Below, in pieces: positions 1 to 64,000 of a stretch of 64,000 nt of DNA. The number at the start of each line of letters is the position of its first letter. The first letter of the stretch is position 1. The DNA is taken from assembly GCA_965140585.1 (NCBI GenBank), contig OZ223270.1:512001-576000 (forward strand), read 5' to 3'. The notes beneath the pieces were generated by a model. That model did no database searches, was not told the origin of the DNA, and saw only the letters and a list, made by a program, of their open reading frames with translations. The DNA is from Spirochaetia bacterium. GTDB lineage: Bacteria > Spirochaetota > Spirochaetia > UBA9216. The position numbers and the translations under genes are program-made.

Positions 1-2
1 GT

Positions 3-734
3 CTTGATTACAGGGAAGTTAATGCAATTGTATCATCAAGACCTACTAACCCGACGGGTAATGTACTTACAGACTCAGAGGTTCAGCGATTAAGTGATAT
101 CGCAGAGGAAATGGAAATACCTCTGATTCTTGATAATGCATACGGACTGCCCTTTCCGGGAATAATTTTTGAAGATGTTAAACCTTTCTGGAACAATAAT
201 GTGATTTTAAGCATGAGTCTCTCCAAGATAGGTCTTCCCGCAACCCGAACCGGTATTATTATTGCAGATCGGAAGTATATTGAGGCAATTTCTGCAATGA
301 GTGCTGTAGCAAGCCTTGCTCCGGGTGGAATAGGTCAGGAGATTGTATTGCCGATGCTTGAAGACCGATCAATTCTTAAGATCAGCCGCGATATAGTTAT
401 GCCTTTCTACCGTAATAAATCTGAAAAAACTATAGACTTTATTAAGGAAATATTCGGTTCCCGTTTTGATTTTTCCATACATAAAAGCGAGGGTGCAATC
501 TTTCTGTGGATATGGTTCAGGAATCTCAAAGGCTCGTCTGTCGAACTTTACAACCGTCTTAAAAAACGCGGAGTAATTATTGTACCGGGAGAATATTTTT
601 TCTTCGGGCTGCCGAAAGAAGATTCAGGATGGGCACACCGCAGACAGTGTATCAGGATTAATTATTCTCAGAATGAGATTGAAGTTAAACGGGGGCTGGA
701 GATAATAGCTGAAGAGGCTGAAAAACTCTGCTGA
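3..734 (+). CDS. avtA: Valine--pyruvate transaminase (PLP class I/II aminotransferase), 5'-truncated by window edge
   Basis: Frame is open from base 3 (SRPTNPTGNV); DNAYG, SLSKIGLP (PLP lysine), EGAIFLW and VPGEYFF motifs typical of AvtA. Confidence 0.85.
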   Translation, partial: LDYREVNAIVSSRPTNPTGNVLTDSEVQRLSDIAEEMEIPLILDNAYGLPFPGIIFEDVKPFWNNNVILSMSLSKIGLPATRTGIIIADRKYIEAISAMSAVASLAPGGIGQEIVLPMLEDRSILKISRDIVMPFYRNKSEKTIDFIKEIFGSRFDFSIHKSEGAIFLWIWFRNLKGSSVELYNRLKKRGVIIVPGEYFFFGLPKEDSGWAHRRQCIRINYSQNEIEVKRGLEIIAEEAEKLC

Positions 735-754
735 TTATCTGACGAGGAGATAAT

Positions 755-3028
755 ATGAAAAAATTCGGTACATTTAAAGGTGTTTTTGTTCCTTCAACCG
801 AAGCAATTCTTGGAACAGTGCTTTTTCTGCTGATGCCGATGCTGACTGCAGATGTCGGTTTGTTTATGATGCTGGCAATAGTTTTTATTGCACATACTGT
901 TACTCTTGCAACTTCGTCTTCTCTGTCGGATTGTGCCACAAACCTTAATAAAATATCAGGCGGCGGCATGTATGCGCTTTCAAAGCAGTCTCTTGGAAAC
1001 GCTATGGGCGGTTCAATCGGTGTTATGCTTTATCTGGCCCAGGCTGCATCCATAGGGTTTTACTGTATAGGTTTTTCAGAACCTCTGCAGCCGATTCTTG
1101 CTCCTTTGCTTGCGAAAGTGATTCCAATATTTGCGCAGATTGATCCGGCATCGGTTCTTATTCAGAAACAGATTCTTGCCACAGTATTTATGCTTATCTT
1201 CTTTGTTATTGTTATGATAGGTGCTGATTTTACCCTGAAACTTCAGATTCTTATACTCTTTGTACTTTTTATCAGTGTTTTGACAATCTTCGCAGGGCCT
1301 CTTTTGAATATTGAATACAGCAGTACGGCGGTTTTTACTCCGGGTCTGAATTTAAGCGGGAACCGCACGATTACTATGGCTGTTTTCTTTTTTACCTTTA
1401 CCCAGTTTTTTCCTGCTGTCACCGGAATAAGTACCGGAATAGGAATGAGCGGAGATTTAAAAGATCCCCGAAAAAGTATTGTCAAGGGAACCTTCAGTTC
1501 TATATTTATCACGATGGCGGTATACCTGGGTGCAGTATTTATTTATTCTGCCATAGATAAGAATATTCTTCTGACAGGTTACCAGGAAGGCAGTCCGGTC
1601 GGTGTTATTCTTACTGAACTCTTCGGCCTGGGTAAGCCTTTTCCTGCAAATCTTCCCGGTCTCATGATTTTAATGGGTATTCTTTTTGCAACATGTTCAT
1701 CGGCGCTGAGCGTATTTATGACCGGACCGCGCACACTGCAGTTTCTGGCTAAAGACGGAATTCTGCCGGAAAAACTGATGTTTCTTAAAAATGATTTTAA
1801 GAAGGGCGGCACGGAACCCAGATACGCAATAATCGTTTCTTTCTTTATCGGCTTTGCTATAATCTGGATGGGAAGTATAAATTTTGCGTCGCTGGTTGTC
1901 GGTATTCTATTTTTAGTAGTTTATGGCTGGGTTAACGGGGCAGCCTTTCTTGAGCGCGTAAGTAAGAACCCGGCATTCAGGCCAACATTCAAAGGACACT
2001 GGCTTATTTCACTTTACGGTTTTGCCGCCTGTATTGCTGCAATCTGCCTTTTTAACTGGAAGGTCGGGTTGATAATATTTGTGAGTCAGTACATCATGTT
2101 TCGTCTGATTCTAAAATACAAGTCAAACGGACAGCTGGAAGGTGTCTGGTGGGGTTTTGTTTTCTCAATGATAACCCGTAACCTTTCAAGGCTTCAGAAG
2201 ATTGTACAGGGAACAATGAACTGGAGACCGGTACTTACAGCATTTGCCTTTCCTGAATATCCTGAAGACTGCAGCGCTGTTGTACAGCTTTCTGAGCAGA
2301 TTGCAGCCTATCAGGGGCTGGTTTCCTGCAATTTGCTTTCCCTGAACAGTAAGGATAACAGTGAAGGCAGCGGATTCTGTATTGATACTAATGTGCCTCT
2401 TGCGAATATAAGATCAGCCAATATGACTGAATCAATAATCACTATGCTGCAGGGCAGTAATGTAACCGGTATCAACAATAATACAGTACTTCTTGCGTAC
2501 AACAGCCGGATTAACAACGTAAGTATAATCAAGGCCGTGCTTGATGCCGGGCAGAATATGCTGCTTTACAAGAGCGGTCAGAAACAGGCCGGTACACAGA
2601 GGCTTGATATATGGTGGCGCGGAGAACGCAATGGTAACCTGATGGTTCTGCTTGCTTATATTGTAAACAGGCACCTGAAAGACAACAGGCTTGCGCCCTA
2701 CTCTATAAGAATTATCAGAAGGCTTGAAAAGGCTCAGCTTGAGGCTGAAGCAAGGGATGAAATTGATAATCTTCTGACTCTATCCAGGCTGGAGGGTGAG
2801 ACCGTTATTCTTCCGTGGTCAGACAGGAATTTCATGGATATTCTTACAGAAACTTCACGAGGAGCGTCACTTGTAATGCTTGGACTTCCGGGTAACTATG
2901 AGAGCAGACGTAGCAGTGTTTTCAGGCTTAATGAGCTGTTTTTCGACAGGGAAATCAACAGCTACAAAGATATGCCGCCGATTTTATTTGTGAAGAGCCA
3001 CCATGCAATGAATTTAATTGAGTCTTAA
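755..3028 (+). CDS. APC-superfamily permease, cation-chloride cotransporter (SLC12-like) with soluble C-terminal domain
   Basis: KFGTFKGVFVP, ILGTVLFL, GGGMY, FFPAVTG...MSGDLKDP; C-terminal NWRP and LDIWW motifs. Confidence 0.8.
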   Translation: MKKFGTFKGVFVPSTEAILGTVLFLLMPMLTADVGLFMMLAIVFIAHTVTLATSSSLSDCATNLNKISGGGMYALSKQSLGNAMGGSIGVMLYLAQAASIGFYCIGFSEPLQPILAPLLAKVIPIFAQIDPASVLIQKQILATVFMLIFFVIVMIGADFTLKLQILILFVLFISVLTIFAGPLLNIEYSSTAVFTPGLNLSGNRTITMAVFFFTFTQFFPAVTGISTGIGMSGDLKDPRKSIVKGTFSSIFITMAVYLGAVFIYSAIDKNILLTGYQEGSPVGVILTELFGLGKPFPANLPGLMILMGILFATCSSALSVFMTGPRTLQFLAKDGILPEKLMFLKNDFKKGGTEPRYAIIVSFFIGFAIIWMGSINFASLVVGILFLVVYGWVNGAAFLERVSKNPAFRPTFKGHWLISLYGFAACIAAICLFNWKVGLIIFVSQYIMFRLILKYKSNGQLEGVWWGFVFSMITRNLSRLQKIVQGTMNWRPVLTAFAFPEYPEDCSAVVQLSEQIAAYQGLVSCNLLSLNSKDNSEGSGFCIDTNVPLANIRSANMTESIITMLQGSNVTGINNNTVLLAYNSRINNVSIIKAVLDAGQNMLLYKSGQKQAGTQRLDIWWRGERNGNLMVLLAYIVNRHLKDNRLAPYSIRIIRRLEKAQLEAEARDEIDNLLTLSRLEGETVILPWSDRNFMDILTETSRGASLVMLGLPGNYESRRSSVFRLNELFFDREINSYKDMPPILFVKSHHAMNLIES

Positions 3029-4044
3029 TCATATTCTCTGTTCTGGAAGTATTCTTCCAGACAGAGCCCGTTTTCATATATTTCGGTTGCGATGGTTTTT
3101 CCGATAAAACGAAGGTGCCAGGGTTCATAGGTATATCCTGTTATCTCCTGCTTGTCTTCAGGGTAGCGGATGATAAAACCGAAGCTGTGAGCGTTTTCCT
3201 GAACCCAGATGCCAGGATCCGTATTTCCGAAACTCTGCTCCAGCTGGTAATTCATTTCGGGGCAGCTGATATCCATTGCAAGCCCGCTCTGATGTTCGCT
3301 TGTTCCGGGTTTTGCGCTGATTGTATCGGCATATTCTTTTCCATATGTACGAACATTTGCCTCATACAGACCTACTTGAGTACGATATGCCCTGTAGCCT
3401 GAGCGGGCATACAAGTCATATCCGCTTAGTTTTGCAGCGTCAAAGAGATCTGCTAGAGCCTCGGCGGCTTCTTTTCTAAGGTGATTAACTTCTTCAAAGC
3501 TAAGGATTGTGGGCACTGATACCCTGACCAGATCGGCAGGAATATAATCTCCGGGCAGTCTTCTATTTTTATTAACCAGAGTATCAAGCGCCTCCGCATC
3601 GGTGACAATGCCTTCTGCATCGATATAGTTTTCCGGGTCTTTTTTGATGTAGAAAAATGCGGAAGCCTGGTATTCACCAGCTGTAACGGTAAGCTCTGCA
3701 GTACTTCCGGACATTACGGAGTCTGCCGCTACTATTTCAATTATATATTCTGACTGGTCAGAATCTGTTTCATAACTTTTTATAGTCAGTAAATTTCCCG
3801 CTGAAAATGATCGGTGATCGACAACCTCCGATTTTACTTGAAAACTGAGACTCAGATCTTCAAGTGTAGTAAACTCTGAGCTTCTTTCACCGTTTTTTAC
3901 AGGATAAAGAGAAAGTTCTGCAGTTTCTCCGGGTCTTAGTGTAATATTACCTTTAGAAAACTCCAATGAATCAGGAGACTGAGCACTGCATGAAATAATT
4001 ATTAAAACGGATAATATAAAAACCAATAATCTGTTAAGTCCCAT
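3025..4044 (-). CDS. D-Ala-D-Ala carboxypeptidase (VanY/M15B), probable lipoprotein
   Basis: Lipobox-like IIISC; LVNK, SGYR, PGTSEHQSGLAMD and YEPWHLR motifs. Confidence 0.88.
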   Translation of the reverse strand: MGLNRLLVFILSVLIIISCSAQSPDSLEFSKGNITLRPGETAELSLYPVKNGERSSEFTTLEDLSLSFQVKSEVVDHRSFSAGNLLTIKSYETDSDQSEYIIEIVAADSVMSGSTAELTVTAGEYQASAFFYIKKDPENYIDAEGIVTDAEALDTLVNKNRRLPGDYIPADLVRVSVPTILSFEEVNHLRKEAAEALADLFDAAKLSGYDLYARSGYRAYRTQVGLYEANVRTYGKEYADTISAKPGTSEHQSGLAMDISCPEMNYQLEQSFGNTDPGIWVQENAHSFGFIIRYPEDKQEITGYTYEPWHLRFIGKTIATEIYENGLCLEEYFQNREYD

Positions 4045-4084
4045 ACCTAGGACTTAACAGGAAATATCAAAAAAATCAAGACAA

Positions 4085-5377
4085 CTAAAGCAGCAGAAAC
4101 AGTCTTGATAGAATTAATGCTGCTGCCAGTACAACTAAAACAGGTTTTATCAGCCCCGAGAGTGATTTTGCGAGTCCGGTTTTAAAGTATTCATTAGAGA
4201 CGATAAGACATACGTGAACCGGGGACATCAGCTGTCCGGCATGCCCGAAGGTATATGCCAGCACCGTTGTTGAGGCTACAAGTGCAAAATCAGGGTTTGT
4301 TCCTATGAGGCTCATTACAATCGGAAATGCGGCACCGACAGTTCCTATTGCTATACCGGTAGAAACTCCGCATAGAAAGGGAATTATCATGATAAGAATA
4401 AATGATGATATACCCGCATGTGAGAGCTCGTCGCTCATTACAGACATAAGGAGTCTGCCGTCGGGAAGGTTTCCCTCTATAAAGGCTCCGTAGATTCTTA
4501 TCAGTGCTACAAGCACTACCATGTTAACTAGGCTTTTTGACAGCAGAATCTTTTTCCATGATGCCGGAGGAATGGGCTTTTTTATCTGCAGATATACTAT
4601 AGCAGCAAGGATTCCGAGGCTTATCGGCAGATAGCGGGAAATATCTGTCATTCCCGGAAAAATGATGCTCAACCCTGCATAGAAGATAACAATTATGATA
4701 ATGGGCATCAGCAGTATGATAATACTTTCTTTTCTTGAATGAAGGTCAGAGTTAGTTTTTTCTGCCTGTGCGGGGCGTCTGCGCATCAGAAAAAACCATG
4801 CACCGCTTACCGAGAAAAGAGTGACTGGAAACATAATCAGCATGAACTGCCATACTTCAAGGCCGGAAATATCAATTGCCAGTAGAACTCCAGGATACAG
4901 TGGCCACCAGTATTCCCAGACATGTCTGAACCAGTAATTAATTCTGGTTTTCTGAAAACCCTGATAATCACTGTTAGTGTCACAGCTGTCTACCAGCGGT
5001 GCAGAAAAAACGGCTCCGCCGGGCATCGGCAGCAGTCCTATAACGGCCGGCAGAATAGCCATTGAGGCTTCTCTTGAGAATCGGGCTGAGATTCCGGTAG
5101 AGAGGTCTGCCATTGCTCCTGATTCTTTCATCTGTGATGATAGAACCAAAATAATTATAACTACAAAAAGCAGAAACAGGTTGTTTATATCGGTAAATCG
5201 ATCCAAAGAAATCCAAAGTGCTGTAATCGGGCTATGACCGCAGAGAAAGGCCAGAATTACTGTTCCGGCCAGAACTGCAGGAATCTGGCGGGATAACAAT
5301 CTGTTGATAACAATTATTGCTATCAGAGATATAAGAATTTTTATTAAAACAGGAATAGACAACAATAATTGATACAC
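4085..5377 (-). CDS. DUF401-family membrane protein (ion transporter superfamily)
   Basis: Multi-TM; GLLPMPGGAVFSAP, NYWFRHVWEYWWPLYPG and SPVHVCL motifs. Confidence 0.8.
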   Translation of the reverse strand: MYQLLLSIPVLIKILISLIAIIVINRLLSRQIPAVLAGTVILAFLCGHSPITALWISLDRFTDINNLFLLFVVIIILVLSSQMKESGAMADLSTGISARFSREASMAILPAVIGLLPMPGGAVFSAPLVDSCDTNSDYQGFQKTRINYWFRHVWEYWWPLYPGVLLAIDISGLEVWQFMLIMFPVTLFSVSGAWFFLMRRRPAQAEKTNSDLHSRKESIIILLMPIIIIVIFYAGLSIIFPGMTDISRYLPISLGILAAIVYLQIKKPIPPASWKKILLSKSLVNMVVLVALIRIYGAFIEGNLPDGRLLMSVMSDELSHAGISSFILIMIIPFLCGVSTGIAIGTVGAAFPIVMSLIGTNPDFALVASTTVLAYTFGHAGQLMSPVHVCLIVSNEYFKTGLAKSLSGLIKPVLVVLAAALILSRLFLLL

Positions 5378-5447
5378 AAATTTCTCCGGGATATTTTAAT
5401 TTACCTCATATTATCAGCAGTCGCTGTTTTCATCAATTATCGCTGTT

Positions 5448-5483
5448 GTTAGTGTTGACTAATATACTTACTATTGGTATTTT
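5448..5483 (+). promoter_or_regulatory. feoAB sigma70 promoter with overlapping TTAG-N6-CTAA dyad (DtxR/MntR-type operator candidate)
   Basis: TTGACT 5455-5460, 17 bp spacer, TATTTT 5478-5483; TTAGTGTTGACTAA 5449-5462 overlaps the -35. Confidence 0.6.
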
Positions 5484-5515
5484 TGAACTGAACCAGACAA
5501 AATAGAAGGAATGAA

Positions 5516-5770
5516 ATGACGCCTGAAGATATGGATGTGAATACTGCAATTCCTCTTGATAAACTGAAACCGGGAAAAACCGCGCTGGTTGAGCGTATTA
5601 CAGGCGGCAGACATCTGAGGCAGAAGCTGGTGAATCTTGGAATGCTCCCCGGTTCAGAAGTCAGTATCGTACGTTCAAACAGACTTGGTCCGATGGTTCT
5701 GAATGTGCAGGGTTCACAGATCATGCTTGGTGCAGGGATGGCATCAAAGATATATGTCCGGGAAAACTGA
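5516..5770 (+). CDS. feoA: Ferrous iron transport protein A
   Basis: SH3-like FeoA pattern (LKPG...RQKLVNLGMLPG...GPMVL), directly upstream of feoB. Confidence 0.92.
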   Translation: MTPEDMDVNTAIPLDKLKPGKTALVERITGGRHLRQKLVNLGMLPGSEVSIVRSNRLGPMVLNVQGSQIMLGAGMASKIYVREN

Positions 5771-7910
5771 ATATACAATTGCCTTTGTAGGAAACCCAAA
5801 CAGCGGGAAAAGTACTCTTTTTAATGCTCTTACCGGAGCTCGTCAGCAGATTGGAAACTGGCCCGGTGTAACCGTTGAAAGAGTTGAAGGAAGTTACCTT
5901 TTTAACGATATAAAATACAGCCTGATTGACCTCCCCGGTATCTATTCCCTTACTCCGAATACCGAGGACGAAAGAGTTTCAAGAGACTATATTCTTGAAA
6001 ATGATGCTGATCTGGTTGTAAATGTTGTCGATTCCTCCAATCTTGCAAGAAATCTCTATTTGACAGCACAGCTTATAGAAATGAAAGTTCCGGTTATTGT
6101 TGTTCTTAACATGATGGATCTTGCCAGGGCCAATGGATACAGTATCGATATTGAGCATCTGAGTGCTCACCTGAAATGCCCGGTTTTCGCTATGAGCGCA
6201 GTTGAACAGGCTGATGTTAGAAAGCTTCGGGAAAATTTGCTTTTTTATATCGAAAATAAAACAGTTTCTGATGCTGTAATCAAATATCCGAATGAAATTG
6301 AAGATCAGATAAAAAACTGGTCGGAAAAAATTGAAAACTCCGGTGTGAAATTCAGGCTTGATTTAAGATGGATGCTTCTCAGGGTAATTGAAGAGGATCA
6401 CTGGATTACTGAAAAAATTACTAGAACCTCAATACTTGAAAAAGAAGAAATTGTTGCCGGAATAGAAAAGATTAAAACAATTCTTAATGAAGCTCCGGAT
6501 ATGGTTATAGCCGATTATGTCTACGGAGCTGTAAACGGTGTATGCCGTGAAGTGCTTCAAAAGGTTAAAACTGCAAAACCGGTTAGCGATAGAATTGATT
6601 CTGTGGTCATGCATCCGTTTCTGGGTGTGCCTGTTTTTCTTCTGGTAATGCTGCTGGTCTTTTTTGTTACTATTGAAATAGGGAATATTTTTGTCGACTG
6701 GTTTGATCAGCTTGCCGGTATTGTTTTTGTAGATGGTTTCGGATCTTTAATTTCGATGACAGGTGCTCCTGGCTGGGTGAGGTATCTGCTTGCAGATGGC
6801 GTAGGCTCGGGAATTCAGACAGTTATTTCCTTTATTCCCTTCGTATTTTTTATGTTTCTTATGCTTTCATTGCTTGAAGACTCGGGTTACATGGCACGGG
6901 CGGCTTTTGTTATGGATAAGTTCATGGGTAAACTTGGACTTCCGGGAAAGGCCTTTGTGCCGATGATTGTTGGCTTCGGCTGTACTGTCCCTGCAATATT
7001 GGCAACAAGGACACTAGATAACAAAAGAGACCGTATGATTACGGTTTTCATGGTACCGATGATGTCCTGCGGCGCAAAACTGCCGGTATATGCACTTTTT
7101 GCTGCTGCTTTTTTTCCGCACAGTACGGGATTTATCGTTTTCTCGCTTTATCTGGCCGGTATTCTTGTTGCAATTCTTTCAGGTCTTCTGATTAAATTTA
7201 CACTGTTCAGCGGAGAGCCGTCACATCTGATTATGGAACTTCCCCGCTACCATGTACCGAGAGCCAGACATATACTCCTTCATACCTGGACCAGAGTGAA
7301 GGATTTTATAAAGAGGGCAGGTAAGGTTATTATTGTTGCTGTATTCCTCCTTTCAGTACTTTCCTCAATCACTATCAATGGAAAATTTGAGCCGCACAAC
7401 ACCGGAGATTCAGTTCTTTCGTCTGTCGGCAAGGTTCTAACCCCGGTATTTACTCCGATGGGAGTCTCTGAGGACAACTGGCCGGCTACTGTTGGTCTGT
7501 TTACCGGAATCCTTGCCAAGGAATCAATTGTCGGAACGCTGAGTGCTCTCTACAGTCAGACTGAATCGACTGAAGCTCATGAAAGCGGGTTTGCTGTATT
7601 AAGAAGCCGCTTTTCTTCCGCTGCAGCTTATGCTTATCTTTTATTTGTACTTCTGTATATGCCCTGCATTGCAGCCGTAAGTGCGGCTATGAAGGAAATA
7701 AGTGTTAAGTTCGGGCTTCTGCAGGCTTTTTACCTGACTATCGTTGCCTGGATATTTTCAACTCTTTTCTTTCAGATTGCTGAAGGACATAATCCGGTAT
7801 TAATAATCATTCCTCTTTTAATCGTAATTCTTATCACTGCAGCTTTTAAGACGGCGGGAAACTACTTCCGCAGGCAGGATCGTTTGTATAAGGATCCTGT
7901 TGACGGTTGA
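5754..7910 (+). CDS. feoB: Ferrous iron transport protein B
   Basis: GNPNSGKS, GNWPGVTVE, DLPGIYS and NMMD GTPase motifs plus membrane domain with GFGCTVP; start moved to ATG 5754. Confidence 0.96.
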   Translation: MSGKTEYTIAFVGNPNSGKSTLFNALTGARQQIGNWPGVTVERVEGSYLFNDIKYSLIDLPGIYSLTPNTEDERVSRDYILENDADLVVNVVDSSNLARNLYLTAQLIEMKVPVIVVLNMMDLARANGYSIDIEHLSAHLKCPVFAMSAVEQADVRKLRENLLFYIENKTVSDAVIKYPNEIEDQIKNWSEKIENSGVKFRLDLRWMLLRVIEEDHWITEKITRTSILEKEEIVAGIEKIKTILNEAPDMVIADYVYGAVNGVCREVLQKVKTAKPVSDRIDSVVMHPFLGVPVFLLVMLLVFFVTIEIGNIFVDWFDQLAGIVFVDGFGSLISMTGAPGWVRYLLADGVGSGIQTVISFIPFVFFMFLMLSLLEDSGYMARAAFVMDKFMGKLGLPGKAFVPMIVGFGCTVPAILATRTLDNKRDRMITVFMVPMMSCGAKLPVYALFAAAFFPHSTGFIVFSLYLAGILVAILSGLLIKFTLFSGEPSHLIMELPRYHVPRARHILLHTWTRVKDFIKRAGKVIIVAVFLLSVLSSITINGKFEPHNTGDSVLSSVGKVLTPVFTPMGVSEDNWPATVGLFTGILAKESIVGTLSALYSQTESTEAHESGFAVLRSRFSSAAAYAYLLFVLLYMPCIAAVSAAMKEISVKFGLLQAFYLTIVAWIFSTLFFQIAEGHNPVLIIIPLLIVILITAAFKTAGNYFRRQDRLYKDPVDG

Positions 7911-7979
7911 CAAAGCACTACTGCAGGCAGACAATTTAATAATACAGGTATATAATATTCCTACCACAGGGAGGACAAA

Positions 7980-8690
7980 ATGAGTTTACACATTGGTGCG
8001 GATAAGGGCGTTATTGCTGATACCGTTTTAATGCCGGGAGATCCGTTGCGCGCAAAATATGCAGCTGAAAAATTTCTGGAAAATCCGGTTTGTCATAATA
8101 ATGTTCGCGGAATGCTCGGATATACCGGAACCTACAAGGGAAAGAAAATTTCTATTCAGGGAAGTGGAATGGGGCAGCCTTCTATCGGTATTTATGCCTA
8201 TGAGCTTATCAATGATTATGATGTTAAGACCATAATGAGAATAGGCTCCTGCGGATCTGTACAGCCTGAGATTGAATTAAGAGAAGTGATCATAGCAATG
8301 ACGGCTTCCACAAATTCAGCAATCAACAAGGGTGTTTTTAAGGGAATGGATTTCTGTCCCTGCGCAGATCCCGAACTTTTTATCAATGCTGTCAATAAAG
8401 GAAAAGAACTGGGATTTAAGACCAGAGCTGGTAATATTCTTTCCTCTGATGTTTTTTATGATGATGATCCCGAAATCTGGAAACTATGGGCCAGATACGG
8501 AATTCTTGGAATTGAAATGGAGGCTTCTGCATTGTATTCACTTGCTGCAAAATTCGGAATAAAGGCACTGGCAATTTGTACTGTCAGCGACAGTATTGTA
8601 AATCAGACCCTATTGAGCAGTGAAGAGCGTGAAAAAACATTCGATGACATGATTATTCTTGCTCTCGAAACTGCACTTGTAACGGAGTAA
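7980..8690 (+). CDS. deoD: Purine nucleoside phosphorylase
   Basis: MPGDPLRA, GMGQPS, RIGSCG and IEMEA motifs. Confidence 0.96.
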   Translation: MSLHIGADKGVIADTVLMPGDPLRAKYAAEKFLENPVCHNNVRGMLGYTGTYKGKKISIQGSGMGQPSIGIYAYELINDYDVKTIMRIGSCGSVQPEIELREVIIAMTASTNSAINKGVFKGMDFCPCADPELFINAVNKGKELGFKTRAGNILSSDVFYDDDPEIWKLWARYGILGIEMEASALYSLAAKFGIKALAICTVSDSIVNQTLLSSEEREKTFDDMIILALETALVTE

Positions 8691-8692
8691 TC

Positions 8693-9175
8693 TTGAAACT
8701 TGAAAGTGAACTGGAAAATGCCAGGAAAAAATACAAGGAAACCAAGGCTGTAATTGAAAAACTGAAAAAATTCAAACGAAAGGATCTGGATGAACTTTTT
8801 TTCAGAGTTCATGACCAGGTTTTTGAGGATATCGACTGCAGGGAATGCGGAAACTGCTGTAAAACGCTGGGCCCCAGGGTAACCAACAGAGATATTCAGA
8901 AAATCAGCAAGTATATAAATATGAGGGCAGGGAAGGTTGTAAAGTTTTACCTTGATGTTGATGAAGACAACGATTTCGTTTTCAACCAGATGCCATGTCC
9001 CTTCCTGGAGGACGGGAATTTCTGTAAAATTTATGATGCCCGTCCGCGTGCCTGTGAAGAGTTTCCGCATACGGATCTGCCGAATATGCAGAAGAAACTT
9101 CACATTACACTGAAAAACAGCCTGGTTTGTCCGGCTGTATTCAGGATGATTGAATTAATTAAAGAAGAGATCTGA
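8693..9175 (+). CDS. YkgJ-family cysteine cluster protein
   Basis: CRECGNCC, CPFL, CKIY..RP.AC..FP. Confidence 0.85.
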   Translation: MKLESELENARKKYKETKAVIEKLKKFKRKDLDELFFRVHDQVFEDIDCRECGNCCKTLGPRVTNRDIQKISKYINMRAGKVVKFYLDVDEDNDFVFNQMPCPFLEDGNFCKIYDARPRACEEFPHTDLPNMQKKLHITLKNSLVCPAVFRMIELIKEEI

Positions 9176-10098
9176 TGGATAAACACAGAACTGCCAGGAT
9201 AAAACAGGCTTCGGTAGCTGGAATCGCCGGAAACGGCTTCCTGGCGGTTCTGAAAATCACATTCGGAACTATTGGCGGCAGTGCGGCCCTTGTCGGTGCA
9301 GGTATAGATACTGCTACCGATATTATCTCTTCTCTGATCTCCCTATTTACAGCAAATATAATTTCAAAACCGCCTGATCGGGAACATCCCTACGGCCACG
9401 GACGGGCGGAAACCATTGCTGCAAAAATACTTTCATTCATTATCATCTTTGCGGGGGCACAGCTGCTTCTCTCTTCAATCACGGCTCTTTTCAGTCATGA
9501 AGAAAAAGCTATACCGCAGAACTTTGTAATCTATATTTCCGTAGTATCGATAGTAGGGAAGTTAATCCTCTTTCTGTACAAGATGAAAATAGGAAAAGAA
9601 ATTAACAGTCAGATGGTGATTGCCGATGCGAAGAATATGAGAGCAGATATTGTGCTTTCGTCCTCTGTTCTTGCAGGTCTTTTTCTGGTGGAAATTACAA
9701 GGCTACCATTAATCGATTCAATCATGGCTATTGCAGTTGCCCTATGGATTCTTAAAAGCGGTTTATCCATATTCATGGAATCAAATGATGAGCTGATGGA
9801 AGGTTCCGGTGATACTGAAATATATAAGCAGGTCTTTGATATTCTAAGGGAGATAGAAGGTATATCGAACCCTCATCGTGTCAGAATAAGAAAAATAAAC
9901 ACGATGATTGTTATCGATCTGGATATAGAAGTTGACGGTACCATCAGTGTAAACCGTGGACATGCTCTGGCGGTAAAAGCTGAAAAGTCAATTATGCAAA
10001 AAATAGAAAATGTGTATGACATCATTGTACATGTTGAACCGGATGGTAATTTTGAGAATCAGGAACGCTACGGTTTGACAGAGCAAAGTCTGGATTAG
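9175..10098 (+). CDS. Cation diffusion facilitator family transporter
   Basis: Six TM segments, HPYGHGRAE, C-terminal HRVRIR...HVEP dimerisation domain. Confidence 0.92.
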   Translation: MDKHRTARIKQASVAGIAGNGFLAVLKITFGTIGGSAALVGAGIDTATDIISSLISLFTANIISKPPDREHPYGHGRAETIAAKILSFIIIFAGAQLLLSSITALFSHEEKAIPQNFVIYISVVSIVGKLILFLYKMKIGKEINSQMVIADAKNMRADIVLSSSVLAGLFLVEITRLPLIDSIMAIAVALWILKSGLSIFMESNDELMEGSGDTEIYKQVFDILREIEGISNPHRVRIRKINTMIVIDLDIEVDGTISVNRGHALAVKAEKSIMQKIENVYDIIVHVEPDGNFENQERYGLTEQSLD

Positions 10099-10138
10099 TA
10101 TAATTAATAGACATATAATTTCAGGAGTTAAATAATTT

Positions 10139-11794
10139 ATGGTTGAACCCTTAAAAAAGAATAAGAATATGCAGAAACGCAGGGGTCCTGTGGTTCTAGT
10201 CATCATGGATGGTGTCGGATACGGCAAATATGAAGAAGGCGACGGTTTCAAGGCTGCAATGACCCAGAATCTTGATTCGCTGATGAGTGAATGGCCGACG
10301 GTAAAGATGAAGGCTCACGGAAAGGCTGTGGGGCTTCCTTCAGATGATGATATGGGCAATAGTGAAGTCGGTCATAATGCAATTGGCTGCGGCCGTGTTT
10401 TTGCCCAAGGTGCCCAGCTGGTATCTGATTCAATTGCAACAGGAAATATGTTCACAGGAGATACCTGGAAAAAACTAACCGGAAATTGTAAAACAGCCGG
10501 TTCTACGATGCATTTTATCGGACTTCTTTCGGACGGTAATGTACATTCCCATATCAGCCATCTAAAAAAGATGATTGAAAAGGCAAAGGAAGCCGGTGTT
10601 AAAACTGTAAGGGTTCATGCACTTTTAGATGGAAGAGATGTTGGAGAGACATCCGCTCTAGATTATTTCGATCCCTTTGAAGAGTACTGCAGTGAACTCA
10701 GTACTGACGGATTTTCTGCACGTATTGCCAGCGGCGGCGGTAGAATGGTAATCACCATGGATCGCTACGGTGCAAACTGGGATATGGTCCGGAAAGGATG
10801 GGAAACCCACATTCTCGGCGAGGGCAGAATGTTTGCCAGTCCTCATGAAGCTATCGAAACCCTCAGAGAAGAAACCGGTGCGATAGACCAGGATCTTCCT
10901 CCCTTTGTTATTGCAGAAAATGATAAGCCGGTTGGAACCATTGAAAACGGTGATTCTGTTGTTTTCTTCAACTTCAGAGGCGACCGTGCTCTTGAAATAA
11001 CAAAGGCCTTCGAGGCAGGTGATGATTTCTCTGAATTTGACAGAAAAAGAAAACCGAAGGTTGAATATGCAGGTATGATGGAATATGACGGAGATCTTCA
11101 TATTCCCGCACAGTACCTTGTTTCTCCTCCAGCTATAGATAGAACTATGGGTGAATACCTTGTTGCAAGCGGAGTTAAAAGTTTCGCTATCAGTGAAACC
11201 CAGAAATACGGACATGTAACTTACTTTTTCAACGGTAACAAGCTTGGTAAGTTCAGTGAAAGTCTTGAAACATATGAAGAAATTCATTCAGATGTTGTTC
11301 CCTTTGAACAGAGACCCTGGATGAAGTGCGCCGAGATAACCGATCGTGTTCTGGATGTAATTGCAGGAGGAGAATATGATTTTATCCGAATGAACTTTCC
11401 AAACGGCGACATGGTAGGACATACCGGAGTTTTTGAAGCGGTAGTCTGTTCAATGGAGGCTCTGGATCTCTGCATCGGTCGTATAAAGAAGGCTGTTGAA
11501 AAAGCCGGCGGGGTAATGATTGTTACGGCAGACCATGGAAATTCCGATGATATGTATGAACATGATAAAAAAACAGGTGATGTAAAACGGAATGCCAGCG
11601 GCTCTCCAAAGGCAAAAACCGCTCATTCATTAAATCCGGTTCCCTGTATTATCTTTGATCCGGAAGCAAAGGGTGAATACAGTAAAGAGCTTAAGGAAGG
11701 CCTTGGAATCAGTTCGCTTGCTGCCACTAGTATGGAATTCCTGGGGTTTGAGGCTCCGGAAGATTATGATAGTTCAGTTTTAGATTATAAATAA
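10139..11794 (+). CDS. gpmI: 2,3-bisphosphoglycerate-independent phosphoglycerate mutase
   Basis: MDGVG, MGNSEVGH, LSDGNVHSH, NGDMVGHTG and TADHGN motifs. Confidence 0.97.
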   Translation: MVEPLKKNKNMQKRRGPVVLVIMDGVGYGKYEEGDGFKAAMTQNLDSLMSEWPTVKMKAHGKAVGLPSDDDMGNSEVGHNAIGCGRVFAQGAQLVSDSIATGNMFTGDTWKKLTGNCKTAGSTMHFIGLLSDGNVHSHISHLKKMIEKAKEAGVKTVRVHALLDGRDVGETSALDYFDPFEEYCSELSTDGFSARIASGGGRMVITMDRYGANWDMVRKGWETHILGEGRMFASPHEAIETLREETGAIDQDLPPFVIAENDKPVGTIENGDSVVFFNFRGDRALEITKAFEAGDDFSEFDRKRKPKVEYAGMMEYDGDLHIPAQYLVSPPAIDRTMGEYLVASGVKSFAISETQKYGHVTYFFNGNKLGKFSESLETYEEIHSDVVPFEQRPWMKCAEITDRVLDVIAGGEYDFIRMNFPNGDMVGHTGVFEAVVCSMEALDLCIGRIKKAVEKAGGVMIVTADHGNSDDMYEHDKKTGDVKRNASGSPKAKTAHSLNPVPCIIFDPEAKGEYSKELKEGLGISSLAATSMEFLGFEAPEDYDSSVLDYK

Positions 11795-11808
11795 AAAGTG
11801 AGGAATTA

Positions 11809-13260
11809 ATGAGCATAACAGAAGGTCTGAAACCGGAAGCATTCTGGAAACATTTCTATAATATTACCAGGATTCCCCGGGAATCGGGAAATGAGGCAGC
11901 AGTAAGAGAATATGTAAAGGCTTTTGCCGAGGAAAAAGGACTGGAATATTATATTGATTCGATCAAAAATATTATAGTTCGCCGGCCCGCCTCGCCGGGC
12001 TGTGAAAATAAAAAAGCTGTTGTCCTTCAGGGCCATCTTGATATGGTCTGTGAAAAGAACAGGGATAAGGTACATAATTTTGATAAGGACCCGATACCTG
12101 TAGTTATAGAAGGAGACTGGCTTAAGGCTGATGGTACAACGCTTGGGGCTGACAATGGAGTTGCAATCGCCGCCGGTCTGGCTGTTCTTGAATATGAAGG
12201 GCCTCTGGGCATGATTGAGGTTCTGCTTACCGTAGATGAAGAAACAGGCCTTACAGGCGCCCTTAATCTCGATCCTTCGATTGTAAAATCAAGAATAATG
12301 ATTAATCTCGACTCAGAAGAGGATGGTTATATTTATATCGGTTGTGCCGGTGGTAAAAATACTGAAGGATGGATTCCTGTCAGTTTTGAAGAAGTCGATG
12401 CTGATGATTATACCGCTTTCCATATCGAGTTAAAAGGCTTAAAGGGCGGTCATTCAGGCTGTGAAATTCATATGGGCCTTGCAAATTCTCTTCAGCTTGG
12501 CGGGCGTTTTCTCTGGAATGCCGGAGAACGCTTTGAAACAAGACTTACTGCTGTTGAGGGCGGTGGAAAACATAACGCGATACCGCGTGAGTTTTTTGCG
12601 GACATCCTTGTTAAAAATTCTGATGTGGATGCTTTTATTGAATATTCTGAGCACTACAGACAAATAATTACTGCAGAATTTAAATACATAGAGAAGGATC
12701 TTCAGTTCTCTGTTGAAAAGATTTCTTCTAATCTAAAAACCGTTTATAAAAAATCTGATGAGAAAAAGATCTTGAATATGGTATATACAATGCCGAACGG
12801 TGTTATTTCAATGAGTCCTGTTATTAATGGTCTGGTTGAAACATCAACAAACCTTGCCAGGATTGAGCTTAAAGAAAATGAATTCTATGTTCTTACCTGT
12901 CAGCGTTCATCAAGTGACACCGAATGCGATGATATTGCCGATCGTATAAAGGCTTGTATTCTGCAGGCCGGAGGAAGAGCTGCTTTCAGTCATGAGTATC
13001 CCGGATGGGAACCCGACCGTAACTCTGTAATACTCAAAACATCCGAGAAGGTTTTTAAGGACCTTTATAGTAAGGAGCCCGTTATTACTGCCATTCATGC
13101 GGGACTTGAGTGCGGTGTTATCGGTAAAAAGTTTGAGAAATTGGATATGATCTCTATCGGTCCGGAACTTGCAGATGTGCATACGCCCGGAGAGAAGATG
13201 AAAATATCCACAGTATCAAAACTATGGGATTTTCTAATCAGAATACTCGAAAACGTCTAG
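11809..13260 (+). CDS. pepD: Aminoacyl-histidine dipeptidase (M20C)
   Basis: QGHLDMV, GTTLGADNG, DEETGL, NLDSE, GGHSG and HAGLECG motifs. Confidence 0.93.
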   Translation: MSITEGLKPEAFWKHFYNITRIPRESGNEAAVREYVKAFAEEKGLEYYIDSIKNIIVRRPASPGCENKKAVVLQGHLDMVCEKNRDKVHNFDKDPIPVVIEGDWLKADGTTLGADNGVAIAAGLAVLEYEGPLGMIEVLLTVDEETGLTGALNLDPSIVKSRIMINLDSEEDGYIYIGCAGGKNTEGWIPVSFEEVDADDYTAFHIELKGLKGGHSGCEIHMGLANSLQLGGRFLWNAGERFETRLTAVEGGGKHNAIPREFFADILVKNSDVDAFIEYSEHYRQIITAEFKYIEKDLQFSVEKISSNLKTVYKKSDEKKILNMVYTMPNGVISMSPVINGLVETSTNLARIELKENEFYVLTCQRSSSDTECDDIADRIKACILQAGGRAAFSHEYPGWEPDRNSVILKTSEKVFKDLYSKEPVITAIHAGLECGVIGKKFEKLDMISIGPELADVHTPGEKMKISTVSKLWDFLIRILENV

Positions 13261-13275
13261 AAAGGGAGTTTTAAA

Positions 13276-13608
13276 GTGGCGATGAAGAAATCCGGAGTTT
13301 TAAAAGTTATCTACGACACATCATTTCCGGTTAATAAACTGGTAATACATCCAAACACAGGCTTTGAACTTAATTTTATGCAGATAAAATACAACGCAAA
13401 AGCTTTCATCAATACAAATGTAGAATCATTTGTAAGCGGTGATGCGGAAGCATTTTGTGATGTAGAGATCTTTCTTCTGAATGAATGCAAGCAGGAAACA
13501 ATTGAAATTGGTCTTAAAATGTGGCAGCAGTTGGATGAACCCGATAAAATCCTTCTTGTTTATGATGAAGAACAGAACCGTATTATGCTTGCGGGCGGAA
13601 AAAACTAA
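13276..13608 (+). CDS. Hypothetical protein (110 aa)
   Basis: SD-like GGGAG upstream, fills the space between pepD and a terminator; no family recognised. Confidence 0.6.
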   Translation: MAMKKSGVLKVIYDTSFPVNKLVIHPNTGFELNFMQIKYNAKAFINTNVESFVSGDAEAFCDVEIFLLNECKQETIEIGLKMWQQLDEPDKILLVYDEEQNRIMLAGGKN

Positions 13609-13660
13609 AAAAAAGCCGCTTTGGTATTCCTTTTACGGAGAATCAAAGCGGCTCACTTTT
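13607..13660. terminator. Bidirectional intrinsic terminator
   Basis: AGCCGCTTTG (13614-13623) / CAAAGCGGCT (13644-13653) stem with A-tract before and T-tract after, between convergent genes. Confidence 0.75.
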
Positions 13661-13686
13661 AAAACCATAAGTCTTAAAGATTGATA

Positions 13687-14901
13687 TTACATAGCTTTTA
13701 TTTCAGCAGCCATCCGGCGTACGCTTGCAATTGCATTTTCAATATCTTCATCAGATGGAGCTCCCTGCCATTCAGAAGGCTCCATACATTCCCAGTTAAG
13801 GCTTTCAGTAAGCTCTTTAAACTGTTTTTGTGCACCGCCGGACCATCCGTATGAGCCGAATCGGAAAACCTTTCTTTTTTTGACATGACTTCTGTCAAGA
13901 ATATCAATTACATGAGCCATCGGTGGAAACATTCTGTATTCATAAGTGGGCATTCCGAAGATCAACCCTGCCGATTTCCATGCGTCGGCAAGAACCCATG
14001 AGGAATGTTCCTGTGGAACTCTGTGAACATGAATAGGTAAGCCTTCGGAAATAACTGCGTCAATTATAGGCTGAACAAGTCTTTCTGTATTGCCATACAT
14101 ACTTGACCATATCAGGGTTATTTCTTTTTCAGCATTTCCGTCATGGTAGGAGGCAAGTTTTCTGTAATACTCGATTATTTCGGATGGATTTTTACGGTAT
14201 ATAATTCCATGCGATGGAGCAATCACCTTGACGGGAAGTTTTTCAACTTTATCAATTGCCTTAAGAACAAAGCTTGAAAAAGTTGAAACTATATTGGAAT
14301 AGTATCTGAGAGTTTCGCCCTCAAAGAATATTTTTTCTTCAGGAGTTAGCTGATCGTCAAACATGTGTTCTCCGACCTGTCCGAACATTCCGAATGCATC
14401 ACATGAAAAAAGAACTCCGGTTGAGCTGTCGAATGTGACCATTGTTTCAGGCCAGTGTACATTCGGTGCATCTTCAAAAGCCAGAACCTTTCCGCCGCCC
14501 AGATCCAGACTGTCTCCACTGCCTACAATATTAACTTTGTCATCGAATTTGTAGAAGGCCTTAATGAGTGGCGCTGCTTTTTTTGAGCAGTAGATTTCAA
14601 GATTCGGGTTATTCTTTTTCATCTCGGCAAGGCTGCCAGTATGATCAGGTTCCATATGATTGATTATTAGATAATCCAGATCTTTGAGGGAGGTTCCGGC
14701 ATCTGCCAGCTGTTCACTGATCTGTCCGACCGCTCCGTCCCAGTCCTTGACCAGATCGATCAGGGCTGTTTTCTCACCTTTAACAAGATAGGAGTTCAGG
14801 GAGACTCCGTGCGGGATCGGCCAAATTCCTTCAAAAAGGTCCTTATTGCCGATGTTGGCACTGATTCTATAAACTCCTTCTGCTATTGTCACCGCTTTCA
14901 T
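13687..14901 (-). CDS. fprA: Flavodiiron protein (FprA, A-type flavoprotein)
   Basis: NHMEPDH, HWPE, SCDAFG, PSHG and flavodoxin SMYGNT / FGSYGWSGGA motifs. Confidence 0.93.
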   Translation of the reverse strand: MKAVTIAEGVYRISANIGNKDLFEGIWPIPHGVSLNSYLVKGEKTALIDLVKDWDGAVGQISEQLADAGTSLKDLDYLIINHMEPDHTGSLAEMKKNNPNLEIYCSKKAAPLIKAFYKFDDKVNIVGSGDSLDLGGGKVLAFEDAPNVHWPETMVTFDSSTGVLFSCDAFGMFGQVGEHMFDDQLTPEEKIFFEGETLRYYSNIVSTFSSFVLKAIDKVEKLPVKVIAPSHGIIYRKNPSEIIEYYRKLASYHDGNAEKEITLIWSSMYGNTERLVQPIIDAVISEGLPIHVHRVPQEHSSWVLADAWKSAGLIFGMPTYEYRMFPPMAHVIDILDRSHVKKRKVFRFGSYGWSGGAQKQFKELTESLNWECMEPSEWQGAPSDEDIENAIASVRRMAAEIKAM

Positions 14902-14981
14902 GAAAAACTCCGTATTTAACGCTATTTTATTAAAATAATAATACTTAAATTAACGAAATACAAGAAGCGGCGGACAATTGT

Positions 14982-15731
14982 TCAATTCAGAGTTTTAATA
15001 TATTCCACACCATTTCGTATTATATCCAGACCGAAGGCCCTTTCTATTTTTTCCCTTTTCCACATCGGATGGTTTTCAGGACTGATAAAGGCTTCCGGGT
15101 GCGGCATCAGACCAAGTATTCTTCCGGTAGGGTCACTGATACCAGCAATACTTTCAACAGACCCGTTCGGGTTATTTCTGTAGCGAAGAACATCAAGTCC
15201 CTGTTTCTTAATTTTACCAAGCAGTTCTTCTGATGCCGGAATAAAACGGCCTTCTCCATGACGGATAGGCAGATCAATTGCAGTAATATCCTTAAGCCAT
15301 ACGCATTTATTATCATCAAGACTTTCCAGAGTCACCCAGTCATCAATAAAGGTTCCGCACTCATTATGAACAAGGGTTACCTCAGGAGTCCAGCTTCCTG
15401 AGAGATTGGGCAGTACTCCCATCTTTACAAGAACCTGAAAGCCGTTGCAGATACCGATAATCAGGTTCCCGTCAGCTATGAATTTCTCCAGTTTTTCTTT
15501 CAGGTTCTTCCTGAACATGTGGGCGAATACAAGTCCTGAACCCAGATGGTCTCCGAAGGAGAATCCTCCCGGGAAGCCGAGTATTCGGTAATCATCAAGA
15601 ATTGAGGGATCGGATATTAGATCGTTTATATGAACCAGGTCTGCTGAGGCTCCGGCCAGCCTGAAAGCTTCAGCCAGATCCCTGTCAGAGTTTATTCCAA
15701 ATCCTGTTATGATACATGTCTTTACAGTCAT
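14982..15731 (-). CDS. purQ: FGAM synthase glutaminase subunit
   Basis: PGGFSFGD, GICNGFQ, HGEGRF, NPNGS and GLMPHPE motifs. Confidence 0.95.
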   Translation of the reverse strand: MTVKTCIITGFGINSDRDLAEAFRLAGASADLVHINDLISDPSILDDYRILGFPGGFSFGDHLGSGLVFAHMFRKNLKEKLEKFIADGNLIIGICNGFQVLVKMGVLPNLSGSWTPEVTLVHNECGTFIDDWVTLESLDDNKCVWLKDITAIDLPIRHGEGRFIPASEELLGKIKKQGLDVLRYRNNPNGSVESIAGISDPTGRILGLMPHPEAFISPENHPMWKREKIERAFGLDIIRNGVEYIKTLN

Positions 15732-15748
15732 AGTTTCTCCATTGTGTG

Positions 15749-18733
15749 TCAGCTGAAGCTTTTCCAGGACTTTTCGATATCGGAAAGTCCGGCCCGTAGA
15801 CAGCAGCGGTCATTCATGCTGATTACAAGTTCAGATCCGTCATTAACACTGCCGATTTCAGCGAAGGCTGTTCCGCTCATTTCTTTTTCAAAAGCGGGCA
15901 CATACGCCTCAGCGACTGTTACAACAAACCTTGAAGGTGTTTCACTGAACATCAGAACCGATGAGGAATATTCAGCCGTATCAGCCGGAATACTGTCGAG
16001 GCTGATTTCAGCACCGAGTCTTCCGCCGAGAGCGCATTCCGCAACGGCGCATGCAAGTCCTCCGTCTGAAAGGTCATGGCATGATGTGACAAGTGATTTC
16101 TGCATTGCAGAGTGGAGCTTTCTGTAAAGCGCCATTGCTTCATCAGTTTTTACAGCAGGGCAGGCACCAAGTTCGGAGCCTTCAAGCTTTTCAAAAAAGC
16201 TGCCGCCGAGTTCTCCGCGTGTTTCTCCGAGGATATAGATTTTATCTCCGGCTTTCTTGAAGTCGGATGTCATTGCTTTCTTTGAATCTTCAATAATTCC
16301 CATCTGGGAGATAAGCAGGGTCGGCCGTACCGGAATCTTCTTACCGCCCAGTTTGGATTCGTTTTTCATAGAATCTTTTCCGGAAATCAGGGGCATTCCG
16401 TAAGCGGTACATGCGTCTCTGAGCCCCTTGCAGGCACGGACAAGTTGTGCCATCCGGTACTTACCGTCAGGGTTTTCCGAACTTTCAACAGGATCCGGCC
16501 AGCAGAAGTTGTCGAGTGCGGATGTCTTTTCCGGATTTCCTCCAAGTGCTATATGAGCACGATAGGCCTCATCAACACCGCACATGGCCATGTTATAGGC
16601 GTCGGCGTCCCCGTATCTCGGGCAGACTCCGTGGGTAACGGTCACGCCGCGATCGGTTCCCGGTACCGGTTTGAGTACGGCTCCGTCAGAAGGAGCATCC
16701 GCCTCTTTCCCGATAAAGGGCTTGATCACCGACTGAGCAAGAACTTCATGATCGTACTGTCTAATCAATCCTTCCTTGGAGGCAATATTCGGTTCTGCCA
16801 GCAGTTTAAGCAGCATCTCCGAGTTTCCGCTGCAGTCATAGTTGCCAGCAGGTGCTTTTTTAACAAGTTCTCTTTCCGGAGTCCATTCTGCATTCAGAAC
16901 CATTACGGGAAGGCCTTTGTGGAGGAATTCCATTTCAAGCATTCCAACAGATTTTCCACCGTATTTCAGATCTATATAACCACTGTCGGTAAATGTACCA
17001 ATTGCAGTGGCTTCAACTCCGCGGGATTCTGCAAGTCTGATAAACTCTTCAAGAGTATCCTCTGAAATTGCAAGACTCATTCTTTCCTGGCTTTCCGACA
17101 CCAGTATTTCCCATGGTGCAAGGCCTTCATATTTAAGCGGGCAGTCATCGAGGTTGATGATGATACCGTTGCTGTATTCTGCCATTTCTCCAAGTGAGGA
17201 GGATAGACCGCCGGCTCCATTATCGGTAAGCCCATTGTACAGACCCTTGTCTCTCGCCTCAATAAGGAAGTCGCTCATTTTTTTCTGGGTAATCGGGTCG
17301 CCAATCTGAACTGCAGAGGTCGGAGATTCCTCATCAAGAGCAAGCGATGAAAATGTCGCGCCATGTATACCGTCTTTACCGATTCTTCCGCCCAGCATTA
17401 CTGCTGTATCACCCGGATTAATATGCTTAATCCATGAGCCCTCACCATCAATTTCTGCGGGAAGGATTCCGCCGGTACCGCAGAAAACAAGAGGTTTTCC
17501 GGTGTAGCTGTCGTCGAAGAGGAATCCGCCGCCTACTACAGGAATACCTGACTGGTTTCCACCGTCAACTATTCCGCGGTGTACACCTTCCATGATCTGC
17601 CTCGGGTGAAGCAGTCCCTTAGGTATATCGCTTTCAGGAGTGTTTACTTCTCCGAAGCATAGGTAGTTGGTGTTGAATATCGGCCTGGCACCCTTGCCTG
17701 TTCCAAGAAGATCACGGTTGACACCAACAATTCCGGTTATTGCCCCGCCATAGGGGTCAAGGGCTGATGGTGAGTTATGTGTTTCAACCTTGAAACAAAT
17801 CAGGTTGTCATCATCGAAGACTATAACGCCGGAGTTGTCATGAAAAACGGATCGAAGGTAGTCTTTGACTTCTGAAACCTCATCGGTTGTTTTTTTAACG
17901 TATTCTTTGAATAGAGAGCTGATTTTCTCGCTTTTTCCTGTTGTTTTATCAAAGTATTCAACATCAGCATTAAGAATTTTATGTTTACAGTGTTCAGACC
18001 AGGTCTGTGCAATCATCTCAATTTCTACATCGGTCGGTCCTGCCGGAAGACCTTCTCTTTCTCTGATTGCACGGATGTCTGCCCGGTTGTAATAACCTTT
18101 AACGGCGTTCATCTCATCTGCAGTAAGAGCAAGCAGTCTTTCCTTTGAAAAAGCAATAAGCTGTTCATCTGTCATTTCTGATAAATCAAAATCCAGTATT
18201 TCAACAGGACTTGGGGTAATCGAGGCAGGATAAACCGAAGGAAAACGCATTCCGCTTTTCCACTCTTCTGATGAGATCATTACAGCCTGTTCAATAAGCG
18301 GGTTATAAAGATGCTTTTTGAGGTTTTCAAGCTGATCTCCGGACAATTTTCCGCTTTTTATAATCAGCTGTCTGGCTGTCTGTATCACTGCTTCAAGTGA
18401 AATCTTTTCTCCCAGTTCTGCAGAAAGGGCGCTTCTTGCTGTTATTGCGGTGGGATTTGTGACTCCAGTTTTATAGGAAATCTCTATGATATAATCCCAT
18501 TCATCAGCATTAAGCGTCCCGGCATAGGGGCTTCCTGTATAAACTGTCTGTGCAACCGGATCGGAAAAGACGGAAGCAGCCGCCTCTTCAGTCAGTGAAT
18601 CCAGTTCGGCAATATAGATATCCGCGATTGTTATTTTGTCGATTGATGCGGAAACAGATTTTCTGAGACTCCCGGCAAGCCTTAATGCTCGGCCGTCCAG
18701 TCCCGGGTCTTTAAACACTACTTCTGTTCTCAT
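15749..18733 (-). CDS. purL: FGAM synthase synthetase subunit with N-terminal PurS-like extension
   Basis: QTWSEHCKH, KVETHNSPS, DNGAGG, SESQERM, SGKDSM and HDLSDGG motifs. Confidence 0.95.
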   Translation of the reverse strand: MRTEVVFKDPGLDGRALRLAGSLRKSVSASIDKITIADIYIAELDSLTEEAAASVFSDPVAQTVYTGSPYAGTLNADEWDYIIEISYKTGVTNPTAITARSALSAELGEKISLEAVIQTARQLIIKSGKLSGDQLENLKKHLYNPLIEQAVMISSEEWKSGMRFPSVYPASITPSPVEILDFDLSEMTDEQLIAFSKERLLALTADEMNAVKGYYNRADIRAIREREGLPAGPTDVEIEMIAQTWSEHCKHKILNADVEYFDKTTGKSEKISSLFKEYVKKTTDEVSEVKDYLRSVFHDNSGVIVFDDDNLICFKVETHNSPSALDPYGGAITGIVGVNRDLLGTGKGARPIFNTNYLCFGEVNTPESDIPKGLLHPRQIMEGVHRGIVDGGNQSGIPVVGGGFLFDDSYTGKPLVFCGTGGILPAEIDGEGSWIKHINPGDTAVMLGGRIGKDGIHGATFSSLALDEESPTSAVQIGDPITQKKMSDFLIEARDKGLYNGLTDNGAGGLSSSLGEMAEYSNGIIINLDDCPLKYEGLAPWEILVSESQERMSLAISEDTLEEFIRLAESRGVEATAIGTFTDSGYIDLKYGGKSVGMLEMEFLHKGLPVMVLNAEWTPERELVKKAPAGNYDCSGNSEMLLKLLAEPNIASKEGLIRQYDHEVLAQSVIKPFIGKEADAPSDGAVLKPVPGTDRGVTVTHGVCPRYGDADAYNMAMCGVDEAYRAHIALGGNPEKTSALDNFCWPDPVESSENPDGKYRMAQLVRACKGLRDACTAYGMPLISGKDSMKNESKLGGKKIPVRPTLLISQMGIIEDSKKAMTSDFKKAGDKIYILGETRGELGGSFFEKLEGSELGACPAVKTDEAMALYRKLHSAMQKSLVTSCHDLSDGGLACAVAECALGGRLGAEISLDSIPADTAEYSSSVLMFSETPSRFVVTVAEAYVPAFEKEMSGTAFAEIGSVNDGSELVISMNDRCCLRAGLSDIEKSWKSFS

Positions 18734-18744
18734 AATTTATGCAA

Positions 18745-18773
18745 ATCGTACAGTAAAATATGCATATTTTCAA
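18745..18773 (-). promoter_or_regulatory. purL sigma70 promoter containing a perfect 16-bp palindrome
   Basis: Minus strand TTGAAA-N17-TACGAT; AAAATATGCATATTTT at 18755-18770. Confidence 0.5.
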
Positions 18774-18886
18774 TGCAGGAACTTTGTTTACAGCATTTAA
18801 AGATTGGAATAATCTTGAGTAAAATCCCTGCTTAACGGCTTGTCTAACGAAGGCTTTTTGAGTAATGTTGATCGAGTGGTGAATAA

Positions 18887-19354
18887 GTGATGCCTTTGTT
18901 TAATGATGGTTCCGTCGTATGTGATCTTTCGAGTACGGAAAAATATGCAGCTATCCATGAATTGATTACCCGCGCAGACGTTTTCAAAAAAATTGTTAAC
19001 CCGTCACAGTTTGAAGAAATCGTAATTAAACGGGAGAAAAAGCTGTCTACCGGACTTGGACACGGGGTTGCCTTTGCACATGGAAAAACTGAGACTGTCG
19101 ACGGTCTATATGTTGCGCTTGGAATCTCAAAAGACGGAATAGAGTATCAGTCCTTTGACGGAAAGCCTGTTCATCTCCTTTTTGTTGTAGCAAATCCGCC
19201 TGACGGGCATGCAGAATACCTGAAATTAATATCCGCTCTCAGCAAACTCATCAGAGATGATGCATTCAAGGAAAAGGTTCTCGCAATCAGAAATAACGTG
19301 ATGCTTGAAAAGCTATTTAAAACATCACTGGAACAGTTACAGATGAAATGCTGA
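18887..19354 (+). CDS. PTS EIIA-type protein (Ntr/Fru family)
   Basis: RE...STGLGHGVAFAHG phospho-His motif; DGKPVHLLF. Confidence 0.9.
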   Translation: MMPLFNDGSVVCDLSSTEKYAAIHELITRADVFKKIVNPSQFEEIVIKREKKLSTGLGHGVAFAHGKTETVDGLYVALGISKDGIEYQSFDGKPVHLLFVVANPPDGHAEYLKLISALSKLIRDDAFKEKVLAIRNNVMLEKLFKTSLEQLQMKC

Positions 19355-19390
19355 TAAAAAAGAAACAGCCCGGATGGGGCTTTTTTTTTG
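19355..19390 (+). terminator. Intrinsic terminator after the EIIA gene
   Basis: AGCCC-GGATG-GGGCT hairpin followed by a run of T. Confidence 0.65.
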
Positions 19391-19427
19391 CCATAATACT
19401 TTTTGCGGTTTAGAAATTTATTAGTAT

Positions 19428-19463
19428 AAAAAAAATCCCTGAAAACTGCAGCTTCCAGGGATT
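19428..19463 (-). terminator. Intrinsic terminator of lysA
   Basis: AATCCCTG / CAGGGATT stem preceded on the plus strand by an A-tract. Confidence 0.65.
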
Positions 19464-19500
19464 GTAAACAATTCAAAACTAATCGAGCTTTTCAATATGC

Positions 19501-20754
19501 TCAGAGTTCGGGATAATCCAGAGTTGCAAAATAATCATCGACAGTTTCAGCTCTTCTGATTTTCTGCACAGAACCGTCTTCTTTAAGCAGAAGTTCTGCA
19601 CTTCTAAGTTTTCCGTTGTAATTGAAGCCCATTGCATAGCCGTGAGCGCCGGTATCATGAATCACCACAATGTCCTCAGGTTCCATGACCGGTAGTTCAC
19701 GGTCAATAGCAAACTTATCGTTGTTTTCACAGAGAGAGCCCGTAACATCGACAACTTCTTTTTCAGCGGAGTTTTCCTTTCCGATTACAGTAATGTGATG
19801 ATAGGCTCCGTAGAGGGCCGGCCTCATAAGGTTGGCCATTGAGGCATCAAGTCCGATGAATTTCTTGTAGGTTTCCTTTCGGTGAAGAACCTTTGTTACA
19901 AGATAGCCGTAAGGGCCTGTAATCATTCTTCCGGATTCCATTACTATCTTGAGGCCGCTGTGGCCGTTTTTAACAATCTTCTGCTCATAGAGAGCCTTGA
20001 TTCCGTCTGAAACCCTCTGTATATCAACAGCATCCTGTTCAGGCTTATAAGGAATTCCGAAACCTCCTCCGAGGTTAACAAAATCAAACTTGATTCCCAG
20101 CTCTGCAGACAGTTCAATAATCAGGTCGAAGAGGATATCAGCAGTTTCAACAAAGTATTCCCAGTTGAGCTCATTTGAAGCAACCATCGTATGAAGTCCG
20201 AAGCTTTTAACACCCTTGTCCTTCATTTTTTTGTATCCTGCAAAAAGCTGTTCTCGCGTAAATCCGTACTTAGCGTCCTCCGGCTTTCCGATAATTACAT
20301 TTCCTTCCTTAAGCGGGCCCGGATTATATCTGAAACAGATTCCTTCCGGGATACCGGCTGTTTTCTCTAGATAATCGATGTGGCTGATATCGTCCAGATT
20401 GATTATTGCATCAAGGTTTTTTGCTTCAATGTATTCATTTGCCGGGGTATCATTCGAAGTAAACATAATTTCATTACCGGTCATTCCGACAGCCTTTGAA
20501 AGCATAAGCTCGGGTAATGATGAACAGTCAGCGCCCATCCCCTCATCTTTAAGTATGTCCATGAGATATGGGTTCGGAGCTGCCTTTACGGCATAGTAAT
20601 TTTTGAATCCGCCGGGAACCCATTCGAAAGCCTTGTACAGGGCTTTGGCATTTGCTCTTATAGCTTTTTCATCATAGATATGAAAGGGTGTGGGATATTC
20701 TTTTGTAATTTCTTCAAGCCGTTCTTTTGAAAACGGCAGTGTTTTGTCACTCAT
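19501..20754 (-). CDS. lysA: Diaminopimelate decarboxylase
   Basis: YAVKA (PLP lysine), NLGGGFG, ESGR, RPALYGAYH, CENND and GAHG.AMGFNYN motifs. Confidence 0.95.
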   Translation of the reverse strand: MSDKTLPFSKERLEEITKEYPTPFHIYDEKAIRANAKALYKAFEWVPGGFKNYYAVKAAPNPYLMDILKDEGMGADCSSLPELMLSKAVGMTGNEIMFTSNDTPANEYIEAKNLDAIINLDDISHIDYLEKTAGIPEGICFRYNPGPLKEGNVIIGKPEDAKYGFTREQLFAGYKKMKDKGVKSFGLHTMVASNELNWEYFVETADILFDLIIELSAELGIKFDFVNLGGGFGIPYKPEQDAVDIQRVSDGIKALYEQKIVKNGHSGLKIVMESGRMITGPYGYLVTKVLHRKETYKKFIGLDASMANLMRPALYGAYHHITVIGKENSAEKEVVDVTGSLCENNDKFAIDRELPVMEPEDIVVIHDTGAHGYAMGFNYNGKLRSAELLLKEDGSVQKIRRAETVDDYFATLDYPEL

Positions 20755-20770
20755 TCTGACTCCTTGTTAT

Positions 20771-21694
20771 TCAGCAGCTGCAGCAGAGATTGGCTGCAGC
20801 AATATTTTTTTTAAGCGCTAGTCTGCCCAGATCGCCACCGGCGTCTTTTGCAACAATTTCGCATTTTATCCTGAAAAGAAAATATGTCAATGGCAGCGCT
20901 TCACCGAAAAGGGTTTCGTAGTTACCCTGGCCCTTGCTTATAACCAGATCCGCATTATCAAGTGCTGATTTAAACTCGGCTGATGTTTTTGAAAGGACGG
21001 TCCCCGCTGCAGCACATCCGGAATTTATTACTCTGCAGAGTTCTGTTATCCCGCTTGTTTCAGCATCTTCTTCAAGTACATCGTTTAATGCAGGACCGCC
21101 TCTTACAACAAAGGTTATCCTCTTCTCCGGAAATTCCCTAAGTATTTCTTCAATAAACAAACGATCAAATACTATTTCACCGGCATTATCACCAAGATAA
21201 ACAAGGTTTTCAGCTTCTTTCAATGAGGAATAGAAAGAATTGAACTGAAAAATATCATCATCACTGGCCGTTCCATTTTCCAGGTTTTTTAATACCGGTT
21301 TGGAAAGTATTTCATCCAGAGCGTCCTTAATGTTAAGGTTGGCGTTCACTCCGAAATCAATCAGATTACCTGCAATAGCAAGGCTGAGCGCCTCCTGCAG
21401 AGGATGTGCTGATAGATTAATCCTTTTCTTCAAATCGGGAACAAGGCTTAATGCCGCCATATTGCTTTTCCGTTTTATCTCCATATAGGGATCCCGGATT
21501 CCGGAATAGCTGTGAATAATTGAAGTCATTCTTGCGGCCATCTCTACCGGTGTGATCGGCTTAATCGCATCAGGGATTTCTCTAATCAGCTGGTAAAAAC
21601 CTTTTTCAAGAACATCCTCTTCCAGCCCGCTTAGACGGGAAATTTTAAGATACTGGGATAGAAGACATACAGTACAGTCTGGTTTTGCTTTCAT
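20771..21694 (-). CDS. DUF89 / ARMT1-like damage-control phosphatase
   Basis: CxxC N-terminus, DPY, IAGNLID, DNAGEIVFD, NDV and SKGQGNYE motifs. Confidence 0.9.
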   Translation of the reverse strand: MKAKPDCTVCLLSQYLKISRLSGLEEDVLEKGFYQLIREIPDAIKPITPVEMAARMTSIIHSYSGIRDPYMEIKRKSNMAALSLVPDLKKRINLSAHPLQEALSLAIAGNLIDFGVNANLNIKDALDEILSKPVLKNLENGTASDDDIFQFNSFYSSLKEAENLVYLGDNAGEIVFDRLFIEEILREFPEKRITFVVRGGPALNDVLEEDAETSGITELCRVINSGCAAAGTVLSKTSAEFKSALDNADLVISKGQGNYETLFGEALPLTYFLFRIKCEIVAKDAGGDLGRLALKKNIAAANLCCSC

Positions 21695-21703
21695 AATAAA
21701 GTG

Positions 21704-21732
21704 ATGTTAGCCTATCCTAACCTAAAATTCAA
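21704..21732 (-). promoter_or_regulatory. DUF89 gene promoter overlapped by a DtxR/MntR-like operator
   Basis: Minus strand TTGAAT-N17-TAACAT; TTAGGTTAGGATAGGCTAA (21725-21707) overlaps the spacer and -10. Confidence 0.55.
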
Positions 21733-21792
21733 GAAGGCCTGTACTTATGGGCTAATCTTGCGTTGTTTTTCTTTATAGGTTAATCTTGATAT

Positions 21793-22539
21793 ATGATAAT
21801 AATTCCCGCAATAGATTTAATAGACGGCAAATGTGTAAGACTTTATAAAGGAAATTATGACAGCTCAACTGTCTATAATGAAGATCCTGTAGAAACCGCC
21901 AAAGAATTTGAACAGGCCGGTGCCGTCAGGATTCATATAGTCGATCTGGACGCGGCCAGGGGCGGCTCCAACAATAGAGATATAATAAAAAGAATAAAGA
22001 AGGAAGTTTCCTGCACGGTTGAAACCGGCGGCGGTATAAGAACTGAAGATGATATCAAAGAACTGATTGACTGCGGTATAGATCGGATGATTGCCGGAAC
22101 GGTTTTCGCCAAAACTCCGGAAGTTGTTGCCGGATGGATTGAAACCTACGGTAAGAAGTTCATAGCCGGTATTGATGCTCTTAACGGTGAAGTCCGTGTT
22201 TCCGGCTGGGAGAAGGGTTCAGGTGTTTCGGACACTGAACTGTCCAGAAAGGCCGCCGAAATAGGAATAATCAGTATTATCTACACAAACATCGCTAAGG
22301 ACGGAACCCTCAGCGGACCGGATCTTGAAAACACTATAAGAATAACAAAAGAATCCGGACTGCCCTCAATTCTTTCCGGTGGAATAAGCAGCATTGATGA
22401 TCTGAGGGCTGTAGCGGAGAACAGTGAAGCATCCGGAATCCGCGGAATAATTACAGGAAAGGCTCTTTATGAAGGGCGTCTTGATCTGGTACAGGCTATA
22501 AAAGAATACCAGGATGAAGACTCAGATACAGGATGGTAG
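21793..22539 (+). CDS. hisA: ProFAR isomerase
   Basis: IPAIDLIDGKCVRL, HIVDLD, GGGIR, DGTLSGPD and SGGISS motifs. Confidence 0.95.
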   Translation: MIIIPAIDLIDGKCVRLYKGNYDSSTVYNEDPVETAKEFEQAGAVRIHIVDLDAARGGSNNRDIIKRIKKEVSCTVETGGGIRTEDDIKELIDCGIDRMIAGTVFAKTPEVVAGWIETYGKKFIAGIDALNGEVRVSGWEKGSGVSDTELSRKAAEIGIISIIYTNIAKDGTLSGPDLENTIRITKESGLPSILSGGISSIDDLRAVAENSEASGIRGIITGKALYEGRLDLVQAIKEYQDEDSDTGW

Positions 22540-22545
22540 GAATTA

Positions 22546-23094
22546 ATGGAAGATAAGGTAAAACCATATATTATTTTAAAAACAGGCGGAGGGTTGCTTA
22601 CAGTCCTTCAGACAAATCAAAAGGGCTATAAAAAAAGCATAGAAAATAATCAAATATGGGCTGTTAACCCCGAAACAGAAAGGCTTCTGCCTGAAGATCT
22701 GGGCGGCAGGCCCACGGGATTCCGGGAACGGGACGGCTGGTATGAGGCCGACTACAGTATAGCTGTTTCTGAAGATGCTGCTGATACAGCTTCAGCAATT
22801 GAGGCCGGTCCTGTTGCTGAAGATGATTATTCATTTCTTGCAAGGCTTTTTGCCCTGATAAGTAAGAGAAAGCAGGAACTTCCTGAAGGTTCATATACAA
22901 CGCATCTCTTCACATCCGGTGAAGAAAAAATCAGAAAAAAAACCGGAGAAGAGGCTGTTGAGCTTCTGCTGGCCCGCAGCCGGGAAGATATAATCTATGA
23001 ATCAGCAGATCTCGTATATCACATGATGGTTTTTCTTGCAGAAAAAGGAATTGGTTTTGATGAAATTGTTTCCGAGCTTCAGAGCCGGGAATAG
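22546..23094 (+). CDS. hisE: Phosphoribosyl-ATP diphosphatase with degenerate HisI-like N-terminal domain
   Basis: PEGSYT, KKTGEEAVE and ESADLVYH motifs in the C-terminal half. Confidence 0.88.
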   Translation: MEDKVKPYIILKTGGGLLTVLQTNQKGYKKSIENNQIWAVNPETERLLPEDLGGRPTGFRERDGWYEADYSIAVSEDAADTASAIEAGPVAEDDYSFLARLFALISKRKQELPEGSYTTHLFTSGEEKIRKKTGEEAVELLLARSREDIIYESADLVYHMMVFLAEKGIGFDEIVSELQSRE

Positions 23095-23103
23095 GGAGGA
23101 AGG

Positions 23104-23994
23104 ATGAAATTAGGGACGATGGAATGGGATTATAAAAATAATCCGCTTCTGGCTGATGGAGCCTGGGGTACTGAACTTATAAAAAGAGGACTTGAGCAGG
23201 GCAACTGTCCAGAAGAATGGAATGTAATCAGGCCTGATGATGTGAAATCAATAGCGGAAGCATATGCGAAGGCCGGCAGCAACATTGTACTGACCAATAC
23301 ATTCGGCGGAAACCGCATAAAGCTGGAGCACTACGGATTTGCAGATCGTGTCCGGGAATTCAATATTGCCGGTGCGGAACTCTCAAAAGCCGGAGCAGGC
23401 GAGGGCGTCCTGATTGCCGGAGATATCAGTTCAACAGGAAAGATGCTGGTAATGGGAGAGGTTACTTCCGAACAGCTTTATGAGGTTTATGCCGAGCAGA
23501 CCCTTGCTCTTAAAGAAGGCGGAGTAGATCTGATACTCGTTGAAACGATGACTGATATGGATGAAATGGCAATTGCCGTAAAGGCCGCTGCAACCGAGAC
23601 CGGACTTCCGGTAATCTCTTCAATGACTTATGAAAAAATGAAGGACGGTACATACCGTACAATTATGGGAAATACAGCGGAAGCCTGTGTAAGGGCAGCG
23701 GCTGAAGCGGGTGCCGTTATTGCCGGTGCCAATTGCGGCAGCGGAATAAATGAGTATGTGGAACTGGCAAAGACTCTCTGCGAACTCAACATTCTTCCTG
23801 TCTGGATCAAGGCAAACGCCGGTCTGCCTGAGATGACTGAAAACGGTGTTGTTTACCGGATGAATACAGCAGATTTTGCCTCCTATATACCAGAACTATT
23901 GGAAGCCGGTGTTGCGGTTGTCGGCGGATGCTGCGGAACCACTCCGGAGTTCATCAAAGAGGTTAAATCGGTACTGGAGAAACATGCAAAGTAA
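23104..23994 (+). CDS. Homocysteine S-methyltransferase family protein (stand-alone Hcy-binding domain)
   Basis: DGAWGT, TNTFG, GANC, NAGLP and GGCCGT motifs. Confidence 0.9.
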   Translation: MKLGTMEWDYKNNPLLADGAWGTELIKRGLEQGNCPEEWNVIRPDDVKSIAEAYAKAGSNIVLTNTFGGNRIKLEHYGFADRVREFNIAGAELSKAGAGEGVLIAGDISSTGKMLVMGEVTSEQLYEVYAEQTLALKEGGVDLILVETMTDMDEMAIAVKAAATETGLPVISSMTYEKMKDGTYRTIMGNTAEACVRAAAEAGAVIAGANCGSGINEYVELAKTLCELNILPVWIKANAGLPEMTENGVVYRMNTADFASYIPELLEAGVAVVGGCCGTTPEFIKEVKSVLEKHAK

Positions 23995-25861
23995 ATATCT
24001 GGAACGGCTTAAAAACGGAATGGTTCTCTTTGACAGCGCAATGGGGACCGCCCTTTATGAAAAAGGAGTTTTCATTAACCGCTGTTTTGAAGAAATAAAT
24101 GTAACAAACCCGGAAAAGGTTCTGGAAATACATCTGAATAACCTTGAAGCCGGAGCACAGCTTCTTACTGTTAATTCCTTCGGTGCAAACTCTGTAAAAC
24201 TCGGCGGCTATAACATGGCTGAAAGAACCGAGGAGTTTAACAGGGCCGCAGTCGGTATAGCAAAAGAGGCTATTGCTAAAAGCGGGATGGAGGATATCCT
24301 TATCGCCGGTTCTGTCGGCCCTCTGGGAAAGAGGATTGAGCCCTTCGGAAAGATGAAGAGGGAAGAAGCCTCAAAGGTTTTTATGGAGCAGATTTCTTAT
24401 CTTTGCGATGCGGGAGTTGATCTTATCCTGCTTGAAACCTTCAGGGATATGGAAGAGCTGCTGCTGGCCGCAGCTGCTGCCCGTGCTGTTTCTATGGATG
24501 TTGCTGTCGAAGCACATTACAGCATGGGCCCTCCGTCAGGACATACCTCAGGAGGAGTTCTTGAAGACTACTCAACTGTCTATCTGAAGAAAGCTCTTGA
24601 GAAGGCGATAAGGCTTGATAACTGCCCGGATGTTGATGTAATAGGAACAAACTGCGGAGTAGGGCCCGCTGATATGCTTGAGATTCTCAATGCTGTCCGG
24701 ACTCATGTCAAAAAACCCTTTGTTGTCATGCCCAATGCAGGCTTTCCCCGTGATGTGGACGGACGGCAGATTTATCTGGCCGACCCGGACTACTTCTCTG
24801 AATATGCGCTTAAATTCCTTGATGCCGGAGCTGCTGCGGTAGGCGGATGCTGCGGAACAACTCATGAACATATTAGAAAGATGGGAAAGGCCGTCCTGAA
24901 CCTATCATCAGGGCGAAAGGCTTTTGCTTTCCAGCAGGTTGAAGAGTCTGCTCATGCTGAAGAACCCACCCCGCTGGGCGAGCGTTCCAAACTTGGCGCA
25001 AGGCTTGCCGCAGGTGAATGGGTTACTACAATTGAACTGATTCCGCCGATGGGAATTGATCTTACCCGGATAATTGATAGAACAAAGTCGCTGGCATTGC
25101 CGGAGGTTACCTGTGTTAACCTCCCCGACGGACCCCGTGCTTCCTCAAGAATATCTTCAATAATTACTACATTGGAGATTCTCAGAAATACAGATGTCGA
25201 ACCCATTCTGCATTACTGCTGCCGTGATAAAAACCTGATTGCAATGCAGGCGGATCTGCTCGGCTGTGAGTCGGTCGGCATTAAGAACCTTCTTATCGTT
25301 ACCGGGGATCCTCCAAAGGTGGGAAACTACCCGGATGTAACAGGTGTATTTGATGTTGATGCCATCGGGCTTCTGAGTCTTGCCTCACGGCTGAACACCG
25401 GAATAGACCTGGGCGGAACTCCGCTTGGCGGTAAGACTTCCTTTGTGAAGGGCGCGGGTGTAAACCCTGCTTCTGTTGCTCTGGATGTTGAGATTGAGCG
25501 TGCGTTCAGGAAAGCCGAAGCCGGTGCCGAGTATTTTATTACCCAGCCGGTTTTTGAAACTGATTTGATTCTGAATTTCATTGATTCGGTAAAGGATACC
25601 GGAGTTCCGGTAATCGTCGGAGTATGGCCGCTTGCGTCATACCGAAATGCACTCTTCCTGAATAACGAGGTTCCGGGAGTAAGCATTCCGGAACCAATCA
25701 TGAAACGAATGGAAGAACGTCCTGATAAGGAAACGGCAAGAGCCGAGGGTGTAAAGATTGCAAGAGAAATTGTTGATGCAGTTCGTGCCTCCTCTGCCGG
25801 AATTCAGGTAAGTCCTCCCTTTGGAAATATACAGACTGCTCTAGATGTAATCAGAGATTAA
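23984..25861 (+). CDS. yitJ: Bifunctional homocysteine S-methyltransferase / methylenetetrahydrofolate reductase (YitJ-type)
   Basis: Hcy-MT domain (GTNC, PNAG, GGCCGT) fused to MTHFR domain (HYCCRDKN, TGDPP, TQPVF); start moved to ATG 23984. Confidence 0.9.
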   Translation: MQSKYLERLKNGMVLFDSAMGTALYEKGVFINRCFEEINVTNPEKVLEIHLNNLEAGAQLLTVNSFGANSVKLGGYNMAERTEEFNRAAVGIAKEAIAKSGMEDILIAGSVGPLGKRIEPFGKMKREEASKVFMEQISYLCDAGVDLILLETFRDMEELLLAAAAARAVSMDVAVEAHYSMGPPSGHTSGGVLEDYSTVYLKKALEKAIRLDNCPDVDVIGTNCGVGPADMLEILNAVRTHVKKPFVVMPNAGFPRDVDGRQIYLADPDYFSEYALKFLDAGAAAVGGCCGTTHEHIRKMGKAVLNLSSGRKAFAFQQVEESAHAEEPTPLGERSKLGARLAAGEWVTTIELIPPMGIDLTRIIDRTKSLALPEVTCVNLPDGPRASSRISSIITTLEILRNTDVEPILHYCCRDKNLIAMQADLLGCESVGIKNLLIVTGDPPKVGNYPDVTGVFDVDAIGLLSLASRLNTGIDLGGTPLGGKTSFVKGAGVNPASVALDVEIERAFRKAEAGAEYFITQPVFETDLILNFIDSVKDTGVPVIVGVWPLASYRNALFLNNEVPGVSIPEPIMKRMEERPDKETARAEGVKIAREIVDAVRASSAGIQVSPPFGNIQTALDVIRD

Positions 25862-25877
25862 AGAATAGGAGTTGTGT

Positions 25878-26330
25878 ATGAAAACAAAGCAGAATATCAG
25901 CCTGCAGGAAATCACGGAAGATACTTTATCGGATATTCTTTCACTTGAAGTAAATGAAGCCCAGCAGCATCTGATCACAAGTAATGCTAAATCCATTGCC
26001 CAGGCCCACTTTTCCAGGTATTCCTGGATGAGAGCAGTCTATGCCGGTGAAGTAGCGGTCGGTTTTATCCTGCTCTATCTTGAACCTAATAAGCCCAGAT
26101 ATGAAATCTGGAGGTTTATGATAGACAAGGATTACCAGGGCCTTGGTTACGGACAGATTGCAATGGAGCTGGTTATTGAGTTTGTGAAGGATTTACCAGG
26201 CTGTACCGAAATCAATCTCTGCTATGTTCCTGAAAAGGGCAACTCTTCCGGCTTTTTTAAGAAGCTCGGCTTTGTTGATTCCGGAGAATTTCACGGAAAT
26301 GAAAAAGAAATGAAACTGGAACTTCTTTGA
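25878..26330 (+). CDS. GNAT N-acetyltransferase (BltD/spermidine acetyltransferase-like)
   Basis: RFMIDKDYQGLGYG motif A; FFKKLGF. Confidence 0.85.
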   Translation: MKTKQNISLQEITEDTLSDILSLEVNEAQQHLITSNAKSIAQAHFSRYSWMRAVYAGEVAVGFILLYLEPNKPRYEIWRFMIDKDYQGLGYGQIAMELVIEFVKDLPGCTEINLCYVPEKGNSSGFFKKLGFVDSGEFHGNEKEMKLELL

Positions 26331-26809
26331 AAAAGCTCGTTCTTATCCGTCATGCCTCCGCTGTGGATTACAGCACTGACGGTGATTTCGGGCGAATCCT
26401 TAAAAAGAAGGGAATAAGGCAGGCTGAAAAGCTTGCCCTGTACTTTTCGGAAAATAATATCTGCTGCGACCTCTTTGTTTCCAGTAATGCTGCCAGAGCA
26501 AGGGAAACTGCAGAAATTGTTTTTAATTCAATAGCCCGGGGCTGCGGTCTGCAGACCATGCATCTTTCCGAAGCGCTTTACCTGCCTTCCGCCGGTCAGC
26601 TTTTCGATTTTATTAATGAACTGGATGGCGACCCGGACAGTATTTTTCTTTGTTCACACAATAACGGAATAAGTGATTTCGCGCAGATTACCTGCTCAAA
26701 AGCGGGCATTATGATGCTGACAGGATCTGCTGTTATAATAGAATGTGACATTGAAAACTGGCAGAAGCTTGAACCTGGAAAGGGGCGTCTGCTGGAATTT
26801 ATCTCCTGA
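26327..26809 (+). CDS. SixA-like histidine phosphatase
   Basis: LIRHA, SS.A.RA.ETA and SHNNG motifs. Confidence 0.85.
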   Translation: MKKLVLIRHASAVDYSTDGDFGRILKKKGIRQAEKLALYFSENNICCDLFVSSNAARARETAEIVFNSIARGCGLQTMHLSEALYLPSAGQLFDFINELDGDPDSIFLCSHNNGISDFAQITCSKAGIMMLTGSAVIIECDIENWQKLEPGKGRLLEFIS

Positions 26810-26878
26810 ATTAATAAAATCAGCTCTGCATTGCGTTAGCAATGCAAAAATAGAACTTTAAAAAACATATTGCGCTGT

Positions 26879-27787
26879 TTAAAGCTCTATTACATTACCT
26901 TCCCTGGCCAGATCTATTTTCATGCTGTAGTTTTGATATTTCTTCCGGTATAAATCAAGCAGCCCTTCAAGGTTTTCATCGTCCCTCTCCATAGCATGAT
27001 GGAATAGAAACAGTTTCTTTACATCATTATCACCGGCATTTTTAATCGTCCATTCAAAAGAGGAGTGTCCCCAGCCTTTAAAGTTCTTTATCAGTTCATC
27101 CTGGGTGTACTGGCTGTCGTGTACAAGAACATCTGAGCCGGCATAGAAGTCGCACAATTCCTGGTTGGCCTCATCTGCAGCAAGCCGACCTTCTTCAGCA
27201 GCCATCTCATCATAGGACGGGTCTTCCGGATCTTCTGGAAAAAGATTGAAAAAAGGCTCGGTGTCATATGCTGTCGTAAAGGATTTTCCTTCATATTCGA
27301 AGCGGTAGCCAAGGGTAAGTATAGGATGATTGAGGTAATGAGTTTTTAATATCAGACCGTCGCCGAGGTCTATAACACCCTGCTGCAGATGGTGATATTT
27401 GATTGTTGCGCTCAACTCGGAGTGTTTAACCGGAAAATACCTGTATGAGAACTGATCAGAAATAATCTTCTCAAGGCCTTCCTCCTCATAAGTTACAGGT
27501 CCGTATATATCAATATTAATGCCTTTAATGTAAATAGGAGTGAAGTAGGGCAGGCCCATTATATGATCTGAATGTGTATGTGTAAGAAAAATGCGAATGT
27601 TCTTTGGACAGCCGTTTTTCATCAGCTGATTTCCAAGAAGGCGAATTCCTGAGCCGGCATCGATGATTATCAGTTCATCCCTGTCTCCGTATCTGAATTC
27701 TATACAGGCGGTGTTCCCCCCGATTCTAACTGTCCCGGGTCCCGGGCAGGGTGTGGAGCCTCTTACTCCCCAGAAACGGATTTTCAT
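26879..27787 (-). CDS. MBL-fold metallohydrolase
   Basis: FWGVRGS, GGNTAC, DAGSG, THTHSDH, DTE, WGHSS and FHH motifs. Confidence 0.9.
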   Translation of the reverse strand: MKIRFWGVRGSTPCPGPGTVRIGGNTACIEFRYGDRDELIIIDAGSGIRLLGNQLMKNGCPKNIRIFLTHTHSDHIMGLPYFTPIYIKGINIDIYGPVTYEEEGLEKIISDQFSYRYFPVKHSELSATIKYHHLQQGVIDLGDGLILKTHYLNHPILTLGYRFEYEGKSFTTAYDTEPFFNLFPEDPEDPSYDEMAAEEGRLAADEANQELCDFYAGSDVLVHDSQYTQDELIKNFKGWGHSSFEWTIKNAGDNDVKKLFLFHHAMERDDENLEGLLDLYRKKYQNYSMKIDLAREGNVIEL

Positions 27788-27801
27788 CTAAAACCTCCGG
27801 A

Positions 27802-28656
27802 TTATTGGGAGAGCTTAAGGAAAACTCTCGCCTTATCAATTTCCGCCTTTATTTCATCCTGAAGCGGTTCAATCTCATCAAACTGTATGCCCAGCTGATT
27901 ATATATTTCGGGTGCCGGTTCTACAGGGTGCCGGTTACCGGCGAATCCGCGTTCGAAATACAGAGAGGCAAAATCGGCGATAGATACAGCGTATACTACC
28001 TTTTTATGTTCACCATCATATTCACTGGAATTATGATGATATCTGGTTGCGTCCGCTATTCCGCCTTCAATTTTCCATGCGGATGAAATCATCTCGCCGG
28101 TTTCCTGATGGTCAAAGCCGAAAAGACTCATCTCAATCATGTGAAGTGAGGTTTTTTCCATATCTGATTTTGAAATGGCAGCGAGGTATTCATCAGGAAA
28201 ACATCGGGTGATTGGTATCTTTCCTATATCATGCAGAAGTCCTGCAATGAAGTATTCTTCGAGGGTCTTCGGATCTGCTTTAATCTTTTTTGCTATCAGC
28301 TTGGAAATAACACCGGTACAGAGTGAATGCTCCCAAAAACCGTCCATATCAATAGGACCCTGAGGACCTTTTGATGACATGTTTGCAAGTATTGCTGTAC
28401 TCAATGCAAGATTTTTAACCGTGTTAAGACCCAGCAGGATGATTGCTCTTACAAGGGAGTTGATCTTGTTCGGCCGGCTGTAATAGGCTGAATTAATCAG
28501 CTGCATTACTTTGCCCATAAGAACCGGATCCATGCTGATTATTTTATTCAGATCCGCAGGTGATGCTTTGGGATCATTGCAGACTTCCATTACCCTGGTT
28601 ACTGTTGCCGGGAGGCTCGGCATTTTATTTATATAATTGGTAATTTTATTCTTCAT
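27802..28656 (-). CDS. HDOD domain protein
   Basis: MPSLP, DPVL...INSAYY, FWEHS, AGLLHDIGK and DHQETG motifs; start placed at the ATG after GGGAG. Confidence 0.9.
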   Translation of the reverse strand: MKNKITNYINKMPSLPATVTRVMEVCNDPKASPADLNKIISMDPVLMGKVMQLINSAYYSRPNKINSLVRAIILLGLNTVKNLALSTAILANMSSKGPQGPIDMDGFWEHSLCTGVISKLIAKKIKADPKTLEEYFIAGLLHDIGKIPITRCFPDEYLAAISKSDMEKTSLHMIEMSLFGFDHQETGEMISSAWKIEGGIADATRYHHNSSEYDGEHKKVVYAVSIADFASLYFERGFAGNRHPVEPAPEIYNQLGIQFDEIEPLQDEIKAEIDKARVFLKLSQ

Positions 28657-31039
28657 CTTCATCTCCCTTTGCAGGTCCATTGAGTCTGCTGAGGATTGAT
28701 TTCAACTTTTCACTTAATGCTGTGGCTATATTAGCATTAGGAAGCGAATTTGTTAAGTTATTTATGAAGCTGAATGTTTCACCAACCTTTTTCTTTGAAA
28801 GCGGAGGAGTATATTTTAAGGGGAAGGGCCCTTCTGTCTCTTCAATCGGCGTTTCGGTCTCTATCACCGCATCTGCTGTGTTCAGTTTTTTCAGAAGGCC
28901 CGGATCTCCGTGAAGTTTGGATTTAAGTGCTGCAAGTTTCAGCCTTTCTTCGCTGTATACATATTCTTTCTGTTTATCCTTAGGAAGAAAAGATGTAAGG
29001 CGATCCAGATAGCCGAATATATTTTCTTCCGGTTCCTCATCCTCTTCTTCTTCCTCGTCTTCAATAGGGACAAAATCTTCTGAATCAAAATCATCAACTT
29101 CCTCGGAAGCGTCGTCTTCGGTTTCAATCTCTTCTTCCGGTTCGGGCTCTTCCTCAGGTTCGGGATCCGGAGGCTGCTGTTTAATAATAATCGGGGATGT
29201 TTCAAGTTTTATTGTAAATGGATTTCCAAAACCGGGAAATCCTCCGGGTTCGCGCTTTATTTCCTCTTTAGTCTCTATTTCTTTTTTCTCGGGAAGTTCA
29301 TCTTCTTCTTCAGGTTCCGGGATGAACTCGTCTTCATCGGTAATTGTGAGTGTTTCAGTGTCCTCATCGAAAAGGATAACCGGATCAATTCCACCGATAT
29401 CCAGTATCGGAACATATTCATTGCCGATGTCTTTCAGTCCGTCAAACAGAAAGCTTTTTTCCTCATGTCCTATTGGATTATCGTCATAGCTGCTGAAAAG
29501 CGCTTCGAGATTCTTTTCCCACTCACGACTGTATTTTCTAGCATATTCGGAAGCCATTTCTTCATATAGCTGAAGATCAAGATTCAATTTATTTAAATCC
29601 AGGTTGTCTGTATTTTCATTTCTTAGTGTTGCCAGTTTTTCAGCGGTTTTAAGAGCTGTTTCTGTGTCTCCGGTCTCTCTTGCTGTCGCAGCCGTCTGTT
29701 CCAGGATTTCAATGTTGTCAGGATCCTGTTCAAGGATCCCCAGGAGAACAGATAGTGCTTTCTCATAATCTTCTTTTTCAAGATAAAGTCTGGATAGCAG
29801 CTTAGCCGTTTCCGCATCACCCGGTTTTTTCTGATATACTTTTTCGCATTCTTCTATCGCAGCGTCCAGTTTATTTTCGAACTTTAAAAGAAGGGCAAGC
29901 TGCATCCGGTTTTCATGCGATTCAGGATCTATCAGAAGACCTTTCCGGTATGTATTGATTGCCTTGCTTTTTTTTCCGCTGCGGTTCATCTGCCTGGCAA
30001 GAGAAAACCATGCACGGCTTTCCTCACTGTTGCGGTCAAGAACGTAGCGTATATGCTGAAAGGCTTCGTTGTATTTTCCGGTATCTATTAGAATATTTCC
30101 AAGCAGCAGACGGAGGTTCAGATTGTTTTCTTCATTTTCCAGATATGTCCGAAGAAGGTTTTCTGCCTTTTTATAATCTCTTCGTTTGAAATAAATTTCA
30201 GCAAGACTAGCCGCTGCAGGCGCATAATCAGGATGTCTGGTGATCAGATGATACAGTTTAAGCTCTGCCTCTTTTTCGTCTCCCTTTTTTAATAGAAGTT
30301 CGGCGGAGCGGCATTCAGCTTCACGGTTTTCCGGATCCAGTTCCAGGACTCTGTTGTAGACCCTGTCGGCTTCTCCCGGATTCTTGTCTCTGAGAATATC
30401 ACCGAGGGCTAAAAGGCAGTCCTCCCACCCTGGATTTGCTTTTAATGCCTGACGGTATTCAGTCTCTGCCTTTCCGGGATTTCCAGTTTTCCGGTATAGA
30501 TTTCCCAGGTTAAAATGAAGCGCCGGGTTGTTGGGATCTGCTGCAAGTCCGTCTTTAAGCAAGCTCTCAGCTTCATTTACCCGTCCTTTTTCCAGCAGCA
30601 TGATAGCAAAATTATTGTAAGACTGTGTAAAGCTGCTGTCCTTCTGAATGGATAGCCGGTAAATCTGTTCGGCTTTTTCTGTATCACCGAGGCTTCGGTG
30701 GATATTTGCAATGTTGAATATTATATCTGCTCGATCTTTTGCCAGCTGGTAGGCTTTCTGGGCAGCGTCGAGGGCGGAGCGGTATTCACGTCGTTTCTGG
30801 TGCAGGAGTGCAATATTTATCCATGGTTCAGGATTTTTTGGTTCAAGTGCTATTATCCGGTCAAAAGATTCAAATGCATTTGAATACCGGTTCTGTCTTG
30901 CATAAACATTTCCCAGCATCAGCAGACTGTTTACATCTTTGTGATCTTCTTTGACCGCTCTTCTGCATAGTTTTTCCGCCCGAATAAGATCTCCGGTCAT
31001 TACTGCATTTCTGGCCCTTGTGAGTAACTGGCTGCTCAT
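28646..31039 (-). CDS. Multi-TPR protein with acidic/proline-rich C-terminal region
   Basis: Tandem TPR-like units over roughly the first 470 aa, then E/D/P-rich low-complexity segments. Confidence 0.85.
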   Translation of the reverse strand: MSSQLLTRARNAVMTGDLIRAEKLCRRAVKEDHKDVNSLLMLGNVYARQNRYSNAFESFDRIIALEPKNPEPWINIALLHQKRREYRSALDAAQKAYQLAKDRADIIFNIANIHRSLGDTEKAEQIYRLSIQKDSSFTQSYNNFAIMLLEKGRVNEAESLLKDGLAADPNNPALHFNLGNLYRKTGNPGKAETEYRQALKANPGWEDCLLALGDILRDKNPGEADRVYNRVLELDPENREAECRSAELLLKKGDEKEAELKLYHLITRHPDYAPAAASLAEIYFKRRDYKKAENLLRTYLENEENNLNLRLLLGNILIDTGKYNEAFQHIRYVLDRNSEESRAWFSLARQMNRSGKKSKAINTYRKGLLIDPESHENRMQLALLLKFENKLDAAIEECEKVYQKKPGDAETAKLLSRLYLEKEDYEKALSVLLGILEQDPDNIEILEQTAATARETGDTETALKTAEKLATLRNENTDNLDLNKLNLDLQLYEEMASEYARKYSREWEKNLEALFSSYDDNPIGHEEKSFLFDGLKDIGNEYVPILDIGGIDPVILFDEDTETLTITDEDEFIPEPEEEDELPEKKEIETKEEIKREPGGFPGFGNPFTIKLETSPIIIKQQPPDPEPEEEPEPEEEIETEDDASEEVDDFDSEDFVPIEDEEEEEDEEPEENIFGYLDRLTSFLPKDKQKEYVYSEERLKLAALKSKLHGDPGLLKKLNTADAVIETETPIEETEGPFPLKYTPPLSKKKVGETFSFINNLTNSLPNANIATALSEKLKSILSRLNGPAKGDEDEE

Positions 31040-32538
31040 TGATTAGTCCTGAGTAAGGCGGACGGCCTGGCACTAATTTCTTTAGAAAAGCGGCTTTCCT
31101 GAGGTTTTTCAGATGAATCATAGGATGTCACGGCAAAGTAGTAAATCTGACCGTTTTTAAGTCCGGTAAGGGTAATCTCGGTTCTGTCGCCTGTGTCGAC
31201 CGGAGACGGCCCCTGGACGGATACTGAACTGAAATAGTATCCGGGCTTCTCCCCGTAGTAGACCTTATACCCGCTGATATCGGAATCGTTTACCCTGTTC
31301 CAGCTGAGTCTTACGCTTCCGTCTCTGCTTTCAGCAGTTATCTGCTCGGGCGGCAGCGGCGGAAGGTTTCTCTCATACTGAAGCCTGATTTCTGATAGGA
31401 CAGGAGAATTCTTTCCTGTCCCGTCGGGGTAAAGATTCGCCTTAATCTGCACAAAACGACCTCTTACCGAAGGAGGGAGAAGCTGGTCAGGTTTAAACTG
31501 AACCCAGGCGGGTTTTGATGATAATGGATTGAAATAATCTTCTGAAATACGGTAGTAGTAAAAAATATCCGTTTTTCCAGGCTTTCTTTCAACCGTAGAT
31601 ATTTTCAGCAGTCTGCATCCGCTGTTCTGCAGATCAAATACAGAAGTTGAAGCTGAGCCTCCGGCTGTTCCAAATATAGATATATCCGGTTCTGAAAAGG
31701 CTCTGGTCAATCTAAGTTCATCCATATAGCCGGAATAGCTCTTTCCCAGGATGATATTTGCCGGTTTTTGATTTCCTATAACTGCCGCGAACATCTCTCC
31801 GGTTTCCCGCCCCGTCGAATTTGCATATGTATTAACCTCGGGGATTCCGTCAATCAGGTATTCAATCAGCCCTGTTTCACTATCATACCGGATAAGATGA
31901 TGATGCCAGATTCCCGGGATCATAACGCCTGTAGATGTAAGTTCAATCATGGTTTCTGAGAAGTCTGCCGGCAGGAAGAAATTTTCAAATACCCAGTTCA
32001 GCCTGCGTCCCGATATAACACATAGAATGGTTTGCTGAAGTGTCATATCTCCGGATTTTATAGCTCCGCTCCACTGGAATATCTTCTCTCCCTCGGACAG
32101 CCGGATTGGATACAGCCAGAACTCAATGGAAAAATCGTTGATTTTTCCGTTTCCTGCAGCTAGCAGGGCGGCTCGTCCAGGTGAAAGCTCCACAAAGGCA
32201 TTATCACCGGGAAAGGCTCCTGCCTGTTCACCAAGTTTTTTTTCCTTGCTAGTCGTAAGAATTCCCTGATTCCTGACCAGGGTATAATTTCCGCTTCTGT
32301 CCGCTATATTGCCATTGAAATGGAGGAGCATATCTGTGTCATCAGAAACCTGGTATTCGTTATTTTTCAGCTGAATGTTTGACATTCCCTGAGCCGATTC
32401 CGAGTAGGTAATATTATCTCTTATCCTTATCTGATCCCAGCTGCCGTTCCCGACAATAATTTCCTGTGAGAGTACGGCTGATGCTGATACCAGAAAGAAT
32501 AAAAAGACTGTTATCAGTATTTTCTGTGTTTTAAACAT
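31036..32538 (-). CDS. Exported LamG-like jellyroll plus fibronectin type III domain protein
   Basis: Signal peptide; LLHFN, FSIEFWLYP, WHH, YMDELRL (LamG); LSW...GYKVYY...GLKNG.IYYFAV (FN3). Confidence 0.8.
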   Translation of the reverse strand: MFKTQKILITVFLFFLVSASAVLSQEIIVGNGSWDQIRIRDNITYSESAQGMSNIQLKNNEYQVSDDTDMLLHFNGNIADRSGNYTLVRNQGILTTSKEKKLGEQAGAFPGDNAFVELSPGRAALLAAGNGKINDFSIEFWLYPIRLSEGEKIFQWSGAIKSGDMTLQQTILCVISGRRLNWVFENFFLPADFSETMIELTSTGVMIPGIWHHHLIRYDSETGLIEYLIDGIPEVNTYANSTGRETGEMFAAVIGNQKPANIILGKSYSGYMDELRLTRAFSEPDISIFGTAGGSASTSVFDLQNSGCRLLKISTVERKPGKTDIFYYYRISEDYFNPLSSKPAWVQFKPDQLLPPSVRGRFVQIKANLYPDGTGKNSPVLSEIRLQYERNLPPLPPEQITAESRDGSVRLSWNRVNDSDISGYKVYYGEKPGYYFSSVSVQGPSPVDTGDRTEITLTGLKNGQIYYFAVTSYDSSEKPQESRFSKEISARPSALLRTNQ

Positions 32539-32599
32539 ATCTTCTCTTTAATAATCGGAAATAATTTTCTATTTCTGTATTACGTATTATTATAATTAT

Positions 32600-34390
32600 A
32601 TGGATAAGCTTAAAGCTGTAGCTGCTGAATTTCCAGGACTTCCCGGTGTTTATATCATGAAAAACAGTTCGGGGAAGGTAATCTATGTCGGAAAGGCTAT
32701 TAATCTTAAAAAAAGGGTCAGTTCTTACTTTCTGGGGAAGAAGGATCCTAAAACGAGTGTTCTTGTAAAGAAGATCTCAACAATTGAACATATAGTCACT
32801 GATTCCGAGTACGAAGCCCTGCTTCTGGAAAACATACTGATAAAAAAATACAACCCCCGATATAACATTCGCCTAAAAGACGGAAAAACCTATCCTGTAA
32901 TCAGAATTACAAATGAGGAATTTCCTCAGGTTTTTAAAACCAGGCGGATTATCCGTGACGGTTCCAAATATTTCGGCCCCTTTGCTTCGGCGGGACTGCT
33001 CAATGTTTACATGGACACAATTGAGAAGATTTTTCCGCTGAGGCGCTGCCGCGGTGCGCTGAAAAAGCGGCAGAATCCCTGTCTTTACTACCATATAGGC
33101 CGCTGCTCAGCTCCCTGTGCAGGGAAAATATCAGCCGAAGACTACGGCGGTATTATTGCCCAGGTTGAAGAGTTAATCTCCGGTGACAGTGAAGATCTGA
33201 AAAACTGGCTGAATGAGAGGATGCAGGAAGCCTCTGAAAAGCTGGAGTTTGAAAAGGCTGCCGGATTCAGGGATGCGATCATTGCTGCTGAATCGATTGA
33301 AAATGAGGCAGGCCAGAATATAATCGATTTTAACGAAATTACCCGTGATTATATTGCCTGTGATTCATGGAACGATAAATACACCTTTACTGTTCTTCAA
33401 ATGAGAGGTGGAAAACTCACCGGACGGGAGTTATTTAGAAATGATTTTCCCGGTGGAGATGAAGAAGCTTTTGAACAGTTTGTTGTACAGTTCTATTCAG
33501 ACGGGAACGAGATTCCCCGGCAGCTTTATTTTTCAAAGCTTTTTGATACTGTAAATCTGAAGAATTTCTTCATCTCGGAACTGGAACACGAAGTTGAGAT
33601 GTTTTTTCCGGAGAATGGCAGGCATTTCTCGGTTGTAAAGATGGCTGAAGAAAATGCCCGGCAGGATATTCTCAAAAGAAAGAAGGATGCTGGTGATGTC
33701 GAGGGTCTGGAAAGACTTAAGGAAACGCTGGGTCTTAAGAAGATACCAGCCAGGATTGAGGGCTTTGATATAGCCCAGCTATCGGGGAAATATCCAGTTG
33801 CTTCTCTTATATCATTTGTTAACGGCATCCCTGATAAAACAGGATACAGACATTTCAATCTGAAGACTCTTGATGGAAAAATCGATGACTTTGCCTCCGT
33901 TCGTGAGGCTGTAACAAGGCGTTATACAAGGGTTCTGAACGAAGATCAGCCCCGACCCGATCTTGTACTGATCGACGGAGGCCCCGGTCAGGTAAGTGCG
34001 GCAAGAGGTGTTTTGAACGCGCTCGGTCTGGAAGATATTCCGGTTATCGGACTTGCCAAGAAGAATGAAGAAATATATATGGATAGATTCAGTAAACCGC
34101 TGAACCTGCCTGAAGGAGATCCTGCTTTGAAAATACTTCAGTATGTCAGGGATGAAACTCACCGCTTTGCTACCGGTTTGAACAAGAAGCACAGGGAGAG
34201 GGATTCGAGGTTTTCATTGCTGGAGGATGTTTCCGGCATCGGTCCTGCCAAAAGCAGGAAGCTGATGGAAACTTACGGTTCACTCAAGGGTATTGCCGCA
34301 GCAGGAAGGGCAGATGTGGCAAGAACCGCCGGGATCTCAGAGGCTGCCGCAGAAGCTCTTTTTGAAAAAATAAATAATGAAAAAATTTGA
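32600..34390 (+). CDS. uvrC: Excinuclease ABC subunit C
   Basis: GIY-YIG (PGVY, YVGKA), UVR domain, IEGFDI, DGG.GQ, RDETHRFA and HhH motifs. Confidence 0.97.
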   Translation: MDKLKAVAAEFPGLPGVYIMKNSSGKVIYVGKAINLKKRVSSYFLGKKDPKTSVLVKKISTIEHIVTDSEYEALLLENILIKKYNPRYNIRLKDGKTYPVIRITNEEFPQVFKTRRIIRDGSKYFGPFASAGLLNVYMDTIEKIFPLRRCRGALKKRQNPCLYYHIGRCSAPCAGKISAEDYGGIIAQVEELISGDSEDLKNWLNERMQEASEKLEFEKAAGFRDAIIAAESIENEAGQNIIDFNEITRDYIACDSWNDKYTFTVLQMRGGKLTGRELFRNDFPGGDEEAFEQFVVQFYSDGNEIPRQLYFSKLFDTVNLKNFFISELEHEVEMFFPENGRHFSVVKMAEENARQDILKRKKDAGDVEGLERLKETLGLKKIPARIEGFDIAQLSGKYPVASLISFVNGIPDKTGYRHFNLKTLDGKIDDFASVREAVTRRYTRVLNEDQPRPDLVLIDGGPGQVSAARGVLNALGLEDIPVIGLAKKNEEIYMDRFSKPLNLPEGDPALKILQYVRDETHRFATGLNKKHRERDSRFSLLEDVSGIGPAKSRKLMETYGSLKGIAAAGRADVARTAGISEAAAEALFEKINNEKI

Positions 34391-34415
34391 CTTTTAGATC
34401 CAATTGGGCTAAATT
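34387..34415 (+). promoter_or_regulatory. Sigma70 promoter of an unannotated short transcript
   Basis: TTGACT 34387-34392, 17 bp spacer, TAAATT 34410-34415. Confidence 0.55.
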
Positions 34416-34421
34416 TATATT

Positions 34422-34624
34422 GTAAGAGGTAATCAAGCCGAAAGGCTCTAAAATGCAACAAGGAGGAGATAATGACTCCACCTAAATGGAATCGCCGGTA
34501 ATGAGCCGGCTTACAGCAGATGTTATAGAGAGAGGTCATAGACCTATAAAAGAGTGAGAATTCAGCAGTCGCAGAGAGACGCCTCTGAATTTTCTAAAGC
34601 CGGTAATCAGTCCGGCTTTTTTTT
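34422..34624 (+). ncRNA. Candidate structured small RNA (may encode a 9-aa peptide); family not recognised
   Basis: Promoter, six consecutive hairpins and a terminal U-tract; no long ORF. Confidence 0.5.
34596..34624 (+). terminator. Intrinsic terminator
   Basis: AAAGCCGG-N8-CCGGCTTT running into T8. Confidence 0.8.
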
Positions 34625-34735
34625 ATCCTGTCAATATTTATACCTGAAAACCAAGCCTGTACTTAAAGAACAATTCTAAAAATTCTTTGATATTTTCCTT
34701 CATTCCATATATAGTTTGAATATAAAGAGCTGAAA

Positions 34736-35764
34736 ATGAAAAAATATCTGAATATTCTTATTATTCTTTTAATTATGTCTGCTTCTGTTTTCGCGGAAGA
34801 TATCAGCGTGCTGACTGTAAATGCCTGGCCTGGTCTTGATTACAGAGGCCTGATTTTTTCCGGTGAATTTGAAACCGATGAAGTGCGGAATTTCAGGACT
34901 GAAATACTTGAGAAAGAGCTAACTGATCTCAATCCTGATATTGCAGTAATTACAGGAGCCAACCCAGCTTCTGATTTCGCGGAACTTCTGTCAGAGCCTC
35001 TCGGGATGACGGCAGGTTACCGGATCTCACGGAGCGGTTTCAGGATTGGCTCTGTCGGCCTTCCGCTTAACCTTAAAGAAGGCAGCTTAATTCTTGTAGA
35101 TAATGAATATCCCAGTGAGGATATGGATTATAAAAACCTTAATCGGGGTCTGTCATTTAAAAACTTTTCTGCTTTCTCAAAGAATATGCATCAGATTTAC
35201 TGTCGAAAGGCGGTTATCGATAATACGACCGTTTTTATATTTGCTGTAGAATGGGAAGAATCTATCTTTGCAGATCGTGAGACTCTTTCTATGCTGATGG
35301 ATGACTATCTGTCCGGAAAACTTGAAGCCGAGGCTTATGCCGAATGTATCGATGACGCAGTTAAAGGATCTGAAACAAGACTTAAGCAGGCGGAAGAAAG
35401 CCTGGCATTTATAAATAATATTGCAGGAGAAAATCCTGTAATACTTATGGGCAGTCTTAACGGACTACCAGGGAGCCCTGAAATAAGTCTGCTTAAAGAT
35501 GCCGGGTTTACCGATGCTTTTGAATCTGCCGGCCGGGGTAATGGAAATACTCTGGACAGTGATCGAAACCCGAATATTGAAAAGGCCGGGGAAGCGGCTG
35601 TACAGGGCTCATATAGAACCGACTATATTATGATAAGGGGAGCTCAGCTTAAGGCGGTTTCTGCAAAGCTTGTATTTAACGAGGCTGTGTACGGTGTATT
35701 TCCTTCGAACCGTTTTGGTGTGCAGGCAACTGTCAGATTGACAGCCGCCCCTTCTTCTCGATAA
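34736..35764 (+). CDS. Exported endonuclease/exonuclease/phosphatase-fold protein with divergent active site
   Basis: Signal peptide; VLTVNA, PVILMGSLN (usually GDxN), RTDYI, PSNRFGV (usually SDH). Confidence 0.7.
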   Translation: MKKYLNILIILLIMSASVFAEDISVLTVNAWPGLDYRGLIFSGEFETDEVRNFRTEILEKELTDLNPDIAVITGANPASDFAELLSEPLGMTAGYRISRSGFRIGSVGLPLNLKEGSLILVDNEYPSEDMDYKNLNRGLSFKNFSAFSKNMHQIYCRKAVIDNTTVFIFAVEWEESIFADRETLSMLMDDYLSGKLEAEAYAECIDDAVKGSETRLKQAEESLAFINNIAGENPVILMGSLNGLPGSPEISLLKDAGFTDAFESAGRGNGNTLDSDRNPNIEKAGEAAVQGSYRTDYIMIRGAQLKAVSAKLVFNEAVYGVFPSNRFGVQATVRLTAAPSSR

Positions 35765-36710
35765 GACAGTAGATATACATCTGAGCAGTAATTTCTTTCT
35801 GTTCCTGTCTTGCCGTTCTAAGCTTGATGTCGTATTCCGCAGTCAGTGAAATTATTCTTTCAATATCGCTTCTTTTATAGTGCTTCAGGGCTTCCGAGTA
35901 GGTTGCCTGGGCTTTTTTTCCTTTAATGCCTGATTTGAAGCAGGCGCTCTGAAAGCTTTCACCCATTTCAATTTCACGGGCCAGCCTGAGAAGATTTCTG
36001 AGCTGCCAGAGAAGGCCGCTGAGCAGCTGTACTGTATTGCTGTCGCTTCCAAGCATAATCTTCTGCAGAATATCAACAGATCCTGGAAAGTCGGTAGCTG
36101 CAATCCGGTTAAAGAGTGAGAATACATTCTCCTCTTTTCCATGGTAGAAGAAGGTTTCAATCTCATCTCTGCTAATGAATGCGCCTTCACCGAAAAATAA
36201 TGCAAGCTTTTCACACTCTCTTTTCATATCTGCGGTATTGTTTTCAATTAGGTTCAGAAGCAGTTCTACAGCATCGGTATCTATGGAAATTCTACGGTTC
36301 TTGAAGAAGCCGGACAGCCAGCCCTTTTTCTGGTTGTCAAAAAGCTCCCAGAATATCTTTGAATTTTTTTTCGGGATGTGTTTCCCCAGACCGTTTTTCA
36401 GTGATGTTTCATCGGTCAGAAAGACTATTACTGTGTCAGGCGCAGGGTTTTTAAGATAAGCTCCGAACTCATCAGCTTCTGTTTTTTTAAGAAGTTCCGC
36501 CTGCCCGATAATAAATATTCTGGCGGCGGCAAAGAGAGAGCCGTTTTTTACCTGCGAAAGAATCTCCTGGATTGATGTCTCAAAAGGATAGAAACGGTGT
36601 GTTTCTGGGGCTTCTCCGTTTTTATCGGTAAGTCCGGTCTTTATCTGACTGAGAAATATCTGTTTTTCACCTTCTTCAGGCCCGGCAAGGAGCCAGCAGT
36701 GATCAGTCAT
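35733..36710 (-). CDS. holA: DNA polymerase III delta subunit
   Basis: LLAGPEEGEK, SLFA, ECEKL and NVFSL HolA patterns; start placed at ATG 36710, overlapping the lexA stop. Confidence 0.85.
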   Translation of the reverse strand: MTDHCWLLAGPEEGEKQIFLSQIKTGLTDKNGEAPETHRFYPFETSIQEILSQVKNGSLFAAARIFIIGQAELLKKTEADEFGAYLKNPAPDTVIVFLTDETSLKNGLGKHIPKKNSKIFWELFDNQKKGWLSGFFKNRRISIDTDAVELLLNLIENNTADMKRECEKLALFFGEGAFISRDEIETFFYHGKEENVFSLFNRIAATDFPGSVDILQKIMLGSDSNTVQLLSGLLWQLRNLLRLAREIEMGESFQSACFKSGIKGKKAQATYSEALKHYKRSDIERIISLTAEYDIKLRTARQEQKEITAQMYIYCLIEKKGRLSI

Positions 36711-37311
36711 AGTCCCTGACGATGCATTTAAGTTTACCAAGAACCTTTACGTTCTGTGTGTATATTGGAGGATAAACCGGGTTTTCTGCCTTAAGCTTGA
36801 CCCTGTTTTTTTCCTTGAAGAATCTTTTCAGTGTATAGGCTTCGTCATTAACCATAGCTACGACAATATCTCCATTTTCTGCAGTTTGTCTGTGTGTGAA
36901 GATGGCAATATCACCGTCAAGGATACCAGCCTCCTGCATACTGTCTCCGCTAACGTGAAGTGCAAAGAATTTACCGCCTGAAAACCTGGCCGCCGGCATA
37001 TTCAGCATACCTTCATAGTTTTCCTCAGCAAACAGAGGCAGCCCCGCAGCGACCTTTCCAAGTATCGGAATGTTTACTGTTTCAGGCTTGTTTTCATTTT
37101 CATTGTCGATAATCTCAATTGTTCTTGAACGGTTGCCGTCACACCGGATTCGGCCCTTTTTTTCCAGAGCCTTTATGTGATCGTACGCGCCTTTTACTGA
37201 TATGTTAAATGATGCGGCCATCTCCCTGATAGTCGGCGGATAGCTGTGCTTATCGATATAGTATTTGATAAAATTGAGTGTCTCTTCCTGTCTTTTTGTC
37301 AGTCCCTTCAT
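36703..37311 (-). CDS. lexA: SOS repressor LexA
   Basis: wHTH (YPPTIRE, HIKALEKKG), VAAG cleavage site, GDSM serine and TLKR lysine. Confidence 0.95.
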   Translation of the reverse strand: MKGLTKRQEETLNFIKYYIDKHSYPPTIREMAASFNISVKGAYDHIKALEKKGRIRCDGNRSRTIEIIDNENENKPETVNIPILGKVAAGLPLFAEENYEGMLNMPAARFSGGKFFALHVSGDSMQEAGILDGDIAIFTHRQTAENGDIVVAMVNDEAYTLKRFFKEKNRVKLKAENPVYPPIYTQNVKVLGKLKCIVRDYD

Positions 37312-38684
37312 TTTAATATCTCAATTCCGAATTTCTTGATTTTACCATGCAGGTTGCTTGGATATATTCCCAGTTTCTGAGCAGTCTTAGCTACATTATA
37401 ATCATTTTCTTCAAGTTTTTGAAGTATGAACATCCTCTCAAACTCATCTCTTGCCTCGGAAAGTTTCATCATTCCGAATTTTTTCATCACAGGATCAGAT
37501 TCTTTCTTCTCTTCGGCTCCGGGATAAAGAAACTCCTTTGCAGATTTTTCAGAAATTACAGCTTCCCCTGTCATGATTGTAACACGCTCTACGAAGTTCT
37601 TCAGTTCGCGGACGTTTCCAGGCCAGGAATAATTCATAATTATTTCCATTGCTTCATCCGAAAACAAGCGTGGGGCGGTATTCTGAATTCCAGCCTGAAG
37701 CTTTACAAAATGTTCTACAAGAAGCGGAATATCTTCTTTTCGATCTTTAAGTGCCGGAACAAATATAGGCACAACATTGAGCCGGAAAAAAAGGTCTTCT
37801 CTGAAATTACCTGAAGCAATCTCTTCACGGATATCCTTGTTGGTAGCTGCTATTATCCGTACATCAACTGTAATGGTTTTTTCACTGCCGACACGTTCAA
37901 AGCGCATTTCCTGAATGGCTCGCAGAACCTTCGCCTGTGCGTTCAGCGACATATCAGCTACTTCGTCCAGAAACAGAGTCCCTCCGTCAGCCATTTCAAA
38001 TTTACCTTTACGGTTCTCAACTGCACCGGTAAACGAGCCCTTCTCGTGACCGAAAAGCTCACTTTCGATCAGGGTATCGGGAATTGCCGCGCAGTTTACC
38101 TCAATAAAGGGCTTATCATTTCTCATCGAGCCCTGATGAATTCCATGGGCGACGAGTTCTTTACCGGTTCCATTGTCACCGGTAATCAGGATCTTTGCAT
38201 CTGATTTTGCACTTTGTTCAATAGTCTTTCGTATAGCCTGGACTGCAGGACTTTCTCCGATAATTTCATTTAAATTGTCGGAGGGTGTTTTAGCCTTGAG
38301 TTTCTTGTTCTCGGTTTTAAGCGAGTTCATCGCTACCGCATTTCTGGCCAGAGTTATCAGCTTGTCTAGTGAAAGAGGCTTTTCAAGGAAATCAAAGGCT
38401 CCCAGTTTGACTGCCTTAACCGCGAGATCGATATTGGCATGACCGGATATAATTATGACCTCAATTTCAGGATAGTCTGTTTTGATTTTCTTAAGTACGT
38501 CTATACCTCCCATATTAGGGAGCCAGACATCAAGAATTACAAGATGGATAGGCTGGCTTGATAATATATTAAGGCCCTCAATACCGTCACCTGCATCATA
38601 TACAGTGTACTTTTCATCTTCAAAAATATCCCGGAGAACTGTCCTGATTCCATTTTCATCATCGATGACAAGAATATTTGCCAA
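37308..38684 (-). CDS. Sigma54-dependent response regulator (NtrX-like)
   Basis: REC domain, GTGKEL, ESELFGHEKGSFTGA, WPGNVREL and C-terminal HTH. Confidence 0.92.
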   Translation of the reverse strand: MANILVIDDENGIRTVLRDIFEDEKYTVYDAGDGIEGLNILSSQPIHLVILDVWLPNMGGIDVLKKIKTDYPEIEVIIISGHANIDLAVKAVKLGAFDFLEKPLSLDKLITLARNAVAMNSLKTENKKLKAKTPSDNLNEIIGESPAVQAIRKTIEQSAKSDAKILITGDNGTGKELVAHGIHQGSMRNDKPFIEVNCAAIPDTLIESELFGHEKGSFTGAVENRKGKFEMADGGTLFLDEVADMSLNAQAKVLRAIQEMRFERVGSEKTITVDVRIIAATNKDIREEIASGNFREDLFFRLNVVPIFVPALKDRKEDIPLLVEHFVKLQAGIQNTAPRLFSDEAMEIIMNYSWPGNVRELKNFVERVTIMTGEAVISEKSAKEFLYPGAEEKKESDPVMKKFGMMKLSEARDEFERMFILQKLEENDYNVAKTAQKLGIYPSNLHGKIKKFGIEILK

Positions 38685-38688
38685 AATT

Positions 38689-40452
38689 CTACTCCACTGG
38701 AAGGTCTATAAAAAATGTAGTGCCATGACCCTTGTCTGTTTCAAACCAGATTTGTCCACGGTGATCGAAGATAATACGTTCAACAATAGGTAGACCAAGT
38801 CCGGATCCCTCTCTCTTGGTTGTGAAATAAGGATTGAAAACCTGTGAATAATCCTCAACATCAATACCGGAGCCTGAATCCTGAACCCTGATTCTACAGT
38901 AACTTGAATCACCCTTTCTGACAAGGTCGGTTTGGATATTAATTCGGCCTTCATTCCCTTCGATCGCCTCACAGGCGTTTTTAATCAAATTGAGAAACAC
39001 ACTTTTAAGAAGATCTGCATCTGCGGGAAGGTTTATAGATTCATCAATTCTCTCAAGATTGAAAATTATGCCGGGGTATGAGCTCTTATACAGTTCTGCT
39101 GCATCTTTTATTACAGCCGCTATCTGAATTGTCTGGAATACCGGAGCGGGGAGCTTGGAAAAATCCCGGAATTCCTTTAATAGGTTATCAAGGTAGTTAA
39201 CCTCTGTAATTATTGCGACTATTGAAGGTTCAATTACCTTGATCAGATTTTCCGGATCGGTATGGTATTTTTTTAGAATTCTTTCAGCACTCAGTTTTAT
39301 CGGCGTAAGAGGGTTTCTCAGTTCATGCGCAAGCTGTCTGGCGATATCCTGCCATGCCGTGATTTTTTCGGTTTGAAGAATTTTTTTTCTGGAGTTTTCA
39401 AGTTCTCCGATCATCATGTTGAATGAGCGGATAAGGTTTGAAAGCTCATCGCCGCTTCTTGTAAGAATACGGAATGAGTAATCTCCCTCTGTTACTTTCC
39501 TTGTCGCGCCCTCAAGGCTGACTATCGGACGGATAACTTCTTCACTCAGCAGGAATGAAATCAGCAGGGAAATCAGTATAAGGGGGATGGTAAAAAAGAT
39601 ATAAAAAATCATCAGCAGTAGTGAGAAGTCCTGCTGATTTTTCTGGTAATTGAGAAACACCTCTCGTGCGTCTGTAAGGGCCCGGGCAGTTTCGTCCAGG
39701 CTTTCAGGCAGGGCAATACTGATTATGGCGGCAAACTGCCTGCCGGCACTGATAAACTGCTGCTGATAACGTATGAGGCTCAGGTTCTCAAGATCTTCAC
39801 GGGGCAGCATTCCACTGAAACCGGCAGGTCTTGTTTCGGAATCAATCAGCGCCGCTTCGAGTCCTTCGCTGAATACTTCATCACCTTCCTCATTAAAAAT
39901 CTGAACTGCATCTATGCCTGGATTGGCGTTATTGATGTTGTACCAGGTTCGTCTCGGTGAGCGCACAAAATCCGAAAGCATATCATTGAGGATTGGGCTC
40001 TCCGCAAAATTCTCAAGGTTTTCAAGCTGATCATTGTAGTATGTAAGTGCCAGGTTGAGTCCGCCGCTGATTGCCTTGCCTATTTCCGGTGAAAACCAGG
40101 TGTTAATCGAAGTATTTACAAATTTCATAGATACTATACTCTGCGGAATTGAAGACATAAGTACGATCAGAGAGAAGAAGAGCATCAAATGTGTTTTAAG
40201 TTTGGAACCGGGAACGTTTTTCTTACGATCAAGAAAAAGCCGTCTGGTATTATAGATAACCGCTGCAAGCAGAAATCCGGGCAGTATTACGGCTGCAGGA
40301 ATAATGATTAGGTTTGAAACACCCCGATCCGATGGCATATCTAGAAGGATTTGACCGATCAGAATTATTATAAGTACTATGAGTGTTAAATAAATCAGAA
40401 CTACTGCGGCCAGGCCGGTGCCCGAAGCGCTTCGTCTTTTTTCATTCAGCAT
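38689..40452 (-). CDS. NtrY-like sensor histidine kinase
   Basis: TM segments, HAMP, WQDIARQLAHELRNPLTP, NLIKNA and GSGLGL motifs. Confidence 0.9.
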   Translation of the reverse strand: MLNEKRRSASGTGLAAVVLIYLTLIVLIIILIGQILLDMPSDRGVSNLIIIPAAVILPGFLLAAVIYNTRRLFLDRKKNVPGSKLKTHLMLFFSLIVLMSSIPQSIVSMKFVNTSINTWFSPEIGKAISGGLNLALTYYNDQLENLENFAESPILNDMLSDFVRSPRRTWYNINNANPGIDAVQIFNEEGDEVFSEGLEAALIDSETRPAGFSGMLPREDLENLSLIRYQQQFISAGRQFAAIISIALPESLDETARALTDAREVFLNYQKNQQDFSLLLMIFYIFFTIPLILISLLISFLLSEEVIRPIVSLEGATRKVTEGDYSFRILTRSGDELSNLIRSFNMMIGELENSRKKILQTEKITAWQDIARQLAHELRNPLTPIKLSAERILKKYHTDPENLIKVIEPSIVAIITEVNYLDNLLKEFRDFSKLPAPVFQTIQIAAVIKDAAELYKSSYPGIIFNLERIDESINLPADADLLKSVFLNLIKNACEAIEGNEGRINIQTDLVRKGDSSYCRIRVQDSGSGIDVEDYSQVFNPYFTTKREGSGLGLPIVERIIFDHRGQIWFETDKGHGTTFFIDLPVE

Positions 40453-40972
40453 TTACAGAAACCCAGTCGGTTCGTGATTTTTCTGAAATCAGAAAGGGAT
40501 CAAGCATCGCCAGCGGTGAAGGCCGTTTAAGAACATCAATTGCAGCCATGCACTCAACCTTAATAAGGTTTTCGTCACCGCATGATAAGGGGAGTTCGAC
40601 CCTGCATGTGAAAAATTTTTGTATAAATTCAGCCGTCGTACTGCAGAAACTCATATTTCCGTCTCTGGTTATCATATAATTACCTGAAAGCGGATCGACT
40701 CGACCCTGGACTGTGGTTCGTATTTGTTCAGCCTTATCGAAAAGAGATGAGAGAAAACTAATATTTTTCTGATGATATCGAACCGAATAAATAATTTCTG
40801 CTCTGAAACCTTCGTTAATATTTTTTAAAATCACTTTTTCTTCTGTTGTCTGCAGGCTGATATCGATGTAACAGCCTGAATCCATCTTTATTAAACTGCT
40901 GCTTATATTATCACTGTAAATAATACCTGCGGATAATATAAATAATACAGCAGGAAGGAGTTTACGATGCGT
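40442..40972 (-). CDS. Hypothetical exported protein (position typical of DUF4390-like genes); start codon uncertain
   Basis: The ORF from ATG 40885 extends in frame into a signal-peptide-like stretch up to an ACG at 40972. Confidence 0.55.
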   Translation of the reverse strand, partial: THRKLLPAVLFILSAGIIYSDNISSSLIKMDSGCYIDISLQTTEEKVILKNINEGFRAEIIYSVRYHQKNISFLSSLFDKAEQIRTTVQGRVDPLSGNYMITRDGNMSFCSTTAEFIQKFFTCRVELPLSCGDENLIKVECMAAIDVLKRPSPLAMLDPFLISEKSRTDWVSVNAE

Positions 40973-40974
40973 TC

Positions 40975-41241
40975 TTACTCCTCCTCAAACCTGTTTTCAA
41001 AAAGTTTTACTATAGCGTCAAGCGCTTCCTGTTCATCAGAGCCTTCTGTTATAACCTTGATGACGGAATTATATCCGGCGCCCAGCGTGATAATTCCCAT
41101 AATCGATTTGGCATTTATATTGTTATTTTCTTTCTCGAGAAATATCTGACTGTCAAATTCATTCGCTTTCTGTACTATAAGAGCCGCCGGTCTGGCGTGA
41201 ATTCCTGCCCTGTTTTTGATTGTGACTTCCTGTGTAAGCAT
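40975..41241 (-). CDS. ptsH: HPr phosphocarrier protein
   Basis: GIHARPA (His15) and NAKSIMG (Ser46). Confidence 0.96.
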   Translation of the reverse strand: MLTQEVTIKNRAGIHARPAALIVQKANEFDSQIFLEKENNNINAKSIMGIITLGAGYNSVIKVITEGSDEQEALDAIVKLFENRFEEE

Positions 41242-41261
41242 TCTTAACCTCTGTGTTTATT

Positions 41262-42251
41262 TTAAAGAAGATCGTTCCTGTCGTAGTATGCTGCCCTTGC
41301 GTTCTGGCCTTCAAGTCTTTTAAGAACATTCTGGTTGAACTCTTTCGCTGAATAATAGCCCAGTTTTTTAAGTCTTTCATTCATAGCAGCGGTTTCGATA
41401 ATGATCGGTATATTTCTACCCGGTCTGACCGGAACGGTAATAACCGGAATCCCTACCCCAAGGTATTCGATTTCGGTTGTATTTGCGCCTAATCGGTCAT
41501 AAACTTTATTTGAATCCCATTCTTCAAGTTCTACTACAAGCTGTACCTGTTTGCTGTCTCTGATAGCTCCGACACCGAAAAGATGGCTGATATTTAAAAT
41601 ACCGAGCCCTCTGATTTCCATATGATGACCGGCGATATCATTTACGCCTTTGCCGAGTATAAAATTACCGTTTACACAGCTCAGCTCTACGGCATCATCG
41701 GCAATAAGTCTGTGTCCGCGCTCTATGAGTTCGAGCGCTATTTCGCTTTTACCAATCCCGCTTTCACCCTTTATAAGTACGCCGATTCCGAAAACTTCAA
41801 CAAGTGTTGCGTGAATAACCTGTTTTTCTGCAAAAACAGACATCAGGATTCTGAGCAGTCGCCTGGTAAAGTCTGAAGATGTCAGATCTGTTATCAGAAT
41901 AGGAATTCCGGCTTCATCGGCTATATCGAGGAAGGCTTTTTCGGGTGAAAGACTGTGAGTAAAGATGCAGCAGGGAATCTTGTAGTTGAAGAACTTCCTG
42001 ATGTTTTCAAGATCCCCTTCGCTGACCATCTTTCTGACATAGGCCGTTTCACCGTTACCGAATATCTGTATTCTGTTGTATTGAAAACCGTCGAAAAACC
42101 CTGAAAGGGTCAGTCCTGGACGGTTAATGTCCTGCTCTCTGATGGGAGAGGCCAGACCGGGACGGCCGCAAAGGCATTTCAGGTTGAGATCGCTGTGTTC
42201 TTTTAGATCCAGATCCAGAAGATCCAGAACGGTGAAAACGTTTGACGGCAT
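41262..42251 (-). CDS. hprK: HPr kinase/phosphorylase
   Basis: RPGL, GESGIGKSE, LIADD, EIRGLGI and PGRN motifs. Confidence 0.96.
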   Translation of the reverse strand: MPSNVFTVLDLLDLDLKEHSDLNLKCLCGRPGLASPIREQDINRPGLTLSGFFDGFQYNRIQIFGNGETAYVRKMVSEGDLENIRKFFNYKIPCCIFTHSLSPEKAFLDIADEAGIPILITDLTSSDFTRRLLRILMSVFAEKQVIHATLVEVFGIGVLIKGESGIGKSEIALELIERGHRLIADDAVELSCVNGNFILGKGVNDIAGHHMEIRGLGILNISHLFGVGAIRDSKQVQLVVELEEWDSNKVYDRLGANTTEIEYLGVGIPVITVPVRPGRNIPIIIETAAMNERLKKLGYYSAKEFNQNVLKRLEGQNARAAYYDRNDLL

Positions 42252-42254
42252 ATT

Positions 42255-42545
42255 TTAATGATCCTGTACTCTTTCCTTTTCTTTTGAAACTTTATTATCA
42301 AGCTTATTAAAAAGATTGTCTATACCTTTGAAAAGTTCGAAGGTGTTAACCTTCATATGCACCGAAGTGCCCCATTTAAAATTGACAGTGGCTTCAATAT
42401 CATACCCATTCTTATCATGGGTCAGAGTGAGCAGAAGATCTATAATGTTTTCTTCAGCATATTCAAGTCTTTTTAATTTCTTTTCGATGTGCTCCCTTGT
42501 GTTATCACTGATATCGTAATGTACACCCTTAATATCTACGTTCAT
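42255..42545 (-). CDS. hpf: Ribosome hibernation promoting factor (short HPF/RaiA)
   Basis: S30AE-type pattern; located directly downstream of rpoN. Confidence 0.88.
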   Translation of the reverse strand: MNVDIKGVHYDISDNTREHIEKKLKRLEYAEENIIDLLLTLTHDKNGYDIEATVNFKWGTSVHMKVNTFELFKGIDNLFNKLDNKVSKEKERVQDH

Positions 42546-42602
42546 AGAAGCCTCCTAAAAAATATTAAAACGGAATTGATTTAATAAATTTCAAAACCGC
42601 TG

Positions 42603-43982
42603 TTACCTTGTGTATGATGAATCGATCTTCAATTCATTTCTGTATTTCGCTACCGTCCTCCTTGCTATATTGATTCCCTTCTTCTGAAGCATATCTGAAA
42701 TTTTTTGATCCGAGAGTTTCTTTTCACCGGTATAATTATCTATAATTTCCTTGATTATTTCTTTTACTCCGCCTTTTGAAAACTGTGATCCCTGTGAGCC
42801 GGAGCCGGAAATAGAGTTGGAGAAAAAATATTTTAATGGAAAGATTCCCCATTCTGTCTGAATATATTTAGCATTTGAAATCCTGGAAACGGTTGTTTCA
42901 TGTACAGAAACGGTTTCTGCTATGTCTCTGAGTGTAAGCGGCGCCAGGAACTTCGGACCTTTAAGAAAGAAGTTGCGCTGGAAATCAATTATTGCATTGG
43001 CAATTTTTACAAGGGTTCGGCTTCTCTGGTTAACACTGCGAATGAACCACTGTGCCTCTGAAATATTGGAATTTACAAACTGTTTAACATCCTTGTCGCT
43101 TTCATTTTTTTCCTTCATCATCTTTTTAAAAAATGAATTAACGCCGAGGACAGGAATTTCTTCATCATTGAGTACAATTACAAACTCTCCCTCAACCTGT
43201 TTTACCAGCAGGTCGGGAATTACATAACGGACTGTTGTTGTTGAATATGCCCTGCCGGGAAAAGGGTTAAAGCGTTTAAGAAAGGTTAACAGCTCATTGA
43301 CCTCGTCTTCGCTTATTCCCATTGTTTTGCTTATTTCTTTGATTTTTCCCTTTTCAAGCAGTTCAAGATGTTCAGAGATAAGTGGTTTCAGTTCTTCAGG
43401 TGCTTCCGGGTCAAGATCTATCTGGACAAGAAGTGATTCCCTGTAGCCGGATGTACATGTTCCGGGGGGATCGAAACTTCTGATTATTTCTAGAACATGT
43501 TCCAGGCTTCGGTGTTCATCAGCAGAAACAAGCATTTCGGGATTTTCAACATTAAATCCGTTTTCATCAAGGTTCTGTATTAAAAGTTCGCCAATTTCAC
43601 GCTCTCTTTCAGACAGCCTCTGTACCCTAAGCTGCCAGAGTAGATTATCTGAAAGTGATTCAGGTCTGGTCAGGGTTCCTTCAATAAACTTCTGCTTTGC
43701 GTCGGAGGCTTCATTATCCAGATTGCCGGATCTGGTTGAAAATCCGGGATCTGATGAGTTCTCAAAGTACTCATAAGTTTCAGCATTCCGGCTTTCGGTA
43801 TCTTCAAGAGAGACAGTCTGTTTTTCTGAGATAACTTCAAGAGCAGGGTTTTTTTCAAGTTCTTCCTGAATGCGGGCATTGAGTTCCTGTATCGGCATCG
43901 CCATCAGCTGTATCGACTGGTACATCTGCGGGCTTAACTTTAAGCGCTGTTCCTGAATTATTACAGGTTTCTGATATTGCAA
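42603..43982 (-). CDS. rpoN: RNA polymerase sigma-54 factor
   Basis: Q-rich region I, ELEKNPALE, HETTVSR and RpoN box ARRTVAKYR; TTG start. Confidence 0.96.
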   Translation of the reverse strand: MQYQKPVIIQEQRLKLSPQMYQSIQLMAMPIQELNARIQEELEKNPALEVISEKQTVSLEDTESRNAETYEYFENSSDPGFSTRSGNLDNEASDAKQKFIEGTLTRPESLSDNLLWQLRVQRLSEREREIGELLIQNLDENGFNVENPEMLVSADEHRSLEHVLEIIRSFDPPGTCTSGYRESLLVQIDLDPEAPEELKPLISEHLELLEKGKIKEISKTMGISEDEVNELLTFLKRFNPFPGRAYSTTTVRYVIPDLLVKQVEGEFVIVLNDEEIPVLGVNSFFKKMMKEKNESDKDVKQFVNSNISEAQWFIRSVNQRSRTLVKIANAIIDFQRNFFLKGPKFLAPLTLRDIAETVSVHETTVSRISNAKYIQTEWGIFPLKYFFSNSISGSGSQGSQFSKGGVKEIIKEIIDNYTGEKKLSDQKISDMLQKKGINIARRTVAKYRNELKIDSSYTR

Positions 43983-44083
43983 CCTGACCTCCGGTGTTTT
44001 AAAAGCAAAAGTAAACCTAATATAAATATGGTTTAGCGGGAATGATTTGTCAAGAAACTAATGAAACAACCTAATGCTGTTTC

Positions 44084-44842
44084 CTACATCCTGAAATCTT
44101 CGCCGAGATATATTTTCCTGGCTGTTTCATCTGCAAGGAGCTTGTCCCTGGAACCGGAAACCATTATCTCACCAAGATTTATGATATATGCACGGTCTGT
44201 GATCTCAAGAGTATCACGGACATTATGATCTGTAATAAGGATCCCTATTCCCATTTCTGAGAGGTTTTCGATTATCCGCTTTATTTCGTAGACTGCGATT
44301 GGGTCGATACCGGCAAAGGGTTCATCAAGAAGCAGAAAACGCGGTTCAATTGCAAGGGCTCTGGCAATTTCTGTACGTCGGCGCTCGCCTCCTGATAGTG
44401 TGAAGGCCTTCTGTTTTCGGATATGAGTAATTCCCAGCTGTTCAATCAGGTAATCCAGGTGTTCTTTTTTCTGTTCCTTTGAAAGGTCTTTCCTGGTTTC
44501 CAGTATTGCCCAGATATTCTGTTCAACAGATAGTTTTCTGAAAACAGAAGCTTCCTGCGGCAGATATGAAATGCCGGCTCTGGCTCGCTTATACATTGGG
44601 GAATGGGTGATATCATGCTGATCAAGCTGAATTTTTCCGGCAGAAGCGCGGATAAAACCTACGATCATATAGAATACAGTAGTTTTTCCGGCGCCATTAG
44701 GGCCGAGCAGGCCGACTATCTCTCCGTCCTTCATCGAAAAACTTACATCGAGAACAGCAGTCTTTTTACCGAAGGTCTTTTTGAGGCCTTCAACTTCAAG
44801 AGTAGATTTATTCTTTTTCAGAGGTGATTGATCCGCTGACAT
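44084..44842 (-). CDS. lptB: LPS export ABC ATPase
   Basis: [38 protein letters not shown] and TDHNV motifs. Confidence 0.95.
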
Positions 44843-45482
44843 TTCCTTCCAGTTTTATTTCATCGGTATCGAGATCTATTACAATCCTGGTTGCAATGTA
44901 GGTGTCTCCCTTCCAGTATACACGCGGATTTCCAGTAAGTTCAAGGATGTTAGCATCTCTGTCGTAACCGGCATATTCAGAACGGCAGGTCATTTCCTGA
45001 TTATCCGCAATTTTCAGTATCCGGACGCCAATCTGCAGGGTTGTGAATTTCTCTTTGCTTTTTTCTTCTATATAACCGCTTTTGGCAATCAGCTCATTTT
45101 TACGATCTTCCATTTCGGAATATCCTCGAACTACGATAACCTCGGTTGTTCTGTTGAATTTGAGGCTGCTGCAGGTGAGGGTTGTGTCATTTTCCATATC
45201 AATTACCGTGACATTTCCTGAACATTCAGCTATTTCAAAGTCCTGCCCATAAATCTCAATCAGATCGGCATGAATTTCCTTGTTGTTTGTAATTATTACA
45301 GCATTACCGGTCAGGGTTGTGTGTTCCCTGCCGCTGGCAAGAACGGCTTCGGTATTGTCAGCCGAGAAAGAAAACGTGTCTTTTTCGGCTGCTGCTTCGG
45401 TTTCTTCGGCAGGGATGTCTTCAGCAAGGGCCGGAGATAGTATCATAAATGCGGTCAGAAGGAGTCCCAATATTTTATTCAC
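44808..45482 (-). CDS. lptA: LptA/OstA-family beta-jellyroll protein
   Basis: Signal peptide, repeated GNA/GNV beta motifs, position between lptC and lptB. Confidence 0.75.
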
Positions 45483-46032
45483 TGTTTACCCACCTTCCGG
45501 AGACTCCACTCTCAAACTTAATGGTTCTTGTATTGCTGTCGGCGTAAAATCCGGCACCTTCAATAGCACTGCTGTCGTCTTTTACTATCTTTACACTCTC
45601 GTCGCTTTTTCCGGTAAGCACTGACTTTTCATTGTCCCAGAAGAGGTAATCTCCCTCAAGGGTTGCGCTTTCTTCTTTTGAGTAGAAGTAGAGCCCTCCC
45701 CATATTTCGACGTTTTCGGTTTCGGTGAACATCAGGGCATTTTCGGCTTTTCCGTCGGTTATGATCTCGCCGTTTTTATCATATTCCTGAAAGTGAATGT
45801 TTTTAAAGTGGGTTTCTTTTTTCTTGCCGAACGACCACGATTCAGATGCTTCTATTAAAAAGGCAGGTGATGAATCTTTTACCATTACCTGTGTGAATTC
45901 GGTCAGAATAGTATCCGGAATATCCTCTTCAATCTCTTCAGCAATCATTGTTTCATCATAATTGAAGCGGCATCCGGTAAAGACCAAGATGTTGTAGAGT
46001 AGAAAGAGTGTTATACCAGTCTTTTTCACCAT
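45475..46032 (-). CDS. lptC: LptC-like periplasmic protein
   Basis: N-terminal anchor/lipobox (FTGC), jellyroll pattern (LFWD...IEGAGF), position upstream of lptA-lptB. Confidence 0.75.
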   Translation of the reverse strand: MVKKTGITLFLLYNILVFTGCRFNYDETMIAEEIEEDIPDTILTEFTQVMVKDSSPAFLIEASESWSFGKKKETHFKNIHFQEYDKNGEIITDGKAENALMFTETENVEIWGGLYFYSKEESATLEGDYLFWDNEKSVLTGKSDESVKIVKDDSSAIEGAGFYADSNTRTIKFESGVSGRWVNSE

Positions 46033-46182
46033 TTCTGATGATTATCGAAGAATTAAACAAAAAGATCAATGATATGGTATTTCTAAAAACTGCAGTTTTT
46101 AGAAGTTCGTAATAATTATTTAAGTTGACATTGCATTCTTTGATGACTAAACTTTAATTATCGCTTTATAACAGGTGTATGA

Positions 46183-46998
46183 ATGAACCGCTTTCTAAGT
46201 GAAAAAGATTTTAATGATTTTAAAACTATGATTTATGATGCCAGCGGCATCTACTTCTCTGATTCGAATGCTACTATTCTTGAAAGCCGGCTTAAGGATC
46301 GTCTCAGGAAAATGAATCTGGAAACTCCCGGTGAGTATTATCAGTATATAAAGAAGAATGAGGGAGAACTTAAAGTTCTTCTTGATTCAGTTACAACAAA
46401 CCTCACCAGATTTTTCCGTAATACGGCACATTTTCAGACATTTGAGAACTATGTAATTCCTGAACTGGTAGAACATAAAAAGAAATCAGGCTCGAATACA
46501 ATAAAGCTCTGGAGTGCGGGCTGTTCCACTGGTGAGGAACCCTATTCTCTGGCAATGGCATTCCGGGAAAATCTTCCCCCCGGTTTCAAAGCTGAAATAA
46601 CGGCCTCGGATCTAAGCCTTCAGTCATTGATGACTGCGAAAGAGGGCTTCTATTCTGATAATAAAATGAATGGTGTTCCTGAGAAATACCTAAATAAGTA
46701 TTTTGAACGCAAAGATGGTGGTTACAAGGTTATTGATGATATTCGAAACAATATTAAGTTTGATTACCATAACCTGAAATTTGACAGCGGACAGAACGAT
46801 CTGGATCTAATCTTCTGTAGAAATGTTATTATTTATTTTGATGAAGCGGCTCAGCAGGCAGTTATAGACAAGTTTTGGAATTCAATGAACAGGCATTCCT
46901 ACCTTTTTATAGGTCACTCTGAGTCCCTGTTCGGTATGAAAACAGAATTTGAATTTTTAAAAACTGACTGGGCTTGTATTTACAGAAAGTTTAAATAG
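46183..46998 (+). CDS. cheR: Chemotaxis methyltransferase
   Basis: TTNLTRFFRN, WSAGCSTGEEPYS, FCRNVIIYFD and GHSE motifs. Confidence 0.96.
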   Translation: MNRFLSEKDFNDFKTMIYDASGIYFSDSNATILESRLKDRLRKMNLETPGEYYQYIKKNEGELKVLLDSVTTNLTRFFRNTAHFQTFENYVIPELVEHKKKSGSNTIKLWSAGCSTGEEPYSLAMAFRENLPPGFKAEITASDLSLQSLMTAKEGFYSDNKMNGVPEKYLNKYFERKDGGYKVIDDIRNNIKFDYHNLKFDSGQNDLDLIFCRNVIIYFDEAAQQAVIDKFWNSMNRHSYLFIGHSESLFGMKTEFEFLKTDWACIYRKFK

Positions 46999-47012
46999 GA
47001 AGCAACAAAGAA

Positions 47013-48161
47013 ATGTTGAACTCTGATGATATATCCGTGCTGATCTGTGATGATTCAGCACTCATGCGTAATTTAATCAGCAGAATGATAGAAAATACTG
47101 AAGGCCTTGCTGTTGCCGGAAAGGCTTTTAACGGCAAATTTGCCCTTGATAAGATTCCCAAGCTTAATCCGGATATTATAGTTCTGGACCTTGAAATGCC
47201 GGAAATGAATGGAATTGAATTCCTGAAAGAAAGAAAACGTCTGAATATTGAGATTCCTGTAGTGATTCTTTCTTCGGTTGCGAAGAAGGGTGCTGAGGTG
47301 ACGATGCAGGCACTTTCTCTGGGCGCTTCTGATTTTATTATGAAGCCGACAGATACAAATAATCAGGATTTACATCAGATTGCCGGTCATATTGTTGATA
47401 CACTGATTGCCTACGGATCCCGGTATAAAAAAACAAAGAAACCCCCGGCCTCCGGTAGTCCTTCATCCATTAGTTCAAGCAGTTCCATAAGAACTTCAAC
47501 TTTCCAGCCGCCACCGCTGAGAACTTCTACGGCTGCGGCGGTTAAGGCTCCGACTCCGGCTGCTTCGAGGAAGATCACGGATAAGGTTGAGCTTGTAGTG
47601 ATAGGTATTTCCACCGGCGGTCCTAATGCTTTGCGGGAAGTATTTAAAGAGATTGATCCGAAGCTTCCGGTACCAATTCTTGTTGTTCAGCATATGCCTG
47701 CCGGGTTTACAGAAGAATTTGCCCGAAGTCTCGATAAGATATGTCCGCTTGCAGTAAAGGAAGCCGCGGAAGGTGATATTATTAGTCCGGGACGTGTCCT
47801 GATAGCTCCGGGATCCGCTCATCTCAAGGTGGACAGGAAGCGTCTGGCCTCTGTTGCCATCCTTGATTATTCTGAGCCTGTAAACGGACATCGTCCTTCG
47901 GCTGATATCCTTTTTGCGTCAGCTGCCGAAGCATATGGCGGGAATGTCCTTGGTGTTATTATGACCGGAATGGGTAAGGACGGTGCAAAAGAACTTGGCA
48001 CCCTTTACAATAAGGGTGCTGTAACGATTGGACAGGATGAAGAATCTTCGATTGTATACGGAATGCCCAGGGTTGCTTTTGAATCGGGATTTGTCGATTA
48101 TCAGCTGCCTCTGGATCAGATTGCCGCGAAGATTTCTGAAATTGTAAACGAAAAACGTTAA
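47013..48161 (+). CDS. cheB: Chemotaxis methylesterase
   Basis: REC domain plus GISTGGP, VQHMP, HRPSAD and MTGMGKDGA motifs. Confidence 0.96.
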   Translation: MLNSDDISVLICDDSALMRNLISRMIENTEGLAVAGKAFNGKFALDKIPKLNPDIIVLDLEMPEMNGIEFLKERKRLNIEIPVVILSSVAKKGAEVTMQALSLGASDFIMKPTDTNNQDLHQIAGHIVDTLIAYGSRYKKTKKPPASGSPSSISSSSSIRTSTFQPPPLRTSTAAAVKAPTPAASRKITDKVELVVIGISTGGPNALREVFKEIDPKLPVPILVVQHMPAGFTEEFARSLDKICPLAVKEAAEGDIISPGRVLIAPGSAHLKVDRKRLASVAILDYSEPVNGHRPSADILFASAAEAYGGNVLGVIMTGMGKDGAKELGTLYNKGAVTIGQDEESSIVYGMPRVAFESGFVDYQLPLDQIAAKISEIVNEKR

Positions 48162-48565
48162 TCAAGTTTGCCGGTGATTACCGGCATTGCCTTCTTTCCT
48201 GATAATTTCCCTGTAATAAAAGTTATCCCGAATCCTGCGGCTATTCCTATCAAACCGAAAAGCACCTTAATGCCTTCTGATGGATTGGGAAGTATCTTTC
48301 CTGAAAGGAAGAAAAACAGGAAAAACAGAAGCAGCGGAAATATCATGACCATAAAGGCTGAGCCTATTGTTTTCCCTGTAGGCAGCTCCACCTCTACACG
48401 TGAGCCTGGTTCAAGCTCAAAATTGCTTCTGTTGTGAGCTTCAAATGTCTTCTGGCCCGCTGTGCATAATCCGCTTGCTGCACAAGACTTACAGCCCTCG
48501 GTATCGCTGCACGCCAGCGTTATAATGTCATTTTTTATATCAATTACTGTCGCTTTCTCCAGCAT
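48158..48565 (-). CDS. rseC: SoxR-reducing system RseC family protein
   Basis: CKSC....C cluster plus two TM helices; start placed at MLEKA (48565). Confidence 0.8.
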   Translation of the reverse strand: MLEKATVIDIKNDIITLACSDTEGCKSCAASGLCTAGQKTFEAHNRSNFELEPGSRVEVELPTGKTIGSAFMVMIFPLLLFFLFFFLSGKILPNPSEGIKVLFGLIGIAAGFGITFITGKLSGKKAMPVITGKLD

Positions 48566-49361
48566 CCGGTACCTCCGCACATTCTTTTCTGATGCTTTTA
48601 ATCGAAACAGCTTTATGGCTGTCATCAAACTCTATAATTACACCCTGAAGTTCAGGTTTTTTCCACGCATCCCTCGACCTTTCCGGGACCTGAGTAAGAA
48701 ACTTCTGAAGTTCAATTTCCCGATCAAGCCCGCCGACAGATTCTATGCTACCGGTTCTTCCGGTGTCGCATATAGTTGCAGTTCCTCCTGGAAGGATCTG
48801 CTCATCCGCACTGAGTGCTTTGGTATGTGTTCCTGTGATTGCAGATATTTTTCCATCCATGTGATGAAACATGGTGTATTTTTCTGCTGTAGTGGCTGCA
48901 TGGAAGTCCATGATGACAATGTCAGCATCCTCTTTGAGCCTTGCCGCCAAATCAGGCGCATAACTGAAAGGGTTGCTAAGGTGAATCCGGTTGAATCCTG
49001 ACTGTCCAAGCATTGAAATCACACCGATTCTGGTCTCACCGGCATTGTAAATTCTCCAGCCGCGTCCGGGGTTTCCCGGAGGATAATTTGCAGGGCGGAG
49101 AATGTAAGGGGCTTTTATGATATGATCGACCATATCCTTTTTATAGTAACCCTTCTCTCCCAGGGTCTGACAGTCGATTCCCAGTTTCCGCATATATACA
49201 GAATGGTTTTTTCCAAGTCCGAAACCGCCGGTTACACCTTCGGTATTTGCAATTACGAAATCAATATTTTCCTCTTCCCTGATAACGGAAAGCAGTTTTT
49301 TGATGCAGAAGACGCCGGCTTTTCCGACGACTTCACCAATGCACAGAATGCGAGTACTCAT
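48540..49361 (-). CDS. ymdB: TIGR00282/YmdB metallophosphoesterase
   Basis: GEVVG, LRPANYP, DFHAATTAEK and GTHT motifs; several canonical metal ligands are substituted. Confidence 0.85.
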   Translation of the reverse strand: MSTRILCIGEVVGKAGVFCIKKLLSVIREEENIDFVIANTEGVTGGFGLGKNHSVYMRKLGIDCQTLGEKGYYKKDMVDHIIKAPYILRPANYPPGNPGRGWRIYNAGETRIGVISMLGQSGFNRIHLSNPFSYAPDLAARLKEDADIVIMDFHAATTAEKYTMFHHMDGKISAITGTHTKALSADEQILPGGTATICDTGRTGSIESVGGLDREIELQKFLTQVPERSRDAWKKPELQGVIIEFDDSHKAVSIKSIRKECAEVPDAGESDSN

Positions 49362-49406
49362 ACCTTTAAGATACAGAAAACCGGGATAAAAGGAAAGAGC
49401 GCGGAA

Positions 49407-51521
49407 CTAATCCGCGCAACCTTCTGAGCCTGTAACGAATTCACTGAATTTATCGTTCAGATCATTAATTATTGAATCGAGTTCCACTGTTATATTCTGA
49501 AGATCTTCCATTGCTTCAACAACACCTAAAGCCTGCTTGAATATATTATTCATTCCGCCTTCAACCTCAGTTGAGTTGTCTTTAATCAAAAGAAGCGCCT
49601 TGTTCGAAGTTTCAATGCCGCGGTGCATATCGGCAGAGCTTGTGCTGACCTCTCCGGTAACGTCATTGATTTGTTCGGTTGATTCCATGATCTGAGTTCC
49701 GCCGATAGTCAGTTCGGAGACGGCACTTTCAATCTCAAGAAAGGCATTGACTGTTGATTCAACTTCATTTGAAATAGAGTCAAAAGTTTTAAGGGTATGA
49801 CTCATGTTTTCAGAAGTATTTCTGATACCGTTGGTTATTTCTTTAATTAGTGAACTGATTGAACTTGACGACGCTCCTGCTGTTTCGGCTAGCTTCCTGA
49901 TTTCTTCAGCTACTACTGCGAAACCTCTTCCGGATTCACCGGCATGTGCAGCCTCGATTGCAGCATTCATTGAAAGCAGGTTAGTCTGGGAAGCTATGTT
50001 GTTGATGGTTTCAGTCATTTCCTGGATGTTTGTGATTTTTTCAACAACGGTTGAGAATACAGATGAAGTGTTGTCGATCTGGAGTTTTCCTTCCTCAGCA
50101 ATTTTTTTCAGAGATCCGGTTGAATCCTTCTTAACACGTGTGATGTTTCCGACGTTATTCAGCGACGCTATCATCTGGGTTATTGCCGCCGATGATTCCT
50201 CTACAAGAGAGCTCTGATTTGAGATAACCTTGTCAAATGACTCGGTATTTGTTGTAATCTGGGTCATTGCAGATGCGTTATCGTTGATTCTTGTGTTCAT
50301 CTCTGTAAGCCTGAACTCCACATTCCGGATGCTTTCATTTATATTCTGGATTGATGCTGCCGTCGATTCAGTTCGGGTGATGATCTTGTCCTTTATAACA
50401 TCAGTCTGAGCTACAGCATTCTGGATTTCAGATACAAGTTCACACTGTTTTTCCATGAAGATATTAAAGTTCCGGGCAACATCTCCAACCTCATCCTTAC
50501 TGCTGATATCAAGCCGTCTTGTAAGATCAGCCTTGCCCTCTGCAATATTTTTTAATGATGTATTTACTTTCCGCAGAGGTGATATGATTCTGTTTATCAG
50601 AAGCGCTGTAATGGCCAGCAGGATGATAAGGGCAATAACTGAAGTAACGATAAACGACGTAAGAATGGGTTTAAGCCGGTTTTTATACACCGAGGTTGGA
50701 ACCGCCGCGACAAGGAGTCCTGCCGCTGTTTTACGGAAAGAGGTGAATATTTCATTTTCCTTCCATATATAAGTAAAGCTTCCCTCTCCCATCTCAAATA
50801 TTTTCATTGCAAAATCTAGTGTTGTCATATCATAACCGATCAACTCAGTGTTAACATGGTGTGTGCAGAGCTTGGTTTCCGGGTCAAGGATGTAGGCGTA
50901 GCCGCCTTCAGTGTATTTATAATTAGAGATGATTTTCTGAAGATCCGAAGCCTCAAGTACTGTCTGCAGCTCTTCCGGTTTCACTCCTATCTGGATAAAA
51001 CCCTTACCGCCTTCACGGGCAACACCAATATACTGAAACAGGACATTATCGATAGCCCTTCTCTGGGGTTCCTGTGCTATTTCAAAGTCTGGATCCTGTA
51101 GCAGCTTCATGAAGGGGCGGCTTTGATCTCCGGAATTAAAATCGAACCCATAAAATCCCGGTGTTGTTCCGGCATAAAGTATTCCGTTTGAATCGGCAAC
51201 ATGTATTTCTTCGATTCCGACCTGTTCTGCCAGTTTCATCATGGCAGCGGTTCCGGGTGTTTCCGGAACGGCATCAATATAGCGGGCCACACTTCGGGCT
51301 ATTCTTATGAAATTCCGATCCATTGATTCTTTCATTATGTCTGTAATGTTAAGCATTATATTTTCCTGGAATTCAATATCGTCCAGGGTACCAAGTGTTG
51401 AAACCTCCATAACATTGTCTATCTCGTCGGATATGTTGGTATACCCGATAAAAGATATGATTGCTTCGGCCGCTAACAGGATTACGGCGATGGGCAAAAT
51501 GAGTTTGTAAATAATTTTCAC
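49407..51521 (-). CDS. Methyl-accepting chemotaxis protein (Cache sensor, HAMP)
   Basis: Two TM segments, HAMP and [35 protein letters not shown] signalling hairpin. Confidence 0.95.
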
Positions 51522-51541
51522 GCAATCTCCTCCTATATCTT

Positions 51542-51569
51542 ATATCGACTTCAGGCTAGTGCAGGTTTA
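51542..51569 (-). promoter_or_regulatory. Sigma28 (FliA/SigD)-type promoter of the MCP gene
   Basis: Minus strand TAAA-N16-GTCGATAT, then AGGAGG SD before the GTG start. Confidence 0.7.
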
Positions 51570-51604
51570 TTTTTTTTCAGCGTGAAATATACAACTGCCT
51601 TATA

Positions 51605-51633
51605 TTGACAATCGTGAAAGTGTAGAGTAACAT
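51605..51633 (+). promoter_or_regulatory. Sigma70 promoter of tRNA-Leu
   Basis: TTGACA-N17-TAACAT. Confidence 0.7.
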
Positions 51634-51645
51634 GTCATCCACAAT

Positions 51646-51729
51646 GCCCAGGTGGTGAAATTGGTAGACACGCTAGGTTCAGGGTCTAGTGTCCGTGCGG
51701 ACATGCTGGTTCGAGTCCAGTTCTGGGCA
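51646..51729 (+). tRNA. tRNA-Leu (anticodon CAG), CCA not encoded
   Basis: GCCCAGG/TCTGGGC acceptor stem, D loop with TGG, CTAGG-TTCAGGG-TCTAG anticodon arm, long variable arm, GGTTCGAGTCC T arm. Confidence 0.96.
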
Positions 51730-51759
51730 AATATAAACCCTTACGGGGGAAGAGATTAG

Positions 51760-51788
51760 GACGATTTCAGACGAAATCGTCTTTTTTT
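51760..51788 (+). terminator. Intrinsic terminator after tRNA-Leu
   Basis: GACGATTTC-AGAC-GAAATCGTC followed by T7. Confidence 0.8.
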
Positions 51789-51793
51789 ATTTA

Positions 51794-51829
51794 GGCGTCA
51801 TTTTGTCACTGACGCCAGTATTGACGCCA
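51794..51829. repeat. TGACGCC(A) repeats, integrase arm-type site candidates
   Basis: GGCGTCA 51794-51800 (inverted); TGACGCCA at 51810-51817 and 51822-51829 (12-bp period). Confidence 0.55.
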
Positions 51830-52006
51830 ATTGAAATGGTTTTAATGTAGAAAATTTTTAGAATTAAAATCTTTCACATAACCCTTCTTCTCTATGGTAT
51901 TATTTGTATTGAAAAAAAAGTGTTAGAAGGGATATTTGTGTGACCATTATCTTGTTGATAGCTATTTGCCATCCTTGACGCTCAAAGTTTTCACGGAGGC
52001 TCAAAT

Positions 52007-53992
52007 ATGCAAATTGAAAAAGTTGAAATTAAAAACTTTCGTTCTATCAGGAAAGAAGAGATCGGATTCGATCTTCTCACCACTTTCATTGGAAGAAACG
52101 GTGTTGGCAAATCGACAGTCCTGCATGCTATCGAGTTTTTTTATACAATCAATGCGAAAATAGACATCGAGGATTTTCACGCAAAAGATACAAGCCAACC
52201 TATTTCTGTAGCAATTACTTACTCAGGTCTTTCTAATGCTGAGGCGAAGGAGTTTGCTTCTTATATCGCTGATAGTCGACTTACAGTGAAAAAGATGGCG
52301 TCTATTGAGAACGGCGAGGTTTCGCAGAAGTACTATGGAACGAGTTTGCAGATACCGCAATTCGCTGATGTTCTTTCACACAGTAAAAAATCTGAACAGA
52401 CTACCGCATGGAAAGAGCTTGTTGATAGCGGACAATTAGAAGGCTTAACGGAGAAACCTCGAGCAGCCGACGCTATTCCTCCAATCATAGAGGCATATGA
52501 GGCAACACATCCTGAACTGCGACGTCCTGTAGAAAGGGAACAGCAGTTCTTTGGTCCTAGCAATGTGGGAGGAGGTAAGCTCGATAAGTATACGAAATTT
52601 GTGCTCGTCCCTGCGGTGCGAGAAGCCGCTGATGAATTGACAGATCGAAAAGGGGCTGTCACCAAGCTACTTGAGATGATTGTCTCGAGAAAAGTAAACT
52701 CACGTTCTGATATTATTAAATTCAAGAAAGAGTTCAATGAAAAATTGGAGACTCTTTTCTCTTCGGAGAATCTCTCCGAACTCCCTGAATTGGCAGAAGA
52801 TATCACAAAAACGTTGGAGCTCTATGCACCAGGTACCGTTCTTCACCTTGAGTGGGAAGATCCCTCACTGCCTGAAATCAAGATTCCAGGAACTCTTGCA
52901 TCTGTGGAGGAGGATGGATTTCAATCTGATATTTCCCGAAAAGGTCATGGACTTCAAAGATCGCTTATTCTGAGTTTGCTTCACCACCTCGCATTGTCGA
53001 CTCCTGTTTCAGAGTCCGTCGAGGAAGAAGATGGGGGTGAAGAGGATCCAGAGATTGTTGATGATAGAATGGATCTTATTTTAGCTATTGAGGAACCGGA
53101 ATTATACCAACATCCGTTGAGGAGCAGATTTCTCGTCTCCGTCCTCCGGGAACTGGCAAAACCTCAGGAAAACGATTCTGTTTCTGCTAACCAAATAATT
53201 TACACAAGTCATTCACCTTACTTTGTTGACCTCCGGCAGTTTGATAACCTTCGTGTAGTCCGAAAAATTGAGCAAGATATAGCTGAAGGAAGACCGGCCG
53301 AAACGAAAGTCCATTACTTTTCGACCTCTCAAGCAGCTGCCCGACTCCAAGAAATATGTCCTGATGTTAGAGAGAGCTTTACACCTGAGTCGTTCCTTGC
53401 CCATACAATGCCAGTGATGAACACGATTGTGAATGAGGGATTTTTCGCTGATGTGGTCCTCCTCGTCGAAGGGAACACCGAAGCCGCTCTTTTTTCCGCG
53501 CTTCAGGATGTACACTCAAGGAGTTGGTCACAACTTGGGATAGCAGTGGTTCCAGCATTTGGAAAAAACAATATTGATCGCCCTACTATTGTCTTTCGAG
53601 GTCTTGGTATTCCCACATACATCGTATTTGACGGTGACAAGTCCTGTGAAGGCAAAGATAGCGAGGCAAACACACGAGCAAAGAATATGCGTTACATGCG
53701 ACTTGTTGGTGTAGAACCTGAAGGTTTTCCAAGAACACGAATCGAAGAGTCCTGGGCGGTTCTGGAAGACAAGACAGAGACTACCCTAAAGGCAGATCTT
53801 GGAACAGATATCTATACATCATTAAGAGCGAGGGTTGCAGAACAGCTTGGGTATGATAAACCTTCAGCAGTTTTAAAGAATAGTGAAGGCACCTACCTCT
53901 TTGTTACATGGCTATATGCTGAAGGCCATCGGCTTTCGACATTCGAACAAATTATACAAAGGGTGGAAAGAATGCAGCCTATGGGCAACTAA
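52007..53992 (+). CDS. OLD-family ATP-dependent nuclease (ABC ATPase plus TOPRIM)
   Basis: IKNFRSI, Walker A GRNGVGKS, KGHGLQR signature, IEEPELYQHP, TSHSP; TOPRIM LVEGNTE and FDGD. Confidence 0.9.
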   Translation: MQIEKVEIKNFRSIRKEEIGFDLLTTFIGRNGVGKSTVLHAIEFFYTINAKIDIEDFHAKDTSQPISVAITYSGLSNAEAKEFASYIADSRLTVKKMASIENGEVSQKYYGTSLQIPQFADVLSHSKKSEQTTAWKELVDSGQLEGLTEKPRAADAIPPIIEAYEATHPELRRPVEREQQFFGPSNVGGGKLDKYTKFVLVPAVREAADELTDRKGAVTKLLEMIVSRKVNSRSDIIKFKKEFNEKLETLFSSENLSELPELAEDITKTLELYAPGTVLHLEWEDPSLPEIKIPGTLASVEEDGFQSDISRKGHGLQRSLILSLLHHLALSTPVSESVEEEDGGEEDPEIVDDRMDLILAIEEPELYQHPLRSRFLVSVLRELAKPQENDSVSANQIIYTSHSPYFVDLRQFDNLRVVRKIEQDIAEGRPAETKVHYFSTSQAAARLQEICPDVRESFTPESFLAHTMPVMNTIVNEGFFADVVLLVEGNTEAALFSALQDVHSRSWSQLGIAVVPAFGKNNIDRPTIVFRGLGIPTYIVFDGDKSCEGKDSEANTRAKNMRYMRLVGVEPEGFPRTRIEESWAVLEDKTETTLKADLGTDIYTSLRARVAEQLGYDKPSAVLKNSEGTYLFVTWLYAEGHRLSTFEQIIQRVERMQPMGN

Positions 53993-54103
53993 AGCATGTG
54001 AGTTATTTTGCCATTGCTTAATCAAAAGTCTACTTAAATAAAAATTCATGCTTATTGAAAGGGCAATATATTACACAATAATTTATGTGAGAGAGATGAT
54101 GAC

Positions 54104-54532
54104 ATGACAGAGGATGAGAGATGGAATTATTTAGTTAAACTTGATGAGGAATTGCTCATCGGGGGAGTAATACTTTCCGAATGGTGTACTTTTATTGTAA
54201 AGGAGGCTGATACAGCATTTGCAAAAGGAGCATTTTTAGCGTCATTGCTTACTGTTGTTTCTGGAATAGAGACTTATCTGCGCTCAGAATATGAAGCTAA
54301 CGATAAGTCATCGTTATATGAACTGATAGAAAATGCATCATTGGGTGAAGAGCTTATTCAAGAATTACATAGTCTACGAAAATATAGAAATAAATGGGTT
54401 CATGTTAATCACCCTTGGGAGGATGAAGAGATTATTCAAAATCCTGGAAAATATGAAAATGAAATCGAATTTAGAGCTATAGGCGCAATGAAAACCTTAA
54501 GAAAGGTATTATATGAAAATTCATGGATTTAA
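54104..54532 (+). CDS. Small HEPN-like protein (putative RNase)
   Basis: Helical protein with upstream Glu (SGIETYL) and RxxxxH motif (RNKWVH). Confidence 0.6.
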   Translation: MTEDERWNYLVKLDEELLIGGVILSEWCTFIVKEADTAFAKGAFLASLLTVVSGIETYLRSEYEANDKSSLYELIENASLGEELIQELHSLRKYRNKWVHVNHPWEDEEIIQNPGKYENEIEFRAIGAMKTLRKVLYENSWI

Positions 54533-54719
54533 ATGCAGCATAACAACTATCCATAACAGAAAATATTCGATACGTCCGTTTACATCTGAATGATTCTAAT
54601 ACAAATTGAAATGTGATTGTTCTGTTTGAATGGAGTAATTTTCCTATAACCAGATAATGGTGAGATAGAAAATTATTCTACCAATTCTACAATAGTTGTT
54701 ATAGACTAATACTGTAATA

Positions 54720-56840
54720 ATGAAACCAACAATTTTAAAATATGAAGAAGCCAAACCATATCTTGATGAAATAATTACAAATGCTGATAACAATCGTGTC
54801 TCTTTTGGGTTCATCTGTAAAAGTGCATATCCAGAAAGTATGGAGAAGGGGTTTTTATGGGTCTTAACATTGGATGAAGTTTATGTTGGGCATTTATTAT
54901 TTGGTGGCAAATATCCAAGTTTAAAAATCTTTCAAATATATATTAATCCACGTTACCATAAAAAAGGATATGGAAAATTCCTGATTGAAAAATTTATTAC
55001 CTATTCAAAAAATTTACATGTTCAAATTATATCAGTTAAAGTTGCTGCTGAGCTTCCTGCAAATACATTTTGGATTAACTGTGGTTTTCTATTTTTTAAT
55101 CAAGAGGAGGGGCATGGAAATAGGCGCTTAGTGAACAAATATCTTTACGAAGTAGATAAGAACCAACTTTTTGAGAATGCAGGTGCAGAAGAAATAATTC
55201 CTCTTTCCAAATTGAAAAATGATAAATCTCCAATCTCAACAGTTCCAATATATGCGATTGACTTAAACGTTTTCTTTGATTATTTGAAAGATAGGGAGAA
55301 TTGTGTTTACATTACAAATCTAATTTCAATGGCCATGTCTGGTCATGTGAGGATAGTTATAACAGCTGAGTTTATTGATGAATTAAAGAGGAATTCAATT
55401 GGCGAAGATCCTGTACTACGTTTTGCAGAACAGTTTAAGCGCTTACCGGAAGTAGACGTTAATCAGCATCAAGAATTATATAATAATATCTATAATTTGA
55501 TATTTCCAGAAAAAAGGGATAAGACAAAGGTAAATGACAAATCTGATGTGAGCCATATAGTGGCATCTATTGTTAATGAGATCGATGGCTTTATAACTTC
55601 TGAGAAAAAGATTCTCAGGCAGTCAGAACATATTTTTAAAAATTACAAGTTACAAATATTGTCACCTTATGAATTGTATTCTGAGGATGGTGAAATTAAT
55701 TCTCATGCTATAGATTTAGATAGTGAAGAAATCAATTTAGAAATATTACAAAAACCTTTTAATAATAATTCTAATCCTTTCATAGAACTATTATCACCTC
55801 GTGCATTAACAGAAATAAAGCAGTCTGATTATGAATATATACATAGCGTTAATGTGAGTGAAAATTGTATGGGGGTAATTGGAATTCAAAGAGTTCAGCA
55901 AAGGGTTTGTTTAATCAATGCTTTATTATTACTTGATGACAGTGCACCTAATATTTATTTGCTTATCGATAAATGTATGGATTTCATTTACGAATACGCA
56001 GCAAAGAAAGAGTATTGTCAATTATGTATTAAAGTGAAAAAGGATTCAGATGTTATGATTCAAACCCTTCAAGATCAATTATTCTTACGAAGTAATACTA
56101 ATCATGAGTTCTTTTCTGAGTATGTCCGATTATTTGTAAACAAACAGATATTTCGGCAAGATTGGGAGCATCTTAATTCAATCTTGGAGTATTCTTTGAA
56201 TTTAAAAGGACCCAATCATTTCCCATCTTATGATGAAATGATAAACAGTAGAATCGTTTTCTCAAAATCTAACATGAAGAAATATGGAATTAATTTGTTC
56301 GATTTTGAAACCTTCTTTTATCCCACAATTTTAATGTGCTCGAAGAGACCTGGAGTGATTATTCCAATTCACAAGAATTTTATTGAAGCATTTTTCCCGA
56401 AGCATATCAGTCAAGATGATTTATTTCCACATCATAGTGCATCTGTTTCTTGTGAAAAAGTATACTATAGGGCGCCTAAAAAGAGTACACATTTAGAAAA
56501 AGGTAAACTTGCTTTCTTTTACGAATCTGGGTTTAAAGGTGGCGCAAAAAAGATAATTGGATATGGCAGAATAACATCATCCCAGATTGTAGATATAGAT
56601 GTTTTAAATAATAAATTTTATCGACAAGGAGTTCTATCCGAAATAAGTATAGAGGGACTTGCTACAAATGGAAAAATCCAAGTGATTACATTTAGCAATT
56701 TTCGGATATTTAAACATCCTGTTAGTTATAATTTATTAGAAAAAGAAAAAATAGTTACAGGTGCAAGATTAGTGACGGCGCAGGGAATAGATTTTAAGGA
56801 TGTAAATAAAATCATGAAATACGGAAATAATGGAGCTTAA
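54720..56840 (+). CDS. GNAT-PIN-(degenerate GNAT)-EVE/ASCH-like (PUA fold) multidomain protein
   Basis: QIYINPRYHKKGYG...ANTFW..CGF (GNAT); AIDLNVFFD...EFIDEL...DKSDVSH...FITSE (PIN); IIPIH...KVYY...LAFFYES...IIGYGRI (PUA-like). Confidence 0.75.
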   Translation: MKPTILKYEEAKPYLDEIITNADNNRVSFGFICKSAYPESMEKGFLWVLTLDEVYVGHLLFGGKYPSLKIFQIYINPRYHKKGYGKFLIEKFITYSKNLHVQIISVKVAAELPANTFWINCGFLFFNQEEGHGNRRLVNKYLYEVDKNQLFENAGAEEIIPLSKLKNDKSPISTVPIYAIDLNVFFDYLKDRENCVYITNLISMAMSGHVRIVITAEFIDELKRNSIGEDPVLRFAEQFKRLPEVDVNQHQELYNNIYNLIFPEKRDKTKVNDKSDVSHIVASIVNEIDGFITSEKKILRQSEHIFKNYKLQILSPYELYSEDGEINSHAIDLDSEEINLEILQKPFNNNSNPFIELLSPRALTEIKQSDYEYIHSVNVSENCMGVIGIQRVQQRVCLINALLLLDDSAPNIYLLIDKCMDFIYEYAAKKEYCQLCIKVKKDSDVMIQTLQDQLFLRSNTNHEFFSEYVRLFVNKQIFRQDWEHLNSILEYSLNLKGPNHFPSYDEMINSRIVFSKSNMKKYGINLFDFETFFYPTILMCSKRPGVIIPIHKNFIEAFFPKHISQDDLFPHHSASVSCEKVYYRAPKKSTHLEKGKLAFFYESGFKGGAKKIIGYGRITSSQIVDIDVLNNKFYRQGVLSEISIEGLATNGKIQVITFSNFRIFKHPVSYNLLEKEKIVTGARLVTAQGIDFKDVNKIMKYGNNGA

Positions 56841-56842
56841 CT

Positions 56843-57265
56843 ATGGAAATCATGTTGTCTATCAAACCAAAATATATTCAAAAGATTCTTGCTGGAGAGA
56901 AAACTGTTGAGATTCGTTGCAGGAAAATGAATTTGCCAGTAAATACAAAGATTTGGTTATACTCTTCTTCTCCTGAAAAATCTATTGTAGGAAGGGCATC
57001 TGTTCTTGATTATAAATATGAAAAAAGAGAAGAAATCTGGTCAAATCATTTTGTTGAAACAGCAATTGATTCGGATGAGTATAGTCAGTATACAAAAAAC
57101 AATGAGAAAGTAAGTGCAATTTTTTTAGGAAATGTACAACCTTTAAAAGAAAAAGTTCCACTTGATGTTGTAAGAACTGAAATAAAGGGATTCCAGCCAC
57201 CACAATTTTATAAAATCATAGAAAGCAATTCCATATTAAATTCAGATTCTGAGTTCATTTCATAG
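56843..57265 (+). CDS. ASCH domain protein
   Basis: MLSIKPKY...ILAGEKTVEIR...LYSSSPEKSIVG...PPQ; starts 2 nt after the previous stop. Confidence 0.88.
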   Translation: MEIMLSIKPKYIQKILAGEKTVEIRCRKMNLPVNTKIWLYSSSPEKSIVGRASVLDYKYEKREEIWSNHFVETAIDSDEYSQYTKNNEKVSAIFLGNVQPLKEKVPLDVVRTEIKGFQPPQFYKIIESNSILNSDSEFIS

Positions 57266-57401
57266 TTCCTTCCATTGGGGAAATTTTTAGTGTTGCTTCT
57301 GCAATAGTGACACAAACTTGTCCCAACGATAGAACACACATTCTGAATGTGGAAAAGTTGCTACGTTAAAACCCTTCACACACATTCCTGTCTCTATGGC
57401 G

Positions 57402-58514
57402 TGCTATGGCTTTTTCAACTTTCAAGCACTCGAGCGGTAATATGAATGATGGAGGCCTCCTAAAACAGAGTCTTTTTTAATTGCCCCAATACCTAGAGGG
57501 TGATTCCCTACAGGAATTCCACCAACACCTTGATGGGGACGTAGGTGATTATAATAGGAAACATATGATTTTATAATATTCCGAACCTGCTTCTCTGAAA
57601 ACAGAAGAAAATGATCCAGAGCTTCTCGTCGAATTGAACCGTTCAATCTTTCGACATATGCATTCATATTCGGAGCATAAGGACAGATATTCACTCCTGT
57701 AATTCCAAACCAACTATAATCGATAGATGTAAACTGTGCAGCATTGTCATGAATCAATGTCTTCTGTCCCTGAATATCCTCGGAAAACAGCTCAATCCGT
57801 TGTTTTACAAACTCCCGACATGGATTTTCAGTTAAATCTGACCGGATTATCTTTCTGGATTTCAGTTCAAGGATTATTAGCAGAAATAATCTTTTGCCGA
57901 ATAGTGTGTCTATGGTCAAAAAGTCCATTGCAAACAAGGAATTCCAGTGGCTTTTAAGAAACTTTTTCCATGATCCTACCGGATGAATCTTACCCTGCTT
58001 TCTATATACTTGAATTATTCTATTCACTGTAGTCGGATTCAAATCAATACTGAGCTTTTTCAATTCATCAGCTATACGATGGCAGCCCCAGAGGCTATTG
58101 TCCTGTTTTATCTGAAAAATGAGTTCTTTGATTTCTTTTGATACTAGCTTTCTACCCGGTTTCACATGCTTGTAGGTCCAGAAGTTTTTAATGAATCTAC
58201 GCTGCCAGTCTAGAAGAGTTGAGGGTTTGACAAGAGTTAGGTGGTTTGAAGCTCTTCTGGATAGTCAGAAAATTATGGTTAGAAACAGCCGATCCTTCAT
58301 TCTCATGTTTGAATGCAGCTTTTGGCGATTTATCTGCCGTCTATAAACTTGATTCTCTTTTTTCAATGCCATCAAGGTGAAGATTAAGTCCTTGCGGTTG
58401 GAAAACAGGATTTTGAGCAAAGAATGGAGTAGAGTAGTCAGGAATTCAAACATACTTTATTATCGGCAGATGTAAAATGGAAAAATTTCCACATTAGTCG
58501 AAAAAGCCATAGCA
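57402..58514 (-). mobile_element. IS-like element copy 1 (rve integrase-core DDE transposase, IS481-like)
   Basis: Terminal IRs TGCTATGGCTTTTTCAACT / AGTCGAAAAAGCCATAGCA (18/19 match) enclosing the transposase. Confidence 0.8.
57422..58453 (-). pseudogene. Transposase with one in-frame TGA at codon 63
   Basis: Same 1032-nt length as copy 2; the frame continues past TGA 58265-58267 (LSRRASNHLTLVKPSTLLDWQRR). Confidence 0.85.
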
Positions 58515-58591
58515 TGACCCAGGCGTGGAGGGGTGCAGGAATTATCCAGACAGGCCAGAGAAGAAGCTATGACTCTGGCCAGCCTGACCGA

Positions 58592-59335
58592 TTAGGAATA
58601 GTCCCAGCGGAAAAATTTTAATGATAAGAATACTCCCAGAATCATCATTACCAGTAATAGGGCTATCTGAATGGGGAAGGCTCTGAAGGGCTGCCCCTGA
58701 CTAATTCCATTCAGCAATACAATCCCCTGCCGCAAAGGGAGCAGTGAAGCGGCTTTCTGCAGCCAGTCCGGGAACACAGAATATGGAATGGTGGTGCCGG
58801 AGAAGAGCAGCATAGGAAAGTAGAGTATGCTACAGAGAACCCCGGCCTGTTTACTGTCCTTCGCCAAACTGGCGACAGTCATTCCCAAAGCGAAAATGGA
58901 AGCCAATACAAGCATCCAGGCTAAGGCAATAGACATAAAAGCACCCACAGGTTTGATCCCAAACAATAGAATTGCTATTAATGCAGTTAAAAGAGATGAA
59001 ATAAGGGCTACCAGGAATTGTACCACCAGTTGAACCGATAGCAATAACCAGGGGGATGCGGGCGTAACCTGCAGCCTCTTAAGCACTTTCTTTTCCCGGT
59101 AGTCCGACAGAACTATAGGCAGCCCCATCAGTCCAACGGCGCATATTCCAATGGAAATTAATGCCCCAAAGGTCATTTCCAGCATGCTGCTAAATCCTTC
59201 AGGTGGATTATTGCGGTAAATCCATCCGATCAAAAGAGTTATTACAACAGGCATTATCAGGACAAATAGCATAACATCAGGGCTTCTTAAACTTAATTTC
59301 AATTCAATAGAACTCAATTTAAAGAATCGTTTCAC
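58592..59335 (-). CDS. ABC-2 type exporter permease
   Basis: Six TM segments; YREKKVLKRL..TP and FSG...P...FP.WLQ motifs. Confidence 0.88.
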   Translation of the reverse strand: MKRFFKLSSIELKLSLRSPDVMLFVLIMPVVITLLIGWIYRNNPPEGFSSMLEMTFGALISIGICAVGLMGLPIVLSDYREKKVLKRLQVTPASPWLLLSVQLVVQFLVALISSLLTALIAILLFGIKPVGAFMSIALAWMLVLASIFALGMTVASLAKDSKQAGVLCSILYFPMLLFSGTTIPYSVFPDWLQKAASLLPLRQGIVLLNGISQGQPFRAFPIQIALLLVMMILGVFLSLKFFRWDYS

Positions 59336-60045
59336 GCCACTCCTCCTAAGAGATTCACATAGGATTCTTCCAGATTCTTCCCTTTACCCAAACAGGTAAG
59401 TTCTTCTATGCTCCCCTCCGCTAGAATTTCTCCTTTATTAATTAAAACGGCTCTTCCACAAAGAGTTTCTACTTCATCCATATAATGGGAAGTTAGAATC
59501 ACGGTGGTACCAGATTTATTAAGTTGGATAATACGCTTCCAGACATCCCTACGGGCCAGGGGATCAAGCCCTGTGGTAAGTTCATCAAGGAAAAGAAGCT
59601 CTGGTCGATGCATACATGCCAGTAATATGGATAAACGCTGCCTCTCCCCTCCTGAGCAAGACACTACAGGAGTAAGAACTTTATCCATTAGTCCGAATTC
59701 ATCCAGTAAATTCCTCCAATCAGGCTCTTCTTTGTAGAGACTGGAGATTGAATAGCACAATTCCCCCACTCGAATTCCGGCCTGATAGCTGGAATCCTGG
59801 AACTGAACGCCAACTTTCGAGAACAATGTTTTCCGGTCTGCAACAGGGTCCAGCCCCAGTATTTCCACCGATCCATGATCTTTTTTCCTTACTCCGAGAG
59901 CACATTCCAGAGCTGTACTTTTTCCGGCCCCGTTTGGTCCCAGAATTCCGAAAATCTCTCCCTTATTTACTTCAAGAGAAATTCCTTTTATCGCCTGAAG
60001 GTTCCCATAGCTTTTTTGAAGATTCTTTATTTTAAAAAATGACAT
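59332..60045 (-). CDS. ABC exporter ATP-binding protein (DrrA-like)
   Basis: GPNGAGKST, SGGERQR, LFLDELTTGLDP and TSHYMDE motifs. Confidence 0.92.
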   Translation of the reverse strand: MSFFKIKNLQKSYGNLQAIKGISLEVNKGEIFGILGPNGAGKSTALECALGVRKKDHGSVEILGLDPVADRKTLFSKVGVQFQDSSYQAGIRVGELCYSISSLYKEEPDWRNLLDEFGLMDKVLTPVVSCSGGERQRLSILLACMHRPELLFLDELTTGLDPLARRDVWKRIIQLNKSGTTVILTSHYMDEVETLCGRAVLINKGEILAEGSIEELTCLGKGKNLEESYVNLLGGVA

Positions 60046-60046
60046 T

Positions 60047-60871
60047 TCAAACCTCCTTTTTGATCACAGGGAGCTGGATCTCGGTCAACCATTCACGGTC
60101 CGATTCTTTATTCCAGATTCCGTCAATATAAGACTCCCTGGGATGATCAACTGGTTCGTATCCTTCCGCATCAATCCAGCTGAACAGGCGGTTATAGCTT
60201 TCACGCAAAGTGGAATAGGGGCCCATATGCATCAGGCAGGCGGCCTGCGCCACTTTCTTAATGGTCTTGAATTTCACCCTGTCCGATTCCTCGCAGGGGG
60301 CAATTACGGCCTCACAGATTTCGACATCTATATCCCTTTCCTTGTACTCACCATCGTGATAAATGGTAAAGCAGTAGAAGGGATCCCGGCAGACTGCTCC
60401 AACCGATTCCATATATTCCCCCATTTTGGGAACCACATCAAAATAGCTGTTATAATCGGGAACCCTGGTCCGCATGGAAGCCACCAGTACTTCCGGTAAA
60501 GATTTCAACAGGACTTCGTTTTTCATTTCTTTTTCTCCTTCCAATCGAACCAGATACTCCTGAACACGGTCTAAACGCTGTTTTTCCTGTTCAATGCTCT
60601 GTAGAATCTCTCCTTCCCTTTTTTTAAGAATCTGTTGGATTCTAGATTGACCTTTCATCAGGTCCTTAATTTCCGGTAGGGAGAAGCCTAGTTCTTTCAA
60701 TATTAAAATGCGGCAGATCAGTGGCAATTGCGAGGTACTGTAGTACCGGTAACCGGTCCAGTCATCTACCCTGGCAGGTAGAAGAAGGCCGATTTTTTCA
60801 TAATGCCTCAGTGTTTTTGGAGTTATCCGGTTGATTTTAGAAAATTCTCCGATGGAATACATCACATCCAT
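60047..60871 (-). CDS. MerR-family regulator with GyrI-like ligand-binding domain (BmrR-like)
   Basis: YSIGEFS...TLRHYEKIGLL..TGYRYY HTH; C-terminal HMGPY...RESY...WLTEIQLP; start placed after AGGAG. Confidence 0.9.
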   Translation of the reverse strand: MDVMYSIGEFSKINRITPKTLRHYEKIGLLLPARVDDWTGYRYYSTSQLPLICRILILKELGFSLPEIKDLMKGQSRIQQILKKREGEILQSIEQEKQRLDRVQEYLVRLEGEKEMKNEVLLKSLPEVLVASMRTRVPDYNSYFDVVPKMGEYMESVGAVCRDPFYCFTIYHDGEYKERDIDVEICEAVIAPCEESDRVKFKTIKKVAQAACLMHMGPYSTLRESYNRLFSWIDAEGYEPVDHPRESYIDGIWNKESDREWLTEIQLPVIKKEV

Positions 60872-60900
60872 TAAACTTCTCCTGCGCATGAGATATTTTC

Positions 60901-60931
60901 ATTATAGAGTTTGTCCCAAGGGAAGAGTCAA
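60901..60931 (-). promoter_or_regulatory. MerR-type promoter with 19-bp spacer
   Basis: Minus strand TTGACT-N19-TATAAT with TCCC-TT-GGGA dyad in the spacer. Confidence 0.8.
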
Positions 60932-61035
60932 GAAAGAAATGAGAATTTATTTTCGGCCATTAGCCAACAGGCTGTAATGACTGTGGTAGCGTTTACGCAT
61001 TCCCATCCGGTTAAGCCATCCCAGAGGCTTGCTCG

Positions 61036-62148
61036 TGCTATGGCTTTTTACACTTTCAGGCACTCGAACGGTAATAATGGTGATGCAAGCCGCCTAAAAT
61101 CTGCTTTTTCTTAATATTTCCGAAGCAAAAATCGCTATCTCCATCGGGAATTCTATCAATTCCCTGATGGGGACGATAATGATTATAATATTCTATATAC
61201 TCCTGAATAATCTTCCGAACTTGTTTCTCAGAAAACAGCAGGAAATGGTCCAGTGATTCACGGCGGATGCTGCCGATGGTTCGTTCAATATAAGCATTCA
61301 TATTTGGTGCAGCATAAGCGGTGTTTACCCCGTTGATTCCATAATCATTGTAATCGATGGTTGTGAATTGAGGTGTATTATCATAGATTAGGGTTTTCGT
61401 ATCTGGAAATGTTTCTGTGAATAGCTGAATCCGTTGTTTGACGAATTCTCTTGTTGGTTGCTCAGTAAAATCAAAACGTACAATTCTTCTTGTTTTCAGT
61501 TCCAGAAAGAGCAGAAGATATAAACGTTTCCCAAGTAATGTGTCGATAGTCATGAAATCCATGCTGAAAAGAGAATCCCAATGTGATTTCAGAAATCTCT
61601 TCCAGCTGCCTATAGGCTGAATTTTACCTTGTTTTCTAAATGTCTGGATGATTCTGTTTACTGTCGTTGGATTAAGATCCATTCCTAATTTCTTGAGCTC
61701 GTCTGCAATTCGATGACAGCCCCAGAGCGGGTTATTGTGCTTCATTTCAAGTATTAGCTTTTTAATCTTGCTTGAAACAGGTTTTCTTCCTGGTGTTTTA
61801 TGTTTATAAATCCAGAAATTTTTGATAAATCTTCGTTGCCAGTCGAGAAGGGTAGCGGGCTTGATGATTGTGAGGTGTCTGACGGCTCGTTTTGATATAG
61901 CAGATATAATTGTGAATAGAAAACGGTCGCTTCTTCTCATTGAATCCTGTTTTAGCTTCTGATTGAGTTGGCGCTTATAAATCTGGTTTTCTTTCTTAAG
62001 AATCATCAGAGTTATGATTAAATCTTTCCGGTTGGAGAATAATATTTTAAACAGGGATGTGAGTAGATAGAGAATGAAGTTGAACATGGATGATTATATC
62101 AGGTTTTAATGTAGAAGAATTTCCACATTGCTTAAAAAAGCCACAGGA
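61036..62148 (-). mobile_element. IS-like element copy 2
   Basis: TGCTATGGCTTTTT at 61036 and degenerate AAAAAGCCACAGGA ending at 62148; same 1113-bp span as copy 1. Confidence 0.75.
61056..62087 (-). CDS. rve integrase-core DDE transposase (intact)
   Basis: WG..RI..EL HTH; MDF, YDN and ER catalytic positions; YN..RPHQG and LGGLHH.Y. Confidence 0.88.
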   Translation of the reverse strand: MFNFILYLLTSLFKILFSNRKDLIITLMILKKENQIYKRQLNQKLKQDSMRRSDRFLFTIISAISKRAVRHLTIIKPATLLDWQRRFIKNFWIYKHKTPGRKPVSSKIKKLILEMKHNNPLWGCHRIADELKKLGMDLNPTTVNRIIQTFRKQGKIQPIGSWKRFLKSHWDSLFSMDFMTIDTLLGKRLYLLLFLELKTRRIVRFDFTEQPTREFVKQRIQLFTETFPDTKTLIYDNTPQFTTIDYNDYGINGVNTAYAAPNMNAYIERTIGSIRRESLDHFLLFSEKQVRKIIQEYIEYYNHYRPHQGIDRIPDGDSDFCFGNIKKKQILGGLHHHYYRSSA

Positions 62149-62397
62149 CGCGCAGCATTTGATCAGTACTATCTACTCATTGATGATGATAGAGCCTTAA
62201 AGATGGTCAATTATTTTCGTTACGGCACTGTTGATGAAACCGAGATTTGGTTAATGAAATATGGATTATCAATAGAAGATGCAGAACAAATCAAAGAATA
62301 TATTTCAGAAATAAGTGCAGATGAGATAATTTTTAATGATGGTTTTTCTAATCTCGATGATGATAGATTAAAAGCTGTTGTAGAGAGGTATGTTTAA
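62149..62397 (+). pseudogene. 3' remnant of a gene truncated at the IS end (possibly a helicase C-terminus)
   Basis: Open frame running out of the IS terminus; YGT...IWLMKYGLS pattern. Confidence 0.5.
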
Positions 62398-62696
62398 TTG
62401 TTAAATAGAAAAACATCCACATTCATTTTATACGGATAAATCTGCTGCACCAACCATTAGCCCTGACGGGGCGAGCTAATGTAGATTAAGTATGAGTCTA
62501 TATAATTGATATTATGCTATATGAAAGCTTAGGTTTTATGTCGTACATATAGATACTTTTTTCTAATCAAAATATAGAAAAATTTTGTCATTTGAGTTCA
62601 TAGAGAAAAAACTACACTTCAAGGAAGGGCTCCCAAATTTAATTGTGGAAATATTTCTCAATTCAATTTCAAAGACATAGAGTGTAGTTATACAAA

Positions 62697-63194
62697 TTAT
62701 TTAATATTGACTTTATATTTTTTTGTATCACTATCAAGTAATAAAAATTGTTCTTCGATATTGTATTCTATTAGCTTTATACCATTTGAAATTTCATTGA
62801 TGCTAATTGGAAAGATGAAATCAAACTGGTTGTCCTTCAGCATGTACTGTTGTTTTCCATTGGTGGAGATAGTTCCCAGATATGAAAAACGGGAAGTATC
62901 GTAGATTGAGACTGCCTGCTGTGGTACGATTTCTTCGATTTCAGCTGGTTGTAAATTGACTGCCTTATAAAACATCTTCTCCAAATAACTTGTAGAGATC
63001 TCCTTTTTGGGGGATATCTCTGTTGTTTTGGGTTCCATTTTGGAAGATATTAATTGAGAGGTAGTGACATTTTCAGTTTTTGTTGAATTGATAAATACCT
63101 CTGATGGAAAGATAAACAGAAATACAAGATATACAGCTGCCAACACAATCGCAGCGATTAGTATTGTTTTTATTATAATTGTAAACCTTTTCAT
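62697..63194 (-). CDS. Hypothetical bitopic membrane protein (secretion/pilus accessory-like)
   Basis: N-terminal TM helix, YLGTI beta domain; ATGA overlap with the GspK-like gene. Confidence 0.6.
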   Translation of the reverse strand: MKRFTIIIKTILIAAIVLAAVYLVFLFIFPSEVFINSTKTENVTTSQLISSKMEPKTTEISPKKEISTSYLEKMFYKAVNLQPAEIEEIVPQQAVSIYDTSRFSYLGTISTNGKQQYMLKDNQFDFIFPISINEISNGIKLIEYNIEEQFLLLDSDTKKYKVNIK

Positions 63195-64000
63195 TCAAGT
63201 TCCTCTTCATAACGGATATTGCTGATTATCTGTATGGTTCTTTGGCCCGAATTGCTTTCAGAACTGCTGCCCCCTGGGCGGTATGAATGCTTTATGTCGG
63301 GAATTTCTGCGATGATGATTTCGTGCCTCTGATTATTAGTTCTTATTGTTATCTTCCAGAACCAGGTTTTTGTTCCAAGATAATCGAAGATGATATGGGG
63401 TTCATCCTTAACTGAAAAGATGGATTCAAGCTCACTTGTGTCTATTTCGCTTCCGGTTCTTTGCTGGATAATCGTGTTATAGGTCCTATCAGGATAAGGC
63501 AAAGGATTATCACCAAAATCATAGGATAGGATTTCTTTAAGAAGCTCCTCAGGGATGAAATGAATATTCATAACAGGTATTGCACAAATGAATGGATATA
63601 GTTCGCTTATCGATGTCCCGAGTATGCTTTCAATCTCGTTGTTTGGGATGACGGTATCGTTAATCCTTGCCGTTTGTATTTTCCGTCTGAAGGATTCAGC
63701 CTCGAAGTCCCTGCCGGTTCTTGCCTCAAAAAGCCCGGTAAGCGCAAGCTCGTCTGCAATGTTGATGTTCATGTAGCTGTGGATGGTGATGAAGTTTTCA
63801 AGTCCTTCGTCGGAGAAGTATTCCTCCGACAGTATTTGCGGATTTGATATCAGACCGAGATCATGTCGTAACTGTTCAATCTCAGCCATCGTATGGCTGT
63901 CTTTAAAGATAAGTTTACCGATGCCGGTTTTATCCGTAAGCTCATCACGAAAGAAGTTTGGATTGAACCTGCTTGAACTATCGTTAAGCTCAATTGAAAG
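63191..64000 (-). CDS. GspK-like (type II secretion minor pseudopilin K) protein, 5'-truncated by window edge
   Basis: Frame open to 64000: IELNDSSSRFNPN, then MNINIADE and MNIHFIPEELL, resembling the GspK D..g.iNlN / iNvNtA motifs. Confidence 0.6.
   Translation of the reverse strand, partial: LSIELNDSSSRFNPNFFRDELTDKTGIGKLIFKDSHTMAEIEQLRHDLGLISNPQILSEEYFSDEGLENFITIHSYMNINIADELALTGLFEARTGRDFEAESFRRKIQTARINDTVIPNNEIESILGTSISELYPFICAIPVMNIHFIPEELLKEILSYDFGDNPLPYPDRTYNTIIQQRTGSEIDTSELESIFSVKDEPHIIFDYLGTKTWFWKITIRTNNQRHEIIIAEIPDIKHSYRPGGSSSESNSGQRTIQIISNIRYEEELE

Follow-up and report, generated by a model that had tools for sequence, protein, structure and literature searches.

A GNAT-PIN-GNAT-fold-PUA-like protein and its ASCH partner in a Spirochaetia bacterium, members of the PDC-M11 candidate family

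Family membership and layout of the cassette

The two-gene cassette described here lies in a 64,000-nucleotide stretch of DNA from a Spirochaetia bacterium (the window, meaning the whole stretch analysed). It is a member of a catalogued family, the PADLOC candidate PDC-M11 (A and B), equivalent to the (PIN)-GNAT-EVE + ASCH operon, and not a new kind of system. Its identity and its genomic context are established. As for its role, the explanation we favour, by a little more than even chances, is that of an RNA-directed defence or toxin module of PDC-M11 type, horizontally acquired and belonging to a four-domain subfamily, the working of which we infer.

Operons of this kind were described by Bell, Wolf and Koonin 2020, crediting Iyer et al. 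2013, and PIN_15/PIN_17 of Matelska et al. 2017 are the same operons. Both Matelska 2017 and Bell 2020 file them as potential toxin-antitoxin (TA) systems (these papers, like Kim et al. 2017 and the EcoSal review cited below, are quoted from the available parts of their text). In terms of PADLOC profiles, the large protein matches the PDC-M11A models (PDLC04421, E 8.9e-16; PDLC04420, E 1.1e-14), which span 376 and 486 positions and whose best stretches are confined to residues 511-684 of the protein (511-682 for PDLC04421). The partner matches those of PDC-M11B (PDLC04424, E 9.9e-26, residues 1-131; PDLC04425, E 1.2e-25). A preliminary description of this DNA had spoken of architectures already noted by comparative genomics and of a candidate defence or TA module, and had proposed a PADLOC search. 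Both halves of PDC-M11 were found by that search and the architecture is indeed in the publications above, while the module assignment agrees with the match, with the published predictions and with the surroundings reported below (the tRNA-Leu island, the OLD nuclease and the neighbours of 16 of 52 related loci).

Table 1. Features of the cassette and its surroundings, in positions of the window
Feature	Position	Strand	Basis or remark
tRNA-Leu(CAG)	51645-51730		tRNA search
Variable island, 10.8 kb, at 3' end of tRNA-Leu(CAG)	51731..62501	.	comparison with same-genus genome G001
Large gene, 706 aa, ATG start	54720..56840	+	ORF and translation; GNAT-PIN-(GNAT-like)-PUA-like; PADLOC PDC-M11A match
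N-terminal GNAT domain, residues 1-145	54720..55154	+	Pfam Acetyltransf_10/_1; Foldseek; motif A present
PIN domain, residues 175-315 (D181, E217, D276, T293-x-E295)	55242..55664	+	PIN_3/PIN in family segments
Central GNAT-fold domain, residues 325-495, without motif A	55692..56204	+	structural match; no Pfam match
C-terminal PUA-like domain, residues 507-706	56238..56837	+	nearest ZmASCH-type ASCH; literature name EVE
Shine-Dalgarno-like GGAG, inside large-gene end, 7 nt before ASCH start	56832..56835	+	sequence reading
ASCH partner gene (P0002), 140 aa, ATG start	56843..57265	+	Pfam ASCH E 3.1e-6; PADLOC PDC-M11B; ZmASCH-type

Like the PDC-M11 operons, the cassette joins a PIN domain, a GNAT fold lacking motif A and a PUA-like/EVE domain in this order within one protein, encodes a second PUA-like (ASCH) protein immediately downstream on the same strand, and has a sporadic cross-phylum distribution, often near restriction-type systems. 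Unlike them, it carries an extra motif-A GNAT (~170 residues before the PIN), which is absent from the accounts given in the available parts of Bell 2020 and Matelska 2017.

The large protein is not a chance ORF, with homologues at E 0 to 1e-36, and relatives are encoded by 82 of 190 pattern-matched stretches of genome contigs. Homologues number 1707 at E <= 1e-3. Four domains in this layout are present in 115 of the best 150 representatives, so that the four-domain form is a coherent subfamily. We consider that this subfamily gained its N-terminal motif-A GNAT ahead of a PIN/degenerate-GNAT/PUA-like core, a step that belongs to the favoured explanation and shares its slight advantage. A search of a phage collection with the large protein gave no match, and a metagenome scan for close relatives returned a single irrelevant match of 41 residues.

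Domains of the large protein and its partner

The preliminary description had read the protein as an N-terminal GNAT with intact motif A, a PIN-like domain keeping acidic residues, a degenerate second GNAT-like segment and a C-terminal PUA-like domain. All four calls are borne out by Pfam, Foldseek, VIA-align and conserved motifs. It had also suggested fixing the domain boundaries by AlphaFold/Foldseek, and the AF2 model (pLDDT 79.8), together with the structural matches, supports the GNAT, GNAT-fold and PUA-like domains. Residue conservation below was counted over 112 representatives of at least 690 aa.

At the N-terminal, residues 31-129 match Acetyltransf_10 (E 4.6e-9) and Acetyltransf_1 (E 5.5e-8) in Pfam. 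The best PDB matches by Foldseek are Ard1, RimI and NatC, and a profile of the domain finds Ard1 at E 2e-7 and RimI at E 8e-7. Among the 39 PDB chains that this profile matches at E <= 1e-3, Ard1, streptothricin acetyltransferase and RimI rank first, and no chain is named as a tRNA-acetylating toxin. Motif A reads H80-K-K-G83-Y-G85; the pattern [RQH]xxGx[GAS] is kept in 84 of the 112 representatives and imperfect in the other 28, and its first position is His in the window copy versus Arg in 101 of 112. Judging from motif A, this is apparently the sole acetyl-CoA-competent GNAT of the four-domain protein. The domain resembles protein N-alpha-acetyltransferases (Ard1, RimI) no less than anything RNA-directed, an observation that goes against an RNA-directed reading.

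PIN domains are RNases or structure-specific nucleases. PIN_3 matches the whole large protein at E 8.4e-4, under the cut-off of Pfam, and the PIN segment by itself at E 5.5e-5; among 48 segments from the family, PIN_3 matches 43 and PIN 22. The acidic tetrad D181/E217/D276/[DE]295 is conserved in all 112 representatives, and the four acidic residues of VapC-type domains are present here as D181, E217, D276 and E295. No PDB sequence is matched by the PIN profile at E <= 1. The domain lies within the fusion protein, with no VapB-type antitoxin gene directly upstream. Matelska 2017 placed the PINs of these operons in the VapC group.

As for the central domain, which has no Pfam match, residues 325-475 adopt a GNAT fold, with Z 11.3 to chains 1nsl and 1y9k and rmsd 3.2-3.8 (VIA-align, model 1-150). 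The glycine-rich motif A is absent, with an acidic VDE-type stretch in its place, and the domain is probably not an acetyl-CoA binder. The same degeneration of the GNAT domain was described by Matelska 2017. An ESM Atlas comparison gave values of 0.81-0.83, under the useful range. An origin as a recent duplicate of the N-terminal GNAT was also considered and is rejected, since hhalign gives the two domains a probability of 0.9%.

The C-terminal domain is PUA-like and, in the structural comparison of the model, nearer to ASCH than to EVE chains. Its best match over residues 542-706 is ZmASCH, the ASCH protein of Zymomonas mobilis (5guq_A, Z 15.1, rmsd 2.5, 139 residues aligned by VIA-align), versus Z 11.3 for EVE proteins and THYN1. 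THYN1 bound to 5mC DNA (Z 11.3) and the N-terminal domain of McrB (Z 10.0) are further neighbours. Pfam EVE (PF01878) scores E 0.071 and 13.5 bits against a cut-off of 23, and a BFVD fold search with the C-terminal half yielded nothing beyond weak, generic hits to GNAT and ASCH proteins (best E 2.3e-5). Conserved residues are Y601 (111/112), R543 (110/112), Q565 (110/112) and R617 (108/112). Profile comparison finds the fused domain homologous to the free ASCH partner (hhalign 96.3%, E 1.7e-9).

The ASCH gene itself had been noted in the preliminary description as a coupled 140-aa gene starting 2 nt after the stop, and the ORFs and the junction, TAA-ct-ATG, confirm it. In all 62 loci where the match reaches the C-terminus, the point at which the large gene is projected to end is followed 2-15 nt later by an ASCH homologue. 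Pairwise distances of the large protein and the partner correlate with r 0.84, a value matched by none of 2000 permutations. By these comparisons, the two genes would best be explained as one functional unit, inherited together.

In terms of its sequence, the partner has ASCH alone in Pfam, with no DNA-binding domain. Its invariant residues are G18, K20, E23, R25, Y40 and Y83; both Y40 and the classical ASCH motif G-x-K-x-x-E-x-R are kept in 48 of 48 partner sequences. A close PDB relative of the partner family is ZmASCH (PDB 5GUQ, 5GUS, 5Y6B, 5Y6C; E 1.8e-36 to 2.6e-35 over ~132 residues). The ZmASCH residues Tyr47, Lys53, Arg32, Tyr90 and Gln127 have their counterparts in Y40, K46, R25, Y83 and Q121, and Ser128 corresponds to a Phe. 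Mutating Tyr47 or Lys53 lowered nucleic-acid binding by ZmASCH, which bound ssDNA and ssRNA in vitro and cut ssRNA only, in a Mg-dependent manner; the authors were unable to locate a metal site for this activity (Kim et al. 2017). The protein was studied in isolation, and the available part of that paper mentions no PIN-GNAT neighbour. Unlike the alphaproteobacterial HTH-ASCH forms, the partner here has no HTH domain.

Genomic context

The preliminary description had called the pair more AT-rich than its surroundings. This holds: GC is 0.29-0.35 over positions 54000-57499 versus 0.41-0.46 in the flanks, and the cassette has 30.8% GC versus 42.3% for the genome, within the lowest 1.4% of 9657 windows of the same size. 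The island around it contains an OLD nuclease adjoining the cassette (PADLOC Old, E 1.6e-58), a DUF4145-like gene, the cassette, two IS copies and an ABC/MerR block; none of its genes in the window is a methyltransferase.

A genome of the same genus (G001) matches the window at 48500-51729 (93%) and 62502-64000 (96%), with a different insert of 10.6 kb in between. This insert in the tRNA-Leu slot holds an integrase and a Lamassu-type gene (LmuB match, E 2e-53). Of 41 related genomes, one has the cassette; in the same-genus genome it was not found. Acquisition by horizontal transfer into a swappable slot linked to tRNA-Leu is part of the explanation that we favour narrowly. A homologue is also found on a Caulobacter plasmid, and record titles place relatives patchily across many phyla.

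No recurring third gene was found, as the largest clusters of neighbours cover 8 of 80 loci. The 142-aa gene upstream, considered as a third component, had no tblastn match in 80 related loci, and P0003, the gene upstream, matched no RHH/HTH family among the Pfam, PADLOC and NCBIfam profiles. The nearest neighbours are of defence type in 16 of 52 related loci. They are only housekeeping or unannotated genes in 32 of the 52, and enrichment near defence genes is not demonstrated by these raw counts.

Defence-type neighbours include matches to DISARM DrmD, DrmMI and DrmA. Large adenine methyltransferases of one protein cluster, represented in L003 by a DrmMI match at E 0, also accompany the pair in 8 of 80 loci. 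In 7 of the 8 (L003, L005, L006, L007, L008, L014 and L060) the methyltransferase gene is on the strand of the pair and ends immediately upstream of it; in L009 it lies downstream. Furthermore, L006 has a DrmA match downstream of the pair, and HsdR adjoins the pair in L022. No methyltransferase stands beside the pair in 44 of the 52 censused loci. The literature search found no mention of a DISARM-type linkage of the pair. The linkage to adenine methyltransferases and type I restriction-modification (RM) fits a reader of DNA modification equally well, which goes against an RNA-directed working.

Possible modes of action

PIN and GNAT domains both serve as translation-blocking toxins. Like such toxins, the cassette has a full PIN acidic tetrad, a GNAT with an acetyl-CoA motif and a small co-transcribed partner gene; unlike them, it fuses both domains and two more in one protein of 706 aa. 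Type II GNAT toxins are small stand-alone proteins with an upstream RHH/HTH antitoxin, unlike the GNAT here, which is the first of four fused domains and has an ASCH partner.

In the favoured explanation, the large protein would be an RNA-directed effector. Its PUA-like domain would dock on structured or modified RNA, most plausibly tRNA, with the GNAT-fold domain, catalytically dead, serving as a scaffold. The docked RNA would then be cut by the PIN site, which is strictly conserved, and the N-terminal GNAT would acetylate this RNA or an aminoacyl group on it. The co-translated ASCH protein may bind the same class of ligand as its paralogue, the fused PUA-like domain, and either restrain the effector or work together with it. 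The system would fire when a phage infects the cell or when the cassette is lost. We lean towards RNA because the partner is related to ZmASCH (E 2e-36) and keeps the counterparts of Tyr47 and Lys53, because the PIN is of the VapC group, and because the C-terminal domain is homologous to the partner.

The same parts could serve DNA instead, as an accessory of DNA modification added on to restriction-like systems: the PUA-like domains would read a modified DNA base (e.g. N6-methyladenine or a phage hypermodification) and the GNAT would acetylate a DNA base or a DNA-bound protein. Bell 2020 attributes the idea of DNA-base acetylation to Iyer 2013, and reports a link of PIN-GNAT-EVE to type I RM as well as HTH-ASCH and HsdS-ASCH fusions. 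The DrmMI-type methyltransferases, the DrmA and HsdR neighbours, and the resemblance of the C-terminal domain to THYN1 on 5mC DNA and to McrB are in line with this. It is set against PIN domains being RNases or structure-specific nucleases (Matelska 2017), against the cleavage of ssRNA only by ZmASCH, the sole studied close relative of the partner (Kim et al. 2017), and against the 44 loci and the island of the window, where no methyltransferase accompanies the pair. We regard this reading as unlikely, though the least so of the alternatives. A plain addiction module is somewhat less likely again. In that case, the ASCH protein would be an antitoxin acting by direct binding on a PIN/GNAT toxin, stabilising the island with no dedicated anti-phage role, as suggested by the TA listings of Matelska 2017 and Bell 2020, by the tight coupling and co-inheritance of both genes, and by the mobile, IS-flanked island and the plasmid homologue. 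However, the partner is a small downstream gene with ASCH as its only Pfam domain, unlike classical type II antitoxins, and keeps nucleic-acid-binding residues that a mere plug would not need.

The preliminary description had proposed a writer/reader/nuclease with an eraser or antitoxin, acting on acetylated RNA/DNA during phage infection. In the eraser version, the GNAT would write N4-acetylcytidine (ac4C) on RNA/DNA and the partner would remove it, as does E. coli YqfB, an ASCH-fold N4-acetylcytidine amidohydrolase (EcoSal review). YqfB (PDB 1TE7) shares with the partner the ASCH/PUA-like fold class and the small stand-alone form, an intact GNAT is co-inherited with the ASCH gene, and the GNAT profile weakly matches the PDB chain 2zpa, a tRNA cytidine acetyltransferase (E 6.8e-4), although no better than it matches dozens of unrelated GNATs. 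Unlike YqfB, the partner carries the classical ASCH motif, and 1TE7 is absent among the 11 PDB matches of its profile at E <= 1; neither do its NCBIfam matches at E <= 1 include an acetylcytidine-hydrolase family. By profile searches, the partner stands close to ZmASCH, with no link found to the ac4C eraser YqfB, and the eraser idea is disfavoured because of this relationship; we hold it to be improbable. Finally, many enzymes that modify tRNA or rRNA carry PUA-like domains (Bell 2020), which would suit a housekeeping enzyme of RNA modification or processing in the host. Against this stand the occurrence of the cassette in a single one of 41 related genomes, with no copy found in the same-genus genome, the exceptionally low GC, the patchy distribution across phyla and the swappable tRNA-linked slot, and we give this reading hardly any weight.

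For the favoured RNA-directed module, a more elaborate working can be imagined, which we put forward as speculative and doubtful. The module would be a switch of the "decoy reader" type, in which the ASCH protein and its fused PUA-like paralogue compete for, or jointly clamp, one modified RNA/DNA ligand. The partner would keep the effector off while the host ligand is present; with the ligand lost or altered by infection, or under a flood of foreign ligand, the fused domain would engage. A single polypeptide would then hit translation twice, its PIN cutting tRNA and its GNAT acetylating it. The N-terminal GNAT would have been added at a later stage, restoring an acetyltransferase activity that the ancestral core had lost. 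If true, the combined RNase and acetylase attack on tRNA would represent a new effector logic.

The PDC-M11 family is among the more widespread defence candidates, and we found neither biochemistry nor an experimental test of any member in the literature. In the four-domain subfamily, the acetyl-CoA motif sits in the added N-terminal GNAT and not in the central domain that named the family; the N-terminal GNAT and the invariant PIN site are therefore the targets for mutagenesis, and ZmASCH offers a solved structure and an assay template for the partner. Some lineages have the pair inserted in loci with DISARM-type genes, and because of this location it may be a back-up effector of modification-based immunity.

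Domain content of the large protein and its ASCH partner

The 706-aa large protein of the cassette had been described, from sequence alone, as an N-terminal GNAT, a PIN, a second GNAT-like and a C-terminal PUA-like domain. In Pfam, GNAT models match residues 31-129 (E 4.6e-9 and 5.5e-8), PIN_3 matches residues 180-293 and misses its curated cut-off (E 8.4e-4), and the EVE match at residues 585-684 is faint (E 0.071). The AlphaFold2 model of the whole protein, from an alignment of 14 homologues, has a mean pLDDT of 79.8, and its top PDB matches in Foldseek are the N-alpha-acetyltransferases Ard1, RimI and NatC. Residues 325-706, modelled separately from 48 sequences (pLDDT 87.4, pTM 0.86), were aligned structurally to about 48,000 PDB representatives. 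The central part (protein 325-475, model 1-150) has a GNAT fold (Z 11.3, rmsd 3.2-3.8). The C-terminal domain (protein 542-704, model 218-380) is closest to ZmASCH (5guq_A; Z 15.1, rmsd 2.5, 139 of 143 residues), a Zymomonas mobilis protein with reported in vitro ssRNA nuclease activity; EVE-type chains and THYN1 score below it (Z 11.3).

Three lines carry the PIN call: family matches, invariant residues and a conserved tetrad. Among 48 family segments, PIN_3 is found in 43 and PIN in 22, and D181, N183, D187, E217, S275, D276, H279 and T293 are invariant. The D/E/D/[DE] tetrad at 181/217/276/295 is kept in all 112 independent representatives. The sequence profile of this segment retrieved no PDB chain at E ≤ 1. 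With the Pfam, model, structural alignment and conservation evidence, all four domain calls are therefore confirmed.

The N-terminal GNAT has motif A (H80-K-K-G83-Y-G85). When scored in 112 representatives at least 690 aa long, [RQH]xxGx[GAS] occurs in 84, with Arg at 80 in 101, Gly at 83 in 90 and Ala/Gly at 85 in 108. Where motif A would stand, the central domain is acidic and lacks a glycine loop; Pfam gave this domain no match, and hhalign detected no similarity to the N-terminal GNAT (probability 0.9%). A PIN-associated GNAT-like domain lacking motif A, probably inactive, is described in the available text of Matelska et al. 2017. Since motif A is N-terminal and absent centrally, acetyltransferase capacity, if any, of the four-domain subfamily would lie in the added N-terminal GNAT.

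The 140-aa partner matches ASCH (E 3.1e-6, Pfam). Across 48 partners, G-x-K-x-x-E-x-R (G18, K20, E23, R25) is invariant, as are S6, W38, Y40, P44, W66, Y83, F117 and P120. The partner-family profile matches the four ZmASCH entries in PDB (5Y6C, 5GUS, 5GUQ and 5Y6B) at E 1.8e-36 to 2.6e-35, and the next match stands at E 0.034. YqfB (1TE7), the E. coli N4-acetylcytidine amidohydrolase, is absent from the 11 PDB matches at E ≤ 1. In the available text of Kim et al., ZmASCH bound ssDNA as well as ssRNA and cleaved the ssRNA only; the mutations Y47F, K53E and S128A reduce binding or cleavage, and the authors found no metal site. Reading the alignments together, the partner retains Y40 (Tyr47), K46 (Lys53), R25 (Arg32), Y83 (Tyr90) and Q121 (Gln127), and Ser128 is replaced by Phe. 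The same profile aligns to the fused C-terminal domain (hhalign 96.3%, E 1.7e-9, 110 columns), the conserved Tyr of the partner falling on the near-invariant Y601, so by sequence the free partner and the fused domain are paralogous PUA-like modules of one system.

Family, gene pairing and neighbourhoods

The cassette had been proposed as a candidate defence or toxin-antitoxin module. This agrees with PADLOC, in which both proteins match the phage-defence candidate PDC-M11 (large protein to PDC-M11A, E 8.9e-16; partner to PDC-M11B, E 1e-25). In the literature searched, PDC-M11 occurs as an annotation label only and no functional study was found. According to the available text of Bell, Wolf and Koonin 2020, who credit Iyer et al. 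2013 for (PIN)-GNAT-EVE + ASCH operons, operons of (PIN)-GNAT-EVE proteins almost always encode an ASCH protein, the modules are linked to type I restriction systems, and none of them is characterised.

A word-indexed search among proteins of similar length found 18 relatives besides the query. The C-terminal-half profile (48 sequences), run with HMMER against 1.84 billion representatives, retrieved 1707 proteins at E ≤ 1e-3, of which 413 reach E ≤ 1e-30. Among the best 150 of the 1707, 115 also match the N-terminal GNAT and PIN profiles; of the rest, 22 match PIN but not the GNAT, and 13 match neither. Most of these 35 partial proteins are matched from their first residues onwards, like truncated gene calls. 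The four-domain form is thus a coherent, sizeable clade, not a one-off fusion. No mention of it was found in the available texts of Bell, Wolf and Koonin 2020 and Matelska et al. 2017.

Relatives are encoded at 82 of 190 pattern hits in genome contigs, of which 80 loci were retained. By record titles they belong to Spirochaetia, Acidobacteriota, Alphaproteobacteria, Gammaproteobacteria, Latescibacterota, Desulfosarcina, Verrucomicrobiia and one Saccharimonadales MAG. The pairing is obligatory: wherever the match extends to the C-terminus (62 of 62 loci), an ASCH homologue lies 2-15 nt past the projected end of the large gene; 9 of the other 18 loci run off the contig. Distances between large proteins correlate with those between their partners (r 0.84; 0 of 2000 permutations as high), which shows that the two are inherited together and not that they touch. 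When 1036 crude ORFs taken from the 80 loci were clustered all against all, no further gene recurred with the pair: no other cluster covered more than 8 loci.

A 248-aa ORF (L074:7947-8693) runs from the N-terminal GNAT straight into the second half of the ASCH partner, its C-terminal one (hhalign 99%), and resembles what an in-frame deletion would leave of the whole cassette. A 231-kb plasmid of Caulobacter rhizosphaerae (NZ_CP048816.1, L090) carries a four-domain homologue with 22% identity over 99% coverage. Its annotation goes no further than "GNAT family N-acetyltransferase", and it lies beside SAM-dependent methyltransferase and NTP pyrophosphohydrolase genes.

For a census, Pfam was run on the two nearest ORFs of at least 120 aa per side, 191 proteins in total, at 52 loci whose large gene is intact and complete. 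Defence-type neighbours occur in 16 of 52 loci, about a third; the grouping by Pfam family names is our own, and the count is descriptive and not a measure of enrichment. These neighbours include Shedu SduA_C, HsdR, DarT, HNH_5, BrxL and HipA; Eco57I/MmeI-type methyltransferases with large helicases; AAA_15/AAA_21 ATPases, and AAA_21 with DUF4276; SIR2 with STALD; and a Schlafen-type helicase. Mobile-element genes only were seen in 4 loci, and housekeeping or unannotated neighbours in 32.

In PADLOC, the recurrent upstream helicase of locus L003 matches DrmD (E 3.5e-301) and the methyltransferase DrmMI (E 0); the blastp clusters of both cover 8 loci each. In L006 the pair is followed downstream by a match to DrmA (E 1.6e-276). 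The pair stands in loci with DISARM DrmD/DrmMI matches in L003, L005, L006, L007, L008, L009, L014 and L060; L002 joins them by its helicase. Of the first eight loci, 7 have the methyltransferase ending immediately before the pair, and L009 has it downstream. No paper linking DISARM to ASCH or (PIN)-GNAT-EVE + ASCH operons was found in the literature searched. Matches to DarT (E 1.5e-58), HEC-01A (E 2.9e-156) and PDC-M28B (E 8.4e-134) lie near the pair at L008:11067-11714, L005:16507-17739 and L007:16680-17984.

The tRNA-Leu island

Features of the tRNA-Leu island, in window coordinates
Feature	Position	Strand	Description
tRNA-Leu(CAG)	51645-51730		
OLD-family nuclease	52007-53992	+	AAA_15 + OLD-like TOPRIM; PADLOC Old E 1.6e-58, AriA and GajA models too
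142-aa gene	54104-54532	+	in the low-GC block of the cassette
Large gene	54720-56840	+	ATG-started ORF, 706 aa
ASCH partner gene (P0002)	56843-57265	+	ORF, 140 aa
IS copy	57402-58514	-	19-nt inverted ends 57402-57420 and 58496-58514; split transposase, 247 + 62 aa
Second IS copy	about 61030-62140	-	diverged from first; IS481/IS3-like

The cassette is a horizontally acquired, single-copy element of its genome. Its junction reads TAA, 2 bases, ATG, with GGAG 7 nt ahead of the partner start. GC falls to 0.29-0.35 over 54000-57499, against 0.41-0.46 in the flanks, and the cassette has 30.8% against 42.3% for the genome, with only 1.4% of 9657 same-size windows lower. The 2-nt spacing and the AT-richness noted in the preliminary description both hold.

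After the tRNA-Leu come, in order, the OLD nuclease (directly following it), the 142-aa gene, the cassette and an IS copy. The nuclease was probably acquired separately, because its GC is 44% against 31% for the cassette. The 142-aa gene groups with DUF4145-like clusters (0.95-0.98, ESM Atlas) and carries a HEPN-type R-x4-H stretch; it was rejected as a module component because no homologue was found in the 80 related loci. The two IS481/IS3-like copies flank an ABC-2 transporter, an ABC ATPase and a MerR/GyrI-like regulator (58592-60889), composite-transposon-like. A 21-nt direct repeat lies near the island ends (51838-51858 and 62102-62122).

Only 1 of 41 related genomes has the large protein, the sole other match being a generic GNAT (E 5e-4). 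A same-genus genome (G001) aligns to the window at 48500-51729 (93%) and 62502-64000 (96%), with a different 10.6-kb insert between, which begins with a tyrosine integrase and contains a Lamassu LmuB match (E 2.2e-53, PADLOC). Therefore 51731-62501 is a swappable tRNA-linked slot with defence-type cargo in both genomes, and the tRNA-Leu slot is a defence-cargo hotspot. In G001 (L089, C4:480700-491600) it holds the integrase and a three-gene block of 410, 177 and 641 aa, the last being the LmuB match.

Possible mode of action

We lean, with slightly better than even confidence, towards an RNA-directed package. The large protein would dock on RNA via its PUA-like domain, the PIN would cut the docked RNA and the N-terminal GNAT would acetylate, while the ASCH partner would share the ligand and restrain or assist the large protein. 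This confidence applies mostly to the identity of the package and its RNA-directed role in conflict.

A reader/writer of DNA modifications, appended to restriction-like systems, would fit the linkage to DrmMI and HsdR, and THYN1 and McrB as structural neighbours, but we consider it unlikely. A plain addiction module seems somewhat less probable again. The preliminary description had read the pair as an ac4C writer and eraser. Its observations stand and its interpretation does in part; the ZmASCH type of the partner weakens the writer/eraser pair, which is improbable. A housekeeping enzyme is the least credible reading, at very low probability.

The cassette belongs to a catalogued class with function still only predicted; being of the four-domain variant, it has an added GNAT that shifts where chemistry should be sought.
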